A stretch of DNA of 64,000 nt from positions 1,190 through 65,189 of the forward strand of contig JBHHVE010000013.1 of the NCBI GenBank assembly GCA_046754085.1. The letters run 5' to 3'. Every line of letters begins with the position of its first letter. Position 1 is the stretch's first letter. Positions 1 to 64,000 of the stretch are shown here, one piece after another. A program made the translations under genes and the position numbers. Origin of the DNA: Leptospirillia bacterium (GTDB taxonomy: Bacteria > Nitrospirota > JACRHL01). The notes beneath the pieces are model-generated. The model saw nothing but the letters and a program-made list of their open reading frames with translations. It searched no databases and was not told the DNA's origin.

Positions 1-101
1 GTGGGGCTTTCATACTCGTCATCCAGCAGGGCGATGGCGGCATCCGGGCGCGCCTCCGCCCGATCGCCATAGTAGCGGCGGTGGGTCAGTTTGAGATACA
101 C
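1..101 (-). CDS. Partial hypothetical protein (N-terminus only, runs off the window edge)
   Basis: GTG at 101 preceded by GGAG; open frame MYLKLTHRRYYGDRAEARPDAAIALLDDEYESP..., just downstream of the bactofilin gene. Confidence 0.5.
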   Translation of the reverse strand, partial: MYLKLTHRRYYGDRAEARPDAAIALLDDEYESP

Positions 102-128
102 AGCCGATCTCTCCGACCGGTGCGCCGG

Positions 129-641
129 CTAGACCATCTCCGCGACGGGCTTGGCCGGCGTGCTGGAGGAGGGTTTTTCCTGAATTTTGGGCTTGTTGAC
201 CGGGGTATCGCTCATGCCGGGCTTCTGCATCTCGATGCTGCCCTGGAAGAAGGCCCCATCGTTGATCACCAGCCGGGGCGAACGGATGTTGCCCTTGAGG
301 GAACCGGACTCGCTGATCTCCACCCGCTCGCTGGCGACCACATCCCCCTCCACCTTGCCGGTGATGGTTACCATGCGCGCAAACAGGTTGGCGTTGACCC
401 GACCCTCTTCACCAATCACCAGATTGTTGTCGGTCAGGGTGATCTTTCCGTCAACGGTTCCCTCCACGGTCAGGTCCTCGTTACCCGACAACTCCCCCTT
501 GATCACAATCGACTTTCCGATCACGGCCACTGTGCTCATCGGCTTGCTCCTGTTCATCTCGGAAACGTTTTTGGAATGGGTCTCGACCTCGTCGGGCCGA
601 ACCTTACTCACGCCATCAGGCGGCGTCTTTCGATTCCACAT
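129..641 (-). CDS. Bactofilin (polymer-forming cytoskeletal protein)
   Basis: IGKSIVIKGELSGNEDLTVEGTVDGKI...GSLKGNIRSPRLVINDGAFFQGSIEM beta-helix signature; GGAGAG RBS. Confidence 0.9.
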   Translation of the reverse strand: MWNRKTPPDGVSKVRPDEVETHSKNVSEMNRSKPMSTVAVIGKSIVIKGELSGNEDLTVEGTVDGKITLTDNNLVIGEEGRVNANLFARMVTITGKVEGDVVASERVEISESGSLKGNIRSPRLVINDGAFFQGSIEMQKPGMSDTPVNKPKIQEKPSSSTPAKPVAEMV

Positions 642-795
642 AATCGGTCACTCTCCACAAGCCGGAATCACCCGAGGTGGAAACCCACCTGCTGGATTCG
701 CCCGGCATTTCCCGAAAACTGCTCCAACTTTCAATGATGGAACAACAAGTCATAATTTTCAAGCAATTGCGCCCGCCTCTGAAGGGCAGGACGGC

Positions 796-1281
796 TCAGA
801 TGGCTTCCATACGCCAGGCGATTTCCCGCAACCGGTCCGCCTCAAGCGCCCCGCGGGCGGCGGAAAACAGAAACCGCTCGTCCTTGAAGAAGTGACTTTT
901 TTTCGCCCACACCAGCCGGTTGCCGATTTCGAGCAATTCCAGCACCGCCGGGTCATCGCCCTTCACCTGGGTCAGATCGATGGACTCCAGCACCTTGTTA
1001 AATCGCTTTCTGAGTGAATCGAGTTGGCGGTGCTCCTTCTCGACCATTTCGATCGGGCCGATCTTGCCGCCCATCAACCGCTCAACCTCCTCAATCAGGA
1101 TCGCCTCCCGGCGCTCGTGTTGAAGAAAGTCGTGGTTGATCAGCTGAATGGCGTTCTGGATTGCCGCTTCCCACTCCCCCGGACTCTCCAGAAGATCGGA
1201 AAAGTTGACGATATACCGGCTTATCTTCCGGTGCTCCTCAACCAGAATATCCACCGGGTGAACGAACTCGGGCGACTCCAT
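796..1281 (-). CDS. Hemerythrin/HHE cation-binding domain protein
   Basis: EEH, HERRE, EKEH and HFFKDERFLF motifs; GPIEMVEKEH; ATG 1281 with GGAGG RBS. Confidence 0.75.
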   Translation of the reverse strand: MESPEFVHPVDILVEEHRKISRYIVNFSDLLESPGEWEAAIQNAIQLINHDFLQHERREAILIEEVERLMGGKIGPIEMVEKEHRQLDSLRKRFNKVLESIDLTQVKGDDPAVLELLEIGNRLVWAKKSHFFKDERFLFSAARGALEADRLREIAWRMEAI

Positions 1282-1389
1282 CGTACAACCTCCACTGACC
1301 GCTCCGGTTACCGGAGACGGCACTGCCACAAGATCCGGGCGTCATTATACCGGAATCTCGCAGCCGATTTTTGTTTTCCCCCGGACGCC

Positions 1390-1418
1390 CTGCACCGTAC
1401 CTGCGGAACCGCTACAAT
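1390..1418 (+). promoter_or_regulatory. Sigma70-type promoter of rnpB
   Basis: CTGCAC-N17-TACAAT ending 6 nt before the rnpB 5' end. Confidence 0.55.
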
Positions 1419-1424
1419 AGGGAC

Positions 1425-1833
1425 GGGCCCAAGCCGGCCGGATGACCGCCGGTGTCCGCCTCACTTCGGTGAGGCGGACGCGGGAGGAAAGTCCGGGCTC
1501 CACAGAACAGGGTGCTGGGTAACGCCCAGGCGGGGTAACCCGACGGAAAGTGCCACAGAAAACATACCGCCAGCGGCCCTCTTTTGCGGGAGGGTGCGGG
1601 CAAGGGTGAAAAGGTGGGGTAAGAGCCCACCGCTCCCACTGGTGACAGGGGAGGCACGGCAAACCCCACCTGGAGCAAGATCAAATAGGGGGACGATTGA
1701 GGGCGGTTCGTCCGATGTTCCCGGGTTGATCGCTTGAGGCCCGGAGCAATCCGGGCCCTAGATGGATGGTCATCGCCCCGGCGCCCGCAAGGGACCGGGG
1801 AACAGAACTCGGCTTACAGGCCGGCTTGGACCC
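1425..1833 (+). ncRNA. rnpB: RNase P RNA (type A)
   Basis: GAGGAAAGTCCGGGCTCC, GGAAAGTGCCACAGAAAA, GGTGAAAAGGTGGGGTAAGAGCCCACC and AACAGAACTCGGCTTA conserved motifs; P1 pairing 1425-1439 with 1819-1833. Confidence 0.97.
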
Positions 1834-1860
1834 GCCCCCCCTTCATCCGAGACAGCGCGG

Positions 1861-2601
1861 TCAGGCAGTCGATTGTTCCTGGGCATCCTGTTCCGCGCCC
1901 GCCTCGGGGGCGAACAGAAGCCGGTGACACTGGGGGCACTGGTGGATATCCTCACCCCGCTTGACCTCGGACACCAGCTGGGGCGGCACATTCAATTTGC
2001 AGCCGCTACAGGTGTAGCCCTCTATCCCGACCAGCGCATGGCGCATGGTCTGGGCGATACGCTCGTAACGGCGCAGCAGTTTTTTGTCCACCTTATCGGC
2101 GCGGTTGCTGCGCTCGGTGGCTTGGCGCACCACATCCTCTTCAATCACACCCAGTTCGGCATCCACCTTGGCCCGTTCCGCTTCGTAGACGGCGCGGCGC
2201 TCTTCGAGTACCACCCGGTACCCTTCCAGGGTTTCCTTGAGCTGGTCCGCATCGGTGAGCAGTGTCAGAATCTGCTCTTCAAGTTTGCCGATGGTGGCTT
2301 GTATCCCATCCATTTCCTGGATGTAGGCCTGGTATTCGCGGGTGTTGGTAATTTCCTTGATGTGACTCTTTAGACGAACCATGTGGGCCTCGTTCTCGGC
2401 AAGCTCGGCCTCAAGCCCCCGACGCGCTTTCTCCCGCTCGGCGAAGGCGGCTTCCGCCTCCTGAACCTCTTGCTCAGCTTCTGAAAACGCCGAATATTCC
2501 TCAGCCACCTTCTCAGGCAGTTTTTTCTGTTGGATGCGCGCCCTGGCGATGGCCTCGTCGACCTCTTGCAGTTCCAGGAGGAGCCGAAGCTGATCTTGCA
2601 A
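1861..2601 (-). CDS. Coiled-coil C4-type zinc ribbon protein (DUF164/CT398-like)
   Basis: Long coiled coil followed by CSGC...CPQC; LQDQLRLLLELQEVD N-terminus; likely TTG start at 2601. Confidence 0.88.
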   Translation of the reverse strand: MQDQLRLLLELQEVDEAIARARIQQKKLPEKVAEEYSAFSEAEQEVQEAEAAFAEREKARRGLEAELAENEAHMVRLKSHIKEITNTREYQAYIQEMDGIQATIGKLEEQILTLLTDADQLKETLEGYRVVLEERRAVYEAERAKVDAELGVIEEDVVRQATERSNRADKVDKKLLRRYERIAQTMRHALVGIEGYTCSGCKLNVPPQLVSEVKRGEDIHQCPQCHRLLFAPEAGAEQDAQEQSTA

Positions 2602-2678
2602 CGTGAATGGTTCCTTTCCGTTTGTTGCCGCCTTCACCCTCAACAGGAAGGCATACCGGTTAAAGCCCGGGAGGGGTT

Positions 2679-2755
<77 letters not shown>

Positions 2756-2799
2756 GCCGTACCCGGTCGATTATCCGACCGGGTCGCCCGTGCGGTCCC

Positions 2800-4596
2800 T
2801 CAGCCTATCATATCCACGAACGACCGCAGTCGCTTTGAACGGGACGGGTGACGAAGTTTGCGCAACGCCTTGGCCTCAATCTGGCGAATCCGCTCACGGG
2901 TCACGTCAAAACTCTGCCCCACTTCCTCCAGGGTATGCTCCTGCTCCTGGCCGATCCCGAAGCGCTTGCGCAGCACCAGTTCCTCCCGCGGCGTCAGCCC
3001 CGCGAGAATCGTGTCAATCTGCCGCTGCAGGTCGAAACGGACCGCGCTCTCCACCGGCGACACGGCGTTCTTGTCCTCAATAAAGTCACCCAGGTGGGAG
3101 TCCTCCTCCTCACCGATGGGGGTTTCCAGGGAGATCGGCTCCTTGGCGATCTTCTGGATCTTGCGCACTTTGTCGAGGCTCATTTCCATGCGCTCGGCCA
3201 ACTCCTCGGTGGTCGGTTCGCGGCCGTGCTCCTGCACCAGTTGGCGGGACACCCGGATCAGCTTGTTGATGGTCTCGATCATGTGCACCGGGATACGGAT
3301 GGTGCGGGCCTGGTCCGCAATGGCGCGGGTGATGGCCTGACGGATCCACCAGGTGGCGTAGGTGGAGAACTTGTACCCGCGACGGTACTCGAACTTGTCC
3401 ACCGCCTTCATCAGGCCGATGTTGCCCTCCTGAATCAGATCGAGGAACTGCAACCCACGGTTGGTGTACTTCTTGGCGATGGAAACCACCAGCCTGAGGT
3501 TGGCCTCGATCAGTTCGGTCTTGGCGATTTCGGTCTTGAGCACACCACGATTGTAACTTTTCTTGCACTCCTTGAACTCTTCCGGGCTGATCCCGATCAG
3601 GTCCACCACGTCATAGATTTCCGTCTCGGCCTCGCTGAAGCGGGTAAACAAATCACTCAGCGCATCCGGCTCAATATTCAACTGCTTCGCCACCACCGCG
3701 ACGTCGGCGTCGTCCTCCAGCGCCGTAAAGCCCTGGCGCATCTCCTCGGTGGTCACGCCCAACCGCTTACGGCAGTAGGCAATGGTCTTCTCGGCCGCAA
3801 GCAGGCGCTGGTACGCATCGTTAAAGCGGTCGCCCAGATCGCTGGCAACCAGCGGCACCAGGTTCACCTCGTTGACCATCTCGGCAATCGCGGCGCGGCT
3901 CTCATTCAGCTTGAGCTTGAGACGGCGGCGATGGTTCAGATCCTCACACTCCTGCCACTCGTCGTGCAGCTTGGCCAGCGCGCTACCGGCACGGCGCACC
4001 TTGCGCATCACCGACAGGTAGTGCTCCTGAATTGGGCCGAAGTCGGGTTCCTGATCCGGCTGAATATCCTCCGGACGGGGCACCACCACGTTCTTGATGG
4101 AGATGTTCTCATCGCCTTTGCGGATCGCGTCGTACAGCTCGCCCAAGCGCCGCAGGCCCATCGGCAGCGTGAACAGCACGGCGCTGGTCTCCTGCTTGCC
4201 GGCCTCAATGCGCTTGGCGATTTCGATCTCGCCCTGACGGGTGAGCAGGGACACGGTACCCATCTCCTTGAGGTACAGGCGCACCGGATCATCGGTTCGG
4301 GAAAATTCTCCGGGGGACAGGTCGATGGCCTTATCCGCCGCGGTTCGGCCGCCTCCGCGGGGCCTGCGGGACGAAATGACGCCGAGGTCGCTGTCATCCC
4401 CGATCATCACGTCACCTTCGAGCACCTCGATGTCCAGTTCCCGGAGGACATTGATGACTTGCTCGATCTGGTCCGGCAACACGAAGTCGGCGGGCAGGTG
4501 CTGATTCAGGTCGTCGTAGGTCAGATGACCCTTTTCCCGACCCAACTCAACCATTGTGTTGATTTCTTCCATTTTCTCCACACCCTGCATCTTCAT
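2800..4596 (-). CDS. rpoD: RNA polymerase primary sigma factor RpoD
   Basis: [75 protein letters not shown]; start trimmed to ATG 4596. Confidence 0.98.
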
Positions 4597-4637
4597 CTTC
4601 CCCTTTTTTACGTCTGCCCGCTTAACGGGACGTGTTC

Positions 4638-6410
4638 TCACCCAGTTGCGATTTGCTGGCCCACCCGAGCCAACGCGTTCTTCTGTTCCAGTAGCGCCCG
4701 AACCTTCGCCACATCCCCGTTTGCCTCGGCCGCCCGAATATCTTCCAGTAGGCGGCGACCCACTTCCCGAGTCTCTTTTTTCATCAAATCCGCCACACAC
4801 TCCTCGGCGCAGACCATCGCGTCACCTTCCAGCGCCAACTCGCGGCTCATCAAGCCGGTCACCAGCCCCATGGCCGGCATATCGGCCTGCAGCAGGGTAA
4901 CGACCCCATCCACACCGTTGCCGGCGGCGACACTTGCCTCCAGCGCCTCCGCCACCACCCGAGCCCGCGGATCGGTGTAGGCGCTGGCGCACACCCGATC
5001 GCACAACCAGCCCGCGTCCACCTTCTCCTGAAGGGCCAGTGCCAGCAGCAGCGCTTCGCCGAACGGTATCGGCTGCGACGTCCGGCGGGTTGCCGTATCG
5101 TCACCCGCCGGCCCACGGCGCGGGTTGCCGCGTTTAAGGTGGCGGGACAGATCCGTCTCGCGCACCCCGAGCGCCTCGGCCACGCGGCCCAGGTAGTGTC
5201 CCCGGCGCATCGGATCACCAATCCGCCCGAGCACATCAAATACCGGCTGCGCCGCCACCAGCCGCCGTTCAACCGGGGCCTGCCCGTGACCATTCAGGCA
5301 ATCAGCAAGCAGGAATTCCATCATCGGCACCCCGGCGGTAAGCCGCTCCCGCAGCCGTTCCGACCCCTCACTACGCGCCAGGGAGTCCGGATCCTCGCCA
5401 GTGGGAAGCGTGACGACGGTCACCTCCACCGGATACGGCGCCAGAACCGCTGCCGCCTTTCTGGCCGCGGCCCGGCCTGCGGCATCGCCGTCAAACACCA
5501 GGTCCACCCGGTTCGTAAAGCGGGCCAAAAGCCTGCCGTGCTCCTCGGTGAGCGCCGTGCCCAGGGGCGCCACCGCCCAGTCCACACCATGGGTGTGACA
5601 GGCGATCACATCCATATAGCCTTCCACCACCGCAATCCGCGCCAGCTGTCCGCTGCGCCGCTTGGTCTGATGCAGGCCATAGAGCACCCGGCTCTTGCTG
5701 TAGAGCGGCGTCTCGGGCGAATTCAAATACTTCGGCGTGCGATCTCCGATGGCACGCCCGCCGAACCCGACCAGGTCACCGCTCGCGGAACGGATCGGAA
5801 ACATCAGCCGACCCCGGAACCGGTCGTACACCCGACCGCTGTCTTCGCGCTTAACGGTCACTCCGGCCAGCAGCAAATCCGCCTCGGACAAGCCACTACG
5901 GCGCAACCGCCCGGTCAGGCCGTCCCAACTGTCGGCGGCCCAGCCCAGTTCGAACGCCGCCACGGCATCCGCACCCAAACCACGCTCCGCAAGGTACCGG
6001 GCAGGGGTATCGTCACTTCCAACACCCCCAACCTGACCACAAAACACCGACTGCGCTGCCTCGTTCACCCGCTTGACCCGCTCCCGATCATCCCGGCCGC
6101 GGCCCCCATCGTCCTCACCCGCGGTAATCAACACGCCGTAGCGGTCGGCCAGATGGCGCACGGCTTCGGGAAACGCCAGCCGCTCCATCTTCATCATGAA
6201 GGTGATGACGTTGCCGCCTTCGCCACAGCCGAAGCAGTGAAAAATCTGTTTGGCGGCGTTGACGGAAAACGACGGCGATTTTTCGCTATGGAACGGACAC
6301 AGGCCGAAGTGGTTCTGACCCTTGCGCTGAATCGGCACGTGCGCCGATACCACCTCGACGATGTCGGCCGCAGCCTTCACCCGCTCTATTTGATCGTCCG
6401 GAATCTGCAC
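4638..6410 (-). CDS. dnaG: DNA primase
   Basis: [11 protein letters not shown] and CFGCG zinc finger, [28 protein letters not shown]. Confidence 0.97.
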
Positions 6411-6514
6411 CCGTACGCCTTCCCCCCACCAGTTACCTTGGTCTGGTCGCCCGCCGCTTCCCCTGCCGCCTGTCGCCCGCCTAACCCGCGATCAACGCCA
6501 CAAACACATCGTCG

Positions 6515-6958
6515 TCACGCCAGTTTTTCCCGCACCTTTGCGCTCACTGTGGAGCCGTCGGCCTGGCCCGCACATCGGGCCAACACACATTTCATAACTG
6601 CGCCCATGTCTTTCATACCTGTGGCGCCGGTTTCCGACACGGCCGCATCGACAATCCGTTCCAACGCCTCGTCCGAGAGTTGAGGTGGCAGATACGCCTG
6701 TATCACCTCAATCTCAAATTTTTCCTGATCCGCCAGATCCTGACGCCCGCCGGCCTCGTACTGGGCCCGGGAATCCTTGCGCTGCTTGATGGCCGTTTGC
6801 ACGATGGCCGTCTCTTCGGCATCCTCAAGTGGCCTGCGCAACTCGATTTCCCGATTCTTAAGCGCCGCCTGAAGCATGCGGAGGGTACCCACAACACCCT
6901 TTTCCCCCGCCTTCATGGCCACTTTCAGGTCTGCCTGAATTCTCTCCCGCAGTCCCAT
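6515..6958 (-). CDS. yqeY: GatB/YqeY domain protein
   Basis: LKVAMKAGEK...IKQRKDS..QYEAGGRQDLADQE...YLPPQLS...DMGAVMK. Confidence 0.92.
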   Translation of the reverse strand: MGLRERIQADLKVAMKAGEKGVVGTLRMLQAALKNREIELRRPLEDAEETAIVQTAIKQRKDSRAQYEAGGRQDLADQEKFEIEVIQAYLPPQLSDEALERIVDAAVSETGATGMKDMGAVMKCVLARCAGQADGSTVSAKVREKLA

Positions 6959-7046
6959 TTATCTAACCCCAAGGCATCAATGTGAAGCCCCGCCGAATCC
7001 GACCAGAGCAAGCCGGGGTACGACCGCCCCCTCAAGGAAATTCTCA

Positions 7047-7075
7047 AATGTAGCCGGGACTTGGGAGACTGTCAA
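7047..7075 (-). promoter_or_regulatory. Sigma70 promoter for yqeY-dnaG-rpoD
   Basis: TTGACA-N17-TACATT on the minus strand. Confidence 0.7.
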
Positions 7076-7207
7076 CCATACATCCGTTTGGACACGAGAC
7101 AGCCCGCCCCCTTATCGCCAATCTTAGCCGCTGATCAGGGGTATGTCTTGTTTTCCGAAGGGAAAAAAATATCTTTCCCGGAACGGCCAGCGGGCACGGC
7201 GCCCCAC

Positions 7208-10200
7208 TCAGAAACGCCAGATCAGGTCGCCACCAACGCGTCCCTCTTCGAGGTCAAACGCGGGAACGTGCCGATAGTGCCCGGACAGACGGGCGGTGAG
7301 GCGCCCTCGAACGGTCCGCTCCGCCTCCGCGGTCAGTCCATGGTGGACGAAGTGGTCATTGGCCGGATCCTCGTCCCAACTCATACCCCACTCGTAGCGC
7401 AGCAGGTAAAAGCGGCACGGTCGCTCCCCCGGCGCCAGTTGCACGTACAGCACGGGCCCGGTCCGGTTCACGGTGTCATAAGCAAACGCGTTTTTGTTAA
7501 AGCGAACATGGTCCAGACGCGCCCCAAAGGTCAGTGGCGCAAGAGCCGGATGCACATAATCGGCCCACACCGCCGCCCGCAACTCCCGGTTGGACGGCGA
7601 CACCTGAGGACTGCCGCTCACCACCACAGTCACTGGCTCATAGCTACGGGTGGTGACCTGGGCGCCGAAACGGAACGGGAACGGCCGCCTCCAATGGTCA
7701 CTGATGGTGGCCTCCACAACCCGCACGAACACCAGATCACGCCCGACCGCCTCATCAAGGAAGCGCCCGAGCTGATAGTCCCGGGCGATACGGGCTTCCA
7801 TCCGGTGGTCGGAAAGGGTCAGACGCGCGCCACCGGAGATCCGCTGCAGGGTGCCGCCGTCGCTGTAGCCCCCCAAAGCATAGCGCCCGAACACATGGCT
7901 TCTGGGGGTCAGTTGCCGCTCCGCCTCAAGGTACAGGGTGCGCTCGCGGAACAATTGGTAGCTCTGTTGCGGTGGAATACTCCGGCCCAGAAACGGCCCC
8001 TGGGTGAATCCCGCCGAAAACGCCCGATCCCACCGCTGTCGTTGCCACGCAAAGGCAAGACGGGTGTAGCGCTTGTCGGCAATCGAGTTGGCATCGTTCG
8101 GCGAAAAATCGGCGAACCCGGCACTGGCGCTGACCCGGTCACCGTCCCGCGGCGTGAACCCGGCGGACAGGATGGCGTCTGAACGGTCAAAGTCGTAAAT
8201 CACGCCGCCGCTGCTCCGGTTCACCAGGGAATTGTCCCGAACCCGGTAGGTCGCCCCCAACTCAAGGCGCGGCGTCACGTGCTGACGACCATCCAGATAA
8301 AGGCTCCGGGTTTTGTAGCGCACCAGATTCGCGGGGCCGGACAGGGTCGAATCGGCGCGCCCATCCAGGTCGAGGACCACGGAATACTCGAAACCGGCCG
8401 CAAGCACCGGATGCCCCCCCGCCCGTGCCGCCATCCACCCCCGGCACAGGGCACAATCCCGCGGATACTCCTCGATCAGCGCCCGGTACTTTTCCTCCGC
8501 CGCGGCAAACCGAAGCTGGCGATAGTCGAGCTGCGCCGCCAGCTTGCGCCCCTCAAAAGAGTCCGGATCGGCCTTGAGGTGCTGTTCCAGCCACTCCGCC
8601 GCGCCCGGCGTGCCGGTCTGTGCCGGAAGCCCCGTGAACCAGTTTGCTTTTGACGGCCCCGAATTGCCGGAGCCATTCCTGCCGGCGTCGGCATCAGCCT
8701 CCCCCCGTTCGGCGATCTCCACAGCAGCCGCAAGCCGTTCCGCAGCAACCGCGAGACGGGTGGCGGCAACCGCAAGCTCGTCCCCTTCCTCACCCGGTTG
8801 TGGCGGCACCGCGGCAATGACCGCCACCTGCGTCATGGGCAGCGTGGGCAATGAGCCCAACTCCGCCATCAGGCGCGCCGCCATACCCTTCCGGCGGGTG
8901 GCGGCGGTTTCCAGCCGATATTCGGCAAGCGAGGGCGCGGGGGCGGTACCCGCCCGGACTGGCACCGCCACGTGGTCACCCGGATAAATCCGGTGCGGGT
9001 TATGGATGGCGGGATTGGCCCGCCATACGGCGCGCCAGGCCCGGGGAGTCCCCAGGAAACGGTTTGCGATCCGCCCCAGGGTATCGCCATCCCGCACCGT
9101 GTAATTCACCCGCTCGGGCTGACCGGTCAGGGCGGCGAGCCGGGTCCGGGGCACCGGCACCCACACCACCTTCCCCGGATGGATGAGGTAGGGGTCCGTC
9201 ATGTCCGGGTTGGCGGCAAGCAATTCAGCCCAGCGTCGAGCGTCACCCAGGTAGCGCCGGGCGATGTGGCTCAGGGTGTCGCCGGCAGATACCGTGTGGG
9301 AAAGCATCACCGTTTCCGGCCCGAAGCCCTTTCCGCCGCCTCCGGCGGCGGACGTCGTGGAGGCGGCGCCAGGGGTGAATTGCGCGGACGCGTCCGGCCC
9401 TGGCGATCCCCCCAGGTTATCCATGGCCAGTTCAATGTGGGCGCGGCCCAGCAATGCGCCCGGATGCGCCCGATCCTGTTCCAGGGCCGCAACGTAATGG
9501 ACGCGGGCGGTCTCATAGTCGCCCAGCCAGCGGTGCACGTCACCGGCCCGTACCCACAGGTCGGCCCGCTCCAGATGCATCCTCAGGGCGTCCCTGTAGA
9601 GCCGAACGGCATCGTCCAGATACCCCATCCGCTCAAATACCCGACCGAGGTCGATAACCCGCTCCGGATCGTCCGGGGAACGGTCCAGAAGCGCCTTAAA
9701 GTGCGCCGCCGCCGTGGGGTACCAGCGCAGGGAAAAGGCCATCTGCGCCAGCCTGCGCTCCCGCTCCTCGCCGGTGTAGGCCTGCCCGGCCAGGGCATAG
9801 GCCGGACGCAGCCGGCCCGTTTTCAGGTAGACCACGCTCAGGCCTTTTTGCGCGTCCCGGTAGCCCGGCGCAAGCTCAAGGGCGCGCGTGAGGCGCTGTT
9901 CGGACCGGCCCAGGTCCTCCGTCTGGAGGGCCAGCAGGCCGTCCCCCAACAGACCGTCAACATGGTCCGGGTCGATGGCAAGCAGACGGGAAAAGGCGTC
10001 CCGTGATTCATTCAGGTTGCCGGACCAGCGCAGTACGGTGCCCAGCCAGAACAGCGCCTCGGGCCGGTCTCCGGCATTTCTGTAAAGTTCGGCGGCGTGC
10101 TGAAAGTCGCCCGATTCACGTGCGGCATGGGCGGAGAAAAGACCGCCCGCTTCGCTCTCCGGAGCAGCCAGCGCACATGCCGGGAACATCAGCCAAAAGG

Positions 10201-10234
10201 CGATGACGAGGGTGGCCAGCCAGCGCACGCTCAC
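7208..10234 (-). CDS. Secreted TPR + 2x LysM + C-terminal outer-membrane beta-barrel protein (putative polysaccharide export porin)
   Basis: Signal peptide (..ACALA); TPR repeats; two LysM motifs (HTVSAGDTLSHIARRYLG.., YTVRDGDTLGRIANRFLG..); amphipathic strand-rich C-terminus ending in IWRF. Confidence 0.75.
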   Translation of the reverse strand: MSVRWLATLVIAFWLMFPACALAAPESEAGGLFSAHAARESGDFQHAAELYRNAGDRPEALFWLGTVLRWSGNLNESRDAFSRLLAIDPDHVDGLLGDGLLALQTEDLGRSEQRLTRALELAPGYRDAQKGLSVVYLKTGRLRPAYALAGQAYTGEERERRLAQMAFSLRWYPTAAAHFKALLDRSPDDPERVIDLGRVFERMGYLDDAVRLYRDALRMHLERADLWVRAGDVHRWLGDYETARVHYVAALEQDRAHPGALLGRAHIELAMDNLGGSPGPDASAQFTPGAASTTSAAGGGGKGFGPETVMLSHTVSAGDTLSHIARRYLGDARRWAELLAANPDMTDPYLIHPGKVVWVPVPRTRLAALTGQPERVNYTVRDGDTLGRIANRFLGTPRAWRAVWRANPAIHNPHRIYPGDHVAVPVRAGTAPAPSLAEYRLETAATRRKGMAARLMAELGSLPTLPMTQVAVIAAVPPQPGEEGDELAVAATRLAVAAERLAAAVEIAERGEADADAGRNGSGNSGPSKANWFTGLPAQTGTPGAAEWLEQHLKADPDSFEGRKLAAQLDYRQLRFAAAEEKYRALIEEYPRDCALCRGWMAARAGGHPVLAAGFEYSVVLDLDGRADSTLSGPANLVRYKTRSLYLDGRQHVTPRLELGATYRVRDNSLVNRSSGGVIYDFDRSDAILSAGFTPRDGDRVSASAGFADFSPNDANSIADKRYTRLAFAWQRQRWDRAFSAGFTQGPFLGRSIPPQQSYQLFRERTLYLEAERQLTPRSHVFGRYALGGYSDGGTLQRISGGARLTLSDHRMEARIARDYQLGRFLDEAVGRDLVFVRVVEATISDHWRRPFPFRFGAQVTTRSYEPVTVVVSGSPQVSPSNRELRAAVWADYVHPALAPLTFGARLDHVRFNKNAFAYDTVNRTGPVLYVQLAPGERPCRFYLLRYEWGMSWDEDPANDHFVHHGLTAEAERTVRGRLTARLSGHYRHVPAFDLEEGRVGGDLIWRF

Positions 10235-11679
10235 CCGCCTCCGCCACCCTGGGGCTCGGCGTGAGGCCTGAACGCCTCACTCTCGACCACTTCCCACTTG
10301 CGCCGGAAGGTGGCCAGCTGGATCAGTCCGCGCACCCGCCAGAAGACGTTCAACTGGCGATAGCCGAAGTTCTCCAGTATCGCAAACAGGATAAGCGTCA
10401 TGAGATGGCTCCACCCGGGGTACCGCCGCTCGGTCAACTCCTCGAGCAGCACGGCACCCACGGAGAGGAACACGCCGGTGAGCACCGACAGCGTGATGTA
10501 GAGTAGCAAAAAGTCGGTCGACAACACGCCAAGAACGGCGGAAAGTCCAACCACCAGGTAGCCGAACAACTCCACCAGCGGCCCGAACAGCTCCACGAAC
10601 TGGTACGGCACCCCGATCATGCCCACGGTGCCGTAGCGGGGACGGCCCAGCATGGGCAGGTGGGTCAGCACCGCCTCCCCCAGCCCCCGGTGCCAGCGGC
10701 GGCGCTGGGCACCCAGCGCCGCCAGATTGGTGGGCACCTGGGTCCAGCAGATCGGGTCGGCAATAAATGTAATCCGGTAATTTTCCTGGCTCCCCTGCAT
10801 GCGCCGGTGCAGCCTGAGCACCATCTCCATATCCTCGGCCACGGTACGGGTGTCATAACCGCCCACCTCCACGACCACGCTCTTCTTAAACATGGAGAAG
10901 GTGCCGGACAGAATCATCAGCGCACCGATGCTGCTCCATCCGGTGCGGCCGAACAGGAAGCAGCGCAGGTACTCCACCACTTGCATGCGCCCCAAAAAGT
11001 TCCGGGGCAGGCGAACCTCCTGAATCTGACCGTCCTGAAACGTACAGCCGTTCGCCACCCGCACAATGCCGCCGGTGGCGATGATCTCGTCCGGGGCACT
11101 GATAATCGGCCCCATCAGGCGCAACAGGGCGTTCCGTTCCAGCACCGAATCGGCATCCACAGAACAGAAGTAGGGGCTGCGGGACAGGTTAATCCCCACA
11201 TTCAGGGAATCGGACTTGCCGGAGTTGTCCTTGGTCACGACGGTCAGGCCCGGAATCTCGGGGCTGACAAAAAACCGCTTTACCGGCTCGGTGGGAATCA
11301 GCGGACGGTAGATCAGGTCCACCTCATGCAGTGAAAATGCCTCGATCAAATACCGCAGGGTGGCATCCTCGGAGCCATCATCGACCACGATCACCTCGTG
11401 GGACGGGTAGTTGAGGGCAAGAAGCGACTGGACTGTCTGAACAATATTGTTGGCCTCGTTGTACGCCGGCACGATCACGGTAACCGGCGGCGTGGTGGGA
11501 AGGCTCGCAAGGTGGGTGAAGGCGCCAAAGCGAAGCGAGCGGCGATGCCGCTCGGTGGCGATCGCGGAGACGAACAACAGGGCGAAATACACCCCGTTGA
11601 CAGCAATGTAATAAGACAGGATGAACAGGTTCAGCCACGGGATCAGGGTGGCAAACCCGGCGTGGAGCGTCACCAGCAT
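10231..11679 (-). CDS. Processive GT2 family glycosyltransferase (PgaC/IcaA-like synthase)
   Basis: VPAYNE, VDDGS, GKSDSLN, VDADS, AED and QRRRW motifs; N- and C-terminal TM helices. Confidence 0.9.
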   Translation of the reverse strand: MLVTLHAGFATLIPWLNLFILSYYIAVNGVYFALLFVSAIATERHRRSLRFGAFTHLASLPTTPPVTVIVPAYNEANNIVQTVQSLLALNYPSHEVIVVDDGSEDATLRYLIEAFSLHEVDLIYRPLIPTEPVKRFFVSPEIPGLTVVTKDNSGKSDSLNVGINLSRSPYFCSVDADSVLERNALLRLMGPIISAPDEIIATGGIVRVANGCTFQDGQIQEVRLPRNFLGRMQVVEYLRCFLFGRTGWSSIGALMILSGTFSMFKKSVVVEVGGYDTRTVAEDMEMVLRLHRRMQGSQENYRITFIADPICWTQVPTNLAALGAQRRRWHRGLGEAVLTHLPMLGRPRYGTVGMIGVPYQFVELFGPLVELFGYLVVGLSAVLGVLSTDFLLLYITLSVLTGVFLSVGAVLLEELTERRYPGWSHLMTLILFAILENFGYRQLNVFWRVRGLIQLATFRRKWEVVESEAFRPHAEPQGGGGG

Positions 11680-13058
11680 CAGACCTCCTCCGCTGCGGAG
11701 GCTGCGGCGGCTTCCCGTGCGGTGAGGTGGGCCGCTGCCGTTGCCCGTACCACCGGGTCGGGGTCTTCCGTGGCGGCCCGCTCAAGCACCCCCGTGACCC
11801 TCGGATGGGCCAGGGGCGCCAATATCCCGAGAACCCGCTGCCGAACCTTCGAGCGCCCGTGGGATATCGCCGCATGGGCCAGCATGGCCACCGCACCCGT
11901 GTTCGCCACCGCCGCCAGAAGGGCGGCGGCCGATCCCGGCCTGACCACACCCTCCACCTCCCGCTCCAGACCGTCGATGGCGTCGGAAATCACCCGGGTA
12001 CGCTGAAACTCTTCCACCACCTGCTGGCGGGCGTAGTGGTCGTCGGATGTCAGGAGCGTGCTGATAAGCACCTCCCGCGCTTCGGCACTCATGTTGGCCA
12101 GGATGTGTGCCGCTTCCTGACGCACCCGCCAATGGCTGTCAAACAGACGCCGCCCCAAAGGAGCAACCGCGGCCGGGTCGGCCAACAGGCCGAGGGCGCG
12201 CACCGCGTGCATGCGAACCACCCAGGCATCGTCTTCAAGACTGCCAATAATGGAGAACAGAGCGCTGCGCGCACCCACCTGACCCAGCGCCTGCACGGCC
12301 TTGGCCCGAACGTCGGGCTCCGCATCCGCAAGGCGTTCCGTTAGTTTTGGCACTGATGAGGATGCGCCTGCTTCCCCAAGCACATAGGCCGCCGCGCTCC
12401 GCACCCGCCACGACGGATGCTCCAGCATCGGCTGCAAGGCATCCGCCGCTTGCGGGCCAAATCGGGTGAGGCTGCCGGCCACCACCCGCTGAGACAGGTT
12501 TTCCTCCCCGCCCGCCACTGCCACCAACACTTCGGCCAGGGTGACCAAGGAACGGTCATCCACCAGGCGCCCCAGGGAACGGACCGCAACGGTGCGTACC
12601 TCCCGGTCCGGGTCTTCCGTGGCCGCCAGCAGCGCCTCCGCGATTTCCGGGCCGCGGTGATCCGCAAGCCATGCCGCTGCCATGGCCCGCTCCCAGCGGG
12701 AACCGCCGGTAAGCATATCCAGGTAGCGGCCGGTAATGCCGGCATCGCGCATAAACTCTTCCAGCCGCGCGGCCTGTTCCGGGCCCGCGCCGGCGAGGGC
12801 TTCGCGCAGGACATTTTCAAGGGCCTCCGCCTCTGATGAGCCGGGGGTGGGCAGGATATCGGGGAGTTCTTCGGGAGTGGGTGGAAATCCGGCACAGATT
12901 CGCGCCACCAGCGGAGCCTGTTGAACCTCGACCCGACCCTGGCGACGGCTGTGGATCACCTGCCGCAGCCGCAACACGGCAAGGGCTAACAAAAACAGGG
13001 TCGTGGCAACCACCAGGACAGTGATTGCCACAACAATCAGAATGCGGGCATATTCCAT
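11679..13058 (-). CDS. Membrane-anchored HEAT/PBS-lyase repeat protein
   Basis: N-terminal TM helix; repeated D.D..VR..A..ALG units. Confidence 0.85.
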   Translation of the reverse strand: MEYARILIVVAITVLVVATTLFLLALAVLRLRQVIHSRRQGRVEVQQAPLVARICAGFPPTPEELPDILPTPGSSEAEALENVLREALAGAGPEQAARLEEFMRDAGITGRYLDMLTGGSRWERAMAAAWLADHRGPEIAEALLAATEDPDREVRTVAVRSLGRLVDDRSLVTLAEVLVAVAGGEENLSQRVVAGSLTRFGPQAADALQPMLEHPSWRVRSAAAYVLGEAGASSSVPKLTERLADAEPDVRAKAVQALGQVGARSALFSIIGSLEDDAWVVRMHAVRALGLLADPAAVAPLGRRLFDSHWRVRQEAAHILANMSAEAREVLISTLLTSDDHYARQQVVEEFQRTRVISDAIDGLEREVEGVVRPGSAAALLAAVANTGAVAMLAHAAISHGRSKVRQRVLGILAPLAHPRVTGVLERAATEDPDPVVRATAAAHLTAREAAAASAAEEV

Positions 13059-13125
13059 TCAGTCCGACCCTGTTTGGATGGGAGTGCCCAACAATCGTGG
13101 CGAAATAACGGCCCGAAAGGCTCCA

Positions 13126-14187
13126 TCAGTTCGTCCCGGACCGAATCATCTCCTGAATAATCGCATGTGCAATTCGATCCACCGGCAGAACCTCCCCGAC
13201 CGAACCCAGCCGCAATGCCTCGCCCGGCATGCCGAACACGGCACAGGTCTGCCGGTTCTGCAGGAGCGTCACCGCCCCCGCCTGTTCGAGCGTGATCAGA
13301 CCTTCGGCCCCGTCCCGTCCCATACCGGTCAAAAGCACCGCCAGCAGATCGCCCCCCAGATCCTGCGCCGCACTTTCAAACAGAATGTCCACCGAGGGGC
13401 GGACGCTGTTTCTCAGTGGCGCATGAGACCGTATCAGCCAGCCGTTCCGGAACTCCAGGTGCACATCGGATGGAGCCAGAAGCACCTGACCGGCAAGTTG
13501 TGAAAGCGGCTCATCCCGTTCGGGAACCCGCACCTCCCGTCCGGAAGAACTGGAAAGCCACGTAGCCAGAGCGTCCCCGAACGAGTCGGCCACGTGGGCG
13601 ACGATTATAACAGGAACCGTCATGTCTTTCGGAAGACCCGAAAGCACTTTGGCCAGCGCCTGGGGCCCCCCGGTGGACGCCCCCATCAGCACCGCGCGGA
13701 TGTTCTGGTTCCCGGATGCGGGCACAAACCGTGGCGGCACCGCCGCGACAAGGCTCTCTTCACCCGCGTTGGGGACACAGGCCCTGATACTGGCAAGCAA
13801 CGCCTCGTTCCACCCCGGCTGCCGGTCGAACGCCTTATGATGTACCGCCGTTGCGCCCGCGTTCAGGGCCCGGGCCTCGGCGGCGGGGTCACTGAACGCG
13901 GAAACCACGATCACCGAGACGGATGCATTCCGTTTACGCATGAGACGGGTGGCGTCGACCCCGTCCAGTCCCGGCATGGCGACATCCATAAGCACCACGT
14001 CCGGCTCCAGGTCGATAATCCGCTGGGCCGCGTGCAGGCCGTTGCCCGCCTCACCCACCACCGCCATGTCCGGCTGGCGCGCCACCAGTTCGCGCAGAAA
14101 CATGCGGTACTGGAACGAATCGTCCACCACCAGCACGCGAACAGTGTCTTTCGACACCAGGGTTTTGGGTTTGGTCAGCGCCCTCAT
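13126..14187 (-). CDS. cheB: Chemotaxis methylesterase CheB (REC + methylesterase)
   Basis: VLVVDDS..DVVLMDVAMP; GASTGGP, VAH and LTGMGRDGA catalytic Ser/His/Asp. Confidence 0.93.
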   Translation of the reverse strand: MRALTKPKTLVSKDTVRVLVVDDSFQYRMFLRELVARQPDMAVVGEAGNGLHAAQRIIDLEPDVVLMDVAMPGLDGVDATRLMRKRNASVSVIVVSAFSDPAAEARALNAGATAVHHKAFDRQPGWNEALLASIRACVPNAGEESLVAAVPPRFVPASGNQNIRAVLMGASTGGPQALAKVLSGLPKDMTVPVIIVAHVADSFGDALATWLSSSSGREVRVPERDEPLSQLAGQVLLAPSDVHLEFRNGWLIRSHAPLRNSVRPSVDILFESAAQDLGGDLLAVLLTGMGRDGAEGLITLEQAGAVTLLQNRQTCAVFGMPGEALRLGSVGEVLPVDRIAHAIIQEMIRSGTN

Positions 14188-15185
14188 CCGCCCACCGACT
14201 CCGGTTCATCCGCATGATGGCACACGCAATTGCGCCCGGTTTCCTTGGCGCGATACAGGGCCGCGTCCGCCCTTGCGACCAGATCCTCCCACGATGACAA
14301 CTCGGCATGCCACTCGGCCACGCCAATGCTTGCGGTACAGCACACCTCCACCGGTGAAAAATCGATTCCTGAAATGGCCTGCCGTATCCGGTCCGCAATG
14401 ATCACCGCCCCTTCCAGGTTGGTGTCTGGCAATACCAGAATGAACTCCTCACCACCGTAGCGGCCGACCTTGTCCACCTCCCGCACCATATCGGACATCA
14501 CCTTCGACACATCGCGCAGCACCCGGTCTCCGAACTGGTGACCGTGGGTGTCGTTGAGTGATTTAAAGAAGTCGAGATCAAGCATGGCCACCGAAACCGG
14601 ATGCCGAAAACGCCGGGCACGCGCCACTTCTTCGATGAGGCATTCCTCGATATGACCCCGATTGGCCACATTGGTGAGGGCGTCGGTGGTGGCCATCTGG
14701 CTTAACTGGTTGTTCTTTTCCTCAAGCTGGGACAGGATGATCGCATTTTCCATGCTGGCGTCCACCAGCGCCTGATTGCGCCGGGAAAGTTCGTCCTGCA
14801 GGGACTTCAGGCGCAACTGGACCCGCACCCGCGCCATCAGTTCCTCCGCCTCGAACAGCTTGGGGATGTAGTCGTCGGCACCTTCGTCGAGGCCGCGCAC
14901 CCGGTCATCCACCTCGCCCATGGCGGTGAGCAGCATCACCGGCAAAAAGCCGTGGCCCTTCTGCAATTTGATCCAGTTGAGCACTTCGATGCCGTCGATG
15001 CCGGGCATCATCAGATCGAGCAACACCAGATCGGGCCACTCATCCGACTCTTCCAGGTAGTTCACGCATGATTCGCCATCGACAAATGCGGTGACCTGGT
15101 ACCCTTCCTGTTCCAGGTGGGAGCTCAGCATCATGCGCACCGTCAGGCTGTCATCGACCACCAGTACATGACCCAGGGACTTCAT
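14184..15185 (-). CDS. REC-GGDEF diguanylate cyclase (WspR-like)
   Basis: REC (DLVLLDLMMP), coiled coil, DLDFFKSLNDTHGHQFGD, REVD I-site, RYGGEEF. Confidence 0.92.
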   Translation of the reverse strand: MKSLGHVLVVDDSLTVRMMLSSHLEQEGYQVTAFVDGESCVNYLEESDEWPDLVLLDLMMPGIDGIEVLNWIKLQKGHGFLPVMLLTAMGEVDDRVRGLDEGADDYIPKLFEAEELMARVRVQLRLKSLQDELSRRNQALVDASMENAIILSQLEEKNNQLSQMATTDALTNVANRGHIEECLIEEVARARRFRHPVSVAMLDLDFFKSLNDTHGHQFGDRVLRDVSKVMSDMVREVDKVGRYGGEEFILVLPDTNLEGAVIIADRIRQAISGIDFSPVEVCCTASIGVAEWHAELSSWEDLVARADAALYRAKETGRNCVCHHADEPESVGG

Positions 15186-17557
15186 TACGATTCTCCCTGG
15201 ATTAAACGGGCCACTGTATCCGACAGCATCTTCTGGGTCGTTTCGCCCTTAACCAGATAGGCGTCGGCGCCAGCCTGTTCACCTCGGCTGAGAGAGCCGG
15301 GACTGTTCAGGGAGGACATCAGCACCACGGGAAGGTCACGGGTGCCCGCCTGTTCCCGAATGTGCCTGAGCAGGTTATAGCCGGTCATGCGCGGCATTTC
15401 CACGTCACTGATCACCAGATCGATGCCGCCCTGGGCAAGCTTTGTCAGGCCGTCCTCGCCATCCACGGCAATCACCACCCGGTATCCAGCCCGCTCCAGC
15501 ATCCCCTTTTCCATCATGCGGGCACTCAGGGAGTCGTCCACCACCAGCACGGTTTTCATGCCCTTGGCGGGCGCGGGGGATGTCGGGGAAGCGCCACCGG
15601 AAGTCGACGGCGGTATTGGGTTGTCACCACCCGAAACGGTGGCAGGCTTATGGGCGGCAAGGGCAAACAGCGCCTCAAGATCTAAAATCACCGCCGGCTT
15701 TCCGCTGGCAAGCAGCGTCATGCCCGCCACCCTGGGCAACTCGCCCACATGGGGCGCGAGCGGCTTCACAATAATGGTCCGGACCCCGACCACCCGATCG
15801 ATACCGATCACGATCCGCCGCTTTCCAAACCGGAGAATCAAGGCGGAGTCCGACATACCGGAGGAGGGGGTTTCCACCACCTGATCCATCAACAAGAGCG
15901 GCAGCGCCACCCCGTCCACGTTGACCACCGGGTGTCCGGCGCACACATCACGCACCAGGTTGTCCATCGGTCGCACCTGCACCACCGACTCACGCGGCAC
16001 CGCGAAAGAGCGGCCGTTCCATGCAAACAGGAAGGCCTCCATGGTGGACAGGTCCACCGGCAGTTGCATGCGGATCTCGGAGCCGCCCCGGGGGAGGTTG
16101 CGCAACGTGAGCCACCCTTTCAACTGTCGGATCGCCGCATGCACCACATCAAGCCCGACCCCGCGGCCAGACACCTGTGTGACCTGGTCGACGGTGGAAA
16201 ATCCCGGGGTGATCAACCAGTGAAGCACCCCTTCCGGATTCGTCAAAGAGGGGTCCGAGGCATCGCATAACCCCTGATCCAGCACTTGTTTACGAATGCG
16301 TTCGAGATCAAATCCGGCACCGTCGTCACATACGGTGACCGTCAGGCGGGAACCCTGCCGATAGAAACGCACGTTGACTGCGCCGCACTCCGGTTTGCCT
16401 TGCCGCAGCCGTTCCTCCGGCGCTTCCAGCCCGTGATCGATGGCGTTTCTGAGCAGATGGTGCAGCGGTTCCCGCAGTCCGTCCAGCAGGGCGCGGTCCA
16501 GTTCAATCGACTCGCCCTTGATCGTAAGCCGAACCTGTTTTCCCAATAACCGTGCGGTTTCCCGGGTCACCAGTTGCATTGCGGTGGTCAGGGTGGAAGC
16601 CGGCAGCATGCGCAGGTCCATCACACCGTCGTGGATGTTGGAGGTCACCTGATCAAACTGGCTGGTACGACCCTTGACATCGATGGCCATTCCCCGGAAT
16701 GCCTCCTTGAGAGCCACCGTGTGGATACGGCCGAGGATGCCGTACAGAACCTCCCCCTGAAGGGTGTTCGAGAGCGCCTCTTTCACCTCACCGATCTGGG
16801 ACCACTCCTGAATCTGGCTCAACGCCTGCATCACCCGCTGGGCGTTCTGACTGAGGATACGCACACGGCCACTGTGCTCGTTCAACCAGATGCGCTGGAC
16901 GATCAACTCCCCCGCCAGGTTCGCCAACCCGTCGATCTTGCTCAGGGCAACGCGCAGATAGGCTTGCTCGGGTCCGCCCGTGGGCCCCTGTTCCACTACC
17001 GGGGACTCGGTCTCAGCCGCGTCCTCAGGGACGCCGGAATCCGGCTCGGAGGCGCCTTCCTGGAAATCATCTGCGCCATCCAACCCGTCCCCGGAACCCG
17101 GCTCGTCAAGGGCGGCTGTGGAGACACCCCGGGCAGTAACGGCGTCTGTGGAGTCCTGTTCGGCGGGCGAGGCAGGTGCCTCGCCCCGGGCCGCGGCCTT
17201 GGTGGCCTCAAGTTCCGTTACTATTGGCACTATGTCGTAATCCGGGCCGTCGATACCAATGGCGGCCACCATTTCGTCGATGACCTGGACCGCCCTTAAC
17301 AGGCTGCTGATCGCCTCCCCCGAGGGGAGCACTCCGTCATCGCGAAACACCCCCAGGACATCCTCGATACGGTGCGCAACCGTGCCCAGATCATCCAGCG
17401 AGACCATGCGGGCGGAACCCTTCAGGGTGTGGGCAAGGCGAAACAGGGTACGGATGTTCTCCGGATCCGAGGGGGTGTTCTCAAGCGCCAGCAGCCCGCA
17501 GCTCAGGCCTTCCAGGTGCTCCGCCGCCTCCATCTTGAAAAATTCGCGAACGTCCAT
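15185..17557 (-). CDS. cheA: Hybrid CheA kinase with C-terminal receiver (WspE-like)
   Basis: HPt AHTLKG, HLLRNAIDHG, DDGAG, PGFST, SGRGVGLDVV, CheW domain, REC DLVISDVEMP; start ATG 17557. Confidence 0.93.
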   Translation of the reverse strand: MDVREFFKMEAAEHLEGLSCGLLALENTPSDPENIRTLFRLAHTLKGSARMVSLDDLGTVAHRIEDVLGVFRDDGVLPSGEAISSLLRAVQVIDEMVAAIGIDGPDYDIVPIVTELEATKAAARGEAPASPAEQDSTDAVTARGVSTAALDEPGSGDGLDGADDFQEGASEPDSGVPEDAAETESPVVEQGPTGGPEQAYLRVALSKIDGLANLAGELIVQRIWLNEHSGRVRILSQNAQRVMQALSQIQEWSQIGEVKEALSNTLQGEVLYGILGRIHTVALKEAFRGMAIDVKGRTSQFDQVTSNIHDGVMDLRMLPASTLTTAMQLVTRETARLLGKQVRLTIKGESIELDRALLDGLREPLHHLLRNAIDHGLEAPEERLRQGKPECGAVNVRFYRQGSRLTVTVCDDGAGFDLERIRKQVLDQGLCDASDPSLTNPEGVLHWLITPGFSTVDQVTQVSGRGVGLDVVHAAIRQLKGWLTLRNLPRGGSEIRMQLPVDLSTMEAFLFAWNGRSFAVPRESVVQVRPMDNLVRDVCAGHPVVNVDGVALPLLLMDQVVETPSSGMSDSALILRFGKRRIVIGIDRVVGVRTIIVKPLAPHVGELPRVAGMTLLASGKPAVILDLEALFALAAHKPATVSGGDNPIPPSTSGGASPTSPAPAKGMKTVLVVDDSLSARMMEKGMLERAGYRVVIAVDGEDGLTKLAQGGIDLVISDVEMPRMTGYNLLRHIREQAGTRDLPVVLMSSLNSPGSLSRGEQAGADAYLVKGETTQKMLSDTVARLIQGES

Positions 17558-17641
17558 CAGGGCACCCGCGCCACGGCAAATGCCGCCCGGAAGCCGGGCC
17601 GGGCAAACCACATGAAAAACAGTCCGTTACGCACCATGGCG

Positions 17642-19573
17642 TTATTTACCCACCAGCTTGGAGAGGTTTTCCGCGGTTTTGCTCAGATCTGCCGCGGTGA
17701 TCAGGGCCTCCTCCGAGCGCTTCGACACATTTTCGGCGACCTCTTTGGCCTCGTCCACGAACGCATCCACACCGGACACCGCGTCACTCTGCTCCTGGGC
17801 GGAGAGGAAAATCGACCCGGCCATGTCAGACACATGACTGACCGCCCCGACGATCGCGTCCAGACGTTCGGTCACCATGGTCATCAGGTCGGCGCCTTCG
17901 TTGACCGCCCCCTTGCCTCGTTCGGTGGCGCCCTGGGTATCCTCCACGGCCTGCTGCACCCGCTTGATCATGTCGCGGATTTCCTGGGTCGCCACCTGGG
18001 AACGATTGGCAAGCCTGCGCACCTGTTTGGCCACCACCGCGAAGCGGGCACCGGATTCTCCCGCACCCGCCGACTCGATGGTGGCATTGAAGGAGAGCAG
18101 CTTGGTCTGGTCGACCAGTTCGTTCAGGATGGCCAGGATGCCGTCCATCATCTCGGTCTGGTGGCGGGTATCTTCCATGGCCTGGGAAATTTCCCGCGCC
18201 TGTTTCAGAATGGCGTCCATACGCCCCTGAGAGCCCCGCAGCACCTCCAGTCCCTGCACACACTCGAGGCTGGCGCTGTCGGTCTGCCTGGCCATTTCCT
18301 CTGTCTGCCCGCGGATGCCGGTCAGGGCCGCCTGGAACTCCAGAATGGTGTTCGACACCTTATCGATGTGCTCCACCTGAGTGCCCGTTTCACGGGCCTG
18401 CTCTGCGGTTTCCTCACGCATCTGGGCGGAAAGCTCGTCCAGCGCGCCACTGGCGACCCCGATCTGGCGGTTGAATACGCCCACGCTGCGGTAAATCCAG
18501 AAGCCCATCGCACCGGTCAGAGCCAGGACCAGGGCCAGACCGGCCAGAGAACGTTTCCTGAGGGCGTCGCCGAATTCCGCGCTCTCCGTGGTGGTTGAGG
18601 AAATTCCCTGACTGGTGCCATCCGACAGGGTACTCAGCACCCACTTGATGGATTCCAGGGTGGGGGCGATTTCGGTCTGGTAGAAATACAGGTCCCGCCG
18701 CCAATCCTCCGCGTCGCGGCTCGCAAATGCCTCATCAAACACGTCAAACAGTTCGGCGCGGTTCCGCGTCAGCTCCCCGTGGAGTTCCTTGAAAGCCGGG
18801 CCAGCGGACTCAAAGGTGAAGGTGAGCAACTGGAAAATACCCTCATTGCGTTGCTGTTGTGCGACAAACGCCTCCCGATAGCGGGGCTCCTGGTTGAACA
18901 GGTAGCCACGCAGGTTGCTCATCAATGCACCTAGGCTGTCCTGATACCCCCAGAGCGCCGACAGCACCATGGGATCCGCCGCGGTATCCTTTGCCAGCCA
19001 GCGCTCCATGAGCTTGTCCATGTATCGGGCCGACTTTCCCGCCAACTGCTGACCCCGGGTGTTGATCAGGTGCGCCGAGTGGAAGTTGTCCGGTCGGGAC
19101 CGGATGATGAAGACCTCCTCGGCCTGCTGTGAAAGCTTGTCGATCAGGGTCTTGGCCCCGGACACCAGTCGCACCGTGGATGCATTCTCAAGGTCGTCCG
19201 TGGGTGCATTTTTTGAAGGGGCCGGACTGTCCGCCTGTCTGGCCTGACGCGCGGCAAACTCATTGAAGCTGAGGCGAACTATCTCCAGGCTGCTTTTATA
19301 GCGCTCCTGTTCGGCCACATTGCCGGTAAACAAAAACGCCTCCAGCGCGCTCTGGACATCGAGGGTGTTGCTGACCAGCGCCGTGACCATGATGGAGTCG
19401 GGCACCATCTGCTCCGACACCGTTGCCTGCATGTGAGCGTTCTGCGCCAGACCCCGGATCAAGGGGATGGACAGCACCACCAGCAGAAACAGGATCACAC
19501 TCACCGCCAGAACGATTCGGCGTCCGGGACTGGTTTCCCGACGGAGGGTCCATTGAAACCGTTTGCGGGCCAC
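17642..19573 (-). CDS. Methyl-accepting chemotaxis protein with large periplasmic helical sensor
   Basis: Two TM helices; tip QTKLLSFNATIESAGAGESGARFAVVAKQVRRLA. Confidence 0.9.
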   Translation of the reverse strand: MARKRFQWTLRRETSPGRRIVLAVSVILFLLVVLSIPLIRGLAQNAHMQATVSEQMVPDSIMVTALVSNTLDVQSALEAFLFTGNVAEQERYKSSLEIVRLSFNEFAARQARQADSPAPSKNAPTDDLENASTVRLVSGAKTLIDKLSQQAEEVFIIRSRPDNFHSAHLINTRGQQLAGKSARYMDKLMERWLAKDTAADPMVLSALWGYQDSLGALMSNLRGYLFNQEPRYREAFVAQQQRNEGIFQLLTFTFESAGPAFKELHGELTRNRAELFDVFDEAFASRDAEDWRRDLYFYQTEIAPTLESIKWVLSTLSDGTSQGISSTTTESAEFGDALRKRSLAGLALVLALTGAMGFWIYRSVGVFNRQIGVASGALDELSAQMREETAEQARETGTQVEHIDKVSNTILEFQAALTGIRGQTEEMARQTDSASLECVQGLEVLRGSQGRMDAILKQAREISQAMEDTRHQTEMMDGILAILNELVDQTKLLSFNATIESAGAGESGARFAVVAKQVRRLANRSQVATQEIRDMIKRVQQAVEDTQGATERGKGAVNEGADLMTMVTERLDAIVGAVSHVSDMAGSIFLSAQEQSDAVSGVDAFVDEAKEVAENVSKRSEEALITAADLSKTAENLSKLVGK

Positions 19574-19576
19574 CGG

Positions 19577-21103
19577 CTACACCTCCTCCCGGATATTACC
19601 GCCAGCCATGAACTCCAGTTCCATTGCGGTTCTGGACAGGTTTTCCACGGTTTCCAGGGTTTCGCTCGATTTTTTCTCGGACTCTCCGGACACCTGGGAC
19701 AGGGATTCCACCGCCTCGGTTACCTGCTCCACCGCCACCCGTTGTTCCCGCGCGGTCATCTCGATCTCCTGAATCGAATCCGCGGTCTTGGTCACCAGCA
19801 TCAGCAGGGCATCGAAATTTTCCGCGATACGCGCGGTATCCTCGATACCCTGCTCCACCGCATTCACACCACCCACCGTGGCCTCACTGGTCACACGGGC
19901 GGTTTCCTGAATGTCTTCGATCAGGGCGCGAATCTCTTCGGTTGACTCCACCGCGCGCTCCGCCAGCATACGGATCTCCTCGGCCACCACGGCGAAGCGG
20001 CGTCCGGCCTCACCGGCCCCGGCGGCCTCGATGGTGGCGTTGATCGAAAGCAGATTGGTCTGGGAAGCCATCTCATTGATGATCTCCAGCACACTGTTGA
20101 TCTGTTGCGCCTTTTCCACCAAGGAGTTCATGTGGTCGGTCACGCGCCCCACCTGACCCTTGATCTCGCCCATCCCCTTCTGGGAATGGGACAACAGGGC
20201 GTGGCCCTTATGGCACTCATCGGCCGCATCCTTGGAGGTCTGCACCATGTGCCGGCTGTTTTCCGACATGTTGCGGCTGGTGGCCACCAACTCCTGCATG
20301 GTGGTTGAAATCTGGACCGCCGCGGAGGCGTGCTCGGCGGCACTCGCCACCTGATACTGGGCCGCCCCGGCCAACTGCCGGGTGGAGAGGGAAATCTGGC
20401 GGATCGGCCGATCCAGTCCCTTGAGAATGCGCCACGTCAGGAAAATCCCGGTGGACACGCTCAACAGCAGCAGGATGCTGCCCAGGGCCACAACCTTCGG
20501 GAGCCCCTTCTTCAGGACGGAGCGTACGTCATTCCATTCCTCATCCAGCAGCAGTTCCATATGGTGATTTAGACGCTCGATGCGAAGGTCCAGGTCGTAT
20601 TCCAGCGCCACCAGACGCGGGTGTTCGCCCTCCTGGTGCATATACTCCCCGATCGGGGTTCCAAGTTCTTGAATGGCCATCTGCTCCAGTTCGGCAAACA
20701 GGGTGGAGATCGTCGTCAGCTCCATCTGTTCGACCAACTCGCTGGAATGGAGACGGCCGGCATGTGCCTGGAACTGTTCCGAGGCGCGCACACGACCCGC
20801 GCGGGCATCCTCGGCAAAGCCCATTTCCCACTGGTTCATGGCGCGATCCAGTTCCCGCGTCGCCAACTGGATACCGTGTACGCTGTCGCTGGTTTGACGT
20901 ATCTCGGCCACACGGCTGAGCCGCGGCTCCACCTCGATCATCACCCAGAAGCTCAACACAACACTCACAACGATGGAGATGGCCACCAGGGCGATACCGA
21001 CCGCCAGAAGCCGACGGGCGGGAGCAACCCGGAGTCGCTCAGGTCGCATATCACCTTCATCCATCATGGTTTCGGATTTTTTCGGATCGCTCATGGCCAG
21101 CAC
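19577..21103 (-). CDS. Methyl-accepting chemotaxis protein
   Basis: Two TM helices; tip QTNLLSINATIEAAGAGEAGRRFAVVAEEIRMLA. Confidence 0.9.
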   Translation of the reverse strand: MLAMSDPKKSETMMDEGDMRPERLRVAPARRLLAVGIALVAISIVVSVVLSFWVMIEVEPRLSRVAEIRQTSDSVHGIQLATRELDRAMNQWEMGFAEDARAGRVRASEQFQAHAGRLHSSELVEQMELTTISTLFAELEQMAIQELGTPIGEYMHQEGEHPRLVALEYDLDLRIERLNHHMELLLDEEWNDVRSVLKKGLPKVVALGSILLLLSVSTGIFLTWRILKGLDRPIRQISLSTRQLAGAAQYQVASAAEHASAAVQISTTMQELVATSRNMSENSRHMVQTSKDAADECHKGHALLSHSQKGMGEIKGQVGRVTDHMNSLVEKAQQINSVLEIINEMASQTNLLSINATIEAAGAGEAGRRFAVVAEEIRMLAERAVESTEEIRALIEDIQETARVTSEATVGGVNAVEQGIEDTARIAENFDALLMLVTKTADSIQEIEMTAREQRVAVEQVTEAVESLSQVSGESEKKSSETLETVENLSRTAMELEFMAGGNIREEV

Positions 21104-21136
21104 AGCCTTTCCTCTTCAAAAAACACCGCGCCGCCC

Positions 21137-21655
21137 TCAGCAACGCGCATCAAGCTGAATAAACAGGTTGTCCAGATCGGGAAACAGCACCAGGTTGCTC
21201 TCCGCAAATGCAGTCTCCCGCACCATCTGTCTGAGTCCCGGCGGCAAATTGGCGGGGGGATCGCTTCGCTCATAGTCGCCAAGGGCAACCAGGCGGCCGA
21301 TTTCGGTGACTGACAGACCCAGGTTGAAACCGGGCCCCTTCATCACCACCACCTCACCCCCGGGTTCCCTCAGGGGTGGATAGCCGAACATGGCCGGTAA
21401 GTCGTATACGGCCACGATCTCCCCCTGGAGGTTGATGACCCCAAGCAGGTGTGTGGGCGAACCGGGCAGCGGGGTCAGGTCCGCATGGCGGACCAGCCGC
21501 AGCACACGGTTAATCGGCAATGCAAAGCGCTCCCGGTCCACATGCACCAGCAGGTGTTCCGGGTTACCGTGCTGGCTGTCCGCCAGATCCTGGGCAAAGC
21601 CCTCATCGAAATCCGCCCGAAGGTTGGTCAGCCGCTGTTCCAGTCCCGTTTTCAA
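21137..21655 (-). CDS. cheW: CheW adaptor protein
   Basis: FALPINRV..LTPLPGSPTHLLGVINLQGEIVAVYDL. Confidence 0.85.
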   Translation of the reverse strand: MKTGLEQRLTNLRADFDEGFAQDLADSQHGNPEHLLVHVDRERFALPINRVLRLVRHADLTPLPGSPTHLLGVINLQGEIVAVYDLPAMFGYPPLREPGGEVVVMKGPGFNLGLSVTEIGRLVALGDYERSDPPANLPPGLRQMVRETAFAESNLVLFPDLDNLFIQLDARC

Positions 21656-21689
21656 AAAACCCTCTCCCCGTCCGTTACGTCATGCCGGA

Positions 21690-22136
21690 TCAGGCCGCCA
21701 CCGGCCCGCTCAATAGCTTCGCCAACCGATCCGCGCCCAGTAGATGAAACAACTGACCGTCCAGTTCGAGGAGGCCGATTTTGGCCGAACCAGCCTGTGA
21801 ACCGCTCTCCGTCACAACGGCCTGGGGGTCGTAATCGACGATGTCGTCCACCCAGTCCACCTGCCAGTGGCATGGGCCTTGCGGGGTACGGATGGCCAGC
21901 ATCCAGGGACGCCTCTGATACGGATCGCCCTGGTCGGAACCCCCTTCAAGCACCTGGCCGAGGTCGTAAACTCGCACCAGATCGCCGTGCAGCCGGATCA
22001 CGCCCAGCACCGGTTCGGGCGCACCGGGTTCTTCCTCCACTTCAGGCATCCTGCCCACCTCGTGAAGGTCGAGAATGTCCATGGCGTAACGGACACCCCG
22101 TACGCTAAAAACCAGCATCTGGCCGGATGATTCCAC
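21690..22136 (-). CDS. cheW: CheW adaptor protein
   Basis: LVFSVRGVRYAMDI..PGAPEPVLGVIRLHGDLVRVYDL. Confidence 0.85.
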   Translation of the reverse strand: MESSGQMLVFSVRGVRYAMDILDLHEVGRMPEVEEEPGAPEPVLGVIRLHGDLVRVYDLGQVLEGGSDQGDPYQRRPWMLAIRTPQGPCHWQVDWVDDIVDYDPQAVVTESGSQAGSAKIGLLELDGQLFHLLGADRLAKLLSGPVAA

Positions 22137-22185
22137 CTCGCATACCTCTTACACAGGTTTCGAAGGCATAAGGCCCAACCGTTTT

Positions 22186-22214
22186 TTGTCGGCTGTTTTT
22201 CCGCGTCACTTGAG
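22186..22214 (-). promoter_or_regulatory. Putative sigma28 (FliA)-type promoter of the chemosensory/EPS operon
   Basis: CTCAAG-N15-GCCGACAA; a near-identical motif lies at 61232-61260. Confidence 0.5.
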
Positions 22215-22253
22215 GCGTTTCGGCCCCTTGCAGGAAACCGGTCGGAGGTCGAC

Positions 22254-22282
22254 TTGTCAGGGCAAGGGGACAAACCTATACT
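22254..22282 (+). promoter_or_regulatory. Sigma70 promoter of phoH
   Basis: TTGTCA-N17-TATACT, 7 nt before ATG 22290. Confidence 0.6.
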
Positions 22283-22289
22283 CGAAGGC

Positions 22290-23228
22290 ATGACCACCCA
22301 CACCCTGGTTCTCCAGGAGCACCTCGACACCGCCGGTTTGTTTGGCATGTACGATGCCCACCTCAAGGCCATAGAGGCCGCGCTGGGGGTGGTGATCGTC
22401 GCCCGGGGCCAGAACCTCACGATCAACGGCCCGGAAAGCGCCGTCCACGCCACCAAAAAAGTGCTGACGCAGCTTTCCGAGAGACTGCTGGAGCGGGGCG
22501 CCCTCAGCCCGGATGACGTGCAATTCACACTGCTTCAGGTCACCAAAGGCGCTCCGGCGGAAACCACTCTGTCGCTGCCGGGAAAAGCCCACCCGCTGAT
22601 GCCGCGTTCCGCCAACCAGGCCTACTATCTCAAGGCCATCGCCGAACATGACCTGGTGCTTGGCATTGGCCCTGCCGGTACCGGAAAGACCTATCTGGCC
22701 ATGGCCTCCGCCGTATCGGCATACAACCGTAAGGAGGTGCGCCGCATCATCCTGACCCGGCCGGCGGTAGAGGCGGGGGAGCGCCTGGGCTTTTTGCCCG
22801 GCGATCTGGTGGAGAAGGTCAACCCTTACCTGAGACCCCTTTACGATGCGCTCTACGACATGATGCCGCCGGACAAGGTGGCACAGCTTCTGGAGCGCAA
22901 TGAAATCGAAATCGCACCCTTGGCGTTCATGCGCGGACGCACCCTGAACGACGCCTTCGTCATACTGGACGAGGCTCAGAACACCACCTCGGACCAGATG
23001 CATATGTTTCTGACCCGCTTCGGCGAGGATTCCAAAGTGGTGGTCACCGGCGACGTCACCCAGGTGGATCTCGGCCCCGGAGAAATTTCGGGCCTGGTGG
23101 AAGCCGAAGGCATCCTGGACGGTATAAAAGGGGTTAGCGTTGTCCGTTTTGAGGTCGGCGACGTCGTCCGCCACCCGCTGGTGGCCCGCATCGTCCAGGC
23201 TTACGAGGACCACCGCCGCGACCTCTGA
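22290..23228 (+). CDS. phoH: PhoH-like ATPase (YbeZ)
   Basis: [50 protein letters not shown]. Confidence 0.95.
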
Positions 23229-23250
23229 GGTCGCGGCGTGAGAACAGACC

Positions 23251-25557
23251 ATGGCAAAGGAAAGACCCCGCCTCCACCTGCTCAAGCGCAACGCCTCCCC
23301 GGAAGACACCGAGGCCCGGCCCGCAACATCGCCGTGGGTCATCGCCCTGGTGGCCGCGGTGACGCTGCTGGCCTGTGCGCTTTTGTTGATTCCCACGCCG
23401 CAACATGTGCCCCAGTACGCCGCAGGCGAGACCGTGGAGCGGGAAATCATCTCCCCCAGAGATCTGACGGTGCCCGATCTGGAAGCCACCAACGCGGCGA
23501 AAAAGCGCGCCCGCCTTCAGATTCCGGCGGTGTACGACCTGCTGCCAACGGAAACCGACCTGCTGGTGAGGCGTGTTGAGGATGCCTTTGCATCCATCCG
23601 TGCCCTGCGTTACGCCGGACCCCTGTCGAAGCCCGATTCCGAGCCCACAGCGGACGAATTGTTACGCACCCGCCTTGGCATCCTGCCGCCGGAACATCTG
23701 CAACACCTGTCCCCGAGCCGCTTTACCCGCAGACTGGAAACCGAGTTGATCAGCGCCCTGCGCCAGCCCCTTGAGCGCGGCGTACTGATGGACCGGGACG
23801 ACGTGCCCGGCGGGCCGAACAGCGAGATTCTGGTGCGTACGGTGGGAGAACCGCGGGAAAGCTACGTCAAGCTACGTAACCTGCCGGAACTGGCCGAAGC
23901 GCGGGCCTCCCTTGAGCGGGTCGCGCTCCAGGTGTTTGCGGATGAGCCGGACGCCCGCGCATTGATGACCTTTCTTGGTCAGTCCCTGCTCTTCGCCAAC
24001 CTGAGTGAAAACCGCAAGGAGACCCAGCTCCGTCGCGAAACCGCCGCCGCGCGGGTCAAGCCGTTGTTTATCCACATCAAAAAAGGCGACGTGCTGGTGC
24101 CTGCCGGCAGCCAGGTCCTGCATACCCAGGAATTGCTCCTCAACGCCTTCGCCGAATCCGGCGAGGAGGTCAGCACCCAGACCGTGCGGGTGATCGGCCT
24201 CGGCATTCTGTGCGGGCTGATTTTCTTTGTGTTCTACCTGGATTTGAAGGGCATACGTTCACGGGTACTCACCGAACTGCCACGGGCGCTGGTCACCGCC
24301 ATCGTGCTTGTGGGCACCCTGGCCCTGTGCCGCCTGACCCTGTTCCTGCTGGGGGCATTTACCGCCCAGTTTGAGGCGGTGGACGCGATAGCGCTGCCAT
24401 ACGCCCTGCCGGTGGCCGCCGGCGCCATGCTGGTTACCCTGCTGTTGAACGTACGCACCGCCCTGGTGTTCTCCATGATGGCCAGCATTCTCATGGGGCT
24501 CATGGTGCCCGAGGTGCCCCTGTTCACCCTGTACGGCTTCATCACCTCGCTGGTGGGCGTGTTTGCGGTATCCGGCTGCCAGCGGCGCTCGCAACTGGCG
24601 AGCGCCGGGCTGTGGGTGGGCTTTATGAGCGCCGCGGTGGTGGCGGGAATTGATCTGCAACAAGCCACCCTGATCTCTCCGGAGCGGCTGTACGACCTGC
24701 CGTTCGCCTTCTGCGGCGGCATACTCGCCGCGGTCATCGTGTCGGCGGCGCTGCCGGTGCTGGAGCTGGCCTTCAACCTGCCCACCAACATCCGTTTGCT
24801 GGAGCTTTCGGACCTGAATCACCCACTGCTCAGAATGCTGCTCGAACGTGCGCCGGGCACCTATCACCACAGCATGATCATGAGCAACATGGCGGAACAG
24901 GCCGCCAAGGCAATCGGTGACAACGCGCTCCTTGCACGGGTTGGATGCTACTACCACGACATCGGCAAGATGTTGAAGCCCGCCTACTTCATCGAAAACC
25001 AATGGGGCGGCGAGAACAACCTGCACGACAACCTGTCGCCTTCCATGAGCCGTCTGGTGCTGGTCTCCCACGTCAAGGACGGCATTGAACTGGCGCGCAA
25101 ACACAACCTGCCCCAGGAAGTCATCGATATGATCCCGCAGCACCACGGCACGCGGCTGATCAACTATTTTTTCGAGAAAGCCAAAGAAAGCACCCAGCCC
25201 GGCTCCGGGCAGCCAAACGAGGAAAACTTCCGCTATCCTGGCCCCAAACCCCAAACCAAGGTGGGGGGCATCATCATGGCGGCGGATACGGTGGAGGCGG
25301 CATCCCGTGTGCTGGACGACCCGTCTCCGGCACGGATTGGGGTGCTGGTGGACAAGGTGGTCAACACCATCTACCTGGATCAGCAGCTGGACGACTGTGA
25401 GCTGACCCTGAAAGATTTGAGAAAGATCGCCGATTCGTTCGTGAAGACCCTCACCGGCACCTTCCACCACCGCATCCAGTATCCTGGCATGCAGATCCCC
25501 GCGTCCGGGCAAGATGCCGGTCCATCTGACGAATCGCCAGCGTCGCTTCCCCGTTGA
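23251..25557 (+). CDS. 7TM-HDIG phosphohydrolase (PgpH/YqfF family)
   Basis: Extracellular domain, multiple TM helices, APGTYHHS, YYHDIGK, QHHGT, FRYPGPKPQT. Confidence 0.92.
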   Translation: MAKERPRLHLLKRNASPEDTEARPATSPWVIALVAAVTLLACALLLIPTPQHVPQYAAGETVEREIISPRDLTVPDLEATNAAKKRARLQIPAVYDLLPTETDLLVRRVEDAFASIRALRYAGPLSKPDSEPTADELLRTRLGILPPEHLQHLSPSRFTRRLETELISALRQPLERGVLMDRDDVPGGPNSEILVRTVGEPRESYVKLRNLPELAEARASLERVALQVFADEPDARALMTFLGQSLLFANLSENRKETQLRRETAAARVKPLFIHIKKGDVLVPAGSQVLHTQELLLNAFAESGEEVSTQTVRVIGLGILCGLIFFVFYLDLKGIRSRVLTELPRALVTAIVLVGTLALCRLTLFLLGAFTAQFEAVDAIALPYALPVAAGAMLVTLLLNVRTALVFSMMASILMGLMVPEVPLFTLYGFITSLVGVFAVSGCQRRSQLASAGLWVGFMSAAVVAGIDLQQATLISPERLYDLPFAFCGGILAAVIVSAALPVLELAFNLPTNIRLLELSDLNHPLLRMLLERAPGTYHHSMIMSNMAEQAAKAIGDNALLARVGCYYHDIGKMLKPAYFIENQWGGENNLHDNLSPSMSRLVLVSHVKDGIELARKHNLPQEVIDMIPQHHGTRLINYFFEKAKESTQPGSGQPNEENFRYPGPKPQTKVGGIIMAADTVEAASRVLDDPSPARIGVLVDKVVNTIYLDQQLDDCELTLKDLRKIADSFVKTLTGTFHHRIQYPGMQIPASGQDAGPSDESPASLPR

Positions 25558-26020
25558 CCAGGCGCGCCTGTCCCGGCTGGCGGAAGCCTGTCTGGCGGAA
25601 CTGGGAATCGGCGATGCCGAACTCAGTGTGCTTCTGGTGAACGATCGCGCCATGCGAACCATGAATCGTCAGTTTCGGCATATTGATCAGACCACGGACG
25701 TGCTCTCATTCCCCCTCCATGACGGCGACCCCGCGTCCCTTGAGGGACGCATGACCACAACGGCGGGCGAACCGCAGCCGCTTCTGGGGGATGTGGTGAT
25801 TTCGGTGGAGCGCGCATACCTCCAGGCGGCACAATTTGAGGTGACGCCGGACGAGGAGCTGGCGCTTTTGCTGGTTCACGGGGTGCTGCACCTGAGCGGC
25901 CACGACCACGAGCAGGGGCCGGACGAGGCCGTCCGCATGCGGACGGCGGAACAAAACATGTTAACCGTGCTCGGCCTGTCCCGCCCCGGACTGATCCGCC
26001 GCGCCGAAGAAGAGATGTGA
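25514..26020 (+). CDS. ybeY: rRNA maturation endoribonuclease YbeY
   Basis: TDVLSFP, LGDVVIS, HGVLHLSGHDH. Confidence 0.95.
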   Translation: MPVHLTNRQRRFPVDQARLSRLAEACLAELGIGDAELSVLLVNDRAMRTMNRQFRHIDQTTDVLSFPLHDGDPASLEGRMTTTAGEPQPLLGDVVISVERAYLQAAQFEVTPDEELALLLVHGVLHLSGHDHEQGPDEAVRMRTAEQNMLTVLGLSRPGLIRRAEEEM

Positions 26021-26943
26021 CCGTGAGTGGAATTTTTTCGCGCCTGAGCGCGGGCCTGGCCAAAAGCCGCGCCGCCCTGTCCGGACGCCTGAGCGAGGCG
26101 GTTGCGGCCCATGACACCATTGATCAGGCCCTGCTTGAGGAGGTGGAGGAGATTCTGATCACCGCAGACCTGGGCATGGCCACCACCCTGCGTCTCACCC
26201 GGGCCATCGACGATGAGATCCGCTACAACCGGCTGACCGAGCCCGCCCGTCTGTGGGAGATCCTCGCAACCCATCTGGGAAACACCATAAAAGCCGCCGG
26301 CGACGGACCTTTTAGCCTGTCCGAAAAGCCCACCGTGGTGCTGGTGGTGGGGGTCAACGGCGTCGGCAAAACCACCACCATCGGCAAGCTCGCCGCGCAC
26401 TATACGTCAGAGGGCAGGAAGGTCATGCTGGGGGCCTCCGACACCTTTCGCGCCGCCGCCTCCGATCAACTTGCCCTGTGGGGCAAAAAGCTGGGGGTGG
26501 ATGTGATCCGCCACCGGGAGGGGGCCGACGCCTCGGCGGTGGCCTACGACGCCTGCGAGGCAGCGTCCGCCCGGGGGGCCGACCTGCTTCTGATCGACAC
26601 CGCCGGGCGCCTGCATACCAATGTGAATTTGATGGCGGAGCTGGAAAAGGTCCACCGGGTGGTCGGCAAGGTGGTTCCCGGCGCACCCCACGAGGTGCTG
26701 CTGGTGCTCGACGCCACCACCGGGCAGAACGCCCTGAATCAGGCCAAAACCTTCGCTGCTGCGGTGCGGGTCACCGGGCTCTGCCTGACCAAGATGGACA
26801 GCACCGCAAGGGGCGGCATTCTGGTGAATCTGGCCGACACCCTCAAGGTGCCGGTGCGCTTTATCGGGGTGGGAGAGCAGGCCGAAGACCTGCAACCGTT
26901 CGACGCCGACAGCTATGTGTCGGCGCTGCTCAAAAACCCGTAA
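26017..26943 (+). CDS. ftsY: SRP receptor FtsY
   Basis: [37 protein letters not shown]. Confidence 0.97.
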
Positions 26944-27086
26944 CGGCCCACGAACACGACCTCCCCGATGGGTTCCGGGGCGGGGCGTTTGTTTTGGGTG
27001 CCCTGTTGCCGCTTGCGGGGCCATGCCCGGTTGATTTTTTTCGCTCCCCCGGCGTTCCGGGGTCGCTCTCCGGCTGACCTTGGAGG

Positions 27087-28091
27087 TCAGCAGCAGCCGG
27101 TGGTTTTGGGCACGTCGCCACCAGGTTCGGTAATCACGAACATCCCGGCGTAGGGCGCCTGAGCCAGCTTGGCGGCGGTGTCCGAGCAGATTTCCACAAT
27201 CTCGCCACGGGCGTAGGTGTGGCCGTCATCGTCGGTCAGCGTGCGGCCCGGCCCCGCATAGATGGCCGTATGGCCGTCGTAGACGCATACATCACCCTTG
27301 TCAAAACGGTGGCCCCGGAAGGTGGTGGAGTAAAAGGCGATGCCGTTCACCTGCTGCCACAGGTATTCCCGCTCCAGGGTGATGCCGTGAAAACCGGCGG
27401 CCTCGGCGGCTTCCACAAAGGCGCGCTCGGTCATGGCCCCGGACAGGCATTCGCCCCACAACTCCGAATCCCGCCGCATTGCCTCCGGAACCGGCTGGTC
27501 CGACACGATGTCGGAGATAACGAAACGACCGCCATGACCGAGCACCCGGTGGATTTCTCCAAACACTCCGGGCTTGTCGGTGGACAGGTTCAGTACGCAG
27601 TTGCTGGTCACCAGGTCGGCACAGCCGTCCTCCACCGGGATCGCCTCCAGATAGCCCTTGTGGAACTCCACCACCGAGTGGCCGAGACGTTCCGCCACCG
27701 CCTCGGAGGTGGCCCTTGCCTTATCCAGCATTTCATCGGTCATGTCGATGCCGATCACGCGGCCCTCGGGCCCCACCATGCGAGCTGCGATAAAGCAATC
27801 GATACCGCCGCCCGAACCCAGATCCACCACGGTCTCGCCCGGCCGGGGTGCGGCCTGCGCCATGGGGCTGCCGCAACCATAGGAGATGGCCAGCACCTCC
27901 TCCGGAATATGGCTGACGTCCTCCGGCTGGTAATCGGTGGGGCAACACAGTTGCGGCTGCGGGGCCGCAGCCGCCGCCCCGTAGTAGCTCGCCACATCCT
28001 CACGGCTGACTTCAGCCCCCGCGGGGGTCTCACAGCTTTCGCCGGGACCACAGCAACCGGGTTCAGCCTGTCGCGCCTGTAACTCGCTCAT
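27087..28091 (-). CDS. arsM: Arsenite S-adenosylmethionine methyltransferase (ArsM/AS3MT-like)
   Basis: [38 protein letters not shown]; C-terminal CC. Confidence 0.8.
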
Positions 28092-28323
28092 CGGGTTTTG
28101 TTTCCTCTCCCTGAATTTAAATGCATCGCACGGTTCCATGCCCCCGTGAGACGTTGCGGACTCCTGTGTTGTTCAGGCGGATCCGCATGTTATCACAGGT
28201 ATTAAAACCCGACGACAGGGCACCCTATTCCCCCCGCTCCGAAAAGCCCGTCAACTTGACAGTCCCGCACCGCCCGCCCTACGGTTTCGACCGTTCAACG
28301 AAACAGACCGGACCGAAAACACC

Positions 28324-28593
28324 ATGGCCATCCTTCGCAAAACATCCAACGTCCTTCTCGGGTTCGTATTTGCCGGCGCGCTGCTCGGTGGCGTACTGGC
28401 GGAAGCGTTGCGTCATTTTTCCTCGGAAGGTCTGCTTCGGGAGGTGTTTCTCAAAGGCTACGGCATCGGTATCGACCCGCCGTTCACCATTGACCTGCAC
28501 CTGTTCTCCCTCACCGCCGGGTTGACCTTCGACATCAACCTGTTCGTGATCCTGGGGGCGTTATTGGGGGTGCTGGTTTACCGCCAGGTTTAA
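28324..28593 (+). CDS. Small membrane protein (DUF4321-like)
   Basis: Two hydrophobic segments; GIDPPFTIDLHLFSLTAGLTFDINL; upstream TTGACA-N18-TACGGT. Confidence 0.75.
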   Translation: MAILRKTSNVLLGFVFAGALLGGVLAEALRHFSSEGLLREVFLKGYGIGIDPPFTIDLHLFSLTAGLTFDINLFVILGALLGVLVYRQV

Positions 28594-29643
28594 GTGCGGT
28601 CCCGCGGCCGCATCGGCGCCGCGGCGCAACTGACCGCAGGCCGCCAGAATGTCCGGCCCCCGGGACTTTCTTAAAAACGTCCGCAGCCCCGAGTCCCGCA
28701 ACACCTTCTGGAAGGCCAGGGCGGTGTCCTCGTCCGGGCGCTCGTAGGGGGCCCCCGGAATCGGATTCATGGTCATCAGGTTGACCTTGCAGCGCACCCC
28801 ATGCACCCGCCGTACCAGCTCCTTGGCGTCCGCCCGGCTGTCGTTCAGGCCTTTGATCAGGAGGTACTCGAACAGGATGCTGCGCCGGGGCAGCAGGGGA
28901 TAGTTGCGGCACGCCTCAAACAACGTGTCAAGCGGCCATTTGTCCGCCACCACCGGGATCAACTGGCGGCGCACTTCATCGGTGGCGCCCCCCAGGGAGA
29001 TCGCCAGGTTGACGTAGGGGGCGCGCTTGCCCAACTCCGCCATCTGCGGCACCAGACCGACGGTGGAGACGGTCATGCGGCGTGCCGGAAGGGAAATACC
29101 CTCCCGGTCCACCAGCCGGTCCAGGGCCGGAATCACCGCCCCCAGGTTCGCCAGCGGCTCTCCCATGCCCATCATCACCATGTTCAGAATGGGTGGGTCG
29201 GACGGGGCCAGGCGGCGCACCTCAAGGAACTGCTCAACGATCTCCCAGGCCGCCAGATTACGCCGCAATCCGCCCCGGGCGGTCAGGCAGAAACCGCACC
29301 CCATGGCGCACCCCACCTGGGTGGAGATGCACAGGGTGGCGCGATCCGCCTCGGGAATCCACACCGTCTCCACGGTCTCCCCGTCCGGCAATAAAAACAG
29401 GTATTTACGCGTTCCATCACTGGAAACCTGCTCCCGGTCCAGGACGATCCGGGGCATCTCGGCGCGGGCCGCCAGTTTCTCCCGCAGGGGTTTGCCGAAA
29501 TCGGTCATCTGATCGAACGAAACCGCCCCCTGCCGGTAAATCCAGCGGTAAAGCTGTCTGGCGCGGTAGGGCCGATCGCCCAATTCCTCGAAAAACGCCG
29601 TCAATTCGTCCAGCGATGCATTCTTGACGTTGAAAAGCTCCAT
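28561..29643 (-). CDS. rlmN: 23S rRNA A2503/tRNA A37 C2-methyltransferase RlmN
   Basis: CISTQVGCAMGCGFC, MGMGEPL, AACGQL. Confidence 0.97.
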   Translation of the reverse strand: MELFNVKNASLDELTAFFEELGDRPYRARQLYRWIYRQGAVSFDQMTDFGKPLREKLAARAEMPRIVLDREQVSSDGTRKYLFLLPDGETVETVWIPEADRATLCISTQVGCAMGCGFCLTARGGLRRNLAAWEIVEQFLEVRRLAPSDPPILNMVMMGMGEPLANLGAVIPALDRLVDREGISLPARRMTVSTVGLVPQMAELGKRAPYVNLAISLGGATDEVRRQLIPVVADKWPLDTLFEACRNYPLLPRRSILFEYLLIKGLNDSRADAKELVRRVHGVRCKVNLMTMNPIPGAPYERPDEDTALAFQKVLRDSGLRTFLRKSRGPDILAACGQLRRGADAAAGPHLNLAVNQHPQ

Positions 29644-29702
29644 GAGCGGCTCAGATTACCATGGCCGGTGCTCCCCGGATACCTGGCTGAATGCCGTCAG
29701 CG

Positions 29703-29732
29703 CTAATGGAAAGCGGGGTTTACGGCCGATAT
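29703..29732 (+). promoter_or_regulatory. Possible sigma28-type promoter of the PATAN/GGDEF/zap unit
   Basis: CTAATG-N16-GCCGATAT. Confidence 0.4.
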
Positions 29733-29799
29733 GATGAGGATAGGCGTGGTGGTGCCCGGACGGCCCGGAACACCGCCATGCCGGTCTTGAGGCGTTAAT

Positions 29800-30756
29800 A
29801 TGACCCAAACGCAGCAGGTGCTGCTTATCGATCCCTCCCCGGCAGCCCTCCTGCTGGTGGACCGCCTGCGCGAGCTGGGGGTAGCGTGCGCCGTCGCCCA
29901 CGGCCTGCACGACGCCATGGTGCAGGCCATCCTCAGAAACCCGAAGGTGATCGTGGCCGACCTGTCCCGCGCAGGCGACACCGGGGAAGAGTGCCGGCGG
30001 CGCCTGACGGAAATCCCTCACTTTGAGACCACCGCGTTTGTCAACGTGGGCAAACAGGGGGAAGCCCCCGTCGCCGCCGAGGTGGAAATCGCCTTGCATC
30101 GGGTGGCGGCGACCCTCAACCTGCCCGTGGGCGACACCGACCAGGAGGTGCCGGATACCCCGACGGAGGCCACGCTGGAAACCGCGCTCCCGGCCAACGA
30201 CCCGTCACTCCGGGAAGCATCACCCCTGCCGGAACCGCCTGCCCCGGCCTCGCCATCTCAGGACGCCCCGACCGCCACCAACCGCAAGCTGACCGACTCC
30301 CTGCGGCAACTGGCGGCCGACTCCGCCAGCGTGACCCTGATGGTCCGTACCGCCGGTACCGCCTTCGGCGAGGTGATGGTCAGAAACGGCCAACCTCTGC
30401 ACGCGGTGACCTGGGACGGACTGACCGGCCCCGCGGCGTTTCGGGAGATTCTGTCGTGGGAGGCGGACCGGATCGATACCGGGCCGGAACCCAGGATCGA
30501 AACCCCCGATACCCTTTCCGGCGCCCCGTCCGGTGCCGCCCCGGCAGACCGGGAGATTCCTGAACCGGACGCTGATTACGCTGGTGAAGCCCCCCGGGTA
30601 CCGCCCCCCCACCCCGAACCCGCTGATGCCGCAGCCCAGCCTCCGGCGGCCGCGCCGCCCGCACCGGCCAGCGGAACCCCGGCGGCTGAGGATGGCTTTA
30701 ACGTCCTGCTCGAACAGCTTGAAGCGGTGGGCGTAGTGCGCAAGGTGACCCCGTGA
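29800..30756 (+). CDS. Atypical receiver + DUF4388/PATAN domain protein with Pro-rich linkers
   Basis: VLLIDPS..PKVIVAD REC-like N-terminus; LTDSLRQL..GEVMVRNGQPLHA..LTGPAAFREILSW. Confidence 0.65.
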   Translation: MTQTQQVLLIDPSPAALLLVDRLRELGVACAVAHGLHDAMVQAILRNPKVIVADLSRAGDTGEECRRRLTEIPHFETTAFVNVGKQGEAPVAAEVEIALHRVAATLNLPVGDTDQEVPDTPTEATLETALPANDPSLREASPLPEPPAPASPSQDAPTATNRKLTDSLRQLAADSASVTLMVRTAGTAFGEVMVRNGQPLHAVTWDGLTGPAAFREILSWEADRIDTGPEPRIETPDTLSGAPSGAAPADREIPEPDADYAGEAPRVPPPHPEPADAAAQPPAAAPPAPASGTPAAEDGFNVLLEQLEAVGVVRKVTP

Positions 30757-31568
30757 ACCTTTCCCCCGAAGCCACCCATACGGAGATCGGCAGCGACCTG
30801 CTCCACACCGTTATCATCGGGGGCGGACCGGAGTCCCTTTCCTGGGTTCCGCGCCTGTTCCGCGACCCCCAAATCAATCTGCTGGGGGTGGTGTCCACCC
30901 ACCCGGAAGACATGATCCTCAATCTGGACCGAATGGGATACGCCCTGACCGACCCGTGCCCCCTGAGCGTGTACCCGGACATTGCCGCCCTGGTCGAATT
31001 GCCCCACATCAACCTGATGATCGACACCACCGCGGACCCCGGCATCATCCGGCACCTGGCCGAGAGCGGCCTGGAGGAGATTCCCCGGGTCAACGGCCCG
31101 GCCTTGGAACTGGTGCTGGCCCGGCCCCCCGCAGCCCCGCACCCGACCGACACCACCGGGTTTCCGGAGCGCCTCGCCCGGGAGGTGGGACGCGCCTACC
31201 GCCACGGTCGCCCGGTGGGGGTGATCCGCGTCCGCATCGACGCCCCGGACGGGCCGTTGTCCACAGGGACAATCAAAACCGTCAACGATGTTATTGAGCA
31301 ATCCCTGAGGCTTGAGGACGTGATTGAAAGTCAGCGGGACGGAAGCTTTACCGTATTGCTTCCGGAAACCGGCAACGCCACCCACCATGTGGCCAACCGA
31401 TTGACTTCACACCTGGCCAATCTTAAAATTCGCACAGAAGGTGGCGGTGCCGCACAGCTGCATGAGTCAGTGGGTTGGGCCTGGTTTCCCCAGGATGCCA
31501 AAACCGCTCAGGCACTCCTCGATCAGGCGGATGCACGCATGGGGGTGCCGTCCCCACCAGAGGAGTAA
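30753..31568 (+). CDS. Rossmann-like + degenerate GGDEF domain protein
   Basis: IIGGG..LLGVV N-terminal domain; RLAREVGRAYRHGRPVGV, RLED I-site, RDGSF in place of GGDEF, SVGWAWFPQDA..LLDQADARM. Confidence 0.7.
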   Translation: MNLSPEATHTEIGSDLLHTVIIGGGPESLSWVPRLFRDPQINLLGVVSTHPEDMILNLDRMGYALTDPCPLSVYPDIAALVELPHINLMIDTTADPGIIRHLAESGLEEIPRVNGPALELVLARPPAAPHPTDTTGFPERLAREVGRAYRHGRPVGVIRVRIDAPDGPLSTGTIKTVNDVIEQSLRLEDVIESQRDGSFTVLLPETGNATHHVANRLTSHLANLKIRTEGGGAAQLHESVGWAWFPQDAKTAQALLDQADARMGVPSPPEE

Positions 31569-31609
31569 CCACCCACCCGGCCACAGAACATGAGAAAGAC
31601 GAGGCGCGC

Positions 31610-31993
31610 ATGGACCGAATCGACCTGCTTGAGTCCAAGGTAAGGGAAACGATCGCCACGGTTCAGCAACTGCGCGATGAAAACCAGGCGCTCAAGACCC
31701 AGATCGCCGAGTGGGAAGAAAAAGCCAACGCCCTGTCCGGCGAGCGCTCCATGCTCGACAACGAACGCTCGGAGGTGCGCGACCGCATCGAGCAACTGCT
31801 CGGCGACCTCGAAAACGTCACCCTTGAGAACAACCCGCCGGAGGCACGCCAGATGGCGGACGACTCATCCAACGCATCCCCCGAAGCTGACGCAGCGGCC
31901 ACCGGCGAGGGCCCGGACTCATTGGAGGCCGGCGCCTCGCAAGCGGAGGACGCCCGTCTCCCTGAAAACCGGGTTCTCCCCGGCCTCGGTTAA
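31610..31993 (+). CDS. zapB: Cell division protein ZapB-like coiled coil with acidic tail
   Basis: MDRIDLLESKVRETIATVQQLRDEN...RDRIEQLLGDL; directly upstream of zapA. Confidence 0.7.
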   Translation: MDRIDLLESKVRETIATVQQLRDENQALKTQIAEWEEKANALSGERSMLDNERSEVRDRIEQLLGDLENVTLENNPPEARQMADDSSNASPEADAAATGEGPDSLEAGASQAEDARLPENRVLPGLG

Positions 31994-31996
31994 CAC

Positions 31997-32395
31997 TTGG
32001 CCCAGGATTCTCAAGACCCGAACCGCGACGGGTCGGCCACCCGCGTCCACATTTTCGGCCACACCCTCACCATCAAGGGGGCGTCCAACGCCGATTACAT
32101 GCAGTCGCTGGCGGCCTTCGTCAGCGATCACATGGAGCGACTCTCCAAGGCCTCTCCGCTGACGCCGCAACCCCAGGTGGCCATGCTCGCGGCCCTCAAC
32201 ATCGCCCACGAGCTGTTTGAGCTACGCGCCCGCATGGATGCCCGCGAGGCGGACCTGGACAACCGCGCCCGCCACCTTCTGGAAAGCCTCGATGCGGAGG
32301 TGACGAAGTTATCGGATGCGAGCCCTCCCGAACAGCATCCCGACGACACGGCCACCGAGCAGGCCGAGCAGGGCGCCTCTAAATACAACGTCTGA
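31997..32395 (+). CDS. zapA: Cell division protein ZapA
   Basis: VHIFGHTLTI..LAAFVSDHM..AMLAALNIAHEL. Confidence 0.88.
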   Translation: MAQDSQDPNRDGSATRVHIFGHTLTIKGASNADYMQSLAAFVSDHMERLSKASPLTPQPQVAMLAALNIAHELFELRARMDAREADLDNRARHLLESLDAEVTKLSDASPPEQHPDDTATEQAEQGASKYNV

Positions 32396-32404
32396 CCGAA
32401 GCCC

Positions 32405-33583
32405 TTGAATCCCGACCTCAAAAAGCTGCCCGCCTACCCGTTCGAACGGTTGCGCCACCTGCTGGAAGGCGTCACCCCCCCGGACCTGCCACACATCTCC
32501 ATGGGCATCGGCGAGCCGCGCCGAGCCGCCCCCGCGGTGTTTCTGGAGGCGCTGGCCAAGGCCAGCGCGGATTTTTCCCGCTACCCCACCACCCAGGGCA
32601 GTGCGGAACTGCGCGCCGCCATCGCCGAGTGGCTGAGCCGCCGCTTCCACCTGCCCGAAGTAAACCCGGACACCCAGGTGGTGCCGTGCTCAGGAACCCG
32701 CGAGGCGCTGTTCTCCATCGCTCAGGCGGCAGTGGGGGCGAAGGGCAAGGACCGGGTACTGGTGCCAAACCCGTTCTATCAGATTTACAAGGGCGCCGCC
32801 CTGTGGTCGGGGGCGACCCCGACGTACGTTCCGGCCCTGGCCGAAAACAATTTTTTGCCCGACTACGCCGGACTGCCGGCCGAGGTGCTCGATCGTACCG
32901 CCATGCTTTACCTGTGTACCCCCGCCAACCCCACCGGGGCGGTAGCGACGATGGGGTACATGGAACGGCTGATCGAGCTGGCCGAGCGCCACGATTTTCT
33001 GATCGTCTCGGACGAGTGCTACTCGGAAATCTACCCGGATGAGGCGATGCCGCCGCCGGGGATTCTGGAGGCCGCCCACCGGAGTGGCAACACCGGCTTT
33101 TCCCGCTGCCTTGCGTTCCACTCCCTGTCCAAGCGCTCCAACCTGCCCGGTGCCCGCTCCGGCTTTGTGGCGGGTGACGCGGAACGGCTTGCCGCCTACC
33201 TCAGACTGCGCACCTATACCGGCTGCACCATTCCGCTGCCGATCCAGACCGCCTCTGCCGCCACCTGGCGCGACGAAGCCCATGTGGCGGCGGGACGGGC
33301 GGACTACCGGGAAAATTTCCGGGTGGTCGGCGATATCCTCTCGCCGGTGCTGCCGTTACACGTCCCGGACGCGGGCTTTTACCTGTGGCTGGAAGTCCCG
33401 GATGGCGGCGAAGCGTTCTCGCGCAAGGTGTTCGAACGGTGTAACATGACCGTCCTCCCCGGCGCGTATCTGGCGCAAACGGTCGATGGCGAAAACCCCG
33501 CCGACCGCTACGTCCGCATGGCGCTGGTGGATACCCCCGCTCGCTGTGCCGAAGCGGCCCGGCGCATTCTCGACGTCCTGTAA
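32405..33583 (+). CDS. dapC: Succinyldiaminopimelate aminotransferase
   Basis: [49 protein letters not shown]. Confidence 0.9.
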
Positions 33584-33678
33584 GGCCCGCGGGCCGCTAC
33601 AGATGGCCCGGGTTGCGTCCCGCCCCGGCCCAATGCGGGATATTTTATCGAATTTACAAAGAGTTGGAGACGGTCACG

Positions 33679-34503
33679 GTGCAGGATATTCAGAAGGTCA
33701 TCGAACAGGCGTGGGACAACCGCGATAACTACGGCCCGGACAAGGTCGATGGCGACGTGGAGCGCGCCGTGCTTGCCGCCATCGACATGATGGACCGGGG
33801 CGAAGCCCGTGTGGCCGCCCCCGAAGGCGACACCTGGGCGGTGAACGCCTGGCTCAAGAAGGCTGTGCTGCTCTACTTCAAGATCCACAACAACACCCTG
33901 ATGGGCGACGACAACGCACGCTACTTCGACAAGGTGCCGCTCAAATACGCCGGCTACAGCGCAGACGACTTCAAGCGCGACGGCGTGCGGGTGGTGCCCC
34001 CGGCCACCGTGCGCAAGGGTGCCTACATCGCCCCCAGCTGCATTCTGATGCCCAGCTATACCAACATCGGCGCTTATGTGGACGAGGGCACCCTGGTGGA
34101 CACCTGGGCCACGGTGGGCTCCTGCGCCCAGATCGGCAAGCGCGTGCATCTGTCCGGCGGCACCGGCATCGGCGGCGTGCTGGAGCCGTTGCAGGCAAAT
34201 CCGGTGATTATCGAGGACGACTGCTTCATCGGCGCCCGCTCGGAGATCGCCGAGGGGGTGGTGGTGGAAAAGGGCGCGGTGATTTCCATGGGTGTCTACA
34301 TCGGCGCCTCCACCAAGATCGTCAACCGCGATACCGGCGAGGTCACCATGGGACGGGTGCCGGCCTACTCGGTGGTGGTGCCGGGCACCCTTCCCGCCAA
34401 GGAGGACGGCAAGCCGGGCCTCTACTGCGCGGTGATCGTCAAGCAGGTGGACGAGCGCACCCGCTCCAAAACCAGCATCAACGACCTCCTGCGGGAATTC
34501 TAG
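33679..34503 (+). CDS. dapD: Tetrahydrodipicolinate N-succinyltransferase
   Basis: [55 protein letters not shown]. Confidence 0.97.
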
Positions 34504-34537
34504 TGGGCGCGGCCCACTGCGGTCATGGCCATGACCG
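34502..34537. repeat. Two adjacent inverted repeats after dapD
   Basis: AGTGGGC-GCG-GCCCACT (34502-34518) and the perfect 18-bp palindrome CGGTCATGGCCATGACCG (34520-34537). Confidence 0.6.
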
Positions 34538-34611
34538 GCAAAGGACCTGGCGCATGCCGGGAACCGGCGAAGGGTCCGTCCGTGTGAACCCCAGCCGGGA
34601 AACCGCCTGAT

Positions 34612-34947
34612 ATGAGTCCTCTCAAGCTGGCCCGGCGTTATATGGAACTCGTGTTCGCGGGGGACGACATGAATGCCTTGCGTGACCTGATCACGGACGA
34701 TTTTATCTTTCGGGGGCCGCTGTACCGCTACGACTCGGCGGACGAATACATCGACGCCATGCGCTCAAACCCCTTGGAAGGGGCCGGTTACACCATCCTC
34801 CAGGGGTTTGAAAACGACACCGCCGCCTGCCTGGTTTACCAGTTCACCAAACCTGGAATCTCCACCCCCATGGCCCAGTGGTTCGAGGTGCGGGGCGGCA
34901 GGATTCAGTCGGTGCGGCTGATATTCGACTCGGCACCGTTCACCTGA
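34612..34947 (+). CDS. SnoaL/NTF2-like protein
   Basis: LARRYMELVFAGDDMNALRDLITDDFIFRGP...FEVRGGRIQSVRLIFD. Confidence 0.8.
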   Translation: MSPLKLARRYMELVFAGDDMNALRDLITDDFIFRGPLYRYDSADEYIDAMRSNPLEGAGYTILQGFENDTAACLVYQFTKPGISTPMAQWFEVRGGRIQSVRLIFDSAPFT

Positions 34948-35049
34948 CGGTTCAAATGTCCGGGCTGTTGTTGACCGGAAACCGGTGAAAAAGCTCACCC
35001 AGTCCTTGCGGAAAGCCCTCAAACAGGCCGAAATTGTTTGGGATTCAGG

Positions 35050-36735
35050 CTACTGGAGCAACGCGGAGAGGTCGATCTCGAAGGCGGCGCACGGCACCGT
35101 AATGCCCCAGTTTTCCAGCACCTCCGGCGACACCTCGCCGATCAGGCCGACTTCCATCCGATCCACCACGATGCGCCCGGCCCGGCCCGGGATGTAGGAG
35201 GCGTGATCCACCGGCTCCAGGCTGTACTCCACCCCCAGGTAGTAGCTGAGCATCTCCAGCTTGGTGGCCATTTCCGAAAAATTGGCCTCGTCGTGGGAGA
35301 TCAGCACTGCAAGGTGGGTGCGGGTGCGGCTGCCCACCTCCTCGTCGCTGTCGAACAGGGCCACCTCGCCCACCTCGAACAGGGTATGGGGATAGAATGC
35401 GTTGCCGCTGTCCCGCTCCACCCGTAAAAGAGACGGCAGCACGGCGTTTCTGAGCACACTGTAGGTGGCGGTCATGACATTGTCCACGGACACCAGCTTG
35501 GCGCCGTGCAACTCCATGTGGTCCGTCAGCCCTTCCCGGTCCACCAGCAGATTGGACAGCACCTCCTGAAAGCCCATGCCCACCATGTGCTCGCGCACCC
35601 GGTCGGACAGTCTTTCCACGGGAAGCAACCCCCCCACGGTAAAGTCGGTGGGCATCACCGCCTCGAAGGTGTCATAGCCACGGGAGATGGCAAAGTCCTC
35701 CACCACGTCCACCGGGTGCAGGATGTCGTCCCGGTAGGGCGGCGCCAGTGCCGTCACACCATCTTCCGATGTGGTGATCTCATAGCCGTAGGCGGTCAGT
35801 TCGCGAACCACTTCATCGGTAGCGAACCCCTGACCGAACACCCGGCCAAACACGTCCAGGGACACCGTCACCGGCTCGCTGAAGGCCCGCGGCATGGTTA
35901 CCTCGGTACCGAACTCGGTGGCGTCCGGATAGGCCACGATTACCGGCTCAATGTCCGCCCCCCGGTCGGCCATGTTGGCGGCCAGCATGTTGACCACCAG
36001 GGTGACCTGACGCAGGTCGGTGCCGGTCACCTCCAGGAACAGCTCGGAGTCTCCCACCTTTACCTCGCCCACATCGCGGCTGTTGATCACCGGCGGGAAC
36101 GACAGCACCGTCCCGGCATCGTCCTTCAAGAGCGGCCAGTGGGTATGGTCGGCGACGATGGGGCCGAACTGCTGCCCCTTGGGGTGAACCTCGACGATCT
36201 GCGCCAGGGTAAGGGGTTCATCCATGCCAAGGGGCACAAAGGCCGCATCAGAGGGGGCGACCGCTTCATAACGCAGGGGGAAGGTCAGCCGGGAGGCGTC
36301 GTAAATACCGATGGCGACGCCGTGGCGCTTTCTGCCGAACACCTCGCACACCTTCTCCTGGGTTTGAATCAGCTGGGTCAGCAGGGTGTCGTCCACGGTG
36401 ACCCCGCGAGCGATGCAGGCACCGATGTAAGGCCGTACCCCGGAAACGGAGGCGTCCACGTTCAGACGCCGCCCGGCGCCCTCCTGGGGGGTGAAGAACG
36501 GGTAGTCGCGCAACTTGCCCCGGGCACGGGTGACGATCTGGCGGGTAATCCCCTCCACGCACCACAAGTCCGGGCGGTTGGTGTCGTTGAGCTCCACCCG
36601 GAGCTCGCCGGTGGCGGGGTCGAAGTCATCCAGCTCACCCTTGACGTAGGCGAGTTTGTCCTCGAATGCTTCCGGGGAGAAAGCCTCGCCGAGAAGGGCT
36701 TCCACATCGGCCTGATGTACGGTAATGGTTGGCAT
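35050..36735 (-). CDS. pheT: Phenylalanine-tRNA ligase beta subunit, archaeal/spirochaete type (561 aa)
   Basis: MPTITV, ELNDTNRPDLW, VLSFPPVINS, RDDILHPVDVVEDFAISRGY; lacks the B2 and B8 domains. Confidence 0.93.
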   Translation of the reverse strand: MPTITVHQADVEALLGEAFSPEAFEDKLAYVKGELDDFDPATGELRVELNDTNRPDLWCVEGITRQIVTRARGKLRDYPFFTPQEGAGRRLNVDASVSGVRPYIGACIARGVTVDDTLLTQLIQTQEKVCEVFGRKRHGVAIGIYDASRLTFPLRYEAVAPSDAAFVPLGMDEPLTLAQIVEVHPKGQQFGPIVADHTHWPLLKDDAGTVLSFPPVINSRDVGEVKVGDSELFLEVTGTDLRQVTLVVNMLAANMADRGADIEPVIVAYPDATEFGTEVTMPRAFSEPVTVSLDVFGRVFGQGFATDEVVRELTAYGYEITTSEDGVTALAPPYRDDILHPVDVVEDFAISRGYDTFEAVMPTDFTVGGLLPVERLSDRVREHMVGMGFQEVLSNLLVDREGLTDHMELHGAKLVSVDNVMTATYSVLRNAVLPSLLRVERDSGNAFYPHTLFEVGEVALFDSDEEVGSRTRTHLAVLISHDEANFSEMATKLEMLSYYLGVEYSLEPVDHASYIPGRAGRIVVDRMEVGLIGEVSPEVLENWGITVPCAAFEIDLSALLQ

Positions 36736-36769
36736 ATCAAATACGTGTCAAAACTGCCATATCGCCATT

Positions 36770-38332
36770 TTATCGGGTCTCCCGCAAGGTGCGGAGCAGG
36801 TCGAGGTCGCTTGAGAACAGGTCGCGAATGTCGTGAATGTGGAGCGCCATCATGGCCATGCGGTCCAGCCCCAGGCCCCAGGCAATCACCGGCACGTCGA
36901 TGCCCATGGGGCGGGTCACCTCGGGCCGGAACAGTCCGGCGCCGCCCAGTTCGATCCAGCCCAGTTTGGGGTGCTTGGCATGCATCTCCACCGACGGTTC
37001 GGTGAACGGGAAATAGGCGGGCAAAAATTTGACCTCGGTGGTGCGCGCCAGTTCCCGTGCAAATAATTTGAGCAGGCCCATCAGGGTTCGGAAGTTGATG
37101 TCGTGGCCCAGCACGATGCCTTCCACCTGGAAAAAATCGGGGGCGTGGGTGGCGTCCACCTGGTCGTAGCGGAAGCAGCGGGCGATGGAAAAGTATTTTC
37201 CCGGGTTCTCCGGCCCCTCGGCCAGCTTGTGGGCCGAGTCGGCGGTGCCTTGACTGCGCAGCACCAGCCGCCGGGTCTGCATCTCGCGAAAATCGTAGCG
37301 CCAGCCGCGGGAGCCGGTGTCGCCGCCGTCGGCGTGGGCCGCCGTCACGTTACTGAAGAACGGTTCCTCAATGGGCTTGCTGCTCTTCGGATCGGCGACG
37401 AAATAGGCGTCGTGGATATCCCGCGCCGGGTGGAACTGGGGCATGAACAGGGCGTCGTTGTTCCAGAATTCGCTCTGCACCAGGGGCGATGACATCTGCT
37501 GGAAACCCATGGCCACCATCTTGGCCTTCACCTGATCCAGGTAGGCCCGGTACGGGTGCTTGCGGCCAATGCCTTCGCGGGGGGGCCGCAAGGCGATGTT
37601 GTAGCGCCGGAACGATTTGGTCTTCCAGCTGCCGTCGGCCAGCATCTGCGCGGTCAACTGCCCCACTTCTTCGGAGGTATCGCGTCCCTTGAGCTGGCCC
37701 GCCACCTCCTTGCCGAGGCCGGAAAGGGCATAGGTGCGGGTGCGATGCTCGTCCACCCGCAACACCCCCTTGGACTTGCCGCGCTTTCGGTGCAGACCGG
37801 CCAGCAGCGCCTGATGGGGCTCGCTCAAGGCGTCCTGATCGACCTCGCCACCCGCAGCCACCTGGGCGATGAGTTCGCTGACTCCCTGAATCGGGGCAAG
37901 GTCCGCCCCCGGCACCAGCTCCAGCACGCCGCCTTCGCCCACGGTGATCACGGCACCCTTGCGCAGGGCGCCCACAGCGGTGCCGGACTCGGCCTGATCG
38001 AGGTCCAGACGCTTGGACAGCGCCGCCAGGGTGAGCTGTTCTCCGGCGGACAGAAGTTGAATAATCCGGGCCTCGGGGGTGCCGGCTTCGGCGTAGCGTT
38101 CGCCGGTTTCAGTCAACCGTACGGTGTGACGCACGCTCTCCGCCACGCACTCAACCACGCCTTTTTCCACCAGCCAGCCACAGGCCATGTCACGGCGGGC
38201 GGCATCCAGCCCGGCGGCCTCGGCCAGGGCCTCGTCGGCACCCTCCTGAAGGGTGGCAAGGGCGGTCACCACCGCTATTTCAAGCGGGTGCAGGCTGGCA
38301 ACCAGGGATTCAGCGTCGTCGGGATGGGTCAC
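36770..38332 (-). CDS. pheS: Phenylalanine-tRNA ligase alpha subunit, archaeal/spirochaete type (520 aa)
   Basis: Long N-terminal extension; FWNNDALFMPQFHPARD, DATHAPDFFQVEG, YFPFTEPS, WGLGLDR. Confidence 0.95.
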   Translation of the reverse strand: MTHPDDAESLVASLHPLEIAVVTALATLQEGADEALAEAAGLDAARRDMACGWLVEKGVVECVAESVRHTVRLTETGERYAEAGTPEARIIQLLSAGEQLTLAALSKRLDLDQAESGTAVGALRKGAVITVGEGGVLELVPGADLAPIQGVSELIAQVAAGGEVDQDALSEPHQALLAGLHRKRGKSKGVLRVDEHRTRTYALSGLGKEVAGQLKGRDTSEEVGQLTAQMLADGSWKTKSFRRYNIALRPPREGIGRKHPYRAYLDQVKAKMVAMGFQQMSSPLVQSEFWNNDALFMPQFHPARDIHDAYFVADPKSSKPIEEPFFSNVTAAHADGGDTGSRGWRYDFREMQTRRLVLRSQGTADSAHKLAEGPENPGKYFSIARCFRYDQVDATHAPDFFQVEGIVLGHDINFRTLMGLLKLFARELARTTEVKFLPAYFPFTEPSVEMHAKHPKLGWIELGGAGLFRPEVTRPMGIDVPVIAWGLGLDRMAMMALHIHDIRDLFSSDLDLLRTLRETR

Positions 38333-38343
38333 AAGATGGTTCG

Positions 38344-39030
38344 CTATGCGATGGCTTTGTGCATATCGGCCACCACCGGGCCGTAGTCCGGCTGGCCGAA
38401 GATGGCGGAACCCGCCACGAATACGTCGGCCCCCGCCTCGGCCACGTCGGCGATGTTGTCGACCTTGATGCCGCCATCCACCTCCAGGTAGAGGGACAGA
38501 CCGCGCTCGTCGGCCATTTTCCGCACCTGGCGAACCTTCTCCAGGGCACCCGGAATGAAGCGCTGACCGCCGAAACCGGGATTGACGCTCATCACCAGCA
38601 CCATGTCACAGTCCGGCAGGATATCCGTCAGGGTGCCGACCGGCGTTGCCGGGTTGATCGATACCCCGGACATCACCACCCGGCCGGCGCGCGCACCCTC
38701 CTCGCGGATGAGTTGCAAGGTGCGGTGCAGGTGGGGACAGGCCTCCTGGTGCACGGTGATGCAATCCGCACCGGCGTCCACAAACTCCGGTATGTACTTG
38801 TCCGGGTCGGTGATCATGAGGTGGCAGTCCAGAGGCAGGTCGGTAACCTTGCGCAGCCACTCCACCACCACCGGGCCAATGGTGAGGTTCGGCACGAAAT
38901 GGCCGTCCATCACGTCCACGTGGATCACATCGGCGCCCGCCGCCTCAACTTTCGCCACTTCGTCCGCAAGGCGGGCGAAGTCGGCGGCCAGAATCGACGG
39001 TGCAATCAGCTTATGGTCTTTGGTAAACAC
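38344..39030 (-). CDS. rpe: Ribulose-phosphate 3-epimerase
   Basis: IAPSILAADF, HVDVMDGHFVPN, MSVNPGFGGQ, VDGG. Confidence 0.97.
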   Translation of the reverse strand: MFTKDHKLIAPSILAADFARLADEVAKVEAAGADVIHVDVMDGHFVPNLTIGPVVVEWLRKVTDLPLDCHLMITDPDKYIPEFVDAGADCITVHQEACPHLHRTLQLIREEGARAGRVVMSGVSINPATPVGTLTDILPDCDMVLVMSVNPGFGGQRFIPGALEKVRQVRKMADERGLSLYLEVDGGIKVDNIADVAEAGADVFVAGSAIFGQPDYGPVVADMHKAIA

Positions 39031-39061
39031 GATTCACTCAAAAAAGGAAGGCGGCATTCTA

Positions 39062-40465
39062 TCACGACTGCCGAACCAGTTGGACAGCGAAGAAGCCGTC
39101 CAGCCCTCCATCGGACTCCACCGGACTGCCGTTGGTGTCCAGTTCACCCCCGCCCCCGGTCCAGCGGGCCACCGCAGGGCCCAGCACCTGATCGGCCGGA
39201 CAGGGTTCAAACTCCGGATGCTTCGCACGGAAAGCGGCCACCTGACCCGAGGTCTCCTCCGGCTCGCCGGTGCAGACCGAATACACCAGATAGCCGCCGG
39301 GGCGAACCACCCCCGCCGCCCACGCCAGCAGGGCCGCCTGCTGTCCGGCGGAGTTCGCAATCAGCGACTCGGCCTTCCACCATTTGCCCTCCGGGTGGCG
39401 GTTCAGCACACCCAAACCGGAGCAGGGGGCATCCACCAGCACCCGGTCGAACAGCGCCCCCAGGGTCGCCGAATCGAGGCGGGTGGCATCTGCCACCACC
39501 ACCTCCACGTTACTCCGGCCAAGCCTTTTTAAATTCTCACGCAGACGCCCGGCACGTTCCGGATCGGCCTCCACCGCCACCACCTGGCCGTGATCGCCCA
39601 CCCCGCGGGCCAGTTGACCGGTCTTGCCGCCGGGGGCCGCGCACAGATCCAATACCCGCTCACCAGGGGATGCACCGGTGAGCGCTCCCACCAACTGGCT
39701 GGCCTCGTCCTGCACGTAAATCAGGCCGTCTTCATAGCCGGGCAGTTCCGGCACCCGCACCCCGCCGGCCAACCGCAGGCCGTCCGGTGAAATTAACGTC
39801 GGCGTCGATTCGATGCCCGTCTGCCGCAGCAGGTCGGCGTAGGCGGCGCGGCTGACGCGGTCGGTTTCCACCCGCAGGGTGAGGGTTGGCACCCGATTCG
39901 CCTGATGCGCCCGCAAGGCGGCGGCCTCGGGTCCGTAAGCTGTCAGCCAGCGTGCGGAAAGCCACGGCGGCAGGGCGTGTTCAAAACAAAATGCCGCCTG
40001 CGGATCGTCCGGTGTTTTCGTCCACTCCCCGGCCGCCACCTTGCGCAACACGGCGTTGACCACCCCCCGGCGGCGGGCGTTCCCCGCCAGCCCCACGGTG
40101 CTGTCCACCGCGGCACGGGCGGGCACACGGGTCAAAAATAGAAGCTGATACACCCCCAGCCGCAGCACCGTGCGGACCTGCCGGTCCAGATCCTTGAGCC
40201 GCCGCCCGGACACCTGCCGGATCACCCGGTCGAGCCGGTGCCGCCAGCGCGCCACGCCGAAAGTCAGTTCGGCGGCCAGACGGCGGTCGCGGGGATCCCA
40301 CAAGCCCTTGGAAAAGGCCGCGTCCAGTTCGGATTGAAGGTCGATGGCACCCCGGTCGAGGCGGTACAGGATGGACCGCGCCGTCTCCCTAGGGTTCGGT
40401 GCGGCGGGGCACCCGGATCGTTGCGCGGCGCCGCTATCCCCCGACGGACCGGAAGCCTCGTTCAT
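39062..40465 (-). CDS. rsmB: 16S rRNA m5C967 methyltransferase RsmB/Sun
   Basis: NusB-like N-terminus, QDEASQ, DLCAAPGGK, DAPCSGLG, YSVCT. Confidence 0.93.
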   Translation of the reverse strand: MNEASGPSGDSGAAQRSGCPAAPNPRETARSILYRLDRGAIDLQSELDAAFSKGLWDPRDRRLAAELTFGVARWRHRLDRVIRQVSGRRLKDLDRQVRTVLRLGVYQLLFLTRVPARAAVDSTVGLAGNARRRGVVNAVLRKVAAGEWTKTPDDPQAAFCFEHALPPWLSARWLTAYGPEAAALRAHQANRVPTLTLRVETDRVSRAAYADLLRQTGIESTPTLISPDGLRLAGGVRVPELPGYEDGLIYVQDEASQLVGALTGASPGERVLDLCAAPGGKTGQLARGVGDHGQVVAVEADPERAGRLRENLKRLGRSNVEVVVADATRLDSATLGALFDRVLVDAPCSGLGVLNRHPEGKWWKAESLIANSAGQQAALLAWAAGVVRPGGYLVYSVCTGEPEETSGQVAAFRAKHPEFEPCPADQVLGPAVARWTGGGGELDTNGSPVESDGGLDGFFAVQLVRQS

Positions 40466-40471
40466 GGGGCG

Positions 40472-41320
40472 TCAGGCCCCGGTATCGATCGCCATCTGTT
40501 CCAGACGGCGCACGCGCTCGTCCATAGGCGGATGGGTGGAAAACAGGGACTTTAAACCGCCGCCCCGGAGCGGGTTCACGATATACATGTGGGCGGTGCT
40601 CGGGTTTACCTCCATGGGCCGCGCCGCCGCTCCTTGCTCCAGCTTGCGGAGGGCGCGCGCCAGCCACATGGGATTACCGCAGATTTCCGCACCCCGGGCA
40701 TCGGCACCGTACTCCCGGGAGCGGGAGATGGCCATCTGCACCAGCATGGCCGCAATCGGCGCAATGATCATCATGGCGATGGCCGCCAGCGGATTGTGGT
40801 TGTCGTTGTCCCGGCCGCCGCCGAAGATCATGGCGAACTGGGCCATCTGCGCCAGCATCGAAATGGCCCCGGCGATGGTGGCGGCAATGGTGCCGATCAG
40901 AATGTCCCGGTTGCCGACGTGGGCCAGCTCATGGGCCATCACCCCGGCCAGCTCCTCCCGGTTCAGGATCGACATGATGCCGGTGGTGGCGGCCACTGCG
41001 GCGTGCTCCGGGTTTCTGCCGGTGGCAAACGCGTTCGGCGACGGATCGTCCATGATATAGACCTTGGGCATGGGTAGCCGGGCGCGGGTGGAAAGCTCCC
41101 GCACAATGCTGTACAGCTCCGGCGCCTGGGCCTCCGACACCTCCCGGGCGCGGCTCATTTTGAGGATGAGCTTGTCGGAATACCAGTAGGCGCCGATGTT
41201 CATCACCCCGGCAAAAATCAGGGCGATCATCATGCCGCTCTCACCGGCCATGGCGCCGCCGCCGTAAACCAGAATCAGGGTCAGGGCGGTCAGCAAAAAC
41301 GCGGTCTTCATTGCATTCAT
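40472..41320 (-). CDS. htpX: Zinc metalloprotease HtpX
   Basis: [28 protein letters not shown]. Confidence 0.96.
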
Positions 41321-41413
41321 CGGTCGTTTGTCTCTCCGTATGCGTCACGTGCACAAAAGTGGGGAGGCGTCATCGCCACTCCCACCGATCCGGGGCATGT
41401 GCCCCAAAAAATG

Positions 41414-42346
41414 TCAGGCCCCGAGCACAATGCCGGGCTCCACCGGGTGACCATTTAAAAAGTCCCGCACCGGCATGGCGCGCTTACCCGGCGTTTGCAG
41501 GGCCAGGATGCGAATAGTGCCGTCTCCGGTGGCCACCAGAATCGAATCACCGTCCACCCGCAGCACCCGTCCGGGGGGTTCCTCCAGGGCCGGGCTTTCG
41601 CCGATGCGGGCGCGGGTCACTTTCCACGGCTCCCCCGCATAATCCGTGTGACTGCCGGGCCACGGCGAAAAAGCGCGGATGCGATTGTGAACGTCCCGCG
41701 CCGGACGCGACCAGTCGATACGACCGTCCCCCTTCTTCATCAGCGGCGCCATGGTGGCCCTGCTGTCGTCCTGGGGAGTGGGAGTCATCCCTTCCGCCAC
41801 TTTTTCCAGCGTCTCCAGAATAATTGGCCCCGCCATGGCCGATAGCCGCTCCGTCAGCTCTTCCGCATCCTCATCCGGCCCGATGGAGGTGGTATGGGTG
41901 AGGTAAACCGCCCCGGTGTCCATGCCCGCATCCATCTGCATGGTGGTCAGGCCGGTCTCGGTGTCACCGTTCGCGATCGCCCAGTTGATGGGCGCCGCCC
42001 CCCGGTACGCGGGAAGAATGCTGGCATGGATGTTTATGCAGCCGAATTTCGGGATGTCAAGTAGCGCCTGAGGCAGAATCTGGCCAAATGCGATGACCAC
42101 CGCCACCTCCGGGTCGAGCGCCTGAAGTTTCCCGATAAAATCCGCATCCCGAACCTTTTCAGGCTGCAGAACCGGAATGCCGCGGGCGCCGGCCGCCGCC
42201 TTGACCGGGGTGGCAATCACCTTGCCGCCGCGCCCCTTGGGACGGTCCGGCTGGGTCACCACTGCGATCACTGTATGGTCACTCTCCACCAGGGCTTCAA
42301 GTGCCGGAACCGCCATCCGAGGGGTGCCCATGAACACGACGCGCAT
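41414..42346 (-). CDS. fmt: Methionyl-tRNA formyltransferase
   Basis: FMGTP, TQPDRPKGRG, NIHASILPAYRGAAPI, MDAGMDTG. Confidence 0.97.
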   Translation of the reverse strand: MRVVFMGTPRMAVPALEALVESDHTVIAVVTQPDRPKGRGGKVIATPVKAAAGARGIPVLQPEKVRDADFIGKLQALDPEVAVVIAFGQILPQALLDIPKFGCINIHASILPAYRGAAPINWAIANGDTETGLTTMQMDAGMDTGAVYLTHTTSIGPDEDAEELTERLSAMAGPIILETLEKVAEGMTPTPQDDSRATMAPLMKKGDGRIDWSRPARDVHNRIRAFSPWPGSHTDYAGEPWKVTRARIGESPALEEPPGRVLRVDGDSILVATGDGTIRILALQTPGKRAMPVRDFLNGHPVEPGIVLGA

Positions 42347-42392
42347 GAAATAATGTCTCTCCGGCTGGCTTTGGGGCTTACAAAAAACCGCC

Positions 42393-42914
42393 TCAGGCGA
42401 TCGAACCTGAATTCCCCGCCAGGGCTTTTTTGATGCGGCGCTTATAGATGCCGCGCTTCAAGGCGCTGATGTGGTCGATAAACAGCACCCCGTTCAGGTG
42501 GTCGTTTTCGTGCTGCAATACGCGGGCATGCAGCCCCGACACGTCCAGCTCGAACAGCTCGCCATCGCGGTCCTGCGCCTTCATGATCACCCGCGCGGCG
42601 CGTTTGACGTCCGCAGTAAAATCCGGCACCGACAGGCAGCCCTCGGAGTCGGACTCCTCCCCCTCCATGAGCACGAACTCGGGGTTGCAGGCCACCGCCA
42701 CTTTTTTGTAATCGCGACTGACCTCCAGATCGTAGACGAACAGCCGAAGCCCCACCCCGATCTGGGGAGCGGCCAAGCCTATTCCCGGCTCGTCCCACAT
42801 GGTTTCGGACATGTCACGGATCAGTTCATCCAGACACGGGCCGAACCCGGTGACCGGTTCGGCCACCTGACGCAGGAACGGGTCGGGGTAGGTCAGTACG
42901 GTACGAATCGTCAT
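42393..42914 (-). CDS. def: Peptide deformylase
   Basis: GIGLAAPQIG, EGCLS, QHENDHLNG; start ATG 42914. Confidence 0.96.
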   Translation of the reverse strand: MTIRTVLTYPDPFLRQVAEPVTGFGPCLDELIRDMSETMWDEPGIGLAAPQIGVGLRLFVYDLEVSRDYKKVAVACNPEFVLMEGEESDSEGCLSVPDFTADVKRAARVIMKAQDRDGELFELDVSGLHARVLQHENDHLNGVLFIDHISALKRGIYKRRIKKALAGNSGSIA

Positions 42915-43050
42915 TTTATTATTATCATCCAATCTCACCTCCGGGTGCACCCTCCGGGGAACGGCGAAGCCTTTGAAGGCTGTGTTAAGGTAGCGTTTAC
43001 GCGGTTCACACAGGCCTTCCACCCTCGTTTCAGGCTCGGCTTCAGGCGTC

Positions 43051-44718
43051 ATGACAAACAGGCAGTTCCTCAAACAGATTGGCGAGCGCTTCGCCCACCG
43101 GCCCATCCACCTTTTGATCGTACTGGACGGTTTCGGCCTCGGCACCCATGCGGAATGGGATGCCATCAAGGCCGCCCGCACCCCCACCCTGGCGCGGTTG
43201 TTCGGCGCCTTCCCCTGGACCCGGCTTGCCACCCACGGGCCGTTTGTCGGCCTGCCCGCCGAAAAAGATCTGGGCGGCTCCGAGGTGGGCCACCTGACCA
43301 TGGGGGCGGGGGAAATCCTCGATCAGGGTCCAACCCGTATCAACAACGCCATTGACGACGGCTCGTTTTTCCGCTCGAAAGCCCTGGGCAAAGCGCTTCA
43401 ACAGGCGACCTCCGGGGGTGCGCTGCATCTATTGGGACTCCTGTCCGACGGTAACATCCACTCCCACATCGACCACATGGCCGCCATCGCCCGCCACGCC
43501 CATAAAAGCGGGGTGGAACGCCTCTACCTGCACGCCCTGCTGGACGGTCGCGACGTGGGTATCCAAAGCGCCCTCGACTACACCGAGCAGGTGGAGGCCT
43601 TGTTCCACGAAATCAACGCCCACGGCGGGCGGGACTACGCCATTGCCTCCGGCGGCGGACGCGAGGCCGTCACCATGGACCGGGACCACAACTGGGACCG
43701 CATGAAGCTGGGGTGGGATGCCCACGTCCACGGCCGCGCCGAACGCCACTTCGGCAACATCAGGGAGGCCATCGAGACCCTGCGCACCGAGAACAAGGGC
43801 ATCGTGGATCAGGATCTGCCGCCGTTCGTGATCGTTCGAAACGGAAAACCGGTGGCCCCCATCGTCGACGGTGACGCGGTCATCAACTTCAACTTCCGCG
43901 GCGACCGGGCGATTCAAATCTCCCAGGCCTTCACCCTGGACGACAACGAATTCGATGGATTCGACCGGGGTAACCGCCCCGACGTCTGCTACGTCGGCAT
44001 GATGGTCTACGACGAGGACACAAATCTGCCCGAACACCAGATCATGGGACCCACCAAGGTGGAGATGCCGTTCGGGCGACGCATTCTGGAAGCGGGGCTT
44101 ACCCAGTTCCGCCTGGCGGAGACCCAGAAGTTCGCCCACGTCACCTTCTTCTTCAACGGCGGTTATCGCAACCCGCTGGACCCGGCCAAGGAGGATTACC
44201 TCCTCATCCCGTCGGACAAAGACATTTCCTTTGACATGGCCCCCCAAATGAAGGCTCCGGAAATCGCCGAAAAGGCGTGCCGGTTGATCCACGGCGGCGC
44301 ACACCGCTTCGGCCTGATCAACTTCGCCAATACGGACATGGTGGGCCACACCGGCAACTTTCAGGCGGCGGTGGCCGCCGCCGAGGCGGTGGATGCCGCC
44401 CTCGCCCGCATCATCGAAGCGCTGACGGCGGTCGGCGGCACCGCCCTGATCACCGCCGACCACGGCAATGCCGACGAGATGTGCGTGAAGAACAAAAGTG
44501 GCGAGGTGGAGCCGAGTACCAAGCACTCCCTCAACCTGGTGCCCGCCATCCTGTTCGACCCGGGTTACGATGGCGGTTTCAAACTGCGGCAGCCGGGAAT
44601 GGGCGAAGGCTTTTCCAATACACCAGGTCTGTCCCATGTGGCCGCCACCAACTTCCTGATGCTCGGATGGGAGGTGCCGGACGGCTTGCAGCCGCCGCTG
44701 ATCATCCCGCCGGGTTAA
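43051..44718 (+). CDS. gpmI: 2,3-bisphosphoglycerate-independent phosphoglycerate mutase
   Basis: LDGFG, SEVGH, LSDGNIHSH, LDGRD, FNFRGDR, AETQKFAHVTFFFNG, DMVGHTG, ADHGNAD. Confidence 0.95.
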   Translation: MTNRQFLKQIGERFAHRPIHLLIVLDGFGLGTHAEWDAIKAARTPTLARLFGAFPWTRLATHGPFVGLPAEKDLGGSEVGHLTMGAGEILDQGPTRINNAIDDGSFFRSKALGKALQQATSGGALHLLGLLSDGNIHSHIDHMAAIARHAHKSGVERLYLHALLDGRDVGIQSALDYTEQVEALFHEINAHGGRDYAIASGGGREAVTMDRDHNWDRMKLGWDAHVHGRAERHFGNIREAIETLRTENKGIVDQDLPPFVIVRNGKPVAPIVDGDAVINFNFRGDRAIQISQAFTLDDNEFDGFDRGNRPDVCYVGMMVYDEDTNLPEHQIMGPTKVEMPFGRRILEAGLTQFRLAETQKFAHVTFFFNGGYRNPLDPAKEDYLLIPSDKDISFDMAPQMKAPEIAEKACRLIHGGAHRFGLINFANTDMVGHTGNFQAAVAAAEAVDAALARIIEALTAVGGTALITADHGNADEMCVKNKSGEVEPSTKHSLNLVPAILFDPGYDGGFKLRQPGMGEGFSNTPGLSHVAATNFLMLGWEVPDGLQPPLIIPPG

Positions 44719-44786
44719 TTTAACATGCTGATAAAAAAGCGTTTATCTGAACAGTCGGTTTCGACACCCATACAGATACGGACCCC

Positions 44787-45215
44787 ATGCCCATTCCCGC
44801 ACCCGACCTGACCCGAACCTTTCCCCGCAGCCCCAGTGAGCGTCTGGGCGGCCTCGCCCATCTGCCGCGCATGATCGACAAGGCCCGCGCCGACCGGGCC
44901 GGGGCGCTGGGGGAGTATTCCTACCCGTGCCCCATGGACCGGCGCGCCCTCGACTTTCTCGGACTCGACGCCGGGCAGTTTCAGGAAACCGCTGTCACAC
45001 ACGACGATGCCGCCCTGCTGGAATGGCTGGAAAGCCATGCCGTACCCCGCTCCAAGCCGGAGAAAGATGCATTTTCGGCGGAAATCCTGGCCCTCGCGCC
45101 GGACACCCCGGAGAAGCTGGCGCATTTCAAGGAGGCGCTGGAAGCGGCTGCGCCGGGCCGCACCGACATCACCACCTGGGCCCAACTCATCGACGCCGAC
45201 GAAGGCCGGATTTAA
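44787..45215 (+). CDS. DUF5069 family protein
   Basis: PDLTRTFPRSP..LGGLAHLPRMIDKARA..LGEYSYPCPMD..LIDADEGR. Confidence 0.75.
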   Translation: MPIPAPDLTRTFPRSPSERLGGLAHLPRMIDKARADRAGALGEYSYPCPMDRRALDFLGLDAGQFQETAVTHDDAALLEWLESHAVPRSKPEKDAFSAEILALAPDTPEKLAHFKEALEAAAPGRTDITTWAQLIDADEGRI

Positions 45216-45236
45216 AAAAAACGGCGGGACAGGTGG

Positions 45237-46196
45237 TTAATCCGAATCCCGGGACAGGGCTTTCACCACCTGCGCCGCCACATCGGAACTGAGTAAAAGC
45301 GCCGTATGGCCCAGCCCGTCCAGGGCGACGTTTTCGACCCCGTTGGTCTCCAGCCGGGACGACACGGCGGGCAGCACGATCTGATCCAGGGTCGAATAGA
45401 TCGATGTCACCCGGGTGCTGCCGGGAAACGCCGGGTGCCCCACGGTTTCCCGCAAAAACTCGCTGCCCGGCCGCATTTGCGGCAGCGAGTCCCCCACCGA
45501 CATGGCCCACAGGCGGGTGCCGTGAAACGGCGTGCCGATCGTCACCAGCCGCGCCACCCGGCCCGGATGCGCCCCCACGTAACGGGCGGCGATCAACCCG
45601 CCCTGACTGTGGGCCACCAGGTCCACCTGTCCGTCTGTGCCGGCCACGCGCTCCACCAGTTCATCAAGCTGCCCGGCAAAGCCGTCCAGCCCCCCCAGCA
45701 TGGGAAAATAATCCAGGAAATAGAGATGGTTAAAGCCCGCCTGCCGCAGCCGCCACCATACGTGGCCAAGGCTCCACGGGGTCATGAAGAAGCCGTGGAT
45801 CAGAATCACCGGACGCCCCGACGCCGGAGGGGGAATCCGGGCGGCGGCACGGCCCCGCAGCACAAAGCGCGCCGGGGCCTCCCCCAGCCACACCCCATAC
45901 ACCACGGCGGCGGACACACACTCAAACAGCCATGTGGGCACAAACCGCACAAGCCGGGCAAGCACCGCCCCCGGCGCGGTATCGGCGGCAAAATCCGCCT
46001 CCCCCGTCACCTCATACCAGCGAAACAGGAAGAGAAGCCCCTTAAAAAAGGCCAGCGCGAGTACCAGATAAAGGATCAGATTGAAGATGGCCCGTCTCCC
46101 ATGTCGCCCCCTTGTTTCGCCGCCCCCCTTGCCGCCTTTTTCCCACCGGCAGCATGGGCCGGATGGACCAGTCCCCGCAAGGGTGAACAGGGACAC
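45237..46196 (-). CDS. Membrane-anchored alpha/beta hydrolase (lipase/esterase); true start probably near 46088
   Basis: PVILIHGF, DLVAHSQGG, GTPFHGT, D..V, GLGHTALL. Confidence 0.8.
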   Translation of the reverse strand: MSLFTLAGTGPSGPCCRWEKGGKGGGETRGRHGRRAIFNLILYLVLALAFFKGLLFLFRWYEVTGEADFAADTAPGAVLARLVRFVPTWLFECVSAAVVYGVWLGEAPARFVLRGRAAARIPPPASGRPVILIHGFFMTPWSLGHVWWRLRQAGFNHLYFLDYFPMLGGLDGFAGQLDELVERVAGTDGQVDLVAHSQGGLIAARYVGAHPGRVARLVTIGTPFHGTRLWAMSVGDSLPQMRPGSEFLRETVGHPAFPGSTRVTSIYSTLDQIVLPAVSSRLETNGVENVALDGLGHTALLLSSDVAAQVVKALSRDSD

Positions 46197-46201
46197 CCCC
46201 C

Positions 46202-46231
46202 TTGACGGGAGAGGCGCCCGGACCCTAGAGT
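46202..46231 (+). promoter_or_regulatory. Putative sigma70 promoter of glyQS
   Basis: TTGACG-N18-TAGAGT about 40 nt before the glyQ start. Confidence 0.45.
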
Positions 46232-46271
46232 TTGCCGTTTCCCGTCGCCCACTCAGCGTAAGGTTTTCGAA

Positions 46272-47180
46272 TTGGCTTCCGCCCCGTTAAATTTCCAGGA
46301 ACTGGTGCTCGCCCTGTCCACGTTCTGGGCCAGAGAGGGGTGCGTACTGGCTCAGCCCTACGATCTCGAGACCGGCGCCGGCACCTTCAACCCGGCCACC
46401 TTCCTGCGCGCCCTTGGGCCGGAACCATGGAACGTCGCCTATGTGGAGCCGTCCCGCCGCCCCACCGACGGCCGCTACGGCGAAAACCCCAACCGCCTGC
46501 AACACTATTTCCAGTTCCAGGTGATCATGAAGCCGTCTCCGGACGATATTCAAGAGCGCTACCTGAGATCGCTGAAAGAGTTCGGCATCAACGCCGCGGA
46601 CCACGACATCCGCTTCATCAAGGACGACTGGGAATCCCCCTCTCTGGGCGCCTGGGGCCTGGGCTGGGAGGTGAGACTCGACGGCATGGAGATCACCCAG
46701 TTCACCTATTTTCAGGAGGTCGGCGGCATCCCCCTCAATCCGACCCCGGTGGAGATTACCTACGGCATCGAGCGTATCGCCATGTATATCCAGGGGGTGG
46801 AAAACGTCTACGACCTGGACTACAACGGCACCCTCAACTACGGCGACATCTACCACGAGAACGAGGTGCAGTTCTCCCGCTACAACTTCGAGGCGGCCCA
46901 CGTGCCCGACCTGTTCAAACAGTTCGCCATGGCGGAGGAAGAGTGCAAACGGCTGATCGGAATGGAGCTGCCCCTGCCCGCCTACGACCACTGCGTCAAG
47001 GCCAGCCACCTGTTCAACCTGCTGGATGCGAGAAACGCCATTTCGGTCACCGAACGCACCGGCTACATCGGCCGGGTGCGGGGCCTTGCCCGAGGTTGCG
47101 CCAAGGGTTTTCTGGAAAACCGCGAGGCCAAGGGCTTTCCCCTGCTCAAGGGCCATGAGGGCCACGAGGTGGCGTCTTGA
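46272..47180 (+). CDS. glyQ: Glycine-tRNA ligase alpha subunit
   Basis: [39 protein letters not shown]. Confidence 0.98.
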
Positions 47181-49267
47181 GCAAAACCTCTGATCTGGTT
47201 CTCGAAATCGGCTGCGAGGAGATCCCTCACGATTTGCTGGCGGGGGGAATTGCGGCCCTGAGCGAGGCGCTTTCGGGTGCCCTGAATAAAAACCTGCTGA
47301 GCCCCGAATCCGTTGACTGTTACGGCACCCCCCGGCGTCTGGTCGCCATCGTGCGCAGCATCCCGGCGGTGCAGCCGAAGGTGGAGGAGACCGTCACCGG
47401 CCCGCCGGAAAAGGCGGGGCGGGACAGCGACGGAAACTGGACCAAGGCCGCTGAAGGTTTTGCTAAAAAACAAGGGGTTAACGCCGATGACCTGTTCATC
47501 GAGGAGACCGCAAAAGGCCCCTATCTGGCTCTGAAAAAGACCGTGGGCGGGGCACAGGCAACGGACATTCTGGCAGGGCTGTTGCCCGATGTGCTGTCAG
47601 GTATCCACTGGGCCAAGGCCATGCGCTGGGCCGATGGTCAGGGGCCGTTCGTGCGGCCGATCCGCTGGATCTGCGCCGTGCTGGGGGGTGAGGTGGTGCC
47701 GTTTACCTTTGCCGGGGTGAATTCCGGCAAAAATGTCCACGGCCACCGTTTCATGGCCCCGGAGGCGATCGCCGTCACCGGCCCCGACGACTACCTCACA
47801 AAAATCGAGGCCGCCAGGGTTTGTATCGACCCGGAAGCGAGAAAGGCCCGCATCCGCGAGCAACTTACCGGCATGCAAAGCCGGACGGGCGGCATGCTGG
47901 TGGACGACGAGGCGCTCATCACCGCCACCGCCCTCAAGACCGAGTGGCCGGTGGCGGTGCTGGGCCGCTTCGACAAAAAATACTTGGAAGTCCCCCGTCA
48001 GGTGCTCACCACCTCCATGCGGGAGCATCAGGACGATTTCGCCTTCGAGGACACCAGCGGCAATCTCGTACCCGCCTTCGTCAACTTCGCCGACAACGAA
48101 GCGGACGACCTCTCCCTGATCGCCGCCGGCAACGAGCGGGTGCTGCGCGCCCGCCTCGAAGACGCGAGGTTTTTCTTTACGGAAGACCAGAAAAAGCCCC
48201 TGGCGGATTTCGCCCCCATGCTGGAGTCGTTCCTGTTCCAGAAAGAACTGGGCAGCATGGCCGACAAGGTGACCCGCATCACCGCACTGGCGCGGGAACT
48301 GGCCCCCAGGCTGGGCGCCGACCCGGACGCCGCCGCCCGCGCCGCCGAGCTGTGCAAGCTCGATCTGGTCACCGGCATGGTCTATGAATTTGCGGATTTG
48401 CAGGGGGTGATGGGCGGCATCTACGCCAGAAAATCCGGTGAGCCGGAGGCGGTGGCCGCGGCCATCGAGGAACACTACCTGCCGGAGTCCGCCATGGGCG
48501 AGTTGCCCCGCACCCCGGCGGGGCGGGCTGTGGCCCTGGCGGACAAGCTGGACAGCATCTGCGGCATCGTTGGGGTGGGTCTGACCCCATCCGGCTCCCA
48601 GGATCCCTACGCCCTGCGCCGCGCCGGCGCTGGGGTGGTGCGGATGCTGGCAGAAACACAATCTCAGGTAGACCTTCGAGAGGTCGTTAAATATGCCTGT
48701 GAGCAACTTCAGGGCCTCACCAAAGAGGAACCAGGGGAAGTATTCAACGCAGTTTACACATGGCTCGGATTCCGCCTTGAGTACGCCCTGAGCCAGCAAG
48801 GCCTTCGCAATGATGTGGTAGTAGCAATTCTTAGTACAGGTGGTGCAGCTTATCGCGATCCGCACGATGCGGCAGAACGTGCCCGCGCCCTCAACGCCCT
48901 CACCAACGAACCCGGCTTCGACGACCTCATGACCGGCTGTAAGCGCATCGTCAAGATCGTCCCGGGCGGCTTCACCCCGGACCCGGTAAACCCGGACGCC
49001 TTCACCGAACCGGCCGAGCGGGAACTGTGGAACGCCTTCGAAAAGGCCCGGGGCACCATCCGCGACGCCTCCCTGCCCGCCGCCGAGCGGCTGGCGGCGC
49101 TCGCCGCCCTGCGCCCGCAGATCGACCGCTACTTCGACGACGTCATGGTCATGGATGAGGACGCGGCCGTGCGCCAGCGCCGCCTTTCCATGGTGGCGGA
49201 AATCGGGAAGTCCTTCAGTGGCTTCGCCGACTTCTCCCAAGTGGTGGTGGCGGGCGACACGCCCTAG
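47177..49267 (+). CDS. glyS: Glycine-tRNA ligase beta subunit
   Basis: [44 protein letters not shown]. Confidence 0.97.
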
Positions 49268-49325
49268 GCGGGACCTAGCCCGAATCTCGGGTTACACTTG
49301 ATGTTCCCTAAGCGGAACGACTGAT

Positions 49326-50429
49326 ATGGCAAAGATTCTCATCGGCATGAGCGGCGGGGTGGACAGCTCCGTGGCGGCGGCCCTGCTGGTCCGCGCTGGG
49401 CACGACGTCACCGGCGTCACCCTCAAGCTGTGGGACGGCGAGGAAGGCCCGGAGGCCCCCTGGCAGGAGCGTTCCTGCTGCAAGGTGGGGCTGGCCCGCC
49501 ACGTCTCCGACACCCTCTCCATCCCGCACCGGGTGGTGGACGTGCGCGAGCGCTTCCGCCGCCATGTGGTGGACGACTTTTTAGACGCCTACAGCGCCGG
49601 CGACACCCCCAACCCGTGCGTGCGCTGCAACGAATCGGTCAAGTTCACCGGCCTGTTAAAACTCGCCGAAGACGAGGGTTACGACGCCGTCGCCACCGGC
49701 CACTACGCCCGCATCGAGCGCACCGGCGCGGGCGGCTGGCGGCTCCTGACCGGGGCCGATGCCAACAAGGACCAGAGCTACTTTCTGTACCGTATCCCCA
49801 AGGCCGACCTGCCCCGCATTCGGCTGCCCCTGGGGGCCATGACCAAGCCTCTGGTGTACGAGATCGCCCGCTCCCTCGGTCTGCCCGCCGAGGAGATCGC
49901 CGAAAGCCAGGAGATCTGCTTCGTGGGTAGCGGCGACTACCGGGATTTTCTGTTGTCCGAACGGCCGGAGGCCAAACGCCCCGGCGACGTGGTGGATCTG
50001 GACGGCAACACCCTCGGCCATCACGACGGCGTCGCCCTGCACACCATCGGCCAGCGCCGGGGACTGGGGGTGGCCGTAGGCGAACGGGTCTATGTGGTGG
50101 ATACCGACCCGGTCACAAACCGGGTGGTGCTGGGGCCGGACGAAGCGCTGCTGGCCGACGGTCTGGAAGCCGATCAGATCAATCTGCTGGCGCCGTTCTC
50201 CGAAGGGCGGGTCGACGCCCGCATCCGTTATCGCAGCAAGCCGGTGCCCGCAACCGCCACCGTGGCGGACGGCAGGCTGAGCATCCGTTTCGACACCCCC
50301 CAGCGGGCGGTGGCTCCGGGCCAGAGCGTGGTGCTCTACCGGGACGGCACGGTGATCGGCGGCGGCATTATTCGACATGCCACGAGGGCGACCCCGACCT
50401 CCGAACACGGGTTGGAGTTAAGCGCATGA
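49326..50429 (+). CDS. mnmA: tRNA 2-thiouridylase MnmA
   Basis: GMSGGVDSS, TPNPCVRCN, ATGHYA, KDQSYFL, ESQEICF, TIGQRRGL. Confidence 0.96.
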   Translation: MAKILIGMSGGVDSSVAAALLVRAGHDVTGVTLKLWDGEEGPEAPWQERSCCKVGLARHVSDTLSIPHRVVDVRERFRRHVVDDFLDAYSAGDTPNPCVRCNESVKFTGLLKLAEDEGYDAVATGHYARIERTGAGGWRLLTGADANKDQSYFLYRIPKADLPRIRLPLGAMTKPLVYEIARSLGLPAEEIAESQEICFVGSGDYRDFLLSERPEAKRPGDVVDLDGNTLGHHDGVALHTIGQRRGLGVAVGERVYVVDTDPVTNRVVLGPDEALLADGLEADQINLLAPFSEGRVDARIRYRSKPVPATATVADGRLSIRFDTPQRAVAPGQSVVLYRDGTVIGGGIIRHATRATPTSEHGLELSA

Positions 50430-51061
50430 TCATCGAGCACTTGACCGTGGGGGTGTTCCAGTGCAACTGCTTCATTCTGGGGTGCGAAAAGTCCCGGGAG
50501 GCGGTGGTGGTCGATCCCGGCGATCAGCCCGAGATGATCCTCGCCCGGGTGGCAGCCCTTGGCCTGACGGTGACCGCCATCGTCGCCACCCACGCCCACC
50601 TGGATCACGTAGGCGGCATGGTGGGGGTGCATGCCGCCACCCAGGCCCCCACCTGCCTGCACCCGGACGACCAGTTCCTGTATGACAACCTGAAAATGCA
50701 GGCGGACCTGTTCCGTCTGCCCACGCCGCCGGGCGGGCCGGTCACCCGCTACCTCAAGGAGGGCGACGAGGTGACCTGGGGCAGCCACCGCATCGACACC
50801 CTGCACACCCCCGGACACACCCCGGGAAGTCTTTGTTTTTACATGGAAAACGAAGACATTCTGTTCTCCGGGGACACCCTGTTCCAGCGCAGTGTCGGGC
50901 GCACCGATCTGTGGGGCGGCGATTCCGCCCTGATGCTGCGGGGCATCCGTGAAAAACTGATGCCCCTGCCTGCGGCCACCCAAGTGTTTCCCGGCCACGG
51001 CCCCGCCACTCACATCGGGGTGGAGCGAACGGAAAACCCGTTCCTGCGTTCCCTCTCTTGA
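50426..51061 (+). CDS. MBL-fold metallo-hydrolase (glyoxalase II/YcbL-like)
   Basis: [35 protein letters not shown]. Confidence 0.9.
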
Positions 51062-51209
51062 GGCCATAGGCCTCCCCGGATTAAAATATTCAATTCGGCC
51101 CAAAACCGTATTTTTGAAAAATTCGGGGGCGCTTCAGCGGGAAACCGGTGCAAAAAAACCGGGGCGCAAATGCCCTCGAACACAGACAGATGGACAACGG
51201 GATGAGTTC

Positions 51210-52610
51210 ATGACCGGCAAAACGCTTTTTGAGAAAATCTGGGGCACCCACGTGGTTCGCATGGACGGCGATGTGGCGCTGCTTTATATCGACCGCCATC
51301 TGGTGCATGAAGTCACCAGCCCGCAGGCGTTCGAGGGACTGCGCATGGCCTCCCGCAAGCCCCATCGGGCGGACGCCACCTTCGCGGTGCCGGACCACAA
51401 CGTGCCCACCACCGACCGGGCCGCGGGCATCTCCGACCCGGTCAGCCGCCTGCAGGTGGAAACCCTGGACGGCAATTGCAGTGAATTCGGCATCACCGAG
51501 TTCCGCATGGACGACCCGCGCCAGGGCATCGTGCACGTGATGGCGCCGGAGCAGGGCATCGTGCTGCCCGGCATGACGGTGGTCTGCGGTGACTCCCACA
51601 CCGCCACCCACGGCGCCATGGGCGCCCTCGCCTTCGGTATCGGCACCAGCGAGGTGGAGCACGTGCTCGCCACCCAGTGCCTGATCCAGACCACCCCGAA
51701 GAACATGCGGGTCACCGTCGATGGCACCCTTAGCGACGGCGTCACCGCCAAGGACATCGTGCTCGCCATCATCGGCAGAATCGGCACCGCCGGGGGCACC
51801 GGCTACGTCATCGAGTTCGCCGGTTCCGCCATCGTCGATCTCAGCATGGAAGGCCGCATGACGGTCTGCAACATGGCCATCGAGGCGGGTGCCCGCGCCG
51901 GCATGATCGCGGTGGACGAAAAAACCATCGATTACGTGGAAGGCCGCCCCTACTCCCCTTCCGGAGCCGACTGGGACAAGGCGGTGGCCTGGTGGCGAAC
52001 CCTCCATTCGGACCCGGATGCCGTATTCGACGCCGAGGTCACCCTGGATGCCGCGCAGATTCAGCCTCAGGTCACCTGGGGCACCAGCCCGGAAATGGTG
52101 CTCGGCATCGACGGACAGGTGCCGGATCCCGCCGCCGAGGCCGACCCGGTGAAGCGCGTCTCCATCGAAAACGCCCTCAGCTACATGGGCCTTAAGGCCG
52201 GTACACCCATCGCCGAAATCCCGGTGGACCGGGTATTTATCGGCTCCTGCACCAATGGCCGCATCGAGGATTTGCGGCAGGCCGCCGCCGTGGCCAGGGG
52301 GCGTCGGGTGGCCGGTTCCGTATCCGCCATGGTGGTGCCCGGCTCCGGCCTGGTGAAGGAGCAGGCGGAGGCCGAGGGGCTCGACCGCATCTTCACCGAC
52401 GCCGGTTTCGAGTGGCGCGACCCGGGCTGCTCCATGTGCCTGGCCATGAACGCCGACCAGCTGGCGCCGGAGGAGCGCTGCGCCTCCACCAGCAACCGTA
52501 ATTTCGAGGGCCGTCAGGGCAAGGGTGGGCGCACCCATCTGGTCAGCCCGTCCATGGCCGCCGCCGCCGCCGTGTCCGGCCACTTCACCGATGTCAGGGA
52601 GCTCGTCTGA
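51210..52610 (+). CDS. leuC: 3-isopropylmalate dehydratase large subunit
   Basis: [52 protein letters not shown]. Confidence 0.98.
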
Positions 52611-53254
52611 TGCAAGCGTTTACCCGGCTTGACGCCATTGTCTGCCCGATCGATCGGGCCAACGTGGACACCGACGCCATCATTCCCAAGCAGTTCCTGA
52701 AATCGATCCGGCGTACCGGTTTCGGCAAGTACCTGTTCGACGAATGGCGCTACCTGGATCAGGGCCAGCCCGACATGGACGTGGCGAACCGGCCGAAAAA
52801 TCCCGACTTCGTACTCAACCAGCCGCGCTACGCGGGCACCGAAATCCTGCTCACCCAGGACAACTTCGGCTGTGGCTCGTCCCGGGAACATGCCCCGTGG
52901 GCGCTTCTGGATTTCGGCTTCCGCTGCATCATCGCCAAAAGCTTTGCGGATATTTTTTTCAACAACTGCTTCAAAAACGGCATTTTGCCCATTGTCCTGC
53001 CGACGAAGCAGGTCGACGACCTCATGAGCGCCGTGCTGGCCACCGAAGGCTACCGTCTTGTGGTGGATCTGACCGACCAGTCGATCACCACCCCGGAAGG
53101 TGACCGCATCGAATTCGACGTGGACCCGTTCCGCAAGGACTGTCTGCTTCGGGGACTGGACGACATCGGTCTGACCCTGGCTCACATCGACGACATTCGC
53201 GCCTACGAGGCCAAACGCCGGGATGAGGCACCCTGGCTGTTTGCCGCAAATTAA
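52610..53254 (+). CDS. leuD: 3-isopropylmalate dehydratase small subunit
   Basis: [28 protein letters not shown]. Confidence 0.98.
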
Positions 53255-53292
53255 CCGCTTGTTTTTAAACGTTTTTGAAGGGTAAAAGTTCG

Positions 53293-54366
53293 ATGGCGTA
53301 TCGTGTAGTCGTGCTCCCCGGTGACGGGATCGGCCAGGAAATCGTGCCCCAGGGCATTCGGGTGATGGAATTGCTGGCCGAGCGTTACGGCGTGGAGATC
53401 CAGACCGAGTCCCACCTGATCGGCGGCACCGCTTACGATGCCACCGGCACCCCCCTGCCGGACCTCACCCTGAACGCATGCAAGGCCGCCGACGCGGTTC
53501 TGCTGGGCGCGGTGGGCGGCACCCAGTGGGAGTCTCTGGACTATTCCGTACGCCCGGAGCGCGGCCTGCTGGGTATCCGCAAGGAGCTTGGGCTGTTTGC
53601 CAACCTGCGCCCGGCCAACATCTTCCCCCAACTGGTGTCGGCCTCGTCCCTCAAGCCCGAGGTGATCGAGGGCATCGATATCATGTGCGTGCGGGAGTTG
53701 ACCGGCGACATCTACTTCGGCAGCCCCCGTGGGGTCACCGGCGAGGGCGACGGCCGCACCGGCGTCAACACCATGGTCTACACCGTGCCGGAGATCGAGC
53801 GCATCGCGCGAAAGGCGTTCGAGGTGGCCCGGGTGCGCGGCAAAAAGCTCTGCTCCGTGGATAAAGCCAACGTGCTGGAGTGCACCGAACTGTGGCGCGA
53901 AGTGGTGACGGCGGTACATGCGGACTACCCGGACGTTGAACTGTCCCACATGTATGTGGACAACGCCGCCATGCAACTGGTGCGCTGGCCCAGGCAGTTC
54001 GACGTGCTGGTCACCGGCAACATCTTTGGCGACATCCTGTCGGACGAGGCCTCCATGCTCACCGGCAGCATCGGCATGCTGCCGTCCGCCTCCCTGGGTG
54101 AGTCCCACGCCATGTACGAGCCGATCCACGGCAGCGCCCCGGACATCGCCGGCAAGGACCTGGCCAACCCCATCGCCACCATCATGAGCGTGGCGATGAT
54201 GTTTAAATACACCTTCGGCAAGGGCGATGCCGAGGAGGTGGTGCGCGGCGCCATCTCACGGGTGCTCGACGACGGTATCCGCACCGCCGATATCGCCGCC
54301 AAAGACGAAACCACGGTGGGTTGCGCCGAAATGGGCGACCGGATCGTCAAGGCCCTTTCCTCCTAA
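53293..54366 (+). CDS. leuB: 3-isopropylmalate dehydrogenase
   Basis: [46 protein letters not shown]. Confidence 0.98.
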
Positions 54367-54380
54367 CGGAAGCTTTCCCG

Positions 54381-55412
54381 ATGTTGAAGAAAAAAGATCG
54401 CTACAACGTGGCCATCGTCGGCGCCACCGGTGCCGTCGGCCAGGAGATGCGGGAAATCCTCGAAGAACGGAACTTCCCGGTGGACCAAGTGCGCATGCTC
54501 GCTTCCGAGCGCTCGGAAGGCACCACGGTTGAGTTTGCAGGACAGGAGGTACCGGTTCAGCGCACCACCAAGGAGAGCTTTGAAGGTATTGATATTGCGC
54601 TGTTTTCCGCCGGCGCCACCCGCAGCCTGGAGTTCGCGCCCCACGCCGTGGTGGCGGGGGCGGTGGTGATCGATAACTCCAGCGCCTTCCGCATGGAGGA
54701 AAAAGCCCCCCTGGTGGTGCCCGAGGTCAACGCCCACGCCCTTGAAGGCCATCGGGGCATCATCGCCAACCCGAACTGCTCCACCATCCAGATAGTGGTG
54801 CCGCTCAAGGCCCTGCACGATGCCGCCGGTATCCGCCGTCTGGTGATCTCCACCTACCAGTCCGTCTCCGGCACCGGCGCCGACGCCATGGAGGAGCTGT
54901 TCAGACAGTCCGCCCAGGTGCTCAACATGGAAGAGCCCAAGGCCGAGGTGTACCCTCACCAGATTGCGTTTAATTGCCTGCCGCAGATCGATGTCTTCGA
55001 CGAACTCGACTACACCAAGGAAGAATGGAAGATGGTGCGGGAGACCCGCAAGATCATGGAGGAGCCGGACATGCAGATCTCCGCCACCGCAGTGCGGGTG
55101 CCGGTGTTCCGCGGCCACTCCGCCAGCATCAACGTGGAGCTGGAAAGCGAAATTCTGCCCAACGAGGCCCGCGCCCTGATGAGCGAAATGCCCGGCGTGG
55201 TGGTGCTGGACGACCCGGAGCGGAACCTCTACCCCCTGGCCACCGATGCCGCCGGCACCGATGCCATCTACGTGGGCCGGGTGCGCACCGACCCGACCGT
55301 GGCGTTCGGCCTGAACCTGTGGGTGGTCTCCGACAACTTGCGGAAGGGCGCTGCCCTGAACACCATACAGATCGCCGAGTGCCTGATCGCAAAGGCCCAC
55401 GCCGACGGCTAG
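54381..55412 (+). CDS. asd: Aspartate-semialdehyde dehydrogenase
   Basis: GATGAVG, ANPNCST, TYQSVSG, DNLRKGAALN. Confidence 0.97.
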   Translation: MLKKKDRYNVAIVGATGAVGQEMREILEERNFPVDQVRMLASERSEGTTVEFAGQEVPVQRTTKESFEGIDIALFSAGATRSLEFAPHAVVAGAVVIDNSSAFRMEEKAPLVVPEVNAHALEGHRGIIANPNCSTIQIVVPLKALHDAAGIRRLVISTYQSVSGTGADAMEELFRQSAQVLNMEEPKAEVYPHQIAFNCLPQIDVFDELDYTKEEWKMVRETRKIMEEPDMQISATAVRVPVFRGHSASINVELESEILPNEARALMSEMPGVVVLDDPERNLYPLATDAAGTDAIYVGRVRTDPTVAFGLNLWVVSDNLRKGAALNTIQIAECLIAKAHADG

Positions 55413-55424
55413 GGCCGGCTTGCC

Positions 55425-56603
55425 ATGACTGCGCTCACCCCCATCTACCTCGACAATGCCGCCACCACACGGGTGCGGGATGAGGTGGTGGAAGCCATGT
55501 TGCCGTACTTTTCCACCTACTACGGCAATGCCTCATGCACCTACGACCTGGGACAGGCCTCCCGAAACGCCATAGACGACTGTCGCGAGTCGCTGGCGGA
55601 AGCACTAGGCTGCCGCCCGCGGGAGGTTCTGTTCACCAGCGGCGGCACCGAGGCGGACAACCTGGCGATCATCGGCGTGGCCAAGTCCCGCCAGGACAAA
55701 GGCCGTCACCTGATCACCAGCGCCATCGAGCACCATGCGGTGCTGCACACCATGCGGGCCCTGTCCGAAGAAGGCTTTCGCATCACGGTGCTGCCGGTGG
55801 ATGCATACGGCCGGGTGGACCCGGCCGACCTTGAAAGTGCCATTACCGCCGAAACCACGCTGGTCAGCATCATGCACGGCAACAACGAGGTCGGCACCCT
55901 GCAACCCATCGCCGATTTCGGAAACATCTGCCGCGCCCGCGGGGTGCTGTTCCACACCGATGCGGTGCAGACCTTTGGCCACCTGCCCACGGACGTGACC
56001 GAGCTTCAGTGCGACTTGCTGTCCCTCTCCGCCCACAAGTTCCACGGCCCCAAGGGGGTGGGCGCCCTGTACGTGAAAAAGGGGGTCAAGCCGCTGCCGA
56101 TCCAGCACGGCGGCAAGCAGGAGCGCGGTTTCAGGCCCAGCACCGAAAACGTGCCGGGCATCGTCGGCATGGGGGCTGCCGCCCGGCTGGCGGTGGCGGA
56201 GATGGATGCCGAGTCCGCCCGGCTCACCCAATTACGCGATGCCGCCATCGAACGGCTCCTCGCGCTGCCGGATGTGCGACTGAACGGCCACCCCACCGAG
56301 CGTCTGCCCAACAACATCAACGTCAGCGCCACCGGGGTGGAGGGCGAGGCCCTGAACCTGCGCATGGGCATGCACGGCATCGGCACCTCCACCGGCTCCG
56401 CCTGCACCACCGGCTCACCGGCGCCGTCCCACGTGCTTACCGCCATGGGAATCGAGGAGCCGTGGCTGTCCGGTAACCTGCGGCTGAGCCTGGGGCGGGA
56501 CACAATCGCCGAGGACATGGACAAGGCGATCACCGCCTATAGCGAGATCATCGGGGAGCTGCGCGCCACATCTCCCAACTACCAGCCCGGAGTCGCCCCG
56601 TGA
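55425..56603 (+). CDS. iscS: Cysteine desulfurase (IscS/NifS group I)
   Basis: YLDNAATT, FTSGGTEADN, SAHKFHGPKG, STGSACT. Confidence 0.9.
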   Translation: MTALTPIYLDNAATTRVRDEVVEAMLPYFSTYYGNASCTYDLGQASRNAIDDCRESLAEALGCRPREVLFTSGGTEADNLAIIGVAKSRQDKGRHLITSAIEHHAVLHTMRALSEEGFRITVLPVDAYGRVDPADLESAITAETTLVSIMHGNNEVGTLQPIADFGNICRARGVLFHTDAVQTFGHLPTDVTELQCDLLSLSAHKFHGPKGVGALYVKKGVKPLPIQHGGKQERGFRPSTENVPGIVGMGAAARLAVAEMDAESARLTQLRDAAIERLLALPDVRLNGHPTERLPNNINVSATGVEGEALNLRMGMHGIGTSTGSACTTGSPAPSHVLTAMGIEEPWLSGNLRLSLGRDTIAEDMDKAITAYSEIIGELRATSPNYQPGVAP

Positions 56604-57328
56604 GCACGGACCACCGTTTTTCCGCAAGCGCTCGTCAGGCAGTCTACGACGCCATCTACCGCCGCCGTGACATCCGGGAGGGGTTTACCGGGGAGCCGCT
56701 TGATCCGGCCACCCTGGGGCGGCTGCTGAACGCCGCCCATCACGCCCCCAGCGTCGGCTACATGCAACCGTGGAACTTTATTCTGATCACCGCCAGCGAA
56801 ACCCGCGAAGGTCTGTGGCGGGCGGTGGACAAGGAACGCCGCTCCGCCGCCGTGGTGTTCGAGGGGGAGCAGGCAAAAAAATTTCCGGCAATCAAGGTGG
56901 AGGCGATCCGCGAGGCCTCGGTGGTGATCTGCGTCACCGTCGATCCGTCCCGCCGGGGTCCCCACGTGCTGGGGCGCAACTCGGACGAACATACCGATCT
57001 GTACAGCGCCGCGGGAGCGATCCAGAACATGTGGCTTGCGGCCCGCGCCGAGGGCCTCGGCATGGGGTGGGTGTCGTTCTACAAAAAACCGGACGTGCGG
57101 CTGGTGCTGGACCTGCCGCCCCACATCGACCCCATCGGCCTGATCTGCCTGGGTCCGGTGGAGGAATTTCCGGACAAGCCGATACTCGAATCCGTCGGCT
57201 GGGGCGACCGCATCCCCCTGGATGAGTTGATCTACTACGAACGCTGGGGGGATGACACACCGCCGGATGGTGAACCCTGGGTGGATTTTTCCGAAACCGT
57301 CCCCGAACACCTGAAGGAAACGCCGTGA
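56600..57328 (+). CDS. bluB: 5,6-dimethylbenzimidazole synthase
   Basis: RRRDIR, AAHHAPSVGYMQPWNF, KVEAIRE, IQNMWLAARAEGLGMGWVS. Confidence 0.88.
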   Translation: MSTDHRFSASARQAVYDAIYRRRDIREGFTGEPLDPATLGRLLNAAHHAPSVGYMQPWNFILITASETREGLWRAVDKERRSAAVVFEGEQAKKFPAIKVEAIREASVVICVTVDPSRRGPHVLGRNSDEHTDLYSAAGAIQNMWLAARAEGLGMGWVSFYKKPDVRLVLDLPPHIDPIGLICLGPVEEFPDKPILESVGWGDRIPLDELIYYERWGDDTPPDGEPWVDFSETVPEHLKETP

Positions 57329-58440
57329 GTCATACCGACGGAATTTTCCCCATCCAGGCCCTCAAGCAGGCCGCCGCGGACGGCTGGATCGCGGGGCCGC
57401 CTTTGGCCGAGGGCCAGCTCCAGCCCGCCAGCCTGGATTTGCGGCTGGGCACCAAGGCATACCGCATCCAGAGCAGCTTTTTGCCCCAGGACCGCGCGGT
57501 GGCCGAGGTGCTGCCGGAGCTTTCCATGTATGAAATCGATCTGGAGGCGGGCGAAGGCATCCTGGAGCGCGGTAATGTCTACCTGATTCCGCTGATGGAG
57601 TCCCTGGCCCTGCCGGAGCACGTGCAGGGGCGCACCAACCCCAAAAGCAGCACCGGCCGACTGGATATCTTCACCCGGGTGATCACCGACAACGCCTACC
57701 GCTTCGAAGAGGTGCGCGCAGGCTATACCGGCCCGCTCTATCTGGAGGTGGTGCCGCGCTCGTTCACCGTGCGGGTGGCTCCCGGCCTCGCCTTGAACCA
57801 GTTGCGCCTGTTTTCCGGCCAGCCGCGCATGGGCGATGCCGAGCTGGCTGGGCTCTACCGGGACGAGCAACTGCTCTATGATGAGCACGGCGCGCCGGTT
57901 TCCATCGACGATGCCCTGATCCGTCAGGGCCTGTTCATGAGCATCGACCTGAAGGGCGACGGCGACAACGACGGCGTCATCGGCTACAAGGCGCGGCGCA
58001 ATTCGGCAGTGGTGGACCTGACCCGGATCGCCGCCCACCCCGCCGCCGAATACTGGGATCCGATCCGTACCTGCCGCCGGGGCAGCCTGATCCTGGAGCC
58101 GGAAGAGTTCTACATCTTCGCCTCCCGGGAGCGGGTGCGGGTACCGAACCACGTGGCCGCCGAGATGGTGGAGTACGATGCCGGTTCCGGTGAACTCAGA
58201 ACCCACTACGCCGGCTTCTTCGACTCCGGCTTCGGCTACGGTGACAACGGCGCGATCAAAGGCACCCGTGCGGTGCTGGAGGTACGGCCCCATGACGTGC
58301 CGTTCCGCATCACTCACGCCCAGGTGTTTTTTAAGCTGGTCTACGAACACATGATCGAGACACCGGTCACCAGCTATGGACAGGGCGGCTCCCACTATCA
58401 GGGCCAGGGACTCGCCCTCTCCAAGCACTTCAAAAATTAA
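57325..58440 (+). CDS. dcd: 2'-deoxycytidine 5'-triphosphate deaminase (long form)
   Basis: QPASLDLRLG, NPKSSTGRLDIFTR, GELRTHYAGFFDSGFG, YQGQGLALSKHF. Confidence 0.88.
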   Translation: MSHTDGIFPIQALKQAAADGWIAGPPLAEGQLQPASLDLRLGTKAYRIQSSFLPQDRAVAEVLPELSMYEIDLEAGEGILERGNVYLIPLMESLALPEHVQGRTNPKSSTGRLDIFTRVITDNAYRFEEVRAGYTGPLYLEVVPRSFTVRVAPGLALNQLRLFSGQPRMGDAELAGLYRDEQLLYDEHGAPVSIDDALIRQGLFMSIDLKGDGDNDGVIGYKARRNSAVVDLTRIAAHPAAEYWDPIRTCRRGSLILEPEEFYIFASRERVRVPNHVAAEMVEYDAGSGELRTHYAGFFDSGFGYGDNGAIKGTRAVLEVRPHDVPFRITHAQVFFKLVYEHMIETPVTSYGQGGSHYQGQGLALSKHFKN

Positions 58441-58450
58441 CCGGCCGACG

Positions 58451-59530
58451 GTGTCCCACGCCGCACGCCCCGTCACCAACCCCGCCCCCGGCGGAGCGCT
58501 GACCGCCGACTACGATTTCAAGCTTCCGCCGGAACTGATTGCCGCGCGCCCCCCGGAACGGCGCGACGCCTCACGGTTGATGCGGCTCAGGCGTCACAGC
58601 GGCGAGATCTCCCACCACGGCTTCGGCGACCTTTCCGGGCTGCTGCAGCCAGGCGACCTCTTAATTCTCAACGATACCCGGGTGTTCCCGGCGCGCATTC
58701 GCGGGGTCAAACCACGCACCGGCGGCGGTGTCGAACTGCTCCTGCTGACCCCCCTGGACGACGACCCGGCCTGCTGGAAGGTGATGGCGAAAGGCCGCCT
58801 GCGGCCGGGGGAGGCCGTCGAACTGACCGGCGGACTGCGCGGGGAACTGGAAACCGACCTGGGGGACGGGTTCTGGCGCTGCCGATTTGACAGTGCCCAC
58901 GGCGCCAATGTCATCGCCCACCTGGAAAAGCACGGCGAAATGCCGCTGCCGCCCTATATCGACCGCCCGGCGGATAGCGCCGACAAGGTGCGCTACCAGA
59001 CCGTATTTGCCAAGGAAACCGGCTCGGTGGCGGCTCCCACCAGCGGCCTGCACTTTACCGATGAGACATTCGCCGCCCTGAAAAAACGCGGGGTAGAAAC
59101 CACCACCCTCACCCTGCACGTGGGGCCGGGCACCTTTTTGCCGGTGCGCGCCGAGCACCTCGACGACCATGTGATGCATGCCGAGTCGTACCGTATTGAT
59201 GAAGCCGCGGCGGCGGCCATCGGGTTGGCCAGAGAACGGGGCGGGCGCGTGGTGGCCTGCGGCACTACCGTGACCCGAGCCCTGGAGAGCGTGGCGGACG
59301 AGGGCGGACACATCGCCGTCGCTTCAGGCGACACCCGCCTGTTTATCCGGCCCGGCTACCGCTTCCGCGCGGTGGACGCCATGCTCACCAACCTGCACCT
59401 GCCGGGATCAACCCTCTTGATGCTGGTGTCGGCCTTCGCCGGACGGGAACGAATACTTGCGGCCTACGCCGAGGCGGTGGCGGAAAGATACCGCTTCTTC
59501 AGCTACGGCGACGCCATGTTGATCGACTAG
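58451..59530 (+). CDS. queA: SAM:tRNA ribosyltransferase-isomerase
   Basis: NDTRVFPAR, GEMPLPPYI, RYQTVFA, AAPTSGLHF, LHVGPGTF, YRFFSYGDAM. Confidence 0.97.
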   Translation: MSHAARPVTNPAPGGALTADYDFKLPPELIAARPPERRDASRLMRLRRHSGEISHHGFGDLSGLLQPGDLLILNDTRVFPARIRGVKPRTGGGVELLLLTPLDDDPACWKVMAKGRLRPGEAVELTGGLRGELETDLGDGFWRCRFDSAHGANVIAHLEKHGEMPLPPYIDRPADSADKVRYQTVFAKETGSVAAPTSGLHFTDETFAALKKRGVETTTLTLHVGPGTFLPVRAEHLDDHVMHAESYRIDEAAAAAIGLARERGGRVVACGTTVTRALESVADEGGHIAVASGDTRLFIRPGYRFRAVDAMLTNLHLPGSTLLMLVSAFAGRERILAAYAEAVAERYRFFSYGDAMLID

Positions 59531-61173
59531 GTGGCGGGGTCGCCACCGGGGTGTTCCATGACCCCGGTGCGGGGCGTATCCTCCGTGGGGGGCGCACTGT
59601 GCCCACCGTCGAAAAAGCAGACCTGGTTGCGGCCGCGGTTTTTGGCCATATAGACGGCGTGATCGGCCATGGCCACCAATACATCCGCACTGCCGCAGGT
59701 GTCCGGGGCGTAGCTCGACACGCCAAAACTCATGGTCACCCGGAGCGGTTTTCCCTCCACCTGGTGAATGGTCTCCCGGACCGCCAGACGCAACTCCTCG
59801 GCCTTGGCCTCCGCACCCTCCCGGTCGGTGAGGGGCAACAGCACAACGAATTCCTCGCCGCCGTAGCGGGCCATGCAGTCCGACTGGCGCAGGGCATCCT
59901 GCAGCACCCGGGCCATCTCCTTGAGCACCCGGTCGCCCACCGGGTGGCCGTATGTGTCGTTGATGCCCTTGAAGTGGTCCACGTCCATCATGATCAGGGA
60001 CAGGGGCAGGTCATGGCGGGCGGCCAGGCGAAACTCCTCGGACAGCCGCATATCGAAAAAACGCCGGTTGTACAGCCCGGTAAGCGGGTCGCTGATGGCA
60101 AGACGCTGCAACGAGACATTCTCGTTCGACAGGCTCTCGTGCACATATGCATTTCGCAAGGCGTTTCCGGAGACATTGGCAATCAGGTCGCAGACCCGGA
60201 CATCACGCTTGGTAAAGTGGGTTTCACGGCGGGCCATGCAAAGCAACTGGGTGCCGATGAGGGGGTCACCCAGGGTGATCGGCAGCACCATGAGCGACTG
60301 CACCTGCACCTCCTCCAGCTTGTCCAGCACCGGCGCCATCAGTTTGGAATCCGCCGCATGGGGCACCAGCACCGGCCCCCGACGCTTCAACGCCTCCTTA
60401 ATCTCCGGATAGTTGGCAAGGTCGATGCGCAGGGCGAGGTTTCTGGGGCGTTCACCGGCGGCGAGCAACTCCCGGCTCATCAGCAGGGTGCCGGTGTCCG
60501 CTCCGTCGTCCACGTGCACCACACTGCAACGGAAGGCGCCGACCAGACGGGTCACCTGCTTGATCATCAATTCCAGCACCTCCGACTGCTTCAGTGCGGT
60601 GGAAAAGCCGTGGGAGGCGGCCACCACCGCCTCCAGATCGTCCCGTTCCTCGGTCAGCGCCTGCTGCCCCACCACCTGACGTTGCAGGTTGCGGGACAGA
60701 AAGCCGAAAAACACCCCCACCATGAGCAGCACCAGACTGCGGAATAAAATCCCCTGCGGCGCTGCGAAACGGGCCGTGAAATCGCCCTCCGGCAATACCG
60801 TATAAACCACCCCCATATAGGCGGCAAGAGCCATGCTCACGGCTGCAAAAATACCCCGTTCTCCCTGGATGCAGGCAGCCCAGGCCACCACCGGGAGGTA
60901 GAGGTAAAAAGCGTCTCCCTGCACCGCGTCAAGGTCGTGGATCAGCACCGAATAGGCGCCGATGTCGAACAGCGCCAGAAACAGCCACGCCGGGCCGTTG
61001 GTAAAGGTCTCCTCCGGACGCCCCATGAATACGAGGTTCGAGATGATCAGGGCGCAGAAGGTCCCCACCAGCAGCCCGTTCGACAGGTTGGCCGGGCTGT
61101 CCAGTTGAACCAGTCCGACCGCAAGCAGTATCCCCAGCCAGCGGATATTCAGTAACAGTGCTTTGTTGTTCAA
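59527..61173 (-). CDS. Membrane sensor GAF-GGDEF diguanylate cyclase
   Basis: Multiple TM helices, GAF-like domain, DPLTGLYNRR, DVDHFKGINDTYGH, RQSD I-site, RYGGEEF. Confidence 0.9.
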   Translation of the reverse strand: MNNKALLLNIRWLGILLAVGLVQLDSPANLSNGLLVGTFCALIISNLVFMGRPEETFTNGPAWLFLALFDIGAYSVLIHDLDAVQGDAFYLYLPVVAWAACIQGERGIFAAVSMALAAYMGVVYTVLPEGDFTARFAAPQGILFRSLVLLMVGVFFGFLSRNLQRQVVGQQALTEERDDLEAVVAASHGFSTALKQSEVLELMIKQVTRLVGAFRCSVVHVDDGADTGTLLMSRELLAAGERPRNLALRIDLANYPEIKEALKRRGPVLVPHAADSKLMAPVLDKLEEVQVQSLMVLPITLGDPLIGTQLLCMARRETHFTKRDVRVCDLIANVSGNALRNAYVHESLSNENVSLQRLAISDPLTGLYNRRFFDMRLSEEFRLAARHDLPLSLIMMDVDHFKGINDTYGHPVGDRVLKEMARVLQDALRQSDCMARYGGEEFVVLLPLTDREGAEAKAEELRLAVRETIHQVEGKPLRVTMSFGVSSYAPDTCGSADVLVAMADHAVYMAKNRGRNQVCFFDGGHSAPPTEDTPRTGVMEHPGGDPAT

Positions 61174-61231
61174 CGCGCCTTAAATCCGTCCGTCCCATAT
61201 GGTTATGGACAACAGGGTTCCCCAACGCCCT

Positions 61232-61260
61232 TTCTCGGTGGAAACGGTGTGCATCTTGAG
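61232..61260 (-). promoter_or_regulatory. Putative sigma28-type promoter of the GAF-GGDEF gene
   Basis: CTCAAG-N15-ACCGAGAA, same -35 and spacing as 22186-22214. Confidence 0.45.
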
Positions 61261-61296
61261 TTATGGGGGCCTGTAAAGGTGCGGAAAAGCGCCCGT

Positions 61297-62121
61297 TCAG
61301 GCAGGTTGGGCAGAGCGCAGCCGGGCGGTCAGAAAGGCCATGAAGAACAGGGCCACCAGGCAAAGTACGATGGTGCCGCCGGAGGCCACGTCCCACAGGT
61401 AGGAGAGCAACAACCCGCCCCCCACGGCAAGCCAGCCGGACGCCACGGAGATCATCAGCACCCCCCGCCAGTTTCTGGCCAGTTGGTGGCCGATGGCGGC
61501 GGGCATCACCAGGAGCGCCGACGCCAGCACCACCCCCACCACTTGGGTGGCCGCCACCACGGTGCAGGCGATAGCAATCAGAAGCCCGTAATAAAGCCTT
61601 TGGGCGGGCAGGCCGGTGACCCGGGCCACCTCCTCGTCGAAACTGACGAACAAGAGCTCTTTAAACAGCAGCAGGACGAATCCCAGCACCAGCAGACAGA
61701 CCGTAAACAGCCCCATCAACTGGCTGGAACTGACCGCCAGGATATTGCCGAACAGATAGCTGAACAGGTCTCCCTGATAGGCGTCCGAAAAGCCCACCAA
61801 CACCACCCCGAGGGCCATGATGCCGGTGGTGAGAATGCCAATAGCGGTGTCCTCCTTCACCCGCCCCCGGTGGGTAATGGCACCAATGCCGAACGCCGTG
61901 CCGATGCAGACCACAAGCGCCGTCAGCATAGGGTTAATACCGCTGAGCAGCCCCACCGCAACACCCCCCAGAGCGGCATGGGAAATGCCAATACCGGCAA
62001 ACGCCAGCCGCTTGAGCAGCACGAACAGGGACATCACCGAGCACAGCAGGCTGACAAGAAGCCCCCCGACAAAGGCACGCTGCATGAAATCGTAGGCGAA
62101 AATACCGGAAAAATCGGTCAT
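61297..62121 (-). CDS. znuB: Zn/Mn ABC transporter permease
   Basis: FMQRAFVGG, GISHAALGG, YLFGNILAV, VGVVLASALLVMPA. Confidence 0.9.
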   Translation of the reverse strand: MTDFSGIFAYDFMQRAFVGGLLVSLLCSVMSLFVLLKRLAFAGIGISHAALGGVAVGLLSGINPMLTALVVCIGTAFGIGAITHRGRVKEDTAIGILTTGIMALGVVLVGFSDAYQGDLFSYLFGNILAVSSSQLMGLFTVCLLVLGFVLLLFKELLFVSFDEEVARVTGLPAQRLYYGLLIAIACTVVAATQVVGVVLASALLVMPAAIGHQLARNWRGVLMISVASGWLAVGGGLLLSYLWDVASGGTIVLCLVALFFMAFLTARLRSAQPA

Positions 62122-62128
62122 GGCGGCG

Positions 62129-62977
62129 CTAGTCGTTATGCTCCCCATGGGAGTGGGCATGGGAAGCATGCTCGTGGCGATCAGCGTTGTCATGGTGGGA
62201 GAAAAAGTCGAACTCGCAGGCATAGGCCCGACCCAGGTCGTGGCTCTCCATCACCTCGCTGGGGTGGCCGTGAACGTGCAGCGTGCGGTTGATGCAAGCC
62301 AGCGAATCGGCGTATTTGGACAGCATTGAAACATCGTGGGATACGGTGATCACGGTCAAACCGCGTTCCTCCTGAAGGGCCTTCAGGAGGCGGTACAGGC
62401 GGTCCTGATGGGGCAGATCCACCCCCTCGGTGGGCTCGTCGAGGATGAGCAGGCGGGTCTTGCGGCACAGGGCGCGGGCGATCATGACCCGCTGGATCTG
62501 GCCACCGGACAGTTCGCCCACGGGCCGCATGGCCTCCGCCTCAAGCCCCATGCGGATCAGGCTGTCCATCACCAGGTCCCGGTCCTTTCTGGACGGCCGC
62601 CGACCCATGCCGATGCAGCAGGTACGCCCCATCATCACCACGTCGAACGCGGAAAACGGCGACCACCGGTCGGTGTAGGCGCGCTGGGGCACGTAGCCGA
62701 TGTGGTGGGCGCGTTTGCCCAGCTCCCACGGCCGGGCGCCCAGTACAGTGACCTGGCCACGGGTTGGCCGGTGTACCCCCAGTATCACCTTCAGGCAGCT
62801 GGTTTTACCGGCGCCGTTGGGGCCGATCAGCCCCAGAAACCGCCCGGACGGCACCGACAGGGTGATGTCGGAGAGCACCTCGCGCCCCCCCAGGATCAAA
62901 TCCACATGCTCCAGGCTGACCAGGGTTTCCGGCGCGGTATCAAGTGCGGCCGTATTTTGAGCGCCACTCCGACTCAT
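62129..62977 (-). CDS. znuC: Zn/Mn ABC transporter ATPase with His-rich tail
   Basis: GPNGAGKT, GYVPQ, LSGGQIQRV, LDEPT, SHD; tail HHDNADRHEHASHAHSHGEHND. Confidence 0.9.
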   Translation of the reverse strand: MSRSGAQNTAALDTAPETLVSLEHVDLILGGREVLSDITLSVPSGRFLGLIGPNGAGKTSCLKVILGVHRPTRGQVTVLGARPWELGKRAHHIGYVPQRAYTDRWSPFSAFDVVMMGRTCCIGMGRRPSRKDRDLVMDSLIRMGLEAEAMRPVGELSGGQIQRVMIARALCRKTRLLILDEPTEGVDLPHQDRLYRLLKALQEERGLTVITVSHDVSMLSKYADSLACINRTLHVHGHPSEVMESHDLGRAYACEFDFFSHHDNADRHEHASHAHSHGEHND

Positions 62978-63918
62978 TCCGACAGGGCCTCCTCAAAAGC
63001 CGCCACACTGGCACGCATCAGCGCCGGGTACGAGGCGCCCGCGGGGCTGCGGGGATCTCCCAGGGGATCGACCGTCACCACCCGTCCGCCAAACTGCTCG
63101 GCAATGGTGCGGGCGATGCGCGGGTTGAACTGGGGCTCGATCAGAATCGCCCGCGCCCCCTCCCGGCGCGCCGACTCGATCACCTGCCGCATCCAGCGCG
63201 CCGACGGCTCCCGTCCCGGGGACGGCTCCACCACTGCCACCTCGCGAAGATTATAGCGCCCGGCGAAGTGTGTCCACGCCCCATGGAACGATACGAAGGC
63301 GCGCCCCCGATACGGGGCCAGCCGTTCGGACAGTTCCCGGTCGAGGTCGGTTAGTTGTTCGGAAAGGTGTTCGGCGCGGCTGGAAAACACCCCGGCGGCA
63401 TCCGGAGCCACCCGGATCAGGGCGGCGCTCAGGGACGGAAGCACCTGATCCCGCACCCGAATCGGATCGAGCCACAGATGCGGATCCTCCCCCCCATGCC
63501 CGTGCGCGTCATGCTCCGCACCCGCTTGATCGTCCCGCGCCAGCGTCAAATGGGGGGCGCCATCCCGTACCGCGGCGCCGAGCCGTGTCGCCCACGAGTC
63601 CAGCCCGCCACCCACGGTGACCAGCAAATCCGCACCGGCCAACTCCCGAATCTGGCGCGGGGTGGGTTCAAAACCGTGGGGAGAGGCGCCGGGGGGCAGC
63701 AGGGTGGAAACGGCCACCCGGTCGCCGCCTATGGCCCCAACCAGGAGCGCCAGTGGATGCACCGACACCGACACGCGGATCGGTGCGGTGTCCGTGGTTA
63801 CGGTTTCGGGAACGGCCCAGGCCGCGGTGGGACAGCACCACAAAGCGAGGGCCATCCACAGGGCGGATACCGCGTTGGCGCGCCACACACGCGCAGGTAC
63901 ATCGATGTTTTGGATCAA
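62974..63918 (-). CDS. znuA: Zn/Mn ABC transporter substrate-binding protein
   Basis: PPGASPHGFEP, EHDAHGHGGEDPHLWLDP, FHGAWTHF. Confidence 0.88.
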   Translation of the reverse strand: MIQNIDVPARVWRANAVSALWMALALWCCPTAAWAVPETVTTDTAPIRVSVSVHPLALLVGAIGGDRVAVSTLLPPGASPHGFEPTPRQIRELAGADLLVTVGGGLDSWATRLGAAVRDGAPHLTLARDDQAGAEHDAHGHGGEDPHLWLDPIRVRDQVLPSLSAALIRVAPDAAGVFSSRAEHLSEQLTDLDRELSERLAPYRGRAFVSFHGAWTHFAGRYNLREVAVVEPSPGREPSARWMRQVIESARREGARAILIEPQFNPRIARTIAEQFGGRVVTVDPLGDPRSPAGASYPALMRASVAAFEEALSE

Positions 63919-64000
63919 AACGGCGTGCCCATGGAGTCCCTGTCGAAATGCAGGAGGTTCCGGTCGCCCGATCCGGGGCCGGGGCAGGCGTCCATAGGGA

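Follow-up and report, generated by a model that had tools for sequence, protein, structure and literature searches.

A Wsp-like chemosensory and diguanylate cyclase operon joined to a putative synthase-dependent exopolysaccharide machine in Nitrospirota

A ten-gene operon in a Nitrospirota genome from a hydrothermal vent probably consists of two halves, a Wsp-like c-di-GMP sensor and a trans-envelope, synthase-dependent exopolysaccharide machine that it would drive, a reading to which we assign a probability of roughly 0.6; both the dependence of the synthase on c-di-GMP and the nature of the polymer are parts of it that we infer. In the window, the stretch of 64,000 nucleotides that was analysed, ORF calls and Pfam domains confirm the gene set of the original prediction: ten co-oriented genes on the minus strand, as are all domains described below, spanning positions 7208-22136 in the order CheW, CheW, MCP, MCP, CheA-REC, REC-GGEEF, CheB, TM-HEAT, GT2, TPR-LysM-beta-barrel. 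Measurement of the junctions likewise bears out four stop/start overlaps (CheA/REC-GGEEF, 1 nt; REC-GGEEF/CheB, 4 nt; HEAT/GT2, 1 nt; GT2/TPR-barrel, 4 nt), the remaining genes being separated by gaps of 34, 33, 3, 30 and 67 nt. The last of these, between cheB and the HEAT gene (13059..13125, minus strand), is where the sensory half meets the effector half; neither promoter-like nor terminator-like sites were reported within it, and across the region as a whole they were no more numerous than in shuffled sequences. Judged by this spacing, the ten genes would be co-transcribed as one operon.

The sensory half opens with two cheW genes, the first of which (21690..22136; Pfam CheW, 2.1e-15) encodes a WspB/D-like coupling protein and is separated by a divergent spacer of 117 nt from phoH at 22254, while the second copy (21137..21655; CheW, 1e-19) follows after 34 nt. 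Next come two transmembrane MCPs, one of 508 aa (19577..21103; MCPsignal, 7.5e-33) whose hydrophobic segments, residues 32-50 and 204-222, flank a periplasmic domain of roughly 150 aa, the other of 643 aa (17642..19573; MCPsignal, 5.4e-29) with segments at residues 20-38 and 342-360 and a periplasmic domain of some 300 aa. A WspE-like hybrid CheA-REC histidine kinase of 808 aa (15185..17611; Hpt, H-kinase_dim, HATPase_c, CheW and Response_reg domains), which has full-length orthologues in all six other genomes of the family (43-51% identity), precedes a WspR-like REC-GGEEF diguanylate cyclase (14184..15185; Response_reg, 4.6e-28; GGDEF, 1.4e-44) and a WspF-like CheB methylesterase with its own REC domain (13126..14187; CheB_methylest, 1.5e-52; Response_reg, 1.1e-21). 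The cyclase carries the motif REVD-KVGRY-GGEEF, that is, an I-site (RxxD) and an A-site in the arrangement REVD-x5-GGEEF, which is kept in six of the seven family genomes and reads GGEEY in G005. Its best NCBIfam match is to the PleD family (279.8 bits against a cut-off of 474), and the NCBIfam output contains no Wsp-specific model. As predicted, the cluster has no stand-alone CheY, because each REC domain there is part of a multidomain protein.

The Wsp system of Pseudomonas comprises WspA to WspF and WspR. The proposal of a Wsp-like logic holds up against this system, since CheA-REC, REC-GGEEF, CheB and two CheW proteins are all present; the two systems share a membrane MCP, two CheW proteins, a hybrid CheA-REC, a CheB, a REC-GGDEF output with an I-site and the absence of CheY. 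They differ in that Wsp has one MCP whereas the operon has two, in gene order, the MCPs here following the cheW genes and the cyclase preceding CheB, and in that the system described here belongs to the Nitrospirota and has polysaccharide genes in the same operon. The dedicated TPR-containing CheR of Wsp (WspC) also has no counterpart in the cluster of the study genome (G000), an absence that the original prediction does not mention; the three CheR genes of that genome are on other contigs. In the sister genera G001 and G003, a CheR-TPR gene sits between the two cheW genes, matching the wspB-wspC-wspD order, at a place where the study genome has 34 nt only, and a search of that genome found no orthologue of the sister-genus protein (best identity 31%). 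The dedicated CheR-TPR has probably been lost here, so that methylation would come from one of the three CheR proteins encoded elsewhere or be dispensed with. Taken as a pathway, the two MCPs, the two CheW proteins and CheA-REC would form a chemosensory array that is not concerned with motility, in which CheA may phosphorylate both the REC-GGEEF cyclase, leading to synthesis of c-di-GMP, and CheB, resetting the receptors.

The effector half begins with a membrane protein of 459 aa (11679..13058; HEAT_2, 1.3e-45) that has a single TM segment at residues 6-24, then a basic stretch and about eight cytoplasmic HEAT repeats of the PBS-lyase type. It is followed by a membrane-embedded, processive GT2 synthase/translocase (10231..11679; Glycos_transf_2, Glyco_tranf_2_3 and Glyco_trans_2_3), whose motifs D101, D175/D177, E282-D283 and Q325-R326-R328-W329 (QRRRW) are invariant in an alignment of 17 sequences. 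Co-folding of the two proteins gave an ipSAE of 0.67, against 0.00 for the best of three controls, with a contact agreement between runs of at least 92% and a partner pLDDT of at least 83; the same mark was attained by 58 of 80 solved complexes and by 2 of 110 mismatched pairs. These predictions support the formation of a complex between HEAT and GT2, and we propose that the HEAT protein serves the synthase as an accessory or regulatory subunit. The model places the HEAT TM helix against GT2 helices 389-430 and suggests that the repeats clamp a family-specific insertion in the GT2 catalytic domain (residues 118-143). The GT2 itself would polymerise a beta-linked polymer, for which the original prediction offers GlcNAc as a possible sugar, and translocate it across the inner membrane.

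The last gene of the operon (7208-10234; Pfam TPR and two LysM) encodes a protein in which a signal peptide is followed by a TPR region at about residues 35-266 (9437..10132; TPR_2, TPR_19, TPR_16), two LysM domains at about residues 310-427 (8954..9307; LysM, 1.9e-17, in two stretches) and a C-terminus, about residues 610-1008 (7211..8407) and ending in LIWRF, that models as a large outer-membrane beta-barrel. In alignments to two YaiO-type TPR-barrel proteins, the TPR region alone found a match, in their own TPR portion (probability 94%). LysM domains number two to three in G001, G003 and G005 and are lacking in the orthologue of G002. Pfam does not detect the barrel, not even as a YaiO match; in the AlphaFold2 model of residues 560-1008 (pLDDT 88.7, pTM 0.80), three helices precede some 20-22 strands, with VIA-align Z values of 18.0 to OccAB4, 15.3 to both BcsC and PelBC and 14.7 to PgaA. 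A search for the barrel returned only 11 matches among 1.84 billion representative proteins. The protein would conduct the chain across the periplasm and on through the outer membrane.

That the trio has a synthase-dependent architecture is upheld by the GT2 motifs, the Pfam TPR matches and the modelled barrel: a processive GT2 of the inner membrane, bearing the D, DxD, (T)ED and QxxRW motifs and a TM channel, is found together with a TPR protein joined to a predicted outer-membrane barrel. The trio is also, as originally claimed, not a Pga, Bcs, Pel or Alg system, for its NCBIfam scores stay below the cut-offs (PgaC_IcaA, TIGR03937, 135.7 against 422.3 bits; PgaA, TIGR03939, 23 against 366.65 bits; CelA, 54.7 against 699.1 bits). 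PgaC_IcaA is nonetheless the best curated family match of the GT2 (2e-39), and PgaABCD/IcaADBC share with the operon a synthase with two N-terminal and three C-terminal helices, a membrane accessory subunit and a TPR-plus-barrel exporter. The accessory subunit there is PgaD or IcaD, whereas here it is the HEAT-repeat protein; Pfam found neither a PgaB deacetylase domain nor a PgaD-like protein among the ten genes, and the barrel here, according to the model, is larger and accompanied by LysM domains. With BcsA-BcsB-BcsC the operon has in common the processive membrane GT2 fold with QxxRW and the TPR-barrel exporter, but it has neither BcsB nor the PilZ domain, which is absent from the whole contig. 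In terms of predicted fold, the GT2 (AF2 model, pLDDT 84) resembles class I hyaluronan synthases, its best matches over the whole length being Chlorella virus hyaluronan synthase (TMq 0.63), Xenopus HAS1, BcsA and Chs1. The hyaluronan synthases, with TMq values of 0.57-0.64 and E of about 1e-14, are however only 15-17% identical to it in sequence, act alone, without a HEAT partner or outer-membrane exporter, and make an alternating-sugar product, of which the operon gives no sign.

The linkage of the two halves proved to be conserved, but within a single Nitrospirota family. Four of the seven family genomes carry the entire operon in synteny, flanked by phoH and yqeY-dnaG (complete between phoH and yqeY in G000, G001 and G003, in two contig pieces in G002), with protein identities between orthologues of 40-69%. 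In G004 and G006, the same slot holds cheW-cheW-MCP-MCP-cheA-REC-GGEEF-cheB with yqeY directly 3' of cheB, and in G005 a TPR-LysM gene comes after cheB without HEAT-GT2; the GT2 was not found in any of these three genomes (E <= 1e-60 or 1e-100; genomes 96-99% complete). The sensor-cyclase module thus outlives the polymer genes, the sensor is not dedicated to the polymer, and the pathway must have other outputs, which weakens the description of the operon as self-contained and locally wired. In the CheA+RGG+MCP2 tree, the trio-bearing genomes fall on both sides, and the fusion is therefore old in the family.

Beyond the family, the HEAT-GT2 pair turned out not to be unique. Among loci with 1300 nt or more of upstream sequence, drawn from some 15 phyla with archaea among them, HEAT lies directly upstream of GT2 in 69 of 70, and the same holds for 19 of 20 further Nitrospirota loci. 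Linkage of che genes to the pair is peculiar to this Nitrospirota family: CheA, CheW or CheB was found beside HEAT-GT2 in none of 79 loci outside it and directly linked in none of the 20 further Nitrospirota loci. What stands directly upstream of HEAT elsewhere is often a single-domain response regulator (29 of 65 loci), and diderms often carry a TPR/YaiO-type barrel with the pair. On a haloarchaeal (Salinirubellus) plasmid, RefSeq annotates response regulator, HEAT and GT2 in succession (WDJ58_RS24995-25005), and on Mesorhizobium ciceri pMESCI01 an ATP-binding protein, two response regulators, a YaiO-family barrel, HEAT and GT2 (MESCI_RS31990-32015), adjoined by an Hpt protein. The pair of these two clusters is the same as here, adjacent and overlapping, the GT2 being 41-42% identical; histidine kinases also occur nearby, for in Solirubrobacter a CHASE3-HAMP-PAS kinase is encoded upstream and a Bacteroidota MAG has a hybrid kinase on the downstream side. 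Such unnamed clusters share with the operon a REC-bearing gene directly upstream and, in diderms, a TPR-barrel exporter, but they take their input from a classical two-component system or a phosphorelay whose REC stands as a single domain, whereas here the input is a chemosensory array with a cyclase, and the gene upstream of HEAT encodes CheB, its REC fused to the methylesterase. This company of response regulators and histidine kinases suggests phosphorylation as the ancestral input of HEAT-GT2, and the che-cyclase set may, in this family, occupy the regulatory slot that a single-domain REC fills elsewhere. Literature searches yielded neither a description of the HEAT-GT2 module nor a characterisation of such clusters, so a pair that is widespread in bacteria and archaea has seemingly never been studied.

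How the sensor might act on the synthase is where the readings diverge. Pfam and NCBIfam detect no PilZ, MshEN or degenerate GGDEF/EAL domain in the HEAT, GT2 and TPR-LysM-barrel proteins, and the lack of a known c-di-GMP receptor domain in the trio weakens the original claim of c-di-GMP control, just as the regulators and kinases found with HEAT-GT2 elsewhere weaken the pairing of cyclase and synthase. One could therefore speculate that a phosphorylated REC of the che proteins (cyclase, CheB or CheA) docks on HEAT, c-di-GMP being a parallel output rather than the activator. This would fit the single-domain REC encoded directly upstream of HEAT in 29 of 65 loci, the response regulators that accompany the pair on the two plasmids, the neighbouring kinases and the fact that within the family a REC is always encoded directly upstream of HEAT (CheB in G000, G001 and G003, REC-GGDEF in G002). 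We nevertheless consider it unlikely. In 36 of the 65 loci no REC is adjacent, and the three che REC domains score only 108, 80 and 48 bits against the module REC family, compared with 145-156 for true module RECs; the highest of these scores is that of the cyclase REC, which four OmpR-like regulators of the study genome surpass, and by sequence it is not a specific relative of the module REC. A same-strand GGDEF gene also lies within 2.5 kb upstream of HEAT in three loci outside the family (L064, L066 and L092), in the first two of which it is a REC-GGDEF gene just upstream of REC-HEAT-GT2, so that cyclases and the module do recur together. PgaCD is acted on by c-di-GMP without a PilZ domain, and a site of that kind in the trio could have escaped the domain searches. 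We favour a signal that reaches the synthase post-translationally, at the cytoplasmic HEAT/GT2 face, and consider c-di-GMP a likelier carrier than a phosphorylated REC that docks directly; it might bind there itself, as it does to PgaCD, or act via one of the 21 PilZ matches in the genome.

These PilZ matches, none of them on the contig of the operon, together with 11 GGDEF matches genome-wide, imply that the cyclase could feed a global pool, and any coupling might then be transcriptional or run through that pool, with the che-cyclase set a general c-di-GMP regulator and the trio a dispensable cassette that shares its promoter or simply lies downstream. The direct che-yqeY junction in two genomes, the loss of HEAT-GT2 in a third and the restriction of the che linkage to one family are all compatible with such co-location without dedicated wiring. 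It is a rather improbable account, since four genera have retained the fusion and its tight spacing while their proteins drifted apart to 40-69% identity, the position of the trio on both sides of the che tree implies long retention, and the one interruption, of 67 nt, contains no predicted terminator. Very improbable, in our view, is a product that stays cell-bound or periplasmic, for instance a GlcNAc-rich layer held by LysM, or a barrel that serves other cargo. The LysM domains between TPR region and barrel would suit such a role, a model of some 20-22 strands also matches substrate porins and TonB-dependent receptors, and Pfam finds no deacetylase, hydrolase or lyase gene among the ten; but a TPR-barrel gene that directly follows the gene of a processive GT2, with a 4-nt overlap, shows the exporter pattern of Pga, Bcs and Pel, a TPR-YaiO barrel holds the equivalent position in other diderm lineages, and the alignments to BcsC and PelB take in the helices as well as the barrel.

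Ten open reading frames follow one another on the minus strand between 22136 and 7208, and by Pfam they encode, in order, two CheW proteins (genes 1-2), two MCPs (genes 3-4), a hybrid CheA in which Hpt, dimerisation, ATPase and CheW domains are followed by a C-terminal receiver (gene 5), a receiver-GGDEF protein, hereafter the cyclase (gene 6), CheB (gene 7), a HEAT-repeat protein (gene 8), a family-2 glycosyltransferase, GT2 (gene 9), and a 1008-residue protein with TPR repeats and two LysM domains (gene 10). Reading frames overlap at the CheA/cyclase (1 nt), cyclase/CheB (4 nt), HEAT/GT2 (1 nt) and GT2/TPR protein (4 nt) junctions, and the remaining intergenic gaps are 34, 33, 3, 30 and 67 nt. 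Both MCPs carry two hydrophobic segments around periplasmic domains of about 150 and 300 residues, and the cyclase contains the motif REVD-x5-GGEEF, which combines I-site and active site. The original prediction had described this ten-gene operon correctly in every detail that we checked (reading frames, Pfam domains, junctions and motifs), and had missed that the che cluster of the window contains no CheR by Pfam. We infer that the ten genes are co-transcribed. In a scan of the operon region, counts of promoter- and terminator-like sites did not exceed those in shuffled sequence, a result that speaks neither for nor against co-transcription. Downstream on the same strand, past a 249-nt gap that includes a sigma-70-like site at 7075-7047, lie the housekeeping genes yqeY, dnaG and rpoD. 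On the other flank, phoH and then a 7TM-HD gene (7TMR-HDED, 7TM-7TMR_HD and HD domains) are divergently oriented at 22254-25557 on the plus strand, and this pair is syntenic with the operon in every family genome that is readable on that side.

The sensory half of the operon is Wsp-like by architecture and not a proven Wsp orthologue; we go by architecture alone because the best NCBIfam match of the cyclase is the PleD family, below threshold, and not a Wsp model. Two relatives from the same Nitrospirota family strengthen the resemblance to the Pseudomonas system, in that a CheR with a C-terminal TPR lies between the two cheW genes in G001 (L012:15846-17372) and G003 (L011:16139-18043), giving a cheW-cheR-cheW arrangement that corresponds to the wspB-wspC-wspD order. 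The window's own genome (G000) differs in this respect, with only a 34-nt gap between the cheW genes (21656-21689), as do the relatives G004 and G005, and no orthologue of this CheR-TPR protein was found elsewhere in the G000 assembly (best 31% identity). Its three CheR genes are all on other contigs, and two of them belong to the genome's two other che clusters. At the start of another contig (G000:C35:1-3024), a CheB-methylesterase match and a CheR match are separated by about 270 nt, the latter within an 861-residue open frame, which may thus encode a fused or multidomain CheB/CheR protein. The RxxD and GGEEF motifs of the cyclase are kept in six of the seven family genomes, the exception being G005, which reads GGEEY.

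To follow the linkage between the che genes and the three effector genes, we located the CheA-REC orthologue in all seven genomes of the family, which represent seven genera, and read its surroundings. The full ten-gene order lies between phoH and yqeY in G000, G001 and G003. G002 carries the same genes on two contig pieces, except that the cyclase abuts HEAT without CheB between them and that the TPR-barrel protein lacks LysM. In G004 the series cheW-cheW-MCP-MCP-cheA-cyclase-cheB leads directly to yqeY-dnaG, and the cluster of G006 ends in the same way, its contig being cut inside the second MCP. In G005 cheB is followed, with no HEAT or GT2 between, by an intact reading frame (L119:14592-15803) that runs into a contig end of VTQ repeats; its product combines a signal peptide and a short TPR region with three LysM domains. 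The G004, G005 and G006 assemblies, which are 96-99% complete, gave no match to a GT2 of this kind. A FastTree phylogeny of concatenated CheA, cyclase and MCP2 from all seven genomes, unrooted and drawn with a midpoint root (with partial sequences for the G002 cyclase, the G006 MCP and the G001 and G003 CheA), grouped G004 with G006 (support 1.0) and that pair with G000 (0.84), leaving G001, G002 and G003 on the opposite side. Since genomes carrying the trio stand on both sides of the tree, the fusion would most simply be ancestral to the family and have been lost at least once or twice.

The GT2 has the residues of a processive synthase: D101, D175/D177, E282-D283 and Q325-R326-R328-W329 are invariant in an alignment of 17 homologues. 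Its AlphaFold2 model (pLDDT 84, pTM 0.85) finds its whole-length fold matches among membrane-embedded synthases, namely Chlorella virus hyaluronan synthase (TMq 0.63), Xenopus HAS1, BcsA and yeast Chs1, and it falls below every curated family threshold (PgaC_IcaA 135.7 against 422.3 bits, CelA 54.7 against 699.1, NodC 43 against 550). That PgaC_IcaA is the best match, that the fold resembles hyaluronan synthase and that LysM domains are present does no more than hint at a product containing GlcNAc. Two Nitrospirota GT2 matches in other genomes, G013:C3:40358-41752 and G146:C58:1015-2451, each contain one in-frame TAA; these may be broken copies, or sequencing errors.

The HEAT protein has a single N-terminal transmembrane helix, a basic stretch and then about eight PBS-lyase-type HEAT repeats, which we place in the cytoplasm because the helix precedes the basic stretch. 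A sequence search against solved structures returned only designed alphaRep proteins, the HEAT repeat domain-containing protein 6veh, MTH187 and a phycocyanobilin lyase subunit, and the names attached to its ESM Atlas matches are generic HEAT-repeat names. Co-folding, with each protein given its own alignment, predicts that HEAT and GT2 form a complex, with an ipSAE of 0.67 (0.64-0.67 over three runs) against 0.00 for the best of three controls; in calibration, 58 of 80 solved complexes reached the ipSAE mark, as did 2 of 110 mismatched pairs. At least 92% of the contacts agree between runs, the partner pLDDT is at least 83, and we know of no solved complex of a like kind that the model could have memorised. 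In the model the HEAT transmembrane helix (residues 1-33) lies against GT2 helices 389-430, and the repeats contact GT2 residues 118-143 and 193-197. Residues 116-145, where the generic Pfam match to GT2 is interrupted, include the family-invariant Y124, R125, T130 and P143.

The third effector protein has a signal peptide followed by TPR repeats, a pair of LysM domains and, at the C-terminus, 400 residues that match no Pfam family. Modelled with AlphaFold2, residues 560-1008 (pLDDT 88.7, pTM 0.80) form three helices and then a barrel that has about 20-22 strands and an aromatic last residue. VIA-align Z scores were 18.0 for OccAB4, 15.3 for BcsC and PelBC (both over helices and barrel) and 14.7 for PgaA. 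Assignment to a specific exporter family was tried and abandoned, because Foldseek and VIA-align return many barrels whose scores lie too close together for any one family to be named. The barrel sequence is rare, with 11 matches among 1.84 billion representative proteins, eight from the same lineage and three being distant TPR proteins whose C-terminus is equally unannotated. When its profile was compared with those of two YaiO-type TPR-barrel proteins, the TPR part alone aligned, and a metagenome scan with the barrel alignment gave 6 loci whose upstream side is too short to show che genes. Elsewhere, a 952-residue protein with a C-terminal LysM is encoded just upstream of HEAT-GT2 in a deltaproteobacterial locus (L025:5467-8325), and LysM matches also lie downstream in loci L083 and L091; LysM thus recurs with the HEAT-GT2 module in unrelated lineages.

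The original prediction had regarded the polysaccharide machine as novel, but the HEAT-GT2 pair is not peculiar to the window. Relatives of the GT2 number in the thousands (6223 of 8000 scored candidates at E <= 0.001; those listed are 48-71% identical), and a scan of one genome per species gave at least 537, of which the best 80 loci were domain-mapped. Among these best 80 of 537, the gene immediately preceding GT2 is HEAT at 69 of the 70 loci whose upstream sequence extends for 1300 nt or more, and 29 of the 65 loci with room to see one have a single-domain receiver immediately before HEAT. A co-oriented GGDEF gene no more than 2.5 kb upstream was found at 4 loci, one of them from the window's family. 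The mapped loci belong to Acidobacteriota, Thermodesulfobacteriota, Actinomycetota, Bacillota (including cultured Clostridium and Halolactibacillus), Bacteroidota, Gemmatimonadota, Elusimicrobia and a Methanomicrobia MAG, and the pair is also present on rhizobial plasmids and in haloarchaea. By Pfam, an acidobacterial locus has a TPR and YaiO-domain barrel downstream (3.5e-34), a Solirubrobacter locus a CHASE3-HAMP-PAS histidine kinase upstream and a Bacteroidota MAG locus a hybrid kinase downstream. RefSeq annotates an ATP-binding protein, two response regulators, a YaiO family outer membrane beta-barrel protein, HEAT and GT2 on Mesorhizobium ciceri pMESCI01, with an Hpt protein alongside, and a response regulator, a HEAT repeat protein and a GT2 on the plasmid NZ_CP147842.1 of the haloarchaeon Salinirubellus. 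This last order thus occurs in archaea both there (L123) and in the Methanomicrobia MAG (L085), which argues that the module is not tied to the bacterial envelope. The machine of the window is, in short, one member of a large family that has no name and usually has a two-component receiver as its partner. In an acidobacterial (L035:13593-16112) and a Nitrospirota (L132:983-3016) HEAT-GT2 locus with a YaiO-type barrel, a large Sulfatase-family (alkaline-phosphatase superfamily) protein is encoded just downstream, which may be a polymer-modifying enzyme; the window's cluster has no Sulfatase-family gene.

Linkage to che genes, by comparison, held up in the three relatives G001, G003 (full order) and G002 (pieces) and not beyond the family: domain mapping found CheA, CheW and CheB in none of the 79 loci outside it (best 80 of 537). 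In a Nitrospirota sample the GT2 was matched at E <= 1e-100 in 78 of 401 genomes. From roughly 36 further Nitrospirota matches (44-51% identity) we took 20 loci on long contigs, added one at 42% and read the 13 kb that precede each; HEAT adjoins GT2 in 19 of these loci, and none has che genes joined to the pair within that distance. An apparent second linkage in one of these Nitrospirota genomes (G130, L132) was rejected, as radC, a flavoprotein gene and fur intervene over the 3.6 kb between its che cluster and HEAT; that cluster is an ordinary one, with CheA, CheD, GAF, REC, MCP, CheW, CheR and CheB.

That the operon has stayed tightly packed in four genera whose proteins are 40-69% identical suggests that sensor, cyclase and synthase work together, and our best reading is that the three are functionally coupled. 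As the most likely molecular route, c-di-GMP would act on the cytoplasmic face of HEAT/GT2, directly or through a PilZ protein; of the genome's 21 PilZ matches, none is on the window's contig. The main rival explanation is that direct docking of a receiver on HEAT, rather than c-di-GMP, controls the synthase. The receiver-HEAT-GT2 order of other lineages suggests as much, as if the HEAT subunit had evolved to listen to a phosphorylated receiver. One could imagine that the receiver of the cyclase descends from that single-domain receiver, but in a profile search it scored 108 bits, against 145-156 for the receivers that precede HEAT-GT2, and was itself outscored by four OmpR-type regulators of G000 (120-127).

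Several points argue against a closed, dedicated circuit, and so against the self-contained, locally wired module of the original prediction. The che-cyclase set persists in genomes without HEAT-GT2, other c-di-GMP parts are abundant in the genome (11 GGDEF and 21 PilZ matches), and the order seen elsewhere suggests that HEAT listens to a receiver. It also counts against a closed circuit that Pfam and NCBIfam recognise no c-di-GMP-binding domain in the three effector proteins.

Synthase-dependent exopolysaccharide systems such as cellulose, PNAG, alginate and Pel are textbook targets of c-di-GMP, and to our knowledge they are few and known almost only from Proteobacteria and Firmicutes. Within the literature we could search, which lay largely outside subscription journals and supplementary files and so does not prove absence, we found no description of a HEAT-repeat partner of a PgaC-like GT2, of a function for YaiO/YaiP or YaiO-linked GT2 clusters, or of a chemosensory operon fused to HEAT-GT2-type genes. 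What is new here is the accessory subunit, the divergent exporter barrel and the regulatory fusion; the synthase-dependent architecture itself is known, and the system is not categorically new. HEAT-GT2 with an optional TPR-barrel exporter would add a further system of this type, and its usual neighbour, a response regulator, would make it a candidate for a phosphorylation-gated polysaccharide synthase. One could go further and speculate, though we think it rather unlikely, that HEAT-GT2 is a new and very widespread synthase-dependent polysaccharide class of Bacteria and Archaea, monoderms and diderms, whose HEAT subunit is the synthase's signal receiver; in most lineages a phosphorylated single-domain response regulator would gate it, and in this Nitrospirota family it would have been rewired to a Wsp-like array and the c-di-GMP of that array. 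If so, one synthase platform would switch naturally between phosphorylation and second-messenger control. Among the loci read, the operon of the window, shared with its family, is the one setting in which this platform is joined physically to a whole Wsp-like sensor with its cyclase, and it thereby offers a defined component pair for asking whether and how c-di-GMP or a receiver talks to the HEAT subunit; the family supplies natural deletion variants for comparative work, with the che set present both with and without the effector trio.

The window belongs to contig C13 of a 2.7-Mb assembly that is 98% complete. A further GGDEF-domain gene lies at about 59614-60120 on the minus strand (C13:60803-61309), in a position unrelated to the operon. 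The DNA of the window was found, whole or in part, in runs labelled hydrothermal vent metagenome (four DNA entries from one hydrothermal-vent study).

Follow-up and report, generated by a model that had tools for sequence, protein, structure and literature searches.

The closest described counterparts of the locus reported here are synthase-dependent exopolysaccharide systems and their outer-membrane channels. PgaA, the PNAG porin of Escherichia coli, has a barrel of 16 strands (PMC12141448). BcsC and PelB, which serve cellulose and Pel, also have 16-stranded barrels, occluded by extracellular loops. In the alginate system, a TPR scaffold and an outer-membrane barrel again serve a synthase-dependent polymer, with the two parts on separate proteins, AlgK and AlgE, the latter of 18 strands. 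NfrA and NfrB, acting on a ManNAc polymer of E. coli, are reported to pair a large TPR-containing outer-membrane protein and a GT2 synthase that is controlled locally by c-di-GMP (PMC8669469). PgaA, BcsC and PelB all lack LysM domains. A LysM module is tied to an outer-membrane export channel in TsaP, a separate protein serving a multimeric pilus secretin and thought to fix that channel to peptidoglycan; analogously, the type II secretion (T2SS) secretin is reported to be anchored to peptidoglycan by GspB/OutB (PMC9239104). How synthase-dependent machines cross or relate to the peptidoglycan layer is described as an open point (PMC9734138).

We analysed a window of 64,000 nucleotides from a Leptospirillia bacterium (Nitrospirota), the whole stretch of DNA considered here. 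The organism is uncultured, and its phylum is hard to culture. The window encodes a protein in which two LysM domains are fused into a TPR-barrel protein, and which is probably the outer-membrane exporter of a synthase-dependent exopolysaccharide system that has not been described before.

Domain architecture

The gene occupies positions 7208..10234 on the minus strand, as do all the features described below on their own coordinates; it starts with GTG and encodes 1008 amino acids (open reading frame list and translation). These are exactly the coordinates given in the earlier note. A plus-strand reading of the same interval was discarded, as it contains stops. The N-terminus (MSVRWLATLVIAFWLMFPACALA/AP) resembles, by eye, a Sec signal peptide covering residues 1-23 (10166..10234), ends in ACALA/AP, and appears as a low-confidence helix in the full-length AF2 model (mean pLDDT 70.2). 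The TPR array that follows (residues 28-270; 9425..10153) has 15 helices at a pLDDT of about 85-95 and is matched at residues 39-266 by several Pfam TPR families, including TPR_2 (E 3.2e-19, 67.8 bits) and TPR_19 (60.8 bits). It leads into a linker rich in Gly, Ala, Ser and Pro (residues 271-307; 9314..9424; G 24%, A 17%), of which residues 277-306 are disordered, with pLDDT below 50.

The two LysM domains lie at residues 308-362 (9149..9313) and 372-428 (8951..9121). Pfam LysM (PF01476) matches the full protein in two stretches (E 1.9e-17), and each domain scores above the gathering threshold of 20.9 bits, with 40.9 and 36.6 bits respectively. Both are modelled with the expected beta-alpha-alpha-beta fold (pLDDT 71-82 in the full-length AF2 model), both keep the T-V-x-x-G-D-T-L motif, and they are 47% identical to each other (E 4e-15). 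The NCBIfam family NF008399, 'peptidoglycan-binding protein LysM', is matched below its cut-off (E 3.1e-17). Beyond them, an Ala-rich spacer (residues 429-543; 8606..8950) has no Pfam match and a pLDDT of 22-34; the low-confidence region, residues 427-541 in the full-length model, contains two helices (442-460 and 486-509). Four further TPR-like helices, arranged as two pairs (residues 544-608; 8411..8605; modelled at 545-607 with pLDDT of about 90), immediately precede the barrel and carry an invariant CxxC (C594, C597) in the columns of the homologue alignment. The assignment of TPRs is thus based on Pfam models above threshold and on paired helices, 15 plus four, in the AF2 model. Every element that had been read from the letters alone, namely the signal peptide, the TPR array, the Gly/Ala/Ser linker, the two mutually similar LysM repeats, the Ala-rich helix and the second TPR, was recovered in this way.

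A predicted outer-membrane barrel outside described families

Residues 609-1008 (7211..8410) form a predicted outer-membrane beta-barrel of about 20 strands, with beta strands running from residue 610 to 1007 in the full-length model and fold matches to outer-membrane barrels. Folded alone, the C-terminal domain comes out as four helices followed by an all-beta barrel (pLDDT 91.9, pTM 0.84, from only 13 sequences). Its 22 DSSP beta segments were read as 20 strands, a count taken from the DSSP text of the AF2 model and not from coordinates. The even strand number by this reading, the C-terminal aromatic residue (the protein ends in DLIWRF) and the signal peptide recognized by eye are all as expected of such a barrel. 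The C-terminus had earlier been called barrel-like and Phe-terminated; in line with that reading, AF2 models it confidently as a beta-barrel, ending in WRF, and every structural neighbour is an outer-membrane barrel.

In the fold search of the AF2 model, matches to BcsC and PelB extend across the TPR-barrel junction, and Foldseek also returns AlgE (TMq 0.37-0.39). Occ porins of 18 strands and TonB receptors of 22 strands reach scores equal to or above those of the polysaccharide exporters, and the barrel as modelled is not specifically closest to the latter. At the sequence level, 0 Pfam families match residues 560-1008 at E<=1, and the C-terminal domain has no sequence match in the PDB. Among the barrel models, PgaA_barrel (PF21197) gives no match at E<=1 and BCSC_C (PF05420) none to the barrel; the same holds at E<=1 for NfrA_C, YaiO, AlgE (Alginate_exp) and SlipAM, which we take to be the names of families present in the Pfam library, so that the domain has no match to NfrA_C or YaiO. 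AlgE shows no sequence similarity to the protein either. The language-model neighbours of the barrel are the PgaA_barrel, SlipAM and BCSC_C clusters (score 0.93), which we treat as a lead only. The NCBIfam models for PgaA (TIGR03939, 23 bits against a cut-off of 366.65, at residues 35-150) and BcsC (NF008520, 14 bits against 858) are far from reached and touch the TPRs only. No LysM-bearing TPR porin is described in the literature that we searched, and these searches agree with the suggestion that this is not a characterised architecture.

The barrel falls into none of the described families and seems to be wider than the solved 16- and 18-strand exporters. All its loops are 13 residues or shorter by the strand boundaries as read. 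Loops of this length give no sign of the loop-plug gating found in PelB, BcsC and PgaA, and a wide barrel might need another gate. When residues were assigned by strand parity, the lumen set had a net charge of +3 and the barrel as a whole one of +7, too crude an estimate for the charge of the polymer to be deduced from that of the lumen.

Genomic context

The porin gene is translationally coupled to the genes for a GT2 synthase and a HEAT-repeat protein. Genes are ordered HEAT, GT2, porin, with an overlap of 1 nt between the first two and 4 nt between the last two. The HEAT-repeat protein (459 aa; 11679..13058) has one N-terminal TM helix and matches Pfam HEAT_2 with E 1.3e-45. The synthase (482 aa; 10231..11679), presumed to act as inner-membrane polymerase and translocase, is of the processive type by Pfam, NCBIfam and motifs: it matches Glycos_transf_2, Glyco_tranf_2_3 and, at 26.5 bits for a cut-off of 27, Chitin_synth_2. 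The latter exceeds its Pfam cut-off in five of the six family members scanned (L001, L002, L015, L017 and L018), the window copy being the one below. The best NCBIfam family is the PNAG synthase PgaC_IcaA (135.7 bits, E 2e-39, below its cut-off), and NodC is also among the matches. The motifs D-A-D, A-E-D and QRRRW can be read in the synthase, so that the locus encodes, together with an exporter, the processive GT2 that characterizes synthase-dependent systems. This context supports the earlier reading as an export porin: the 4-nt overlap is with a processive-type GT2 gene, and the HEAT-GT2-porin trio is kept in close and distant relatives. We consider it quite likely that the protein is an export porin.

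The partners differ from those of known systems. The PgaB deacetylase and PgaD are absent from the operon, which has a HEAT-repeat protein instead, and the BcsB and PelC partners are missing as well. NfrB carries its own c-di-GMP-binding domain, unlike the GT2 of the window; Pfam and NCBIfam detect neither PilZ nor any other known c-di-GMP receptor domain in the GT2 or the HEAT-repeat protein. Our literature search returned nothing relevant on a HEAT-repeat partner in synthase-dependent or c-di-GMP exopolysaccharide systems.

Upstream of the trio lies a Wsp-like chemosensory cluster of seven genes identified by Pfam (13126..22136), encoding two CheW proteins (21690-22136 and 21137-21655), two MCPs (19577-21103 and 17642-19573), a CheA-CheW-REC protein (15185-17611), a REC-GGDEF diguanylate cyclase (14184-15185) and CheB (13126-14187). 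The cyclase has a GGEEF motif with an RxxD I-site five residues upstream, and its gene is in the same string as those of the GT2, HEAT-repeat protein and porin.

Family and conservation

The family is rare, with 11 matches among 1.84 billion representative proteins, and occurs in four of the seven genomes of its own taxonomic family. A phylum-wide genome search returned 397 of 401, a meaningless tally since the search model included TPR and LysM columns; we relied only on matches that extended into the barrel columns. A profile word-search with the barrel alignment found only the relative P0014. The locus is present in hydrothermal-vent metagenome runs, and no RNA run containing it is listed.

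The order GGDEF-CheB-HEAT-GT2-porin-(yqeY)-dnaG is shared by L001 and L002, and HEAT-GT2-porin-yqeY by L015; the HEAT partner is conserved in L001, L002, L015 and L017. The distant relatives in L017 and L018 have barrels 21-25% identical and no LysM. Their clusters further encode a GT2 that shares 39% identity with that of the window (E 2e-106), and the HEAT-repeat protein of the L017 cluster, the one in which this open reading frame was scanned, is 33% identical (E 2e-24). In another family member (G032), a TPR-LysM gene directly follows cheB, with no HEAT-GT2 between them, and the contig ends after it.

LysM copy number varies among orthologues, mostly three being aligned in close homologues, two in the window protein and none in P0011, while the rest of the module is constant. 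P0011 retains the HEAT-GT2-barrel module, and the four relatives P0011-P0014 consist of TPRs and the same barrel without LysM, which bears out the view that the LysM domains are inserted. In a barrel tree of 13 rows, P0011 falls among LysM-bearing rows, its placement not being separated; the only starred branch sets off P0012-14. The spacer at residues 429-543 occupies the position of the third LysM in most close homologues. A frameshifted third LysM was ruled out: read in either of the two remaining frames, residues about 412-558 contain no LysM motif, and residues 429-545 have no Pfam match, indicating that the third LysM of the homologues was lost or replaced.

Role of the LysM domains

LysM domains bind peptidoglycan as well as chitin-type glycans, and sequence cannot separate the two. 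The reading of the protein as an export porin with periplasmic glycan-binding LysMs, taken whole, seems to us reasonably likely. The earlier note proposed two roles for the LysMs, as a sacculus anchor or as a guide for a GlcNAc polymer, and we favour the anchor. Given an export porin, we give somewhat better than even chances to the LysM pair being a peptidoglycan anchor; that it guides a GlcNAc-type product is a minority option, and that it does both or something else is slightly less probable again. A search with the LysM region, in which 1070 candidates were scored, found the closest LysM pairs outside the family in proteins that also contain an M23 peptidase, lytic transglycosylase or amidase domain; all the LysM proteins among them were of the wall-hydrolase type, and none was another LysM-porin fusion. 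Among LysM-bearing proteins of export machines, the family profile matches TsaP chains in the PDB (3jc8 at 5.3e-12, 6ve2 at 4e-10). The LysMs of the window protein are fused into a monomeric TPR-barrel exporter, in contrast to TsaP.

The same porin could instead use its LysMs on the cargo, binding a nascent chitin- or PNAG-like GlcNAc polymer in the periplasm and delivering it to the barrel from the TPR arm, or else keeping it at the cell surface. We regard this as unlikely, even though the GT2 matches PgaC_IcaA, NodC and Chitin_synth_2 and contains QRRRW. LysM domains do bind GlcNAc polymers, and one LysM is reported to bind PNAG rather than peptidoglycan (PMC10491226); the VxxGDT motif is reportedly absent there, however, and kept in both LysMs of the window protein. 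The wall-hydrolase affiliation of the closest outside LysMs also speaks against action on cargo, as does PgaA, in which it is reported to be the TPR domain that binds the polymer (PMC9384988). Moreover, since P0011 and the distant relatives keep the HEAT-GT2-barrel module without LysM, the domain is not required on the transport path. A GlcNAc product is nevertheless plausible from the chitin-synthase-like GT2, and would favour a guiding role.

Two other functions for the whole protein are far less probable. The SlipAM clusters among the language-model neighbours, and a sub-threshold TPR_Slam match in the distant relative P0012 (32.0 bits against a cut-off of 35.2), might suggest a translocon or assembly factor of the TPR-barrel type, Slam-like or other, that handles proteins or lipoproteins and lies next to the GT2 either fortuitously or to export glycoproteins. 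This is very improbable: the barrel has no SlipAM match in Pfam at E<=1 and is far larger than that of Slam, which has 14 strands, and the translationally coupled linkage to GT2 and HEAT genes is conserved in relatives down to about 25% identity. We give equally little credence to a mainly structural tether between outer membrane and peptidoglycan, in an OmpA-, Pal- or OmpM-like role with the barrel as a mere anchor and the GT2 link reflecting envelope remodelling, as tethering needs neither a 250-residue TPR arm nor a large barrel, TPRs and barrel persist in LysM-less orthologues, and the family is too rare for a general envelope component.

Conclusions

Under the export-porin reading with a wall anchor, the Wsp-like chemosensory pathway would activate the REC-GGEEF diguanylate cyclase, and c-di-GMP would in turn switch on the inner-membrane GT2, working with the membrane-anchored, cytoplasmic HEAT-repeat protein. 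The polymer would then be led across the periplasm by the TPR arm and exit through the C-terminal barrel of about 20 strands. With a flexible linker on either side and a position midway along the periplasmic arm, the LysM pair would most likely be bound to peptidoglycan, and may thereby hold the exporter on the sacculus where the polymer has to traverse it, in a way that recalls the LysM and other wall-binding partners of secretins. The domain architecture, the predicted fold of the barrel, the coupling of the genes and the conservation of the module are what the analysis shows, whereas export, control by c-di-GMP and the LysM ligand are inferred.

More broadly, and tentatively, we propose that a HEAT-repeat protein, a chitin-synthase-like GT2 and a TPR porin of about 20 strands may constitute a distinct class of synthase-dependent polysaccharide secretion, whose exporter would have gained a LysM array in one Nitrospirota lineage, clamping the machine to peptidoglycan or handling a chitin-like product. 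If true, this class would stand beside the alginate, cellulose, PNAG, Pel and Nfr systems, and would include the first such exporter to carry a wall- or glycan-binding module of its own. The constancy of the HEAT-repeat partner hints that the synthase may be regulated or scaffolded in another way, and the Wsp-like cluster directly upstream would make the locus a complete and compact pathway from signal to polymer. The HEAT, GT2 and porin genes are small enough for reconstitution in a laboratory host, and an exporter whose periplasmic arm incorporates wall-binding modules would be a natural experiment on how such machines cross the peptidoglycan.

The porin gene and its domains

The porin gene lies on the minus strand (window 7208-10234) as a 1008-codon ORF beginning with GTG. 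A plus-strand reading of the interval is ruled out by stops that interrupt the frame. In the publicly deposited version, P0002 (1006 aa), the start lies two codons further in. The earlier note had described an export porin with two LysM domains between TPRs and a beta-barrel, and every element it listed was recovered in the ORF, in Pfam matches and in an AlphaFold2 model of the whole protein (mean pLDDT 70.2, from a 9-row alignment). In Pfam, TPR families cover residues 39-266 and LysM matches two stretches (E 1.9e-17); scanned singly, the two LysM segments reach 40.9 and 36.6 bits (cut-off 20.9). Their mutual identity is 47%, and both keep VxxGDT and are canonical in sequence. In the model, 15 helices (residues 28-270) are followed by a disordered, G/A/S/P-rich stretch (277-306), two beta-alpha-alpha-beta LysM folds (308-362 and 374-426), an Ala-rich, low-confidence region with two helices (427-541), four helices (545-607) and strands (610-1007). 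This places the LysM pair halfway along the periplasmic arm, between a disordered linker of about 30 residues and one of about 115. The final helix ahead of the barrel carries a CxxC pair (RDCALCRGW; residues 594-597, window 8441-8455, minus strand), invariant in all nine close family members and missing from the distant relatives P0012-P0014. The two cysteines may form a disulfide in the periplasm or bind a metal. The genome has a second ORF that matches LysM, at another place (G000:C52:13283-13720).

The C-terminal domain

The last 449 residues had no Pfam match at a threshold as loose as E<=1, and a search with the family profile gave no solved structure for this part, the best 60 PDB sequence matches all falling in the TPR and LysM regions. 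Folded alone with AlphaFold2 (residues 535-1008; 13-row alignment), the domain reached pLDDT 91.9 and pTM 0.84, with 22 DSSP beta segments after four helices; it is predicted to be a barrel. We read the segments, counted from the secondary-structure string, as probably 20 transmembrane strands, treating each of 320-338 and 341-359 as one long, bulged strand. Given those boundaries, no loop between strands exceeds 13 residues, and the presumed outer-side loops hold several of the family's most conserved motifs (DLDGRAD, SPNDANSIAD, GRFLDE, AFAYDT and WDEDPANDH).

The top Foldseek matches in the PDB were 22-strand TonB-dependent receptors (TMq ~0.5), followed by AlgE and Occ porins (TMq 0.36-0.41). 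VIA-align, run against 48,161 representative chains, scored 18-strand Occ/OprD porins at 17.0-17.6, BcsC at 16.5 (6tzk) and 16.2 (9b8h), PgaA at 15.4 (4y25) and PelB at 15.3 (9h80_M, 14% identity). As these scores are effectively tied, they define the fold as an outer-membrane barrel and single out no solved family. The BcsC and PelB alignments start in the pre-barrel helices and thus cover the TPR-barrel junction. A language-model look-up placed PgaA_barrel, SlipAM and BCSC_C nearest, at 0.93, which serves as a lead only. According to PMC12141448, PelB, BcsC and PgaA have 16 strands and AlgE 18, all occluded by extracellular loops. The window porin probably works much as PgaA, BcsC and PelB do. 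It passes the sequence test of none of these families, and its barrel appears larger.

Gene neighbourhood and partner proteins

On the minus strand, the order is CheW, CheW, two MCPs, CheA-CheW-REC, REC-GGDEF, CheB, a 67-nt gap, a membrane-anchored HEAT-repeat protein, a processive-type synthase (GT2), the porin, yqeY, dnaG and rpoD. HEAT and GT2 overlap by 1 nt, GT2 and porin by 4 nt. The chemosensory genes form a complete-looking Wsp-like cluster directly upstream of the polysaccharide genes (window 13126-22136, minus strand); the ORFs scanned included no CheR, and the cyclase has GGEEF with an RxxD (I-site) five residues upstream. Further upstream, on the opposite strand, lie a PhoH-like ATPase and a 7TM-HD receptor hydrolase (window 22254-25557, plus strand). 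Immediately downstream of the porin, yqeY-dnaG-rpoD (window 2800-6958, minus strand) keeps its position in the related loci L001 and L015, and in L002 without a recognisable yqeY; a sigma-70-like site lies between porin and yqeY (7075-7047, minus strand).

In GT2 (482 aa), which has DAD, AED and QRRRW, both ends hold hydrophobic segments; we take QRRRW as the form that QxxRW has in chitin synthases. Among curated families GT2 best matches the PNAG synthase PgaC_IcaA, at 135.7 bits against a cut-off of 422, then XrtG-associated GT2, CelA and NodC. Chitin_synth_2 scores 26.5 bits against a cut-off of 27, and 29.1-40.2 bits in five relatives scanned. The HEAT protein has a single N-terminal hydrophobic helix, then a strongly basic stretch, which under the positive-inside rule would place the repeats in the cytoplasm. 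R38 and R42, a juxtamembrane RxxxR (window 12933-12947, minus strand), are invariant in 4/4 orthologues; the motif is reminiscent of c-di-GMP-binding motifs but sits inside a generally basic stretch.

Conservation of the module and distribution of LysM

The order GGDEF-CheB-HEAT-GT2-porin-dnaG is preserved in L001 and L002, and L015 preserves HEAT-GT2-yqeY around a LysM-less porin. In the metagenome loci L017 and L018, which encode P0012-like proteins, a LysM-less TPR-barrel gene stands beside a GT2 and a UbiA-family prenyltransferase, with a PMT_2-like membrane protein (GT-C type) in L017 (L017 5386-8004 and 10265-11155; L018 10172-11155). L017 also holds a hybrid histidine kinase and a 1063-aa HEAT protein; in L018, scanned from the third ORF on, the ORF at the PMT_2 position had no Pfam match. 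The prenyltransferase and the PMT_2-like protein hint at a lipid-linked step or modification without counterpart in the window cluster. Over its full length the L017 GT2 shares 39% identity with the window's (E 2e-106), and the HEAT proteins are 33% identical (E 2e-24). Recurrence across these loci argues that HEAT, GT2 and TPR-barrel form a conserved module, and the LysM-less versions that LysM was added in a single lineage.

The family is small: phmmer with the barrel found 11 proteins at E<=0.001 among 1.84 billion representative proteins, the window's own included, and a word-indexed search yielded 9 from 5.8 billion. LysM is present in all seven full-length close relatives (P0003-P0007, P0009 and P0010), whose barrels are 42-50% identical to the window's; P0008 is a fragment, short at the N-terminus. 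In the family alignment most close relatives have three LysMs and P0007 two, while the window porin has two and an Ala-rich stretch at the place of the third; the transport module is constant throughout. P0011 (806 aa, 38% identical) and P0012-P0014 (573-758 aa, 24-27%) share TPRs and the same barrel, and none of the four has LysM. The barrel tree fits both LysM loss in P0011 and its divergence before LysM gain. Among the strongest matches from 401 genomes of the phylum, the barrel was reached only in G000, G014, G041 and G049, four of the seven genomes of the window's family, and distant barrels may exist elsewhere; G004 and G023 gave weak TPR matches only. In another genome of the family (G032; L016 9592-10803), a gene with TPRs and three LysMs directly follows cheB without HEAT-GT2 between; it is cut by the contig end, its barrel and partner genes falling beyond the visible sequence.

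Proposed pathway and role of LysM

The best-supported reading of the locus is a synthase-dependent exopolysaccharide pathway. GT2 would polymerise the product and translocate it through the inner membrane; escorted by the TPR arm, it would be released by the barrel, with c-di-GMP supplied by the chemosensory-controlled cyclase. A search of GT2 and the HEAT protein for a known c-di-GMP receptor domain gave none; speculatively, the HEAT protein with its two invariant arginines is a candidate.

For the LysMs, we favour anchoring of the porin to peptidoglycan, because their sequences are canonical, because they are similar to the YgaU/Kbp-type 'peptidoglycan-binding LysM' model and to the pilus-secretin protein TsaP, because their closest outside relatives occur in wall hydrolases, because they hang between disordered linkers mid-way along the arm, and because their number varies and the transport module does not. 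Alternatively, they may bind a GlcNAc-type product, consistent with the PgaC/chitin-synthase-like synthase and with a PNAG-binding LysM reported in PMC10491226. The open-access full texts searched contained no description of a LysM-bearing TPR porin or of a HEAT-GT2 exopolysaccharide module, and there is a fair chance that the whole HEAT-GT2-porin module merits being regarded as a class of system by itself.
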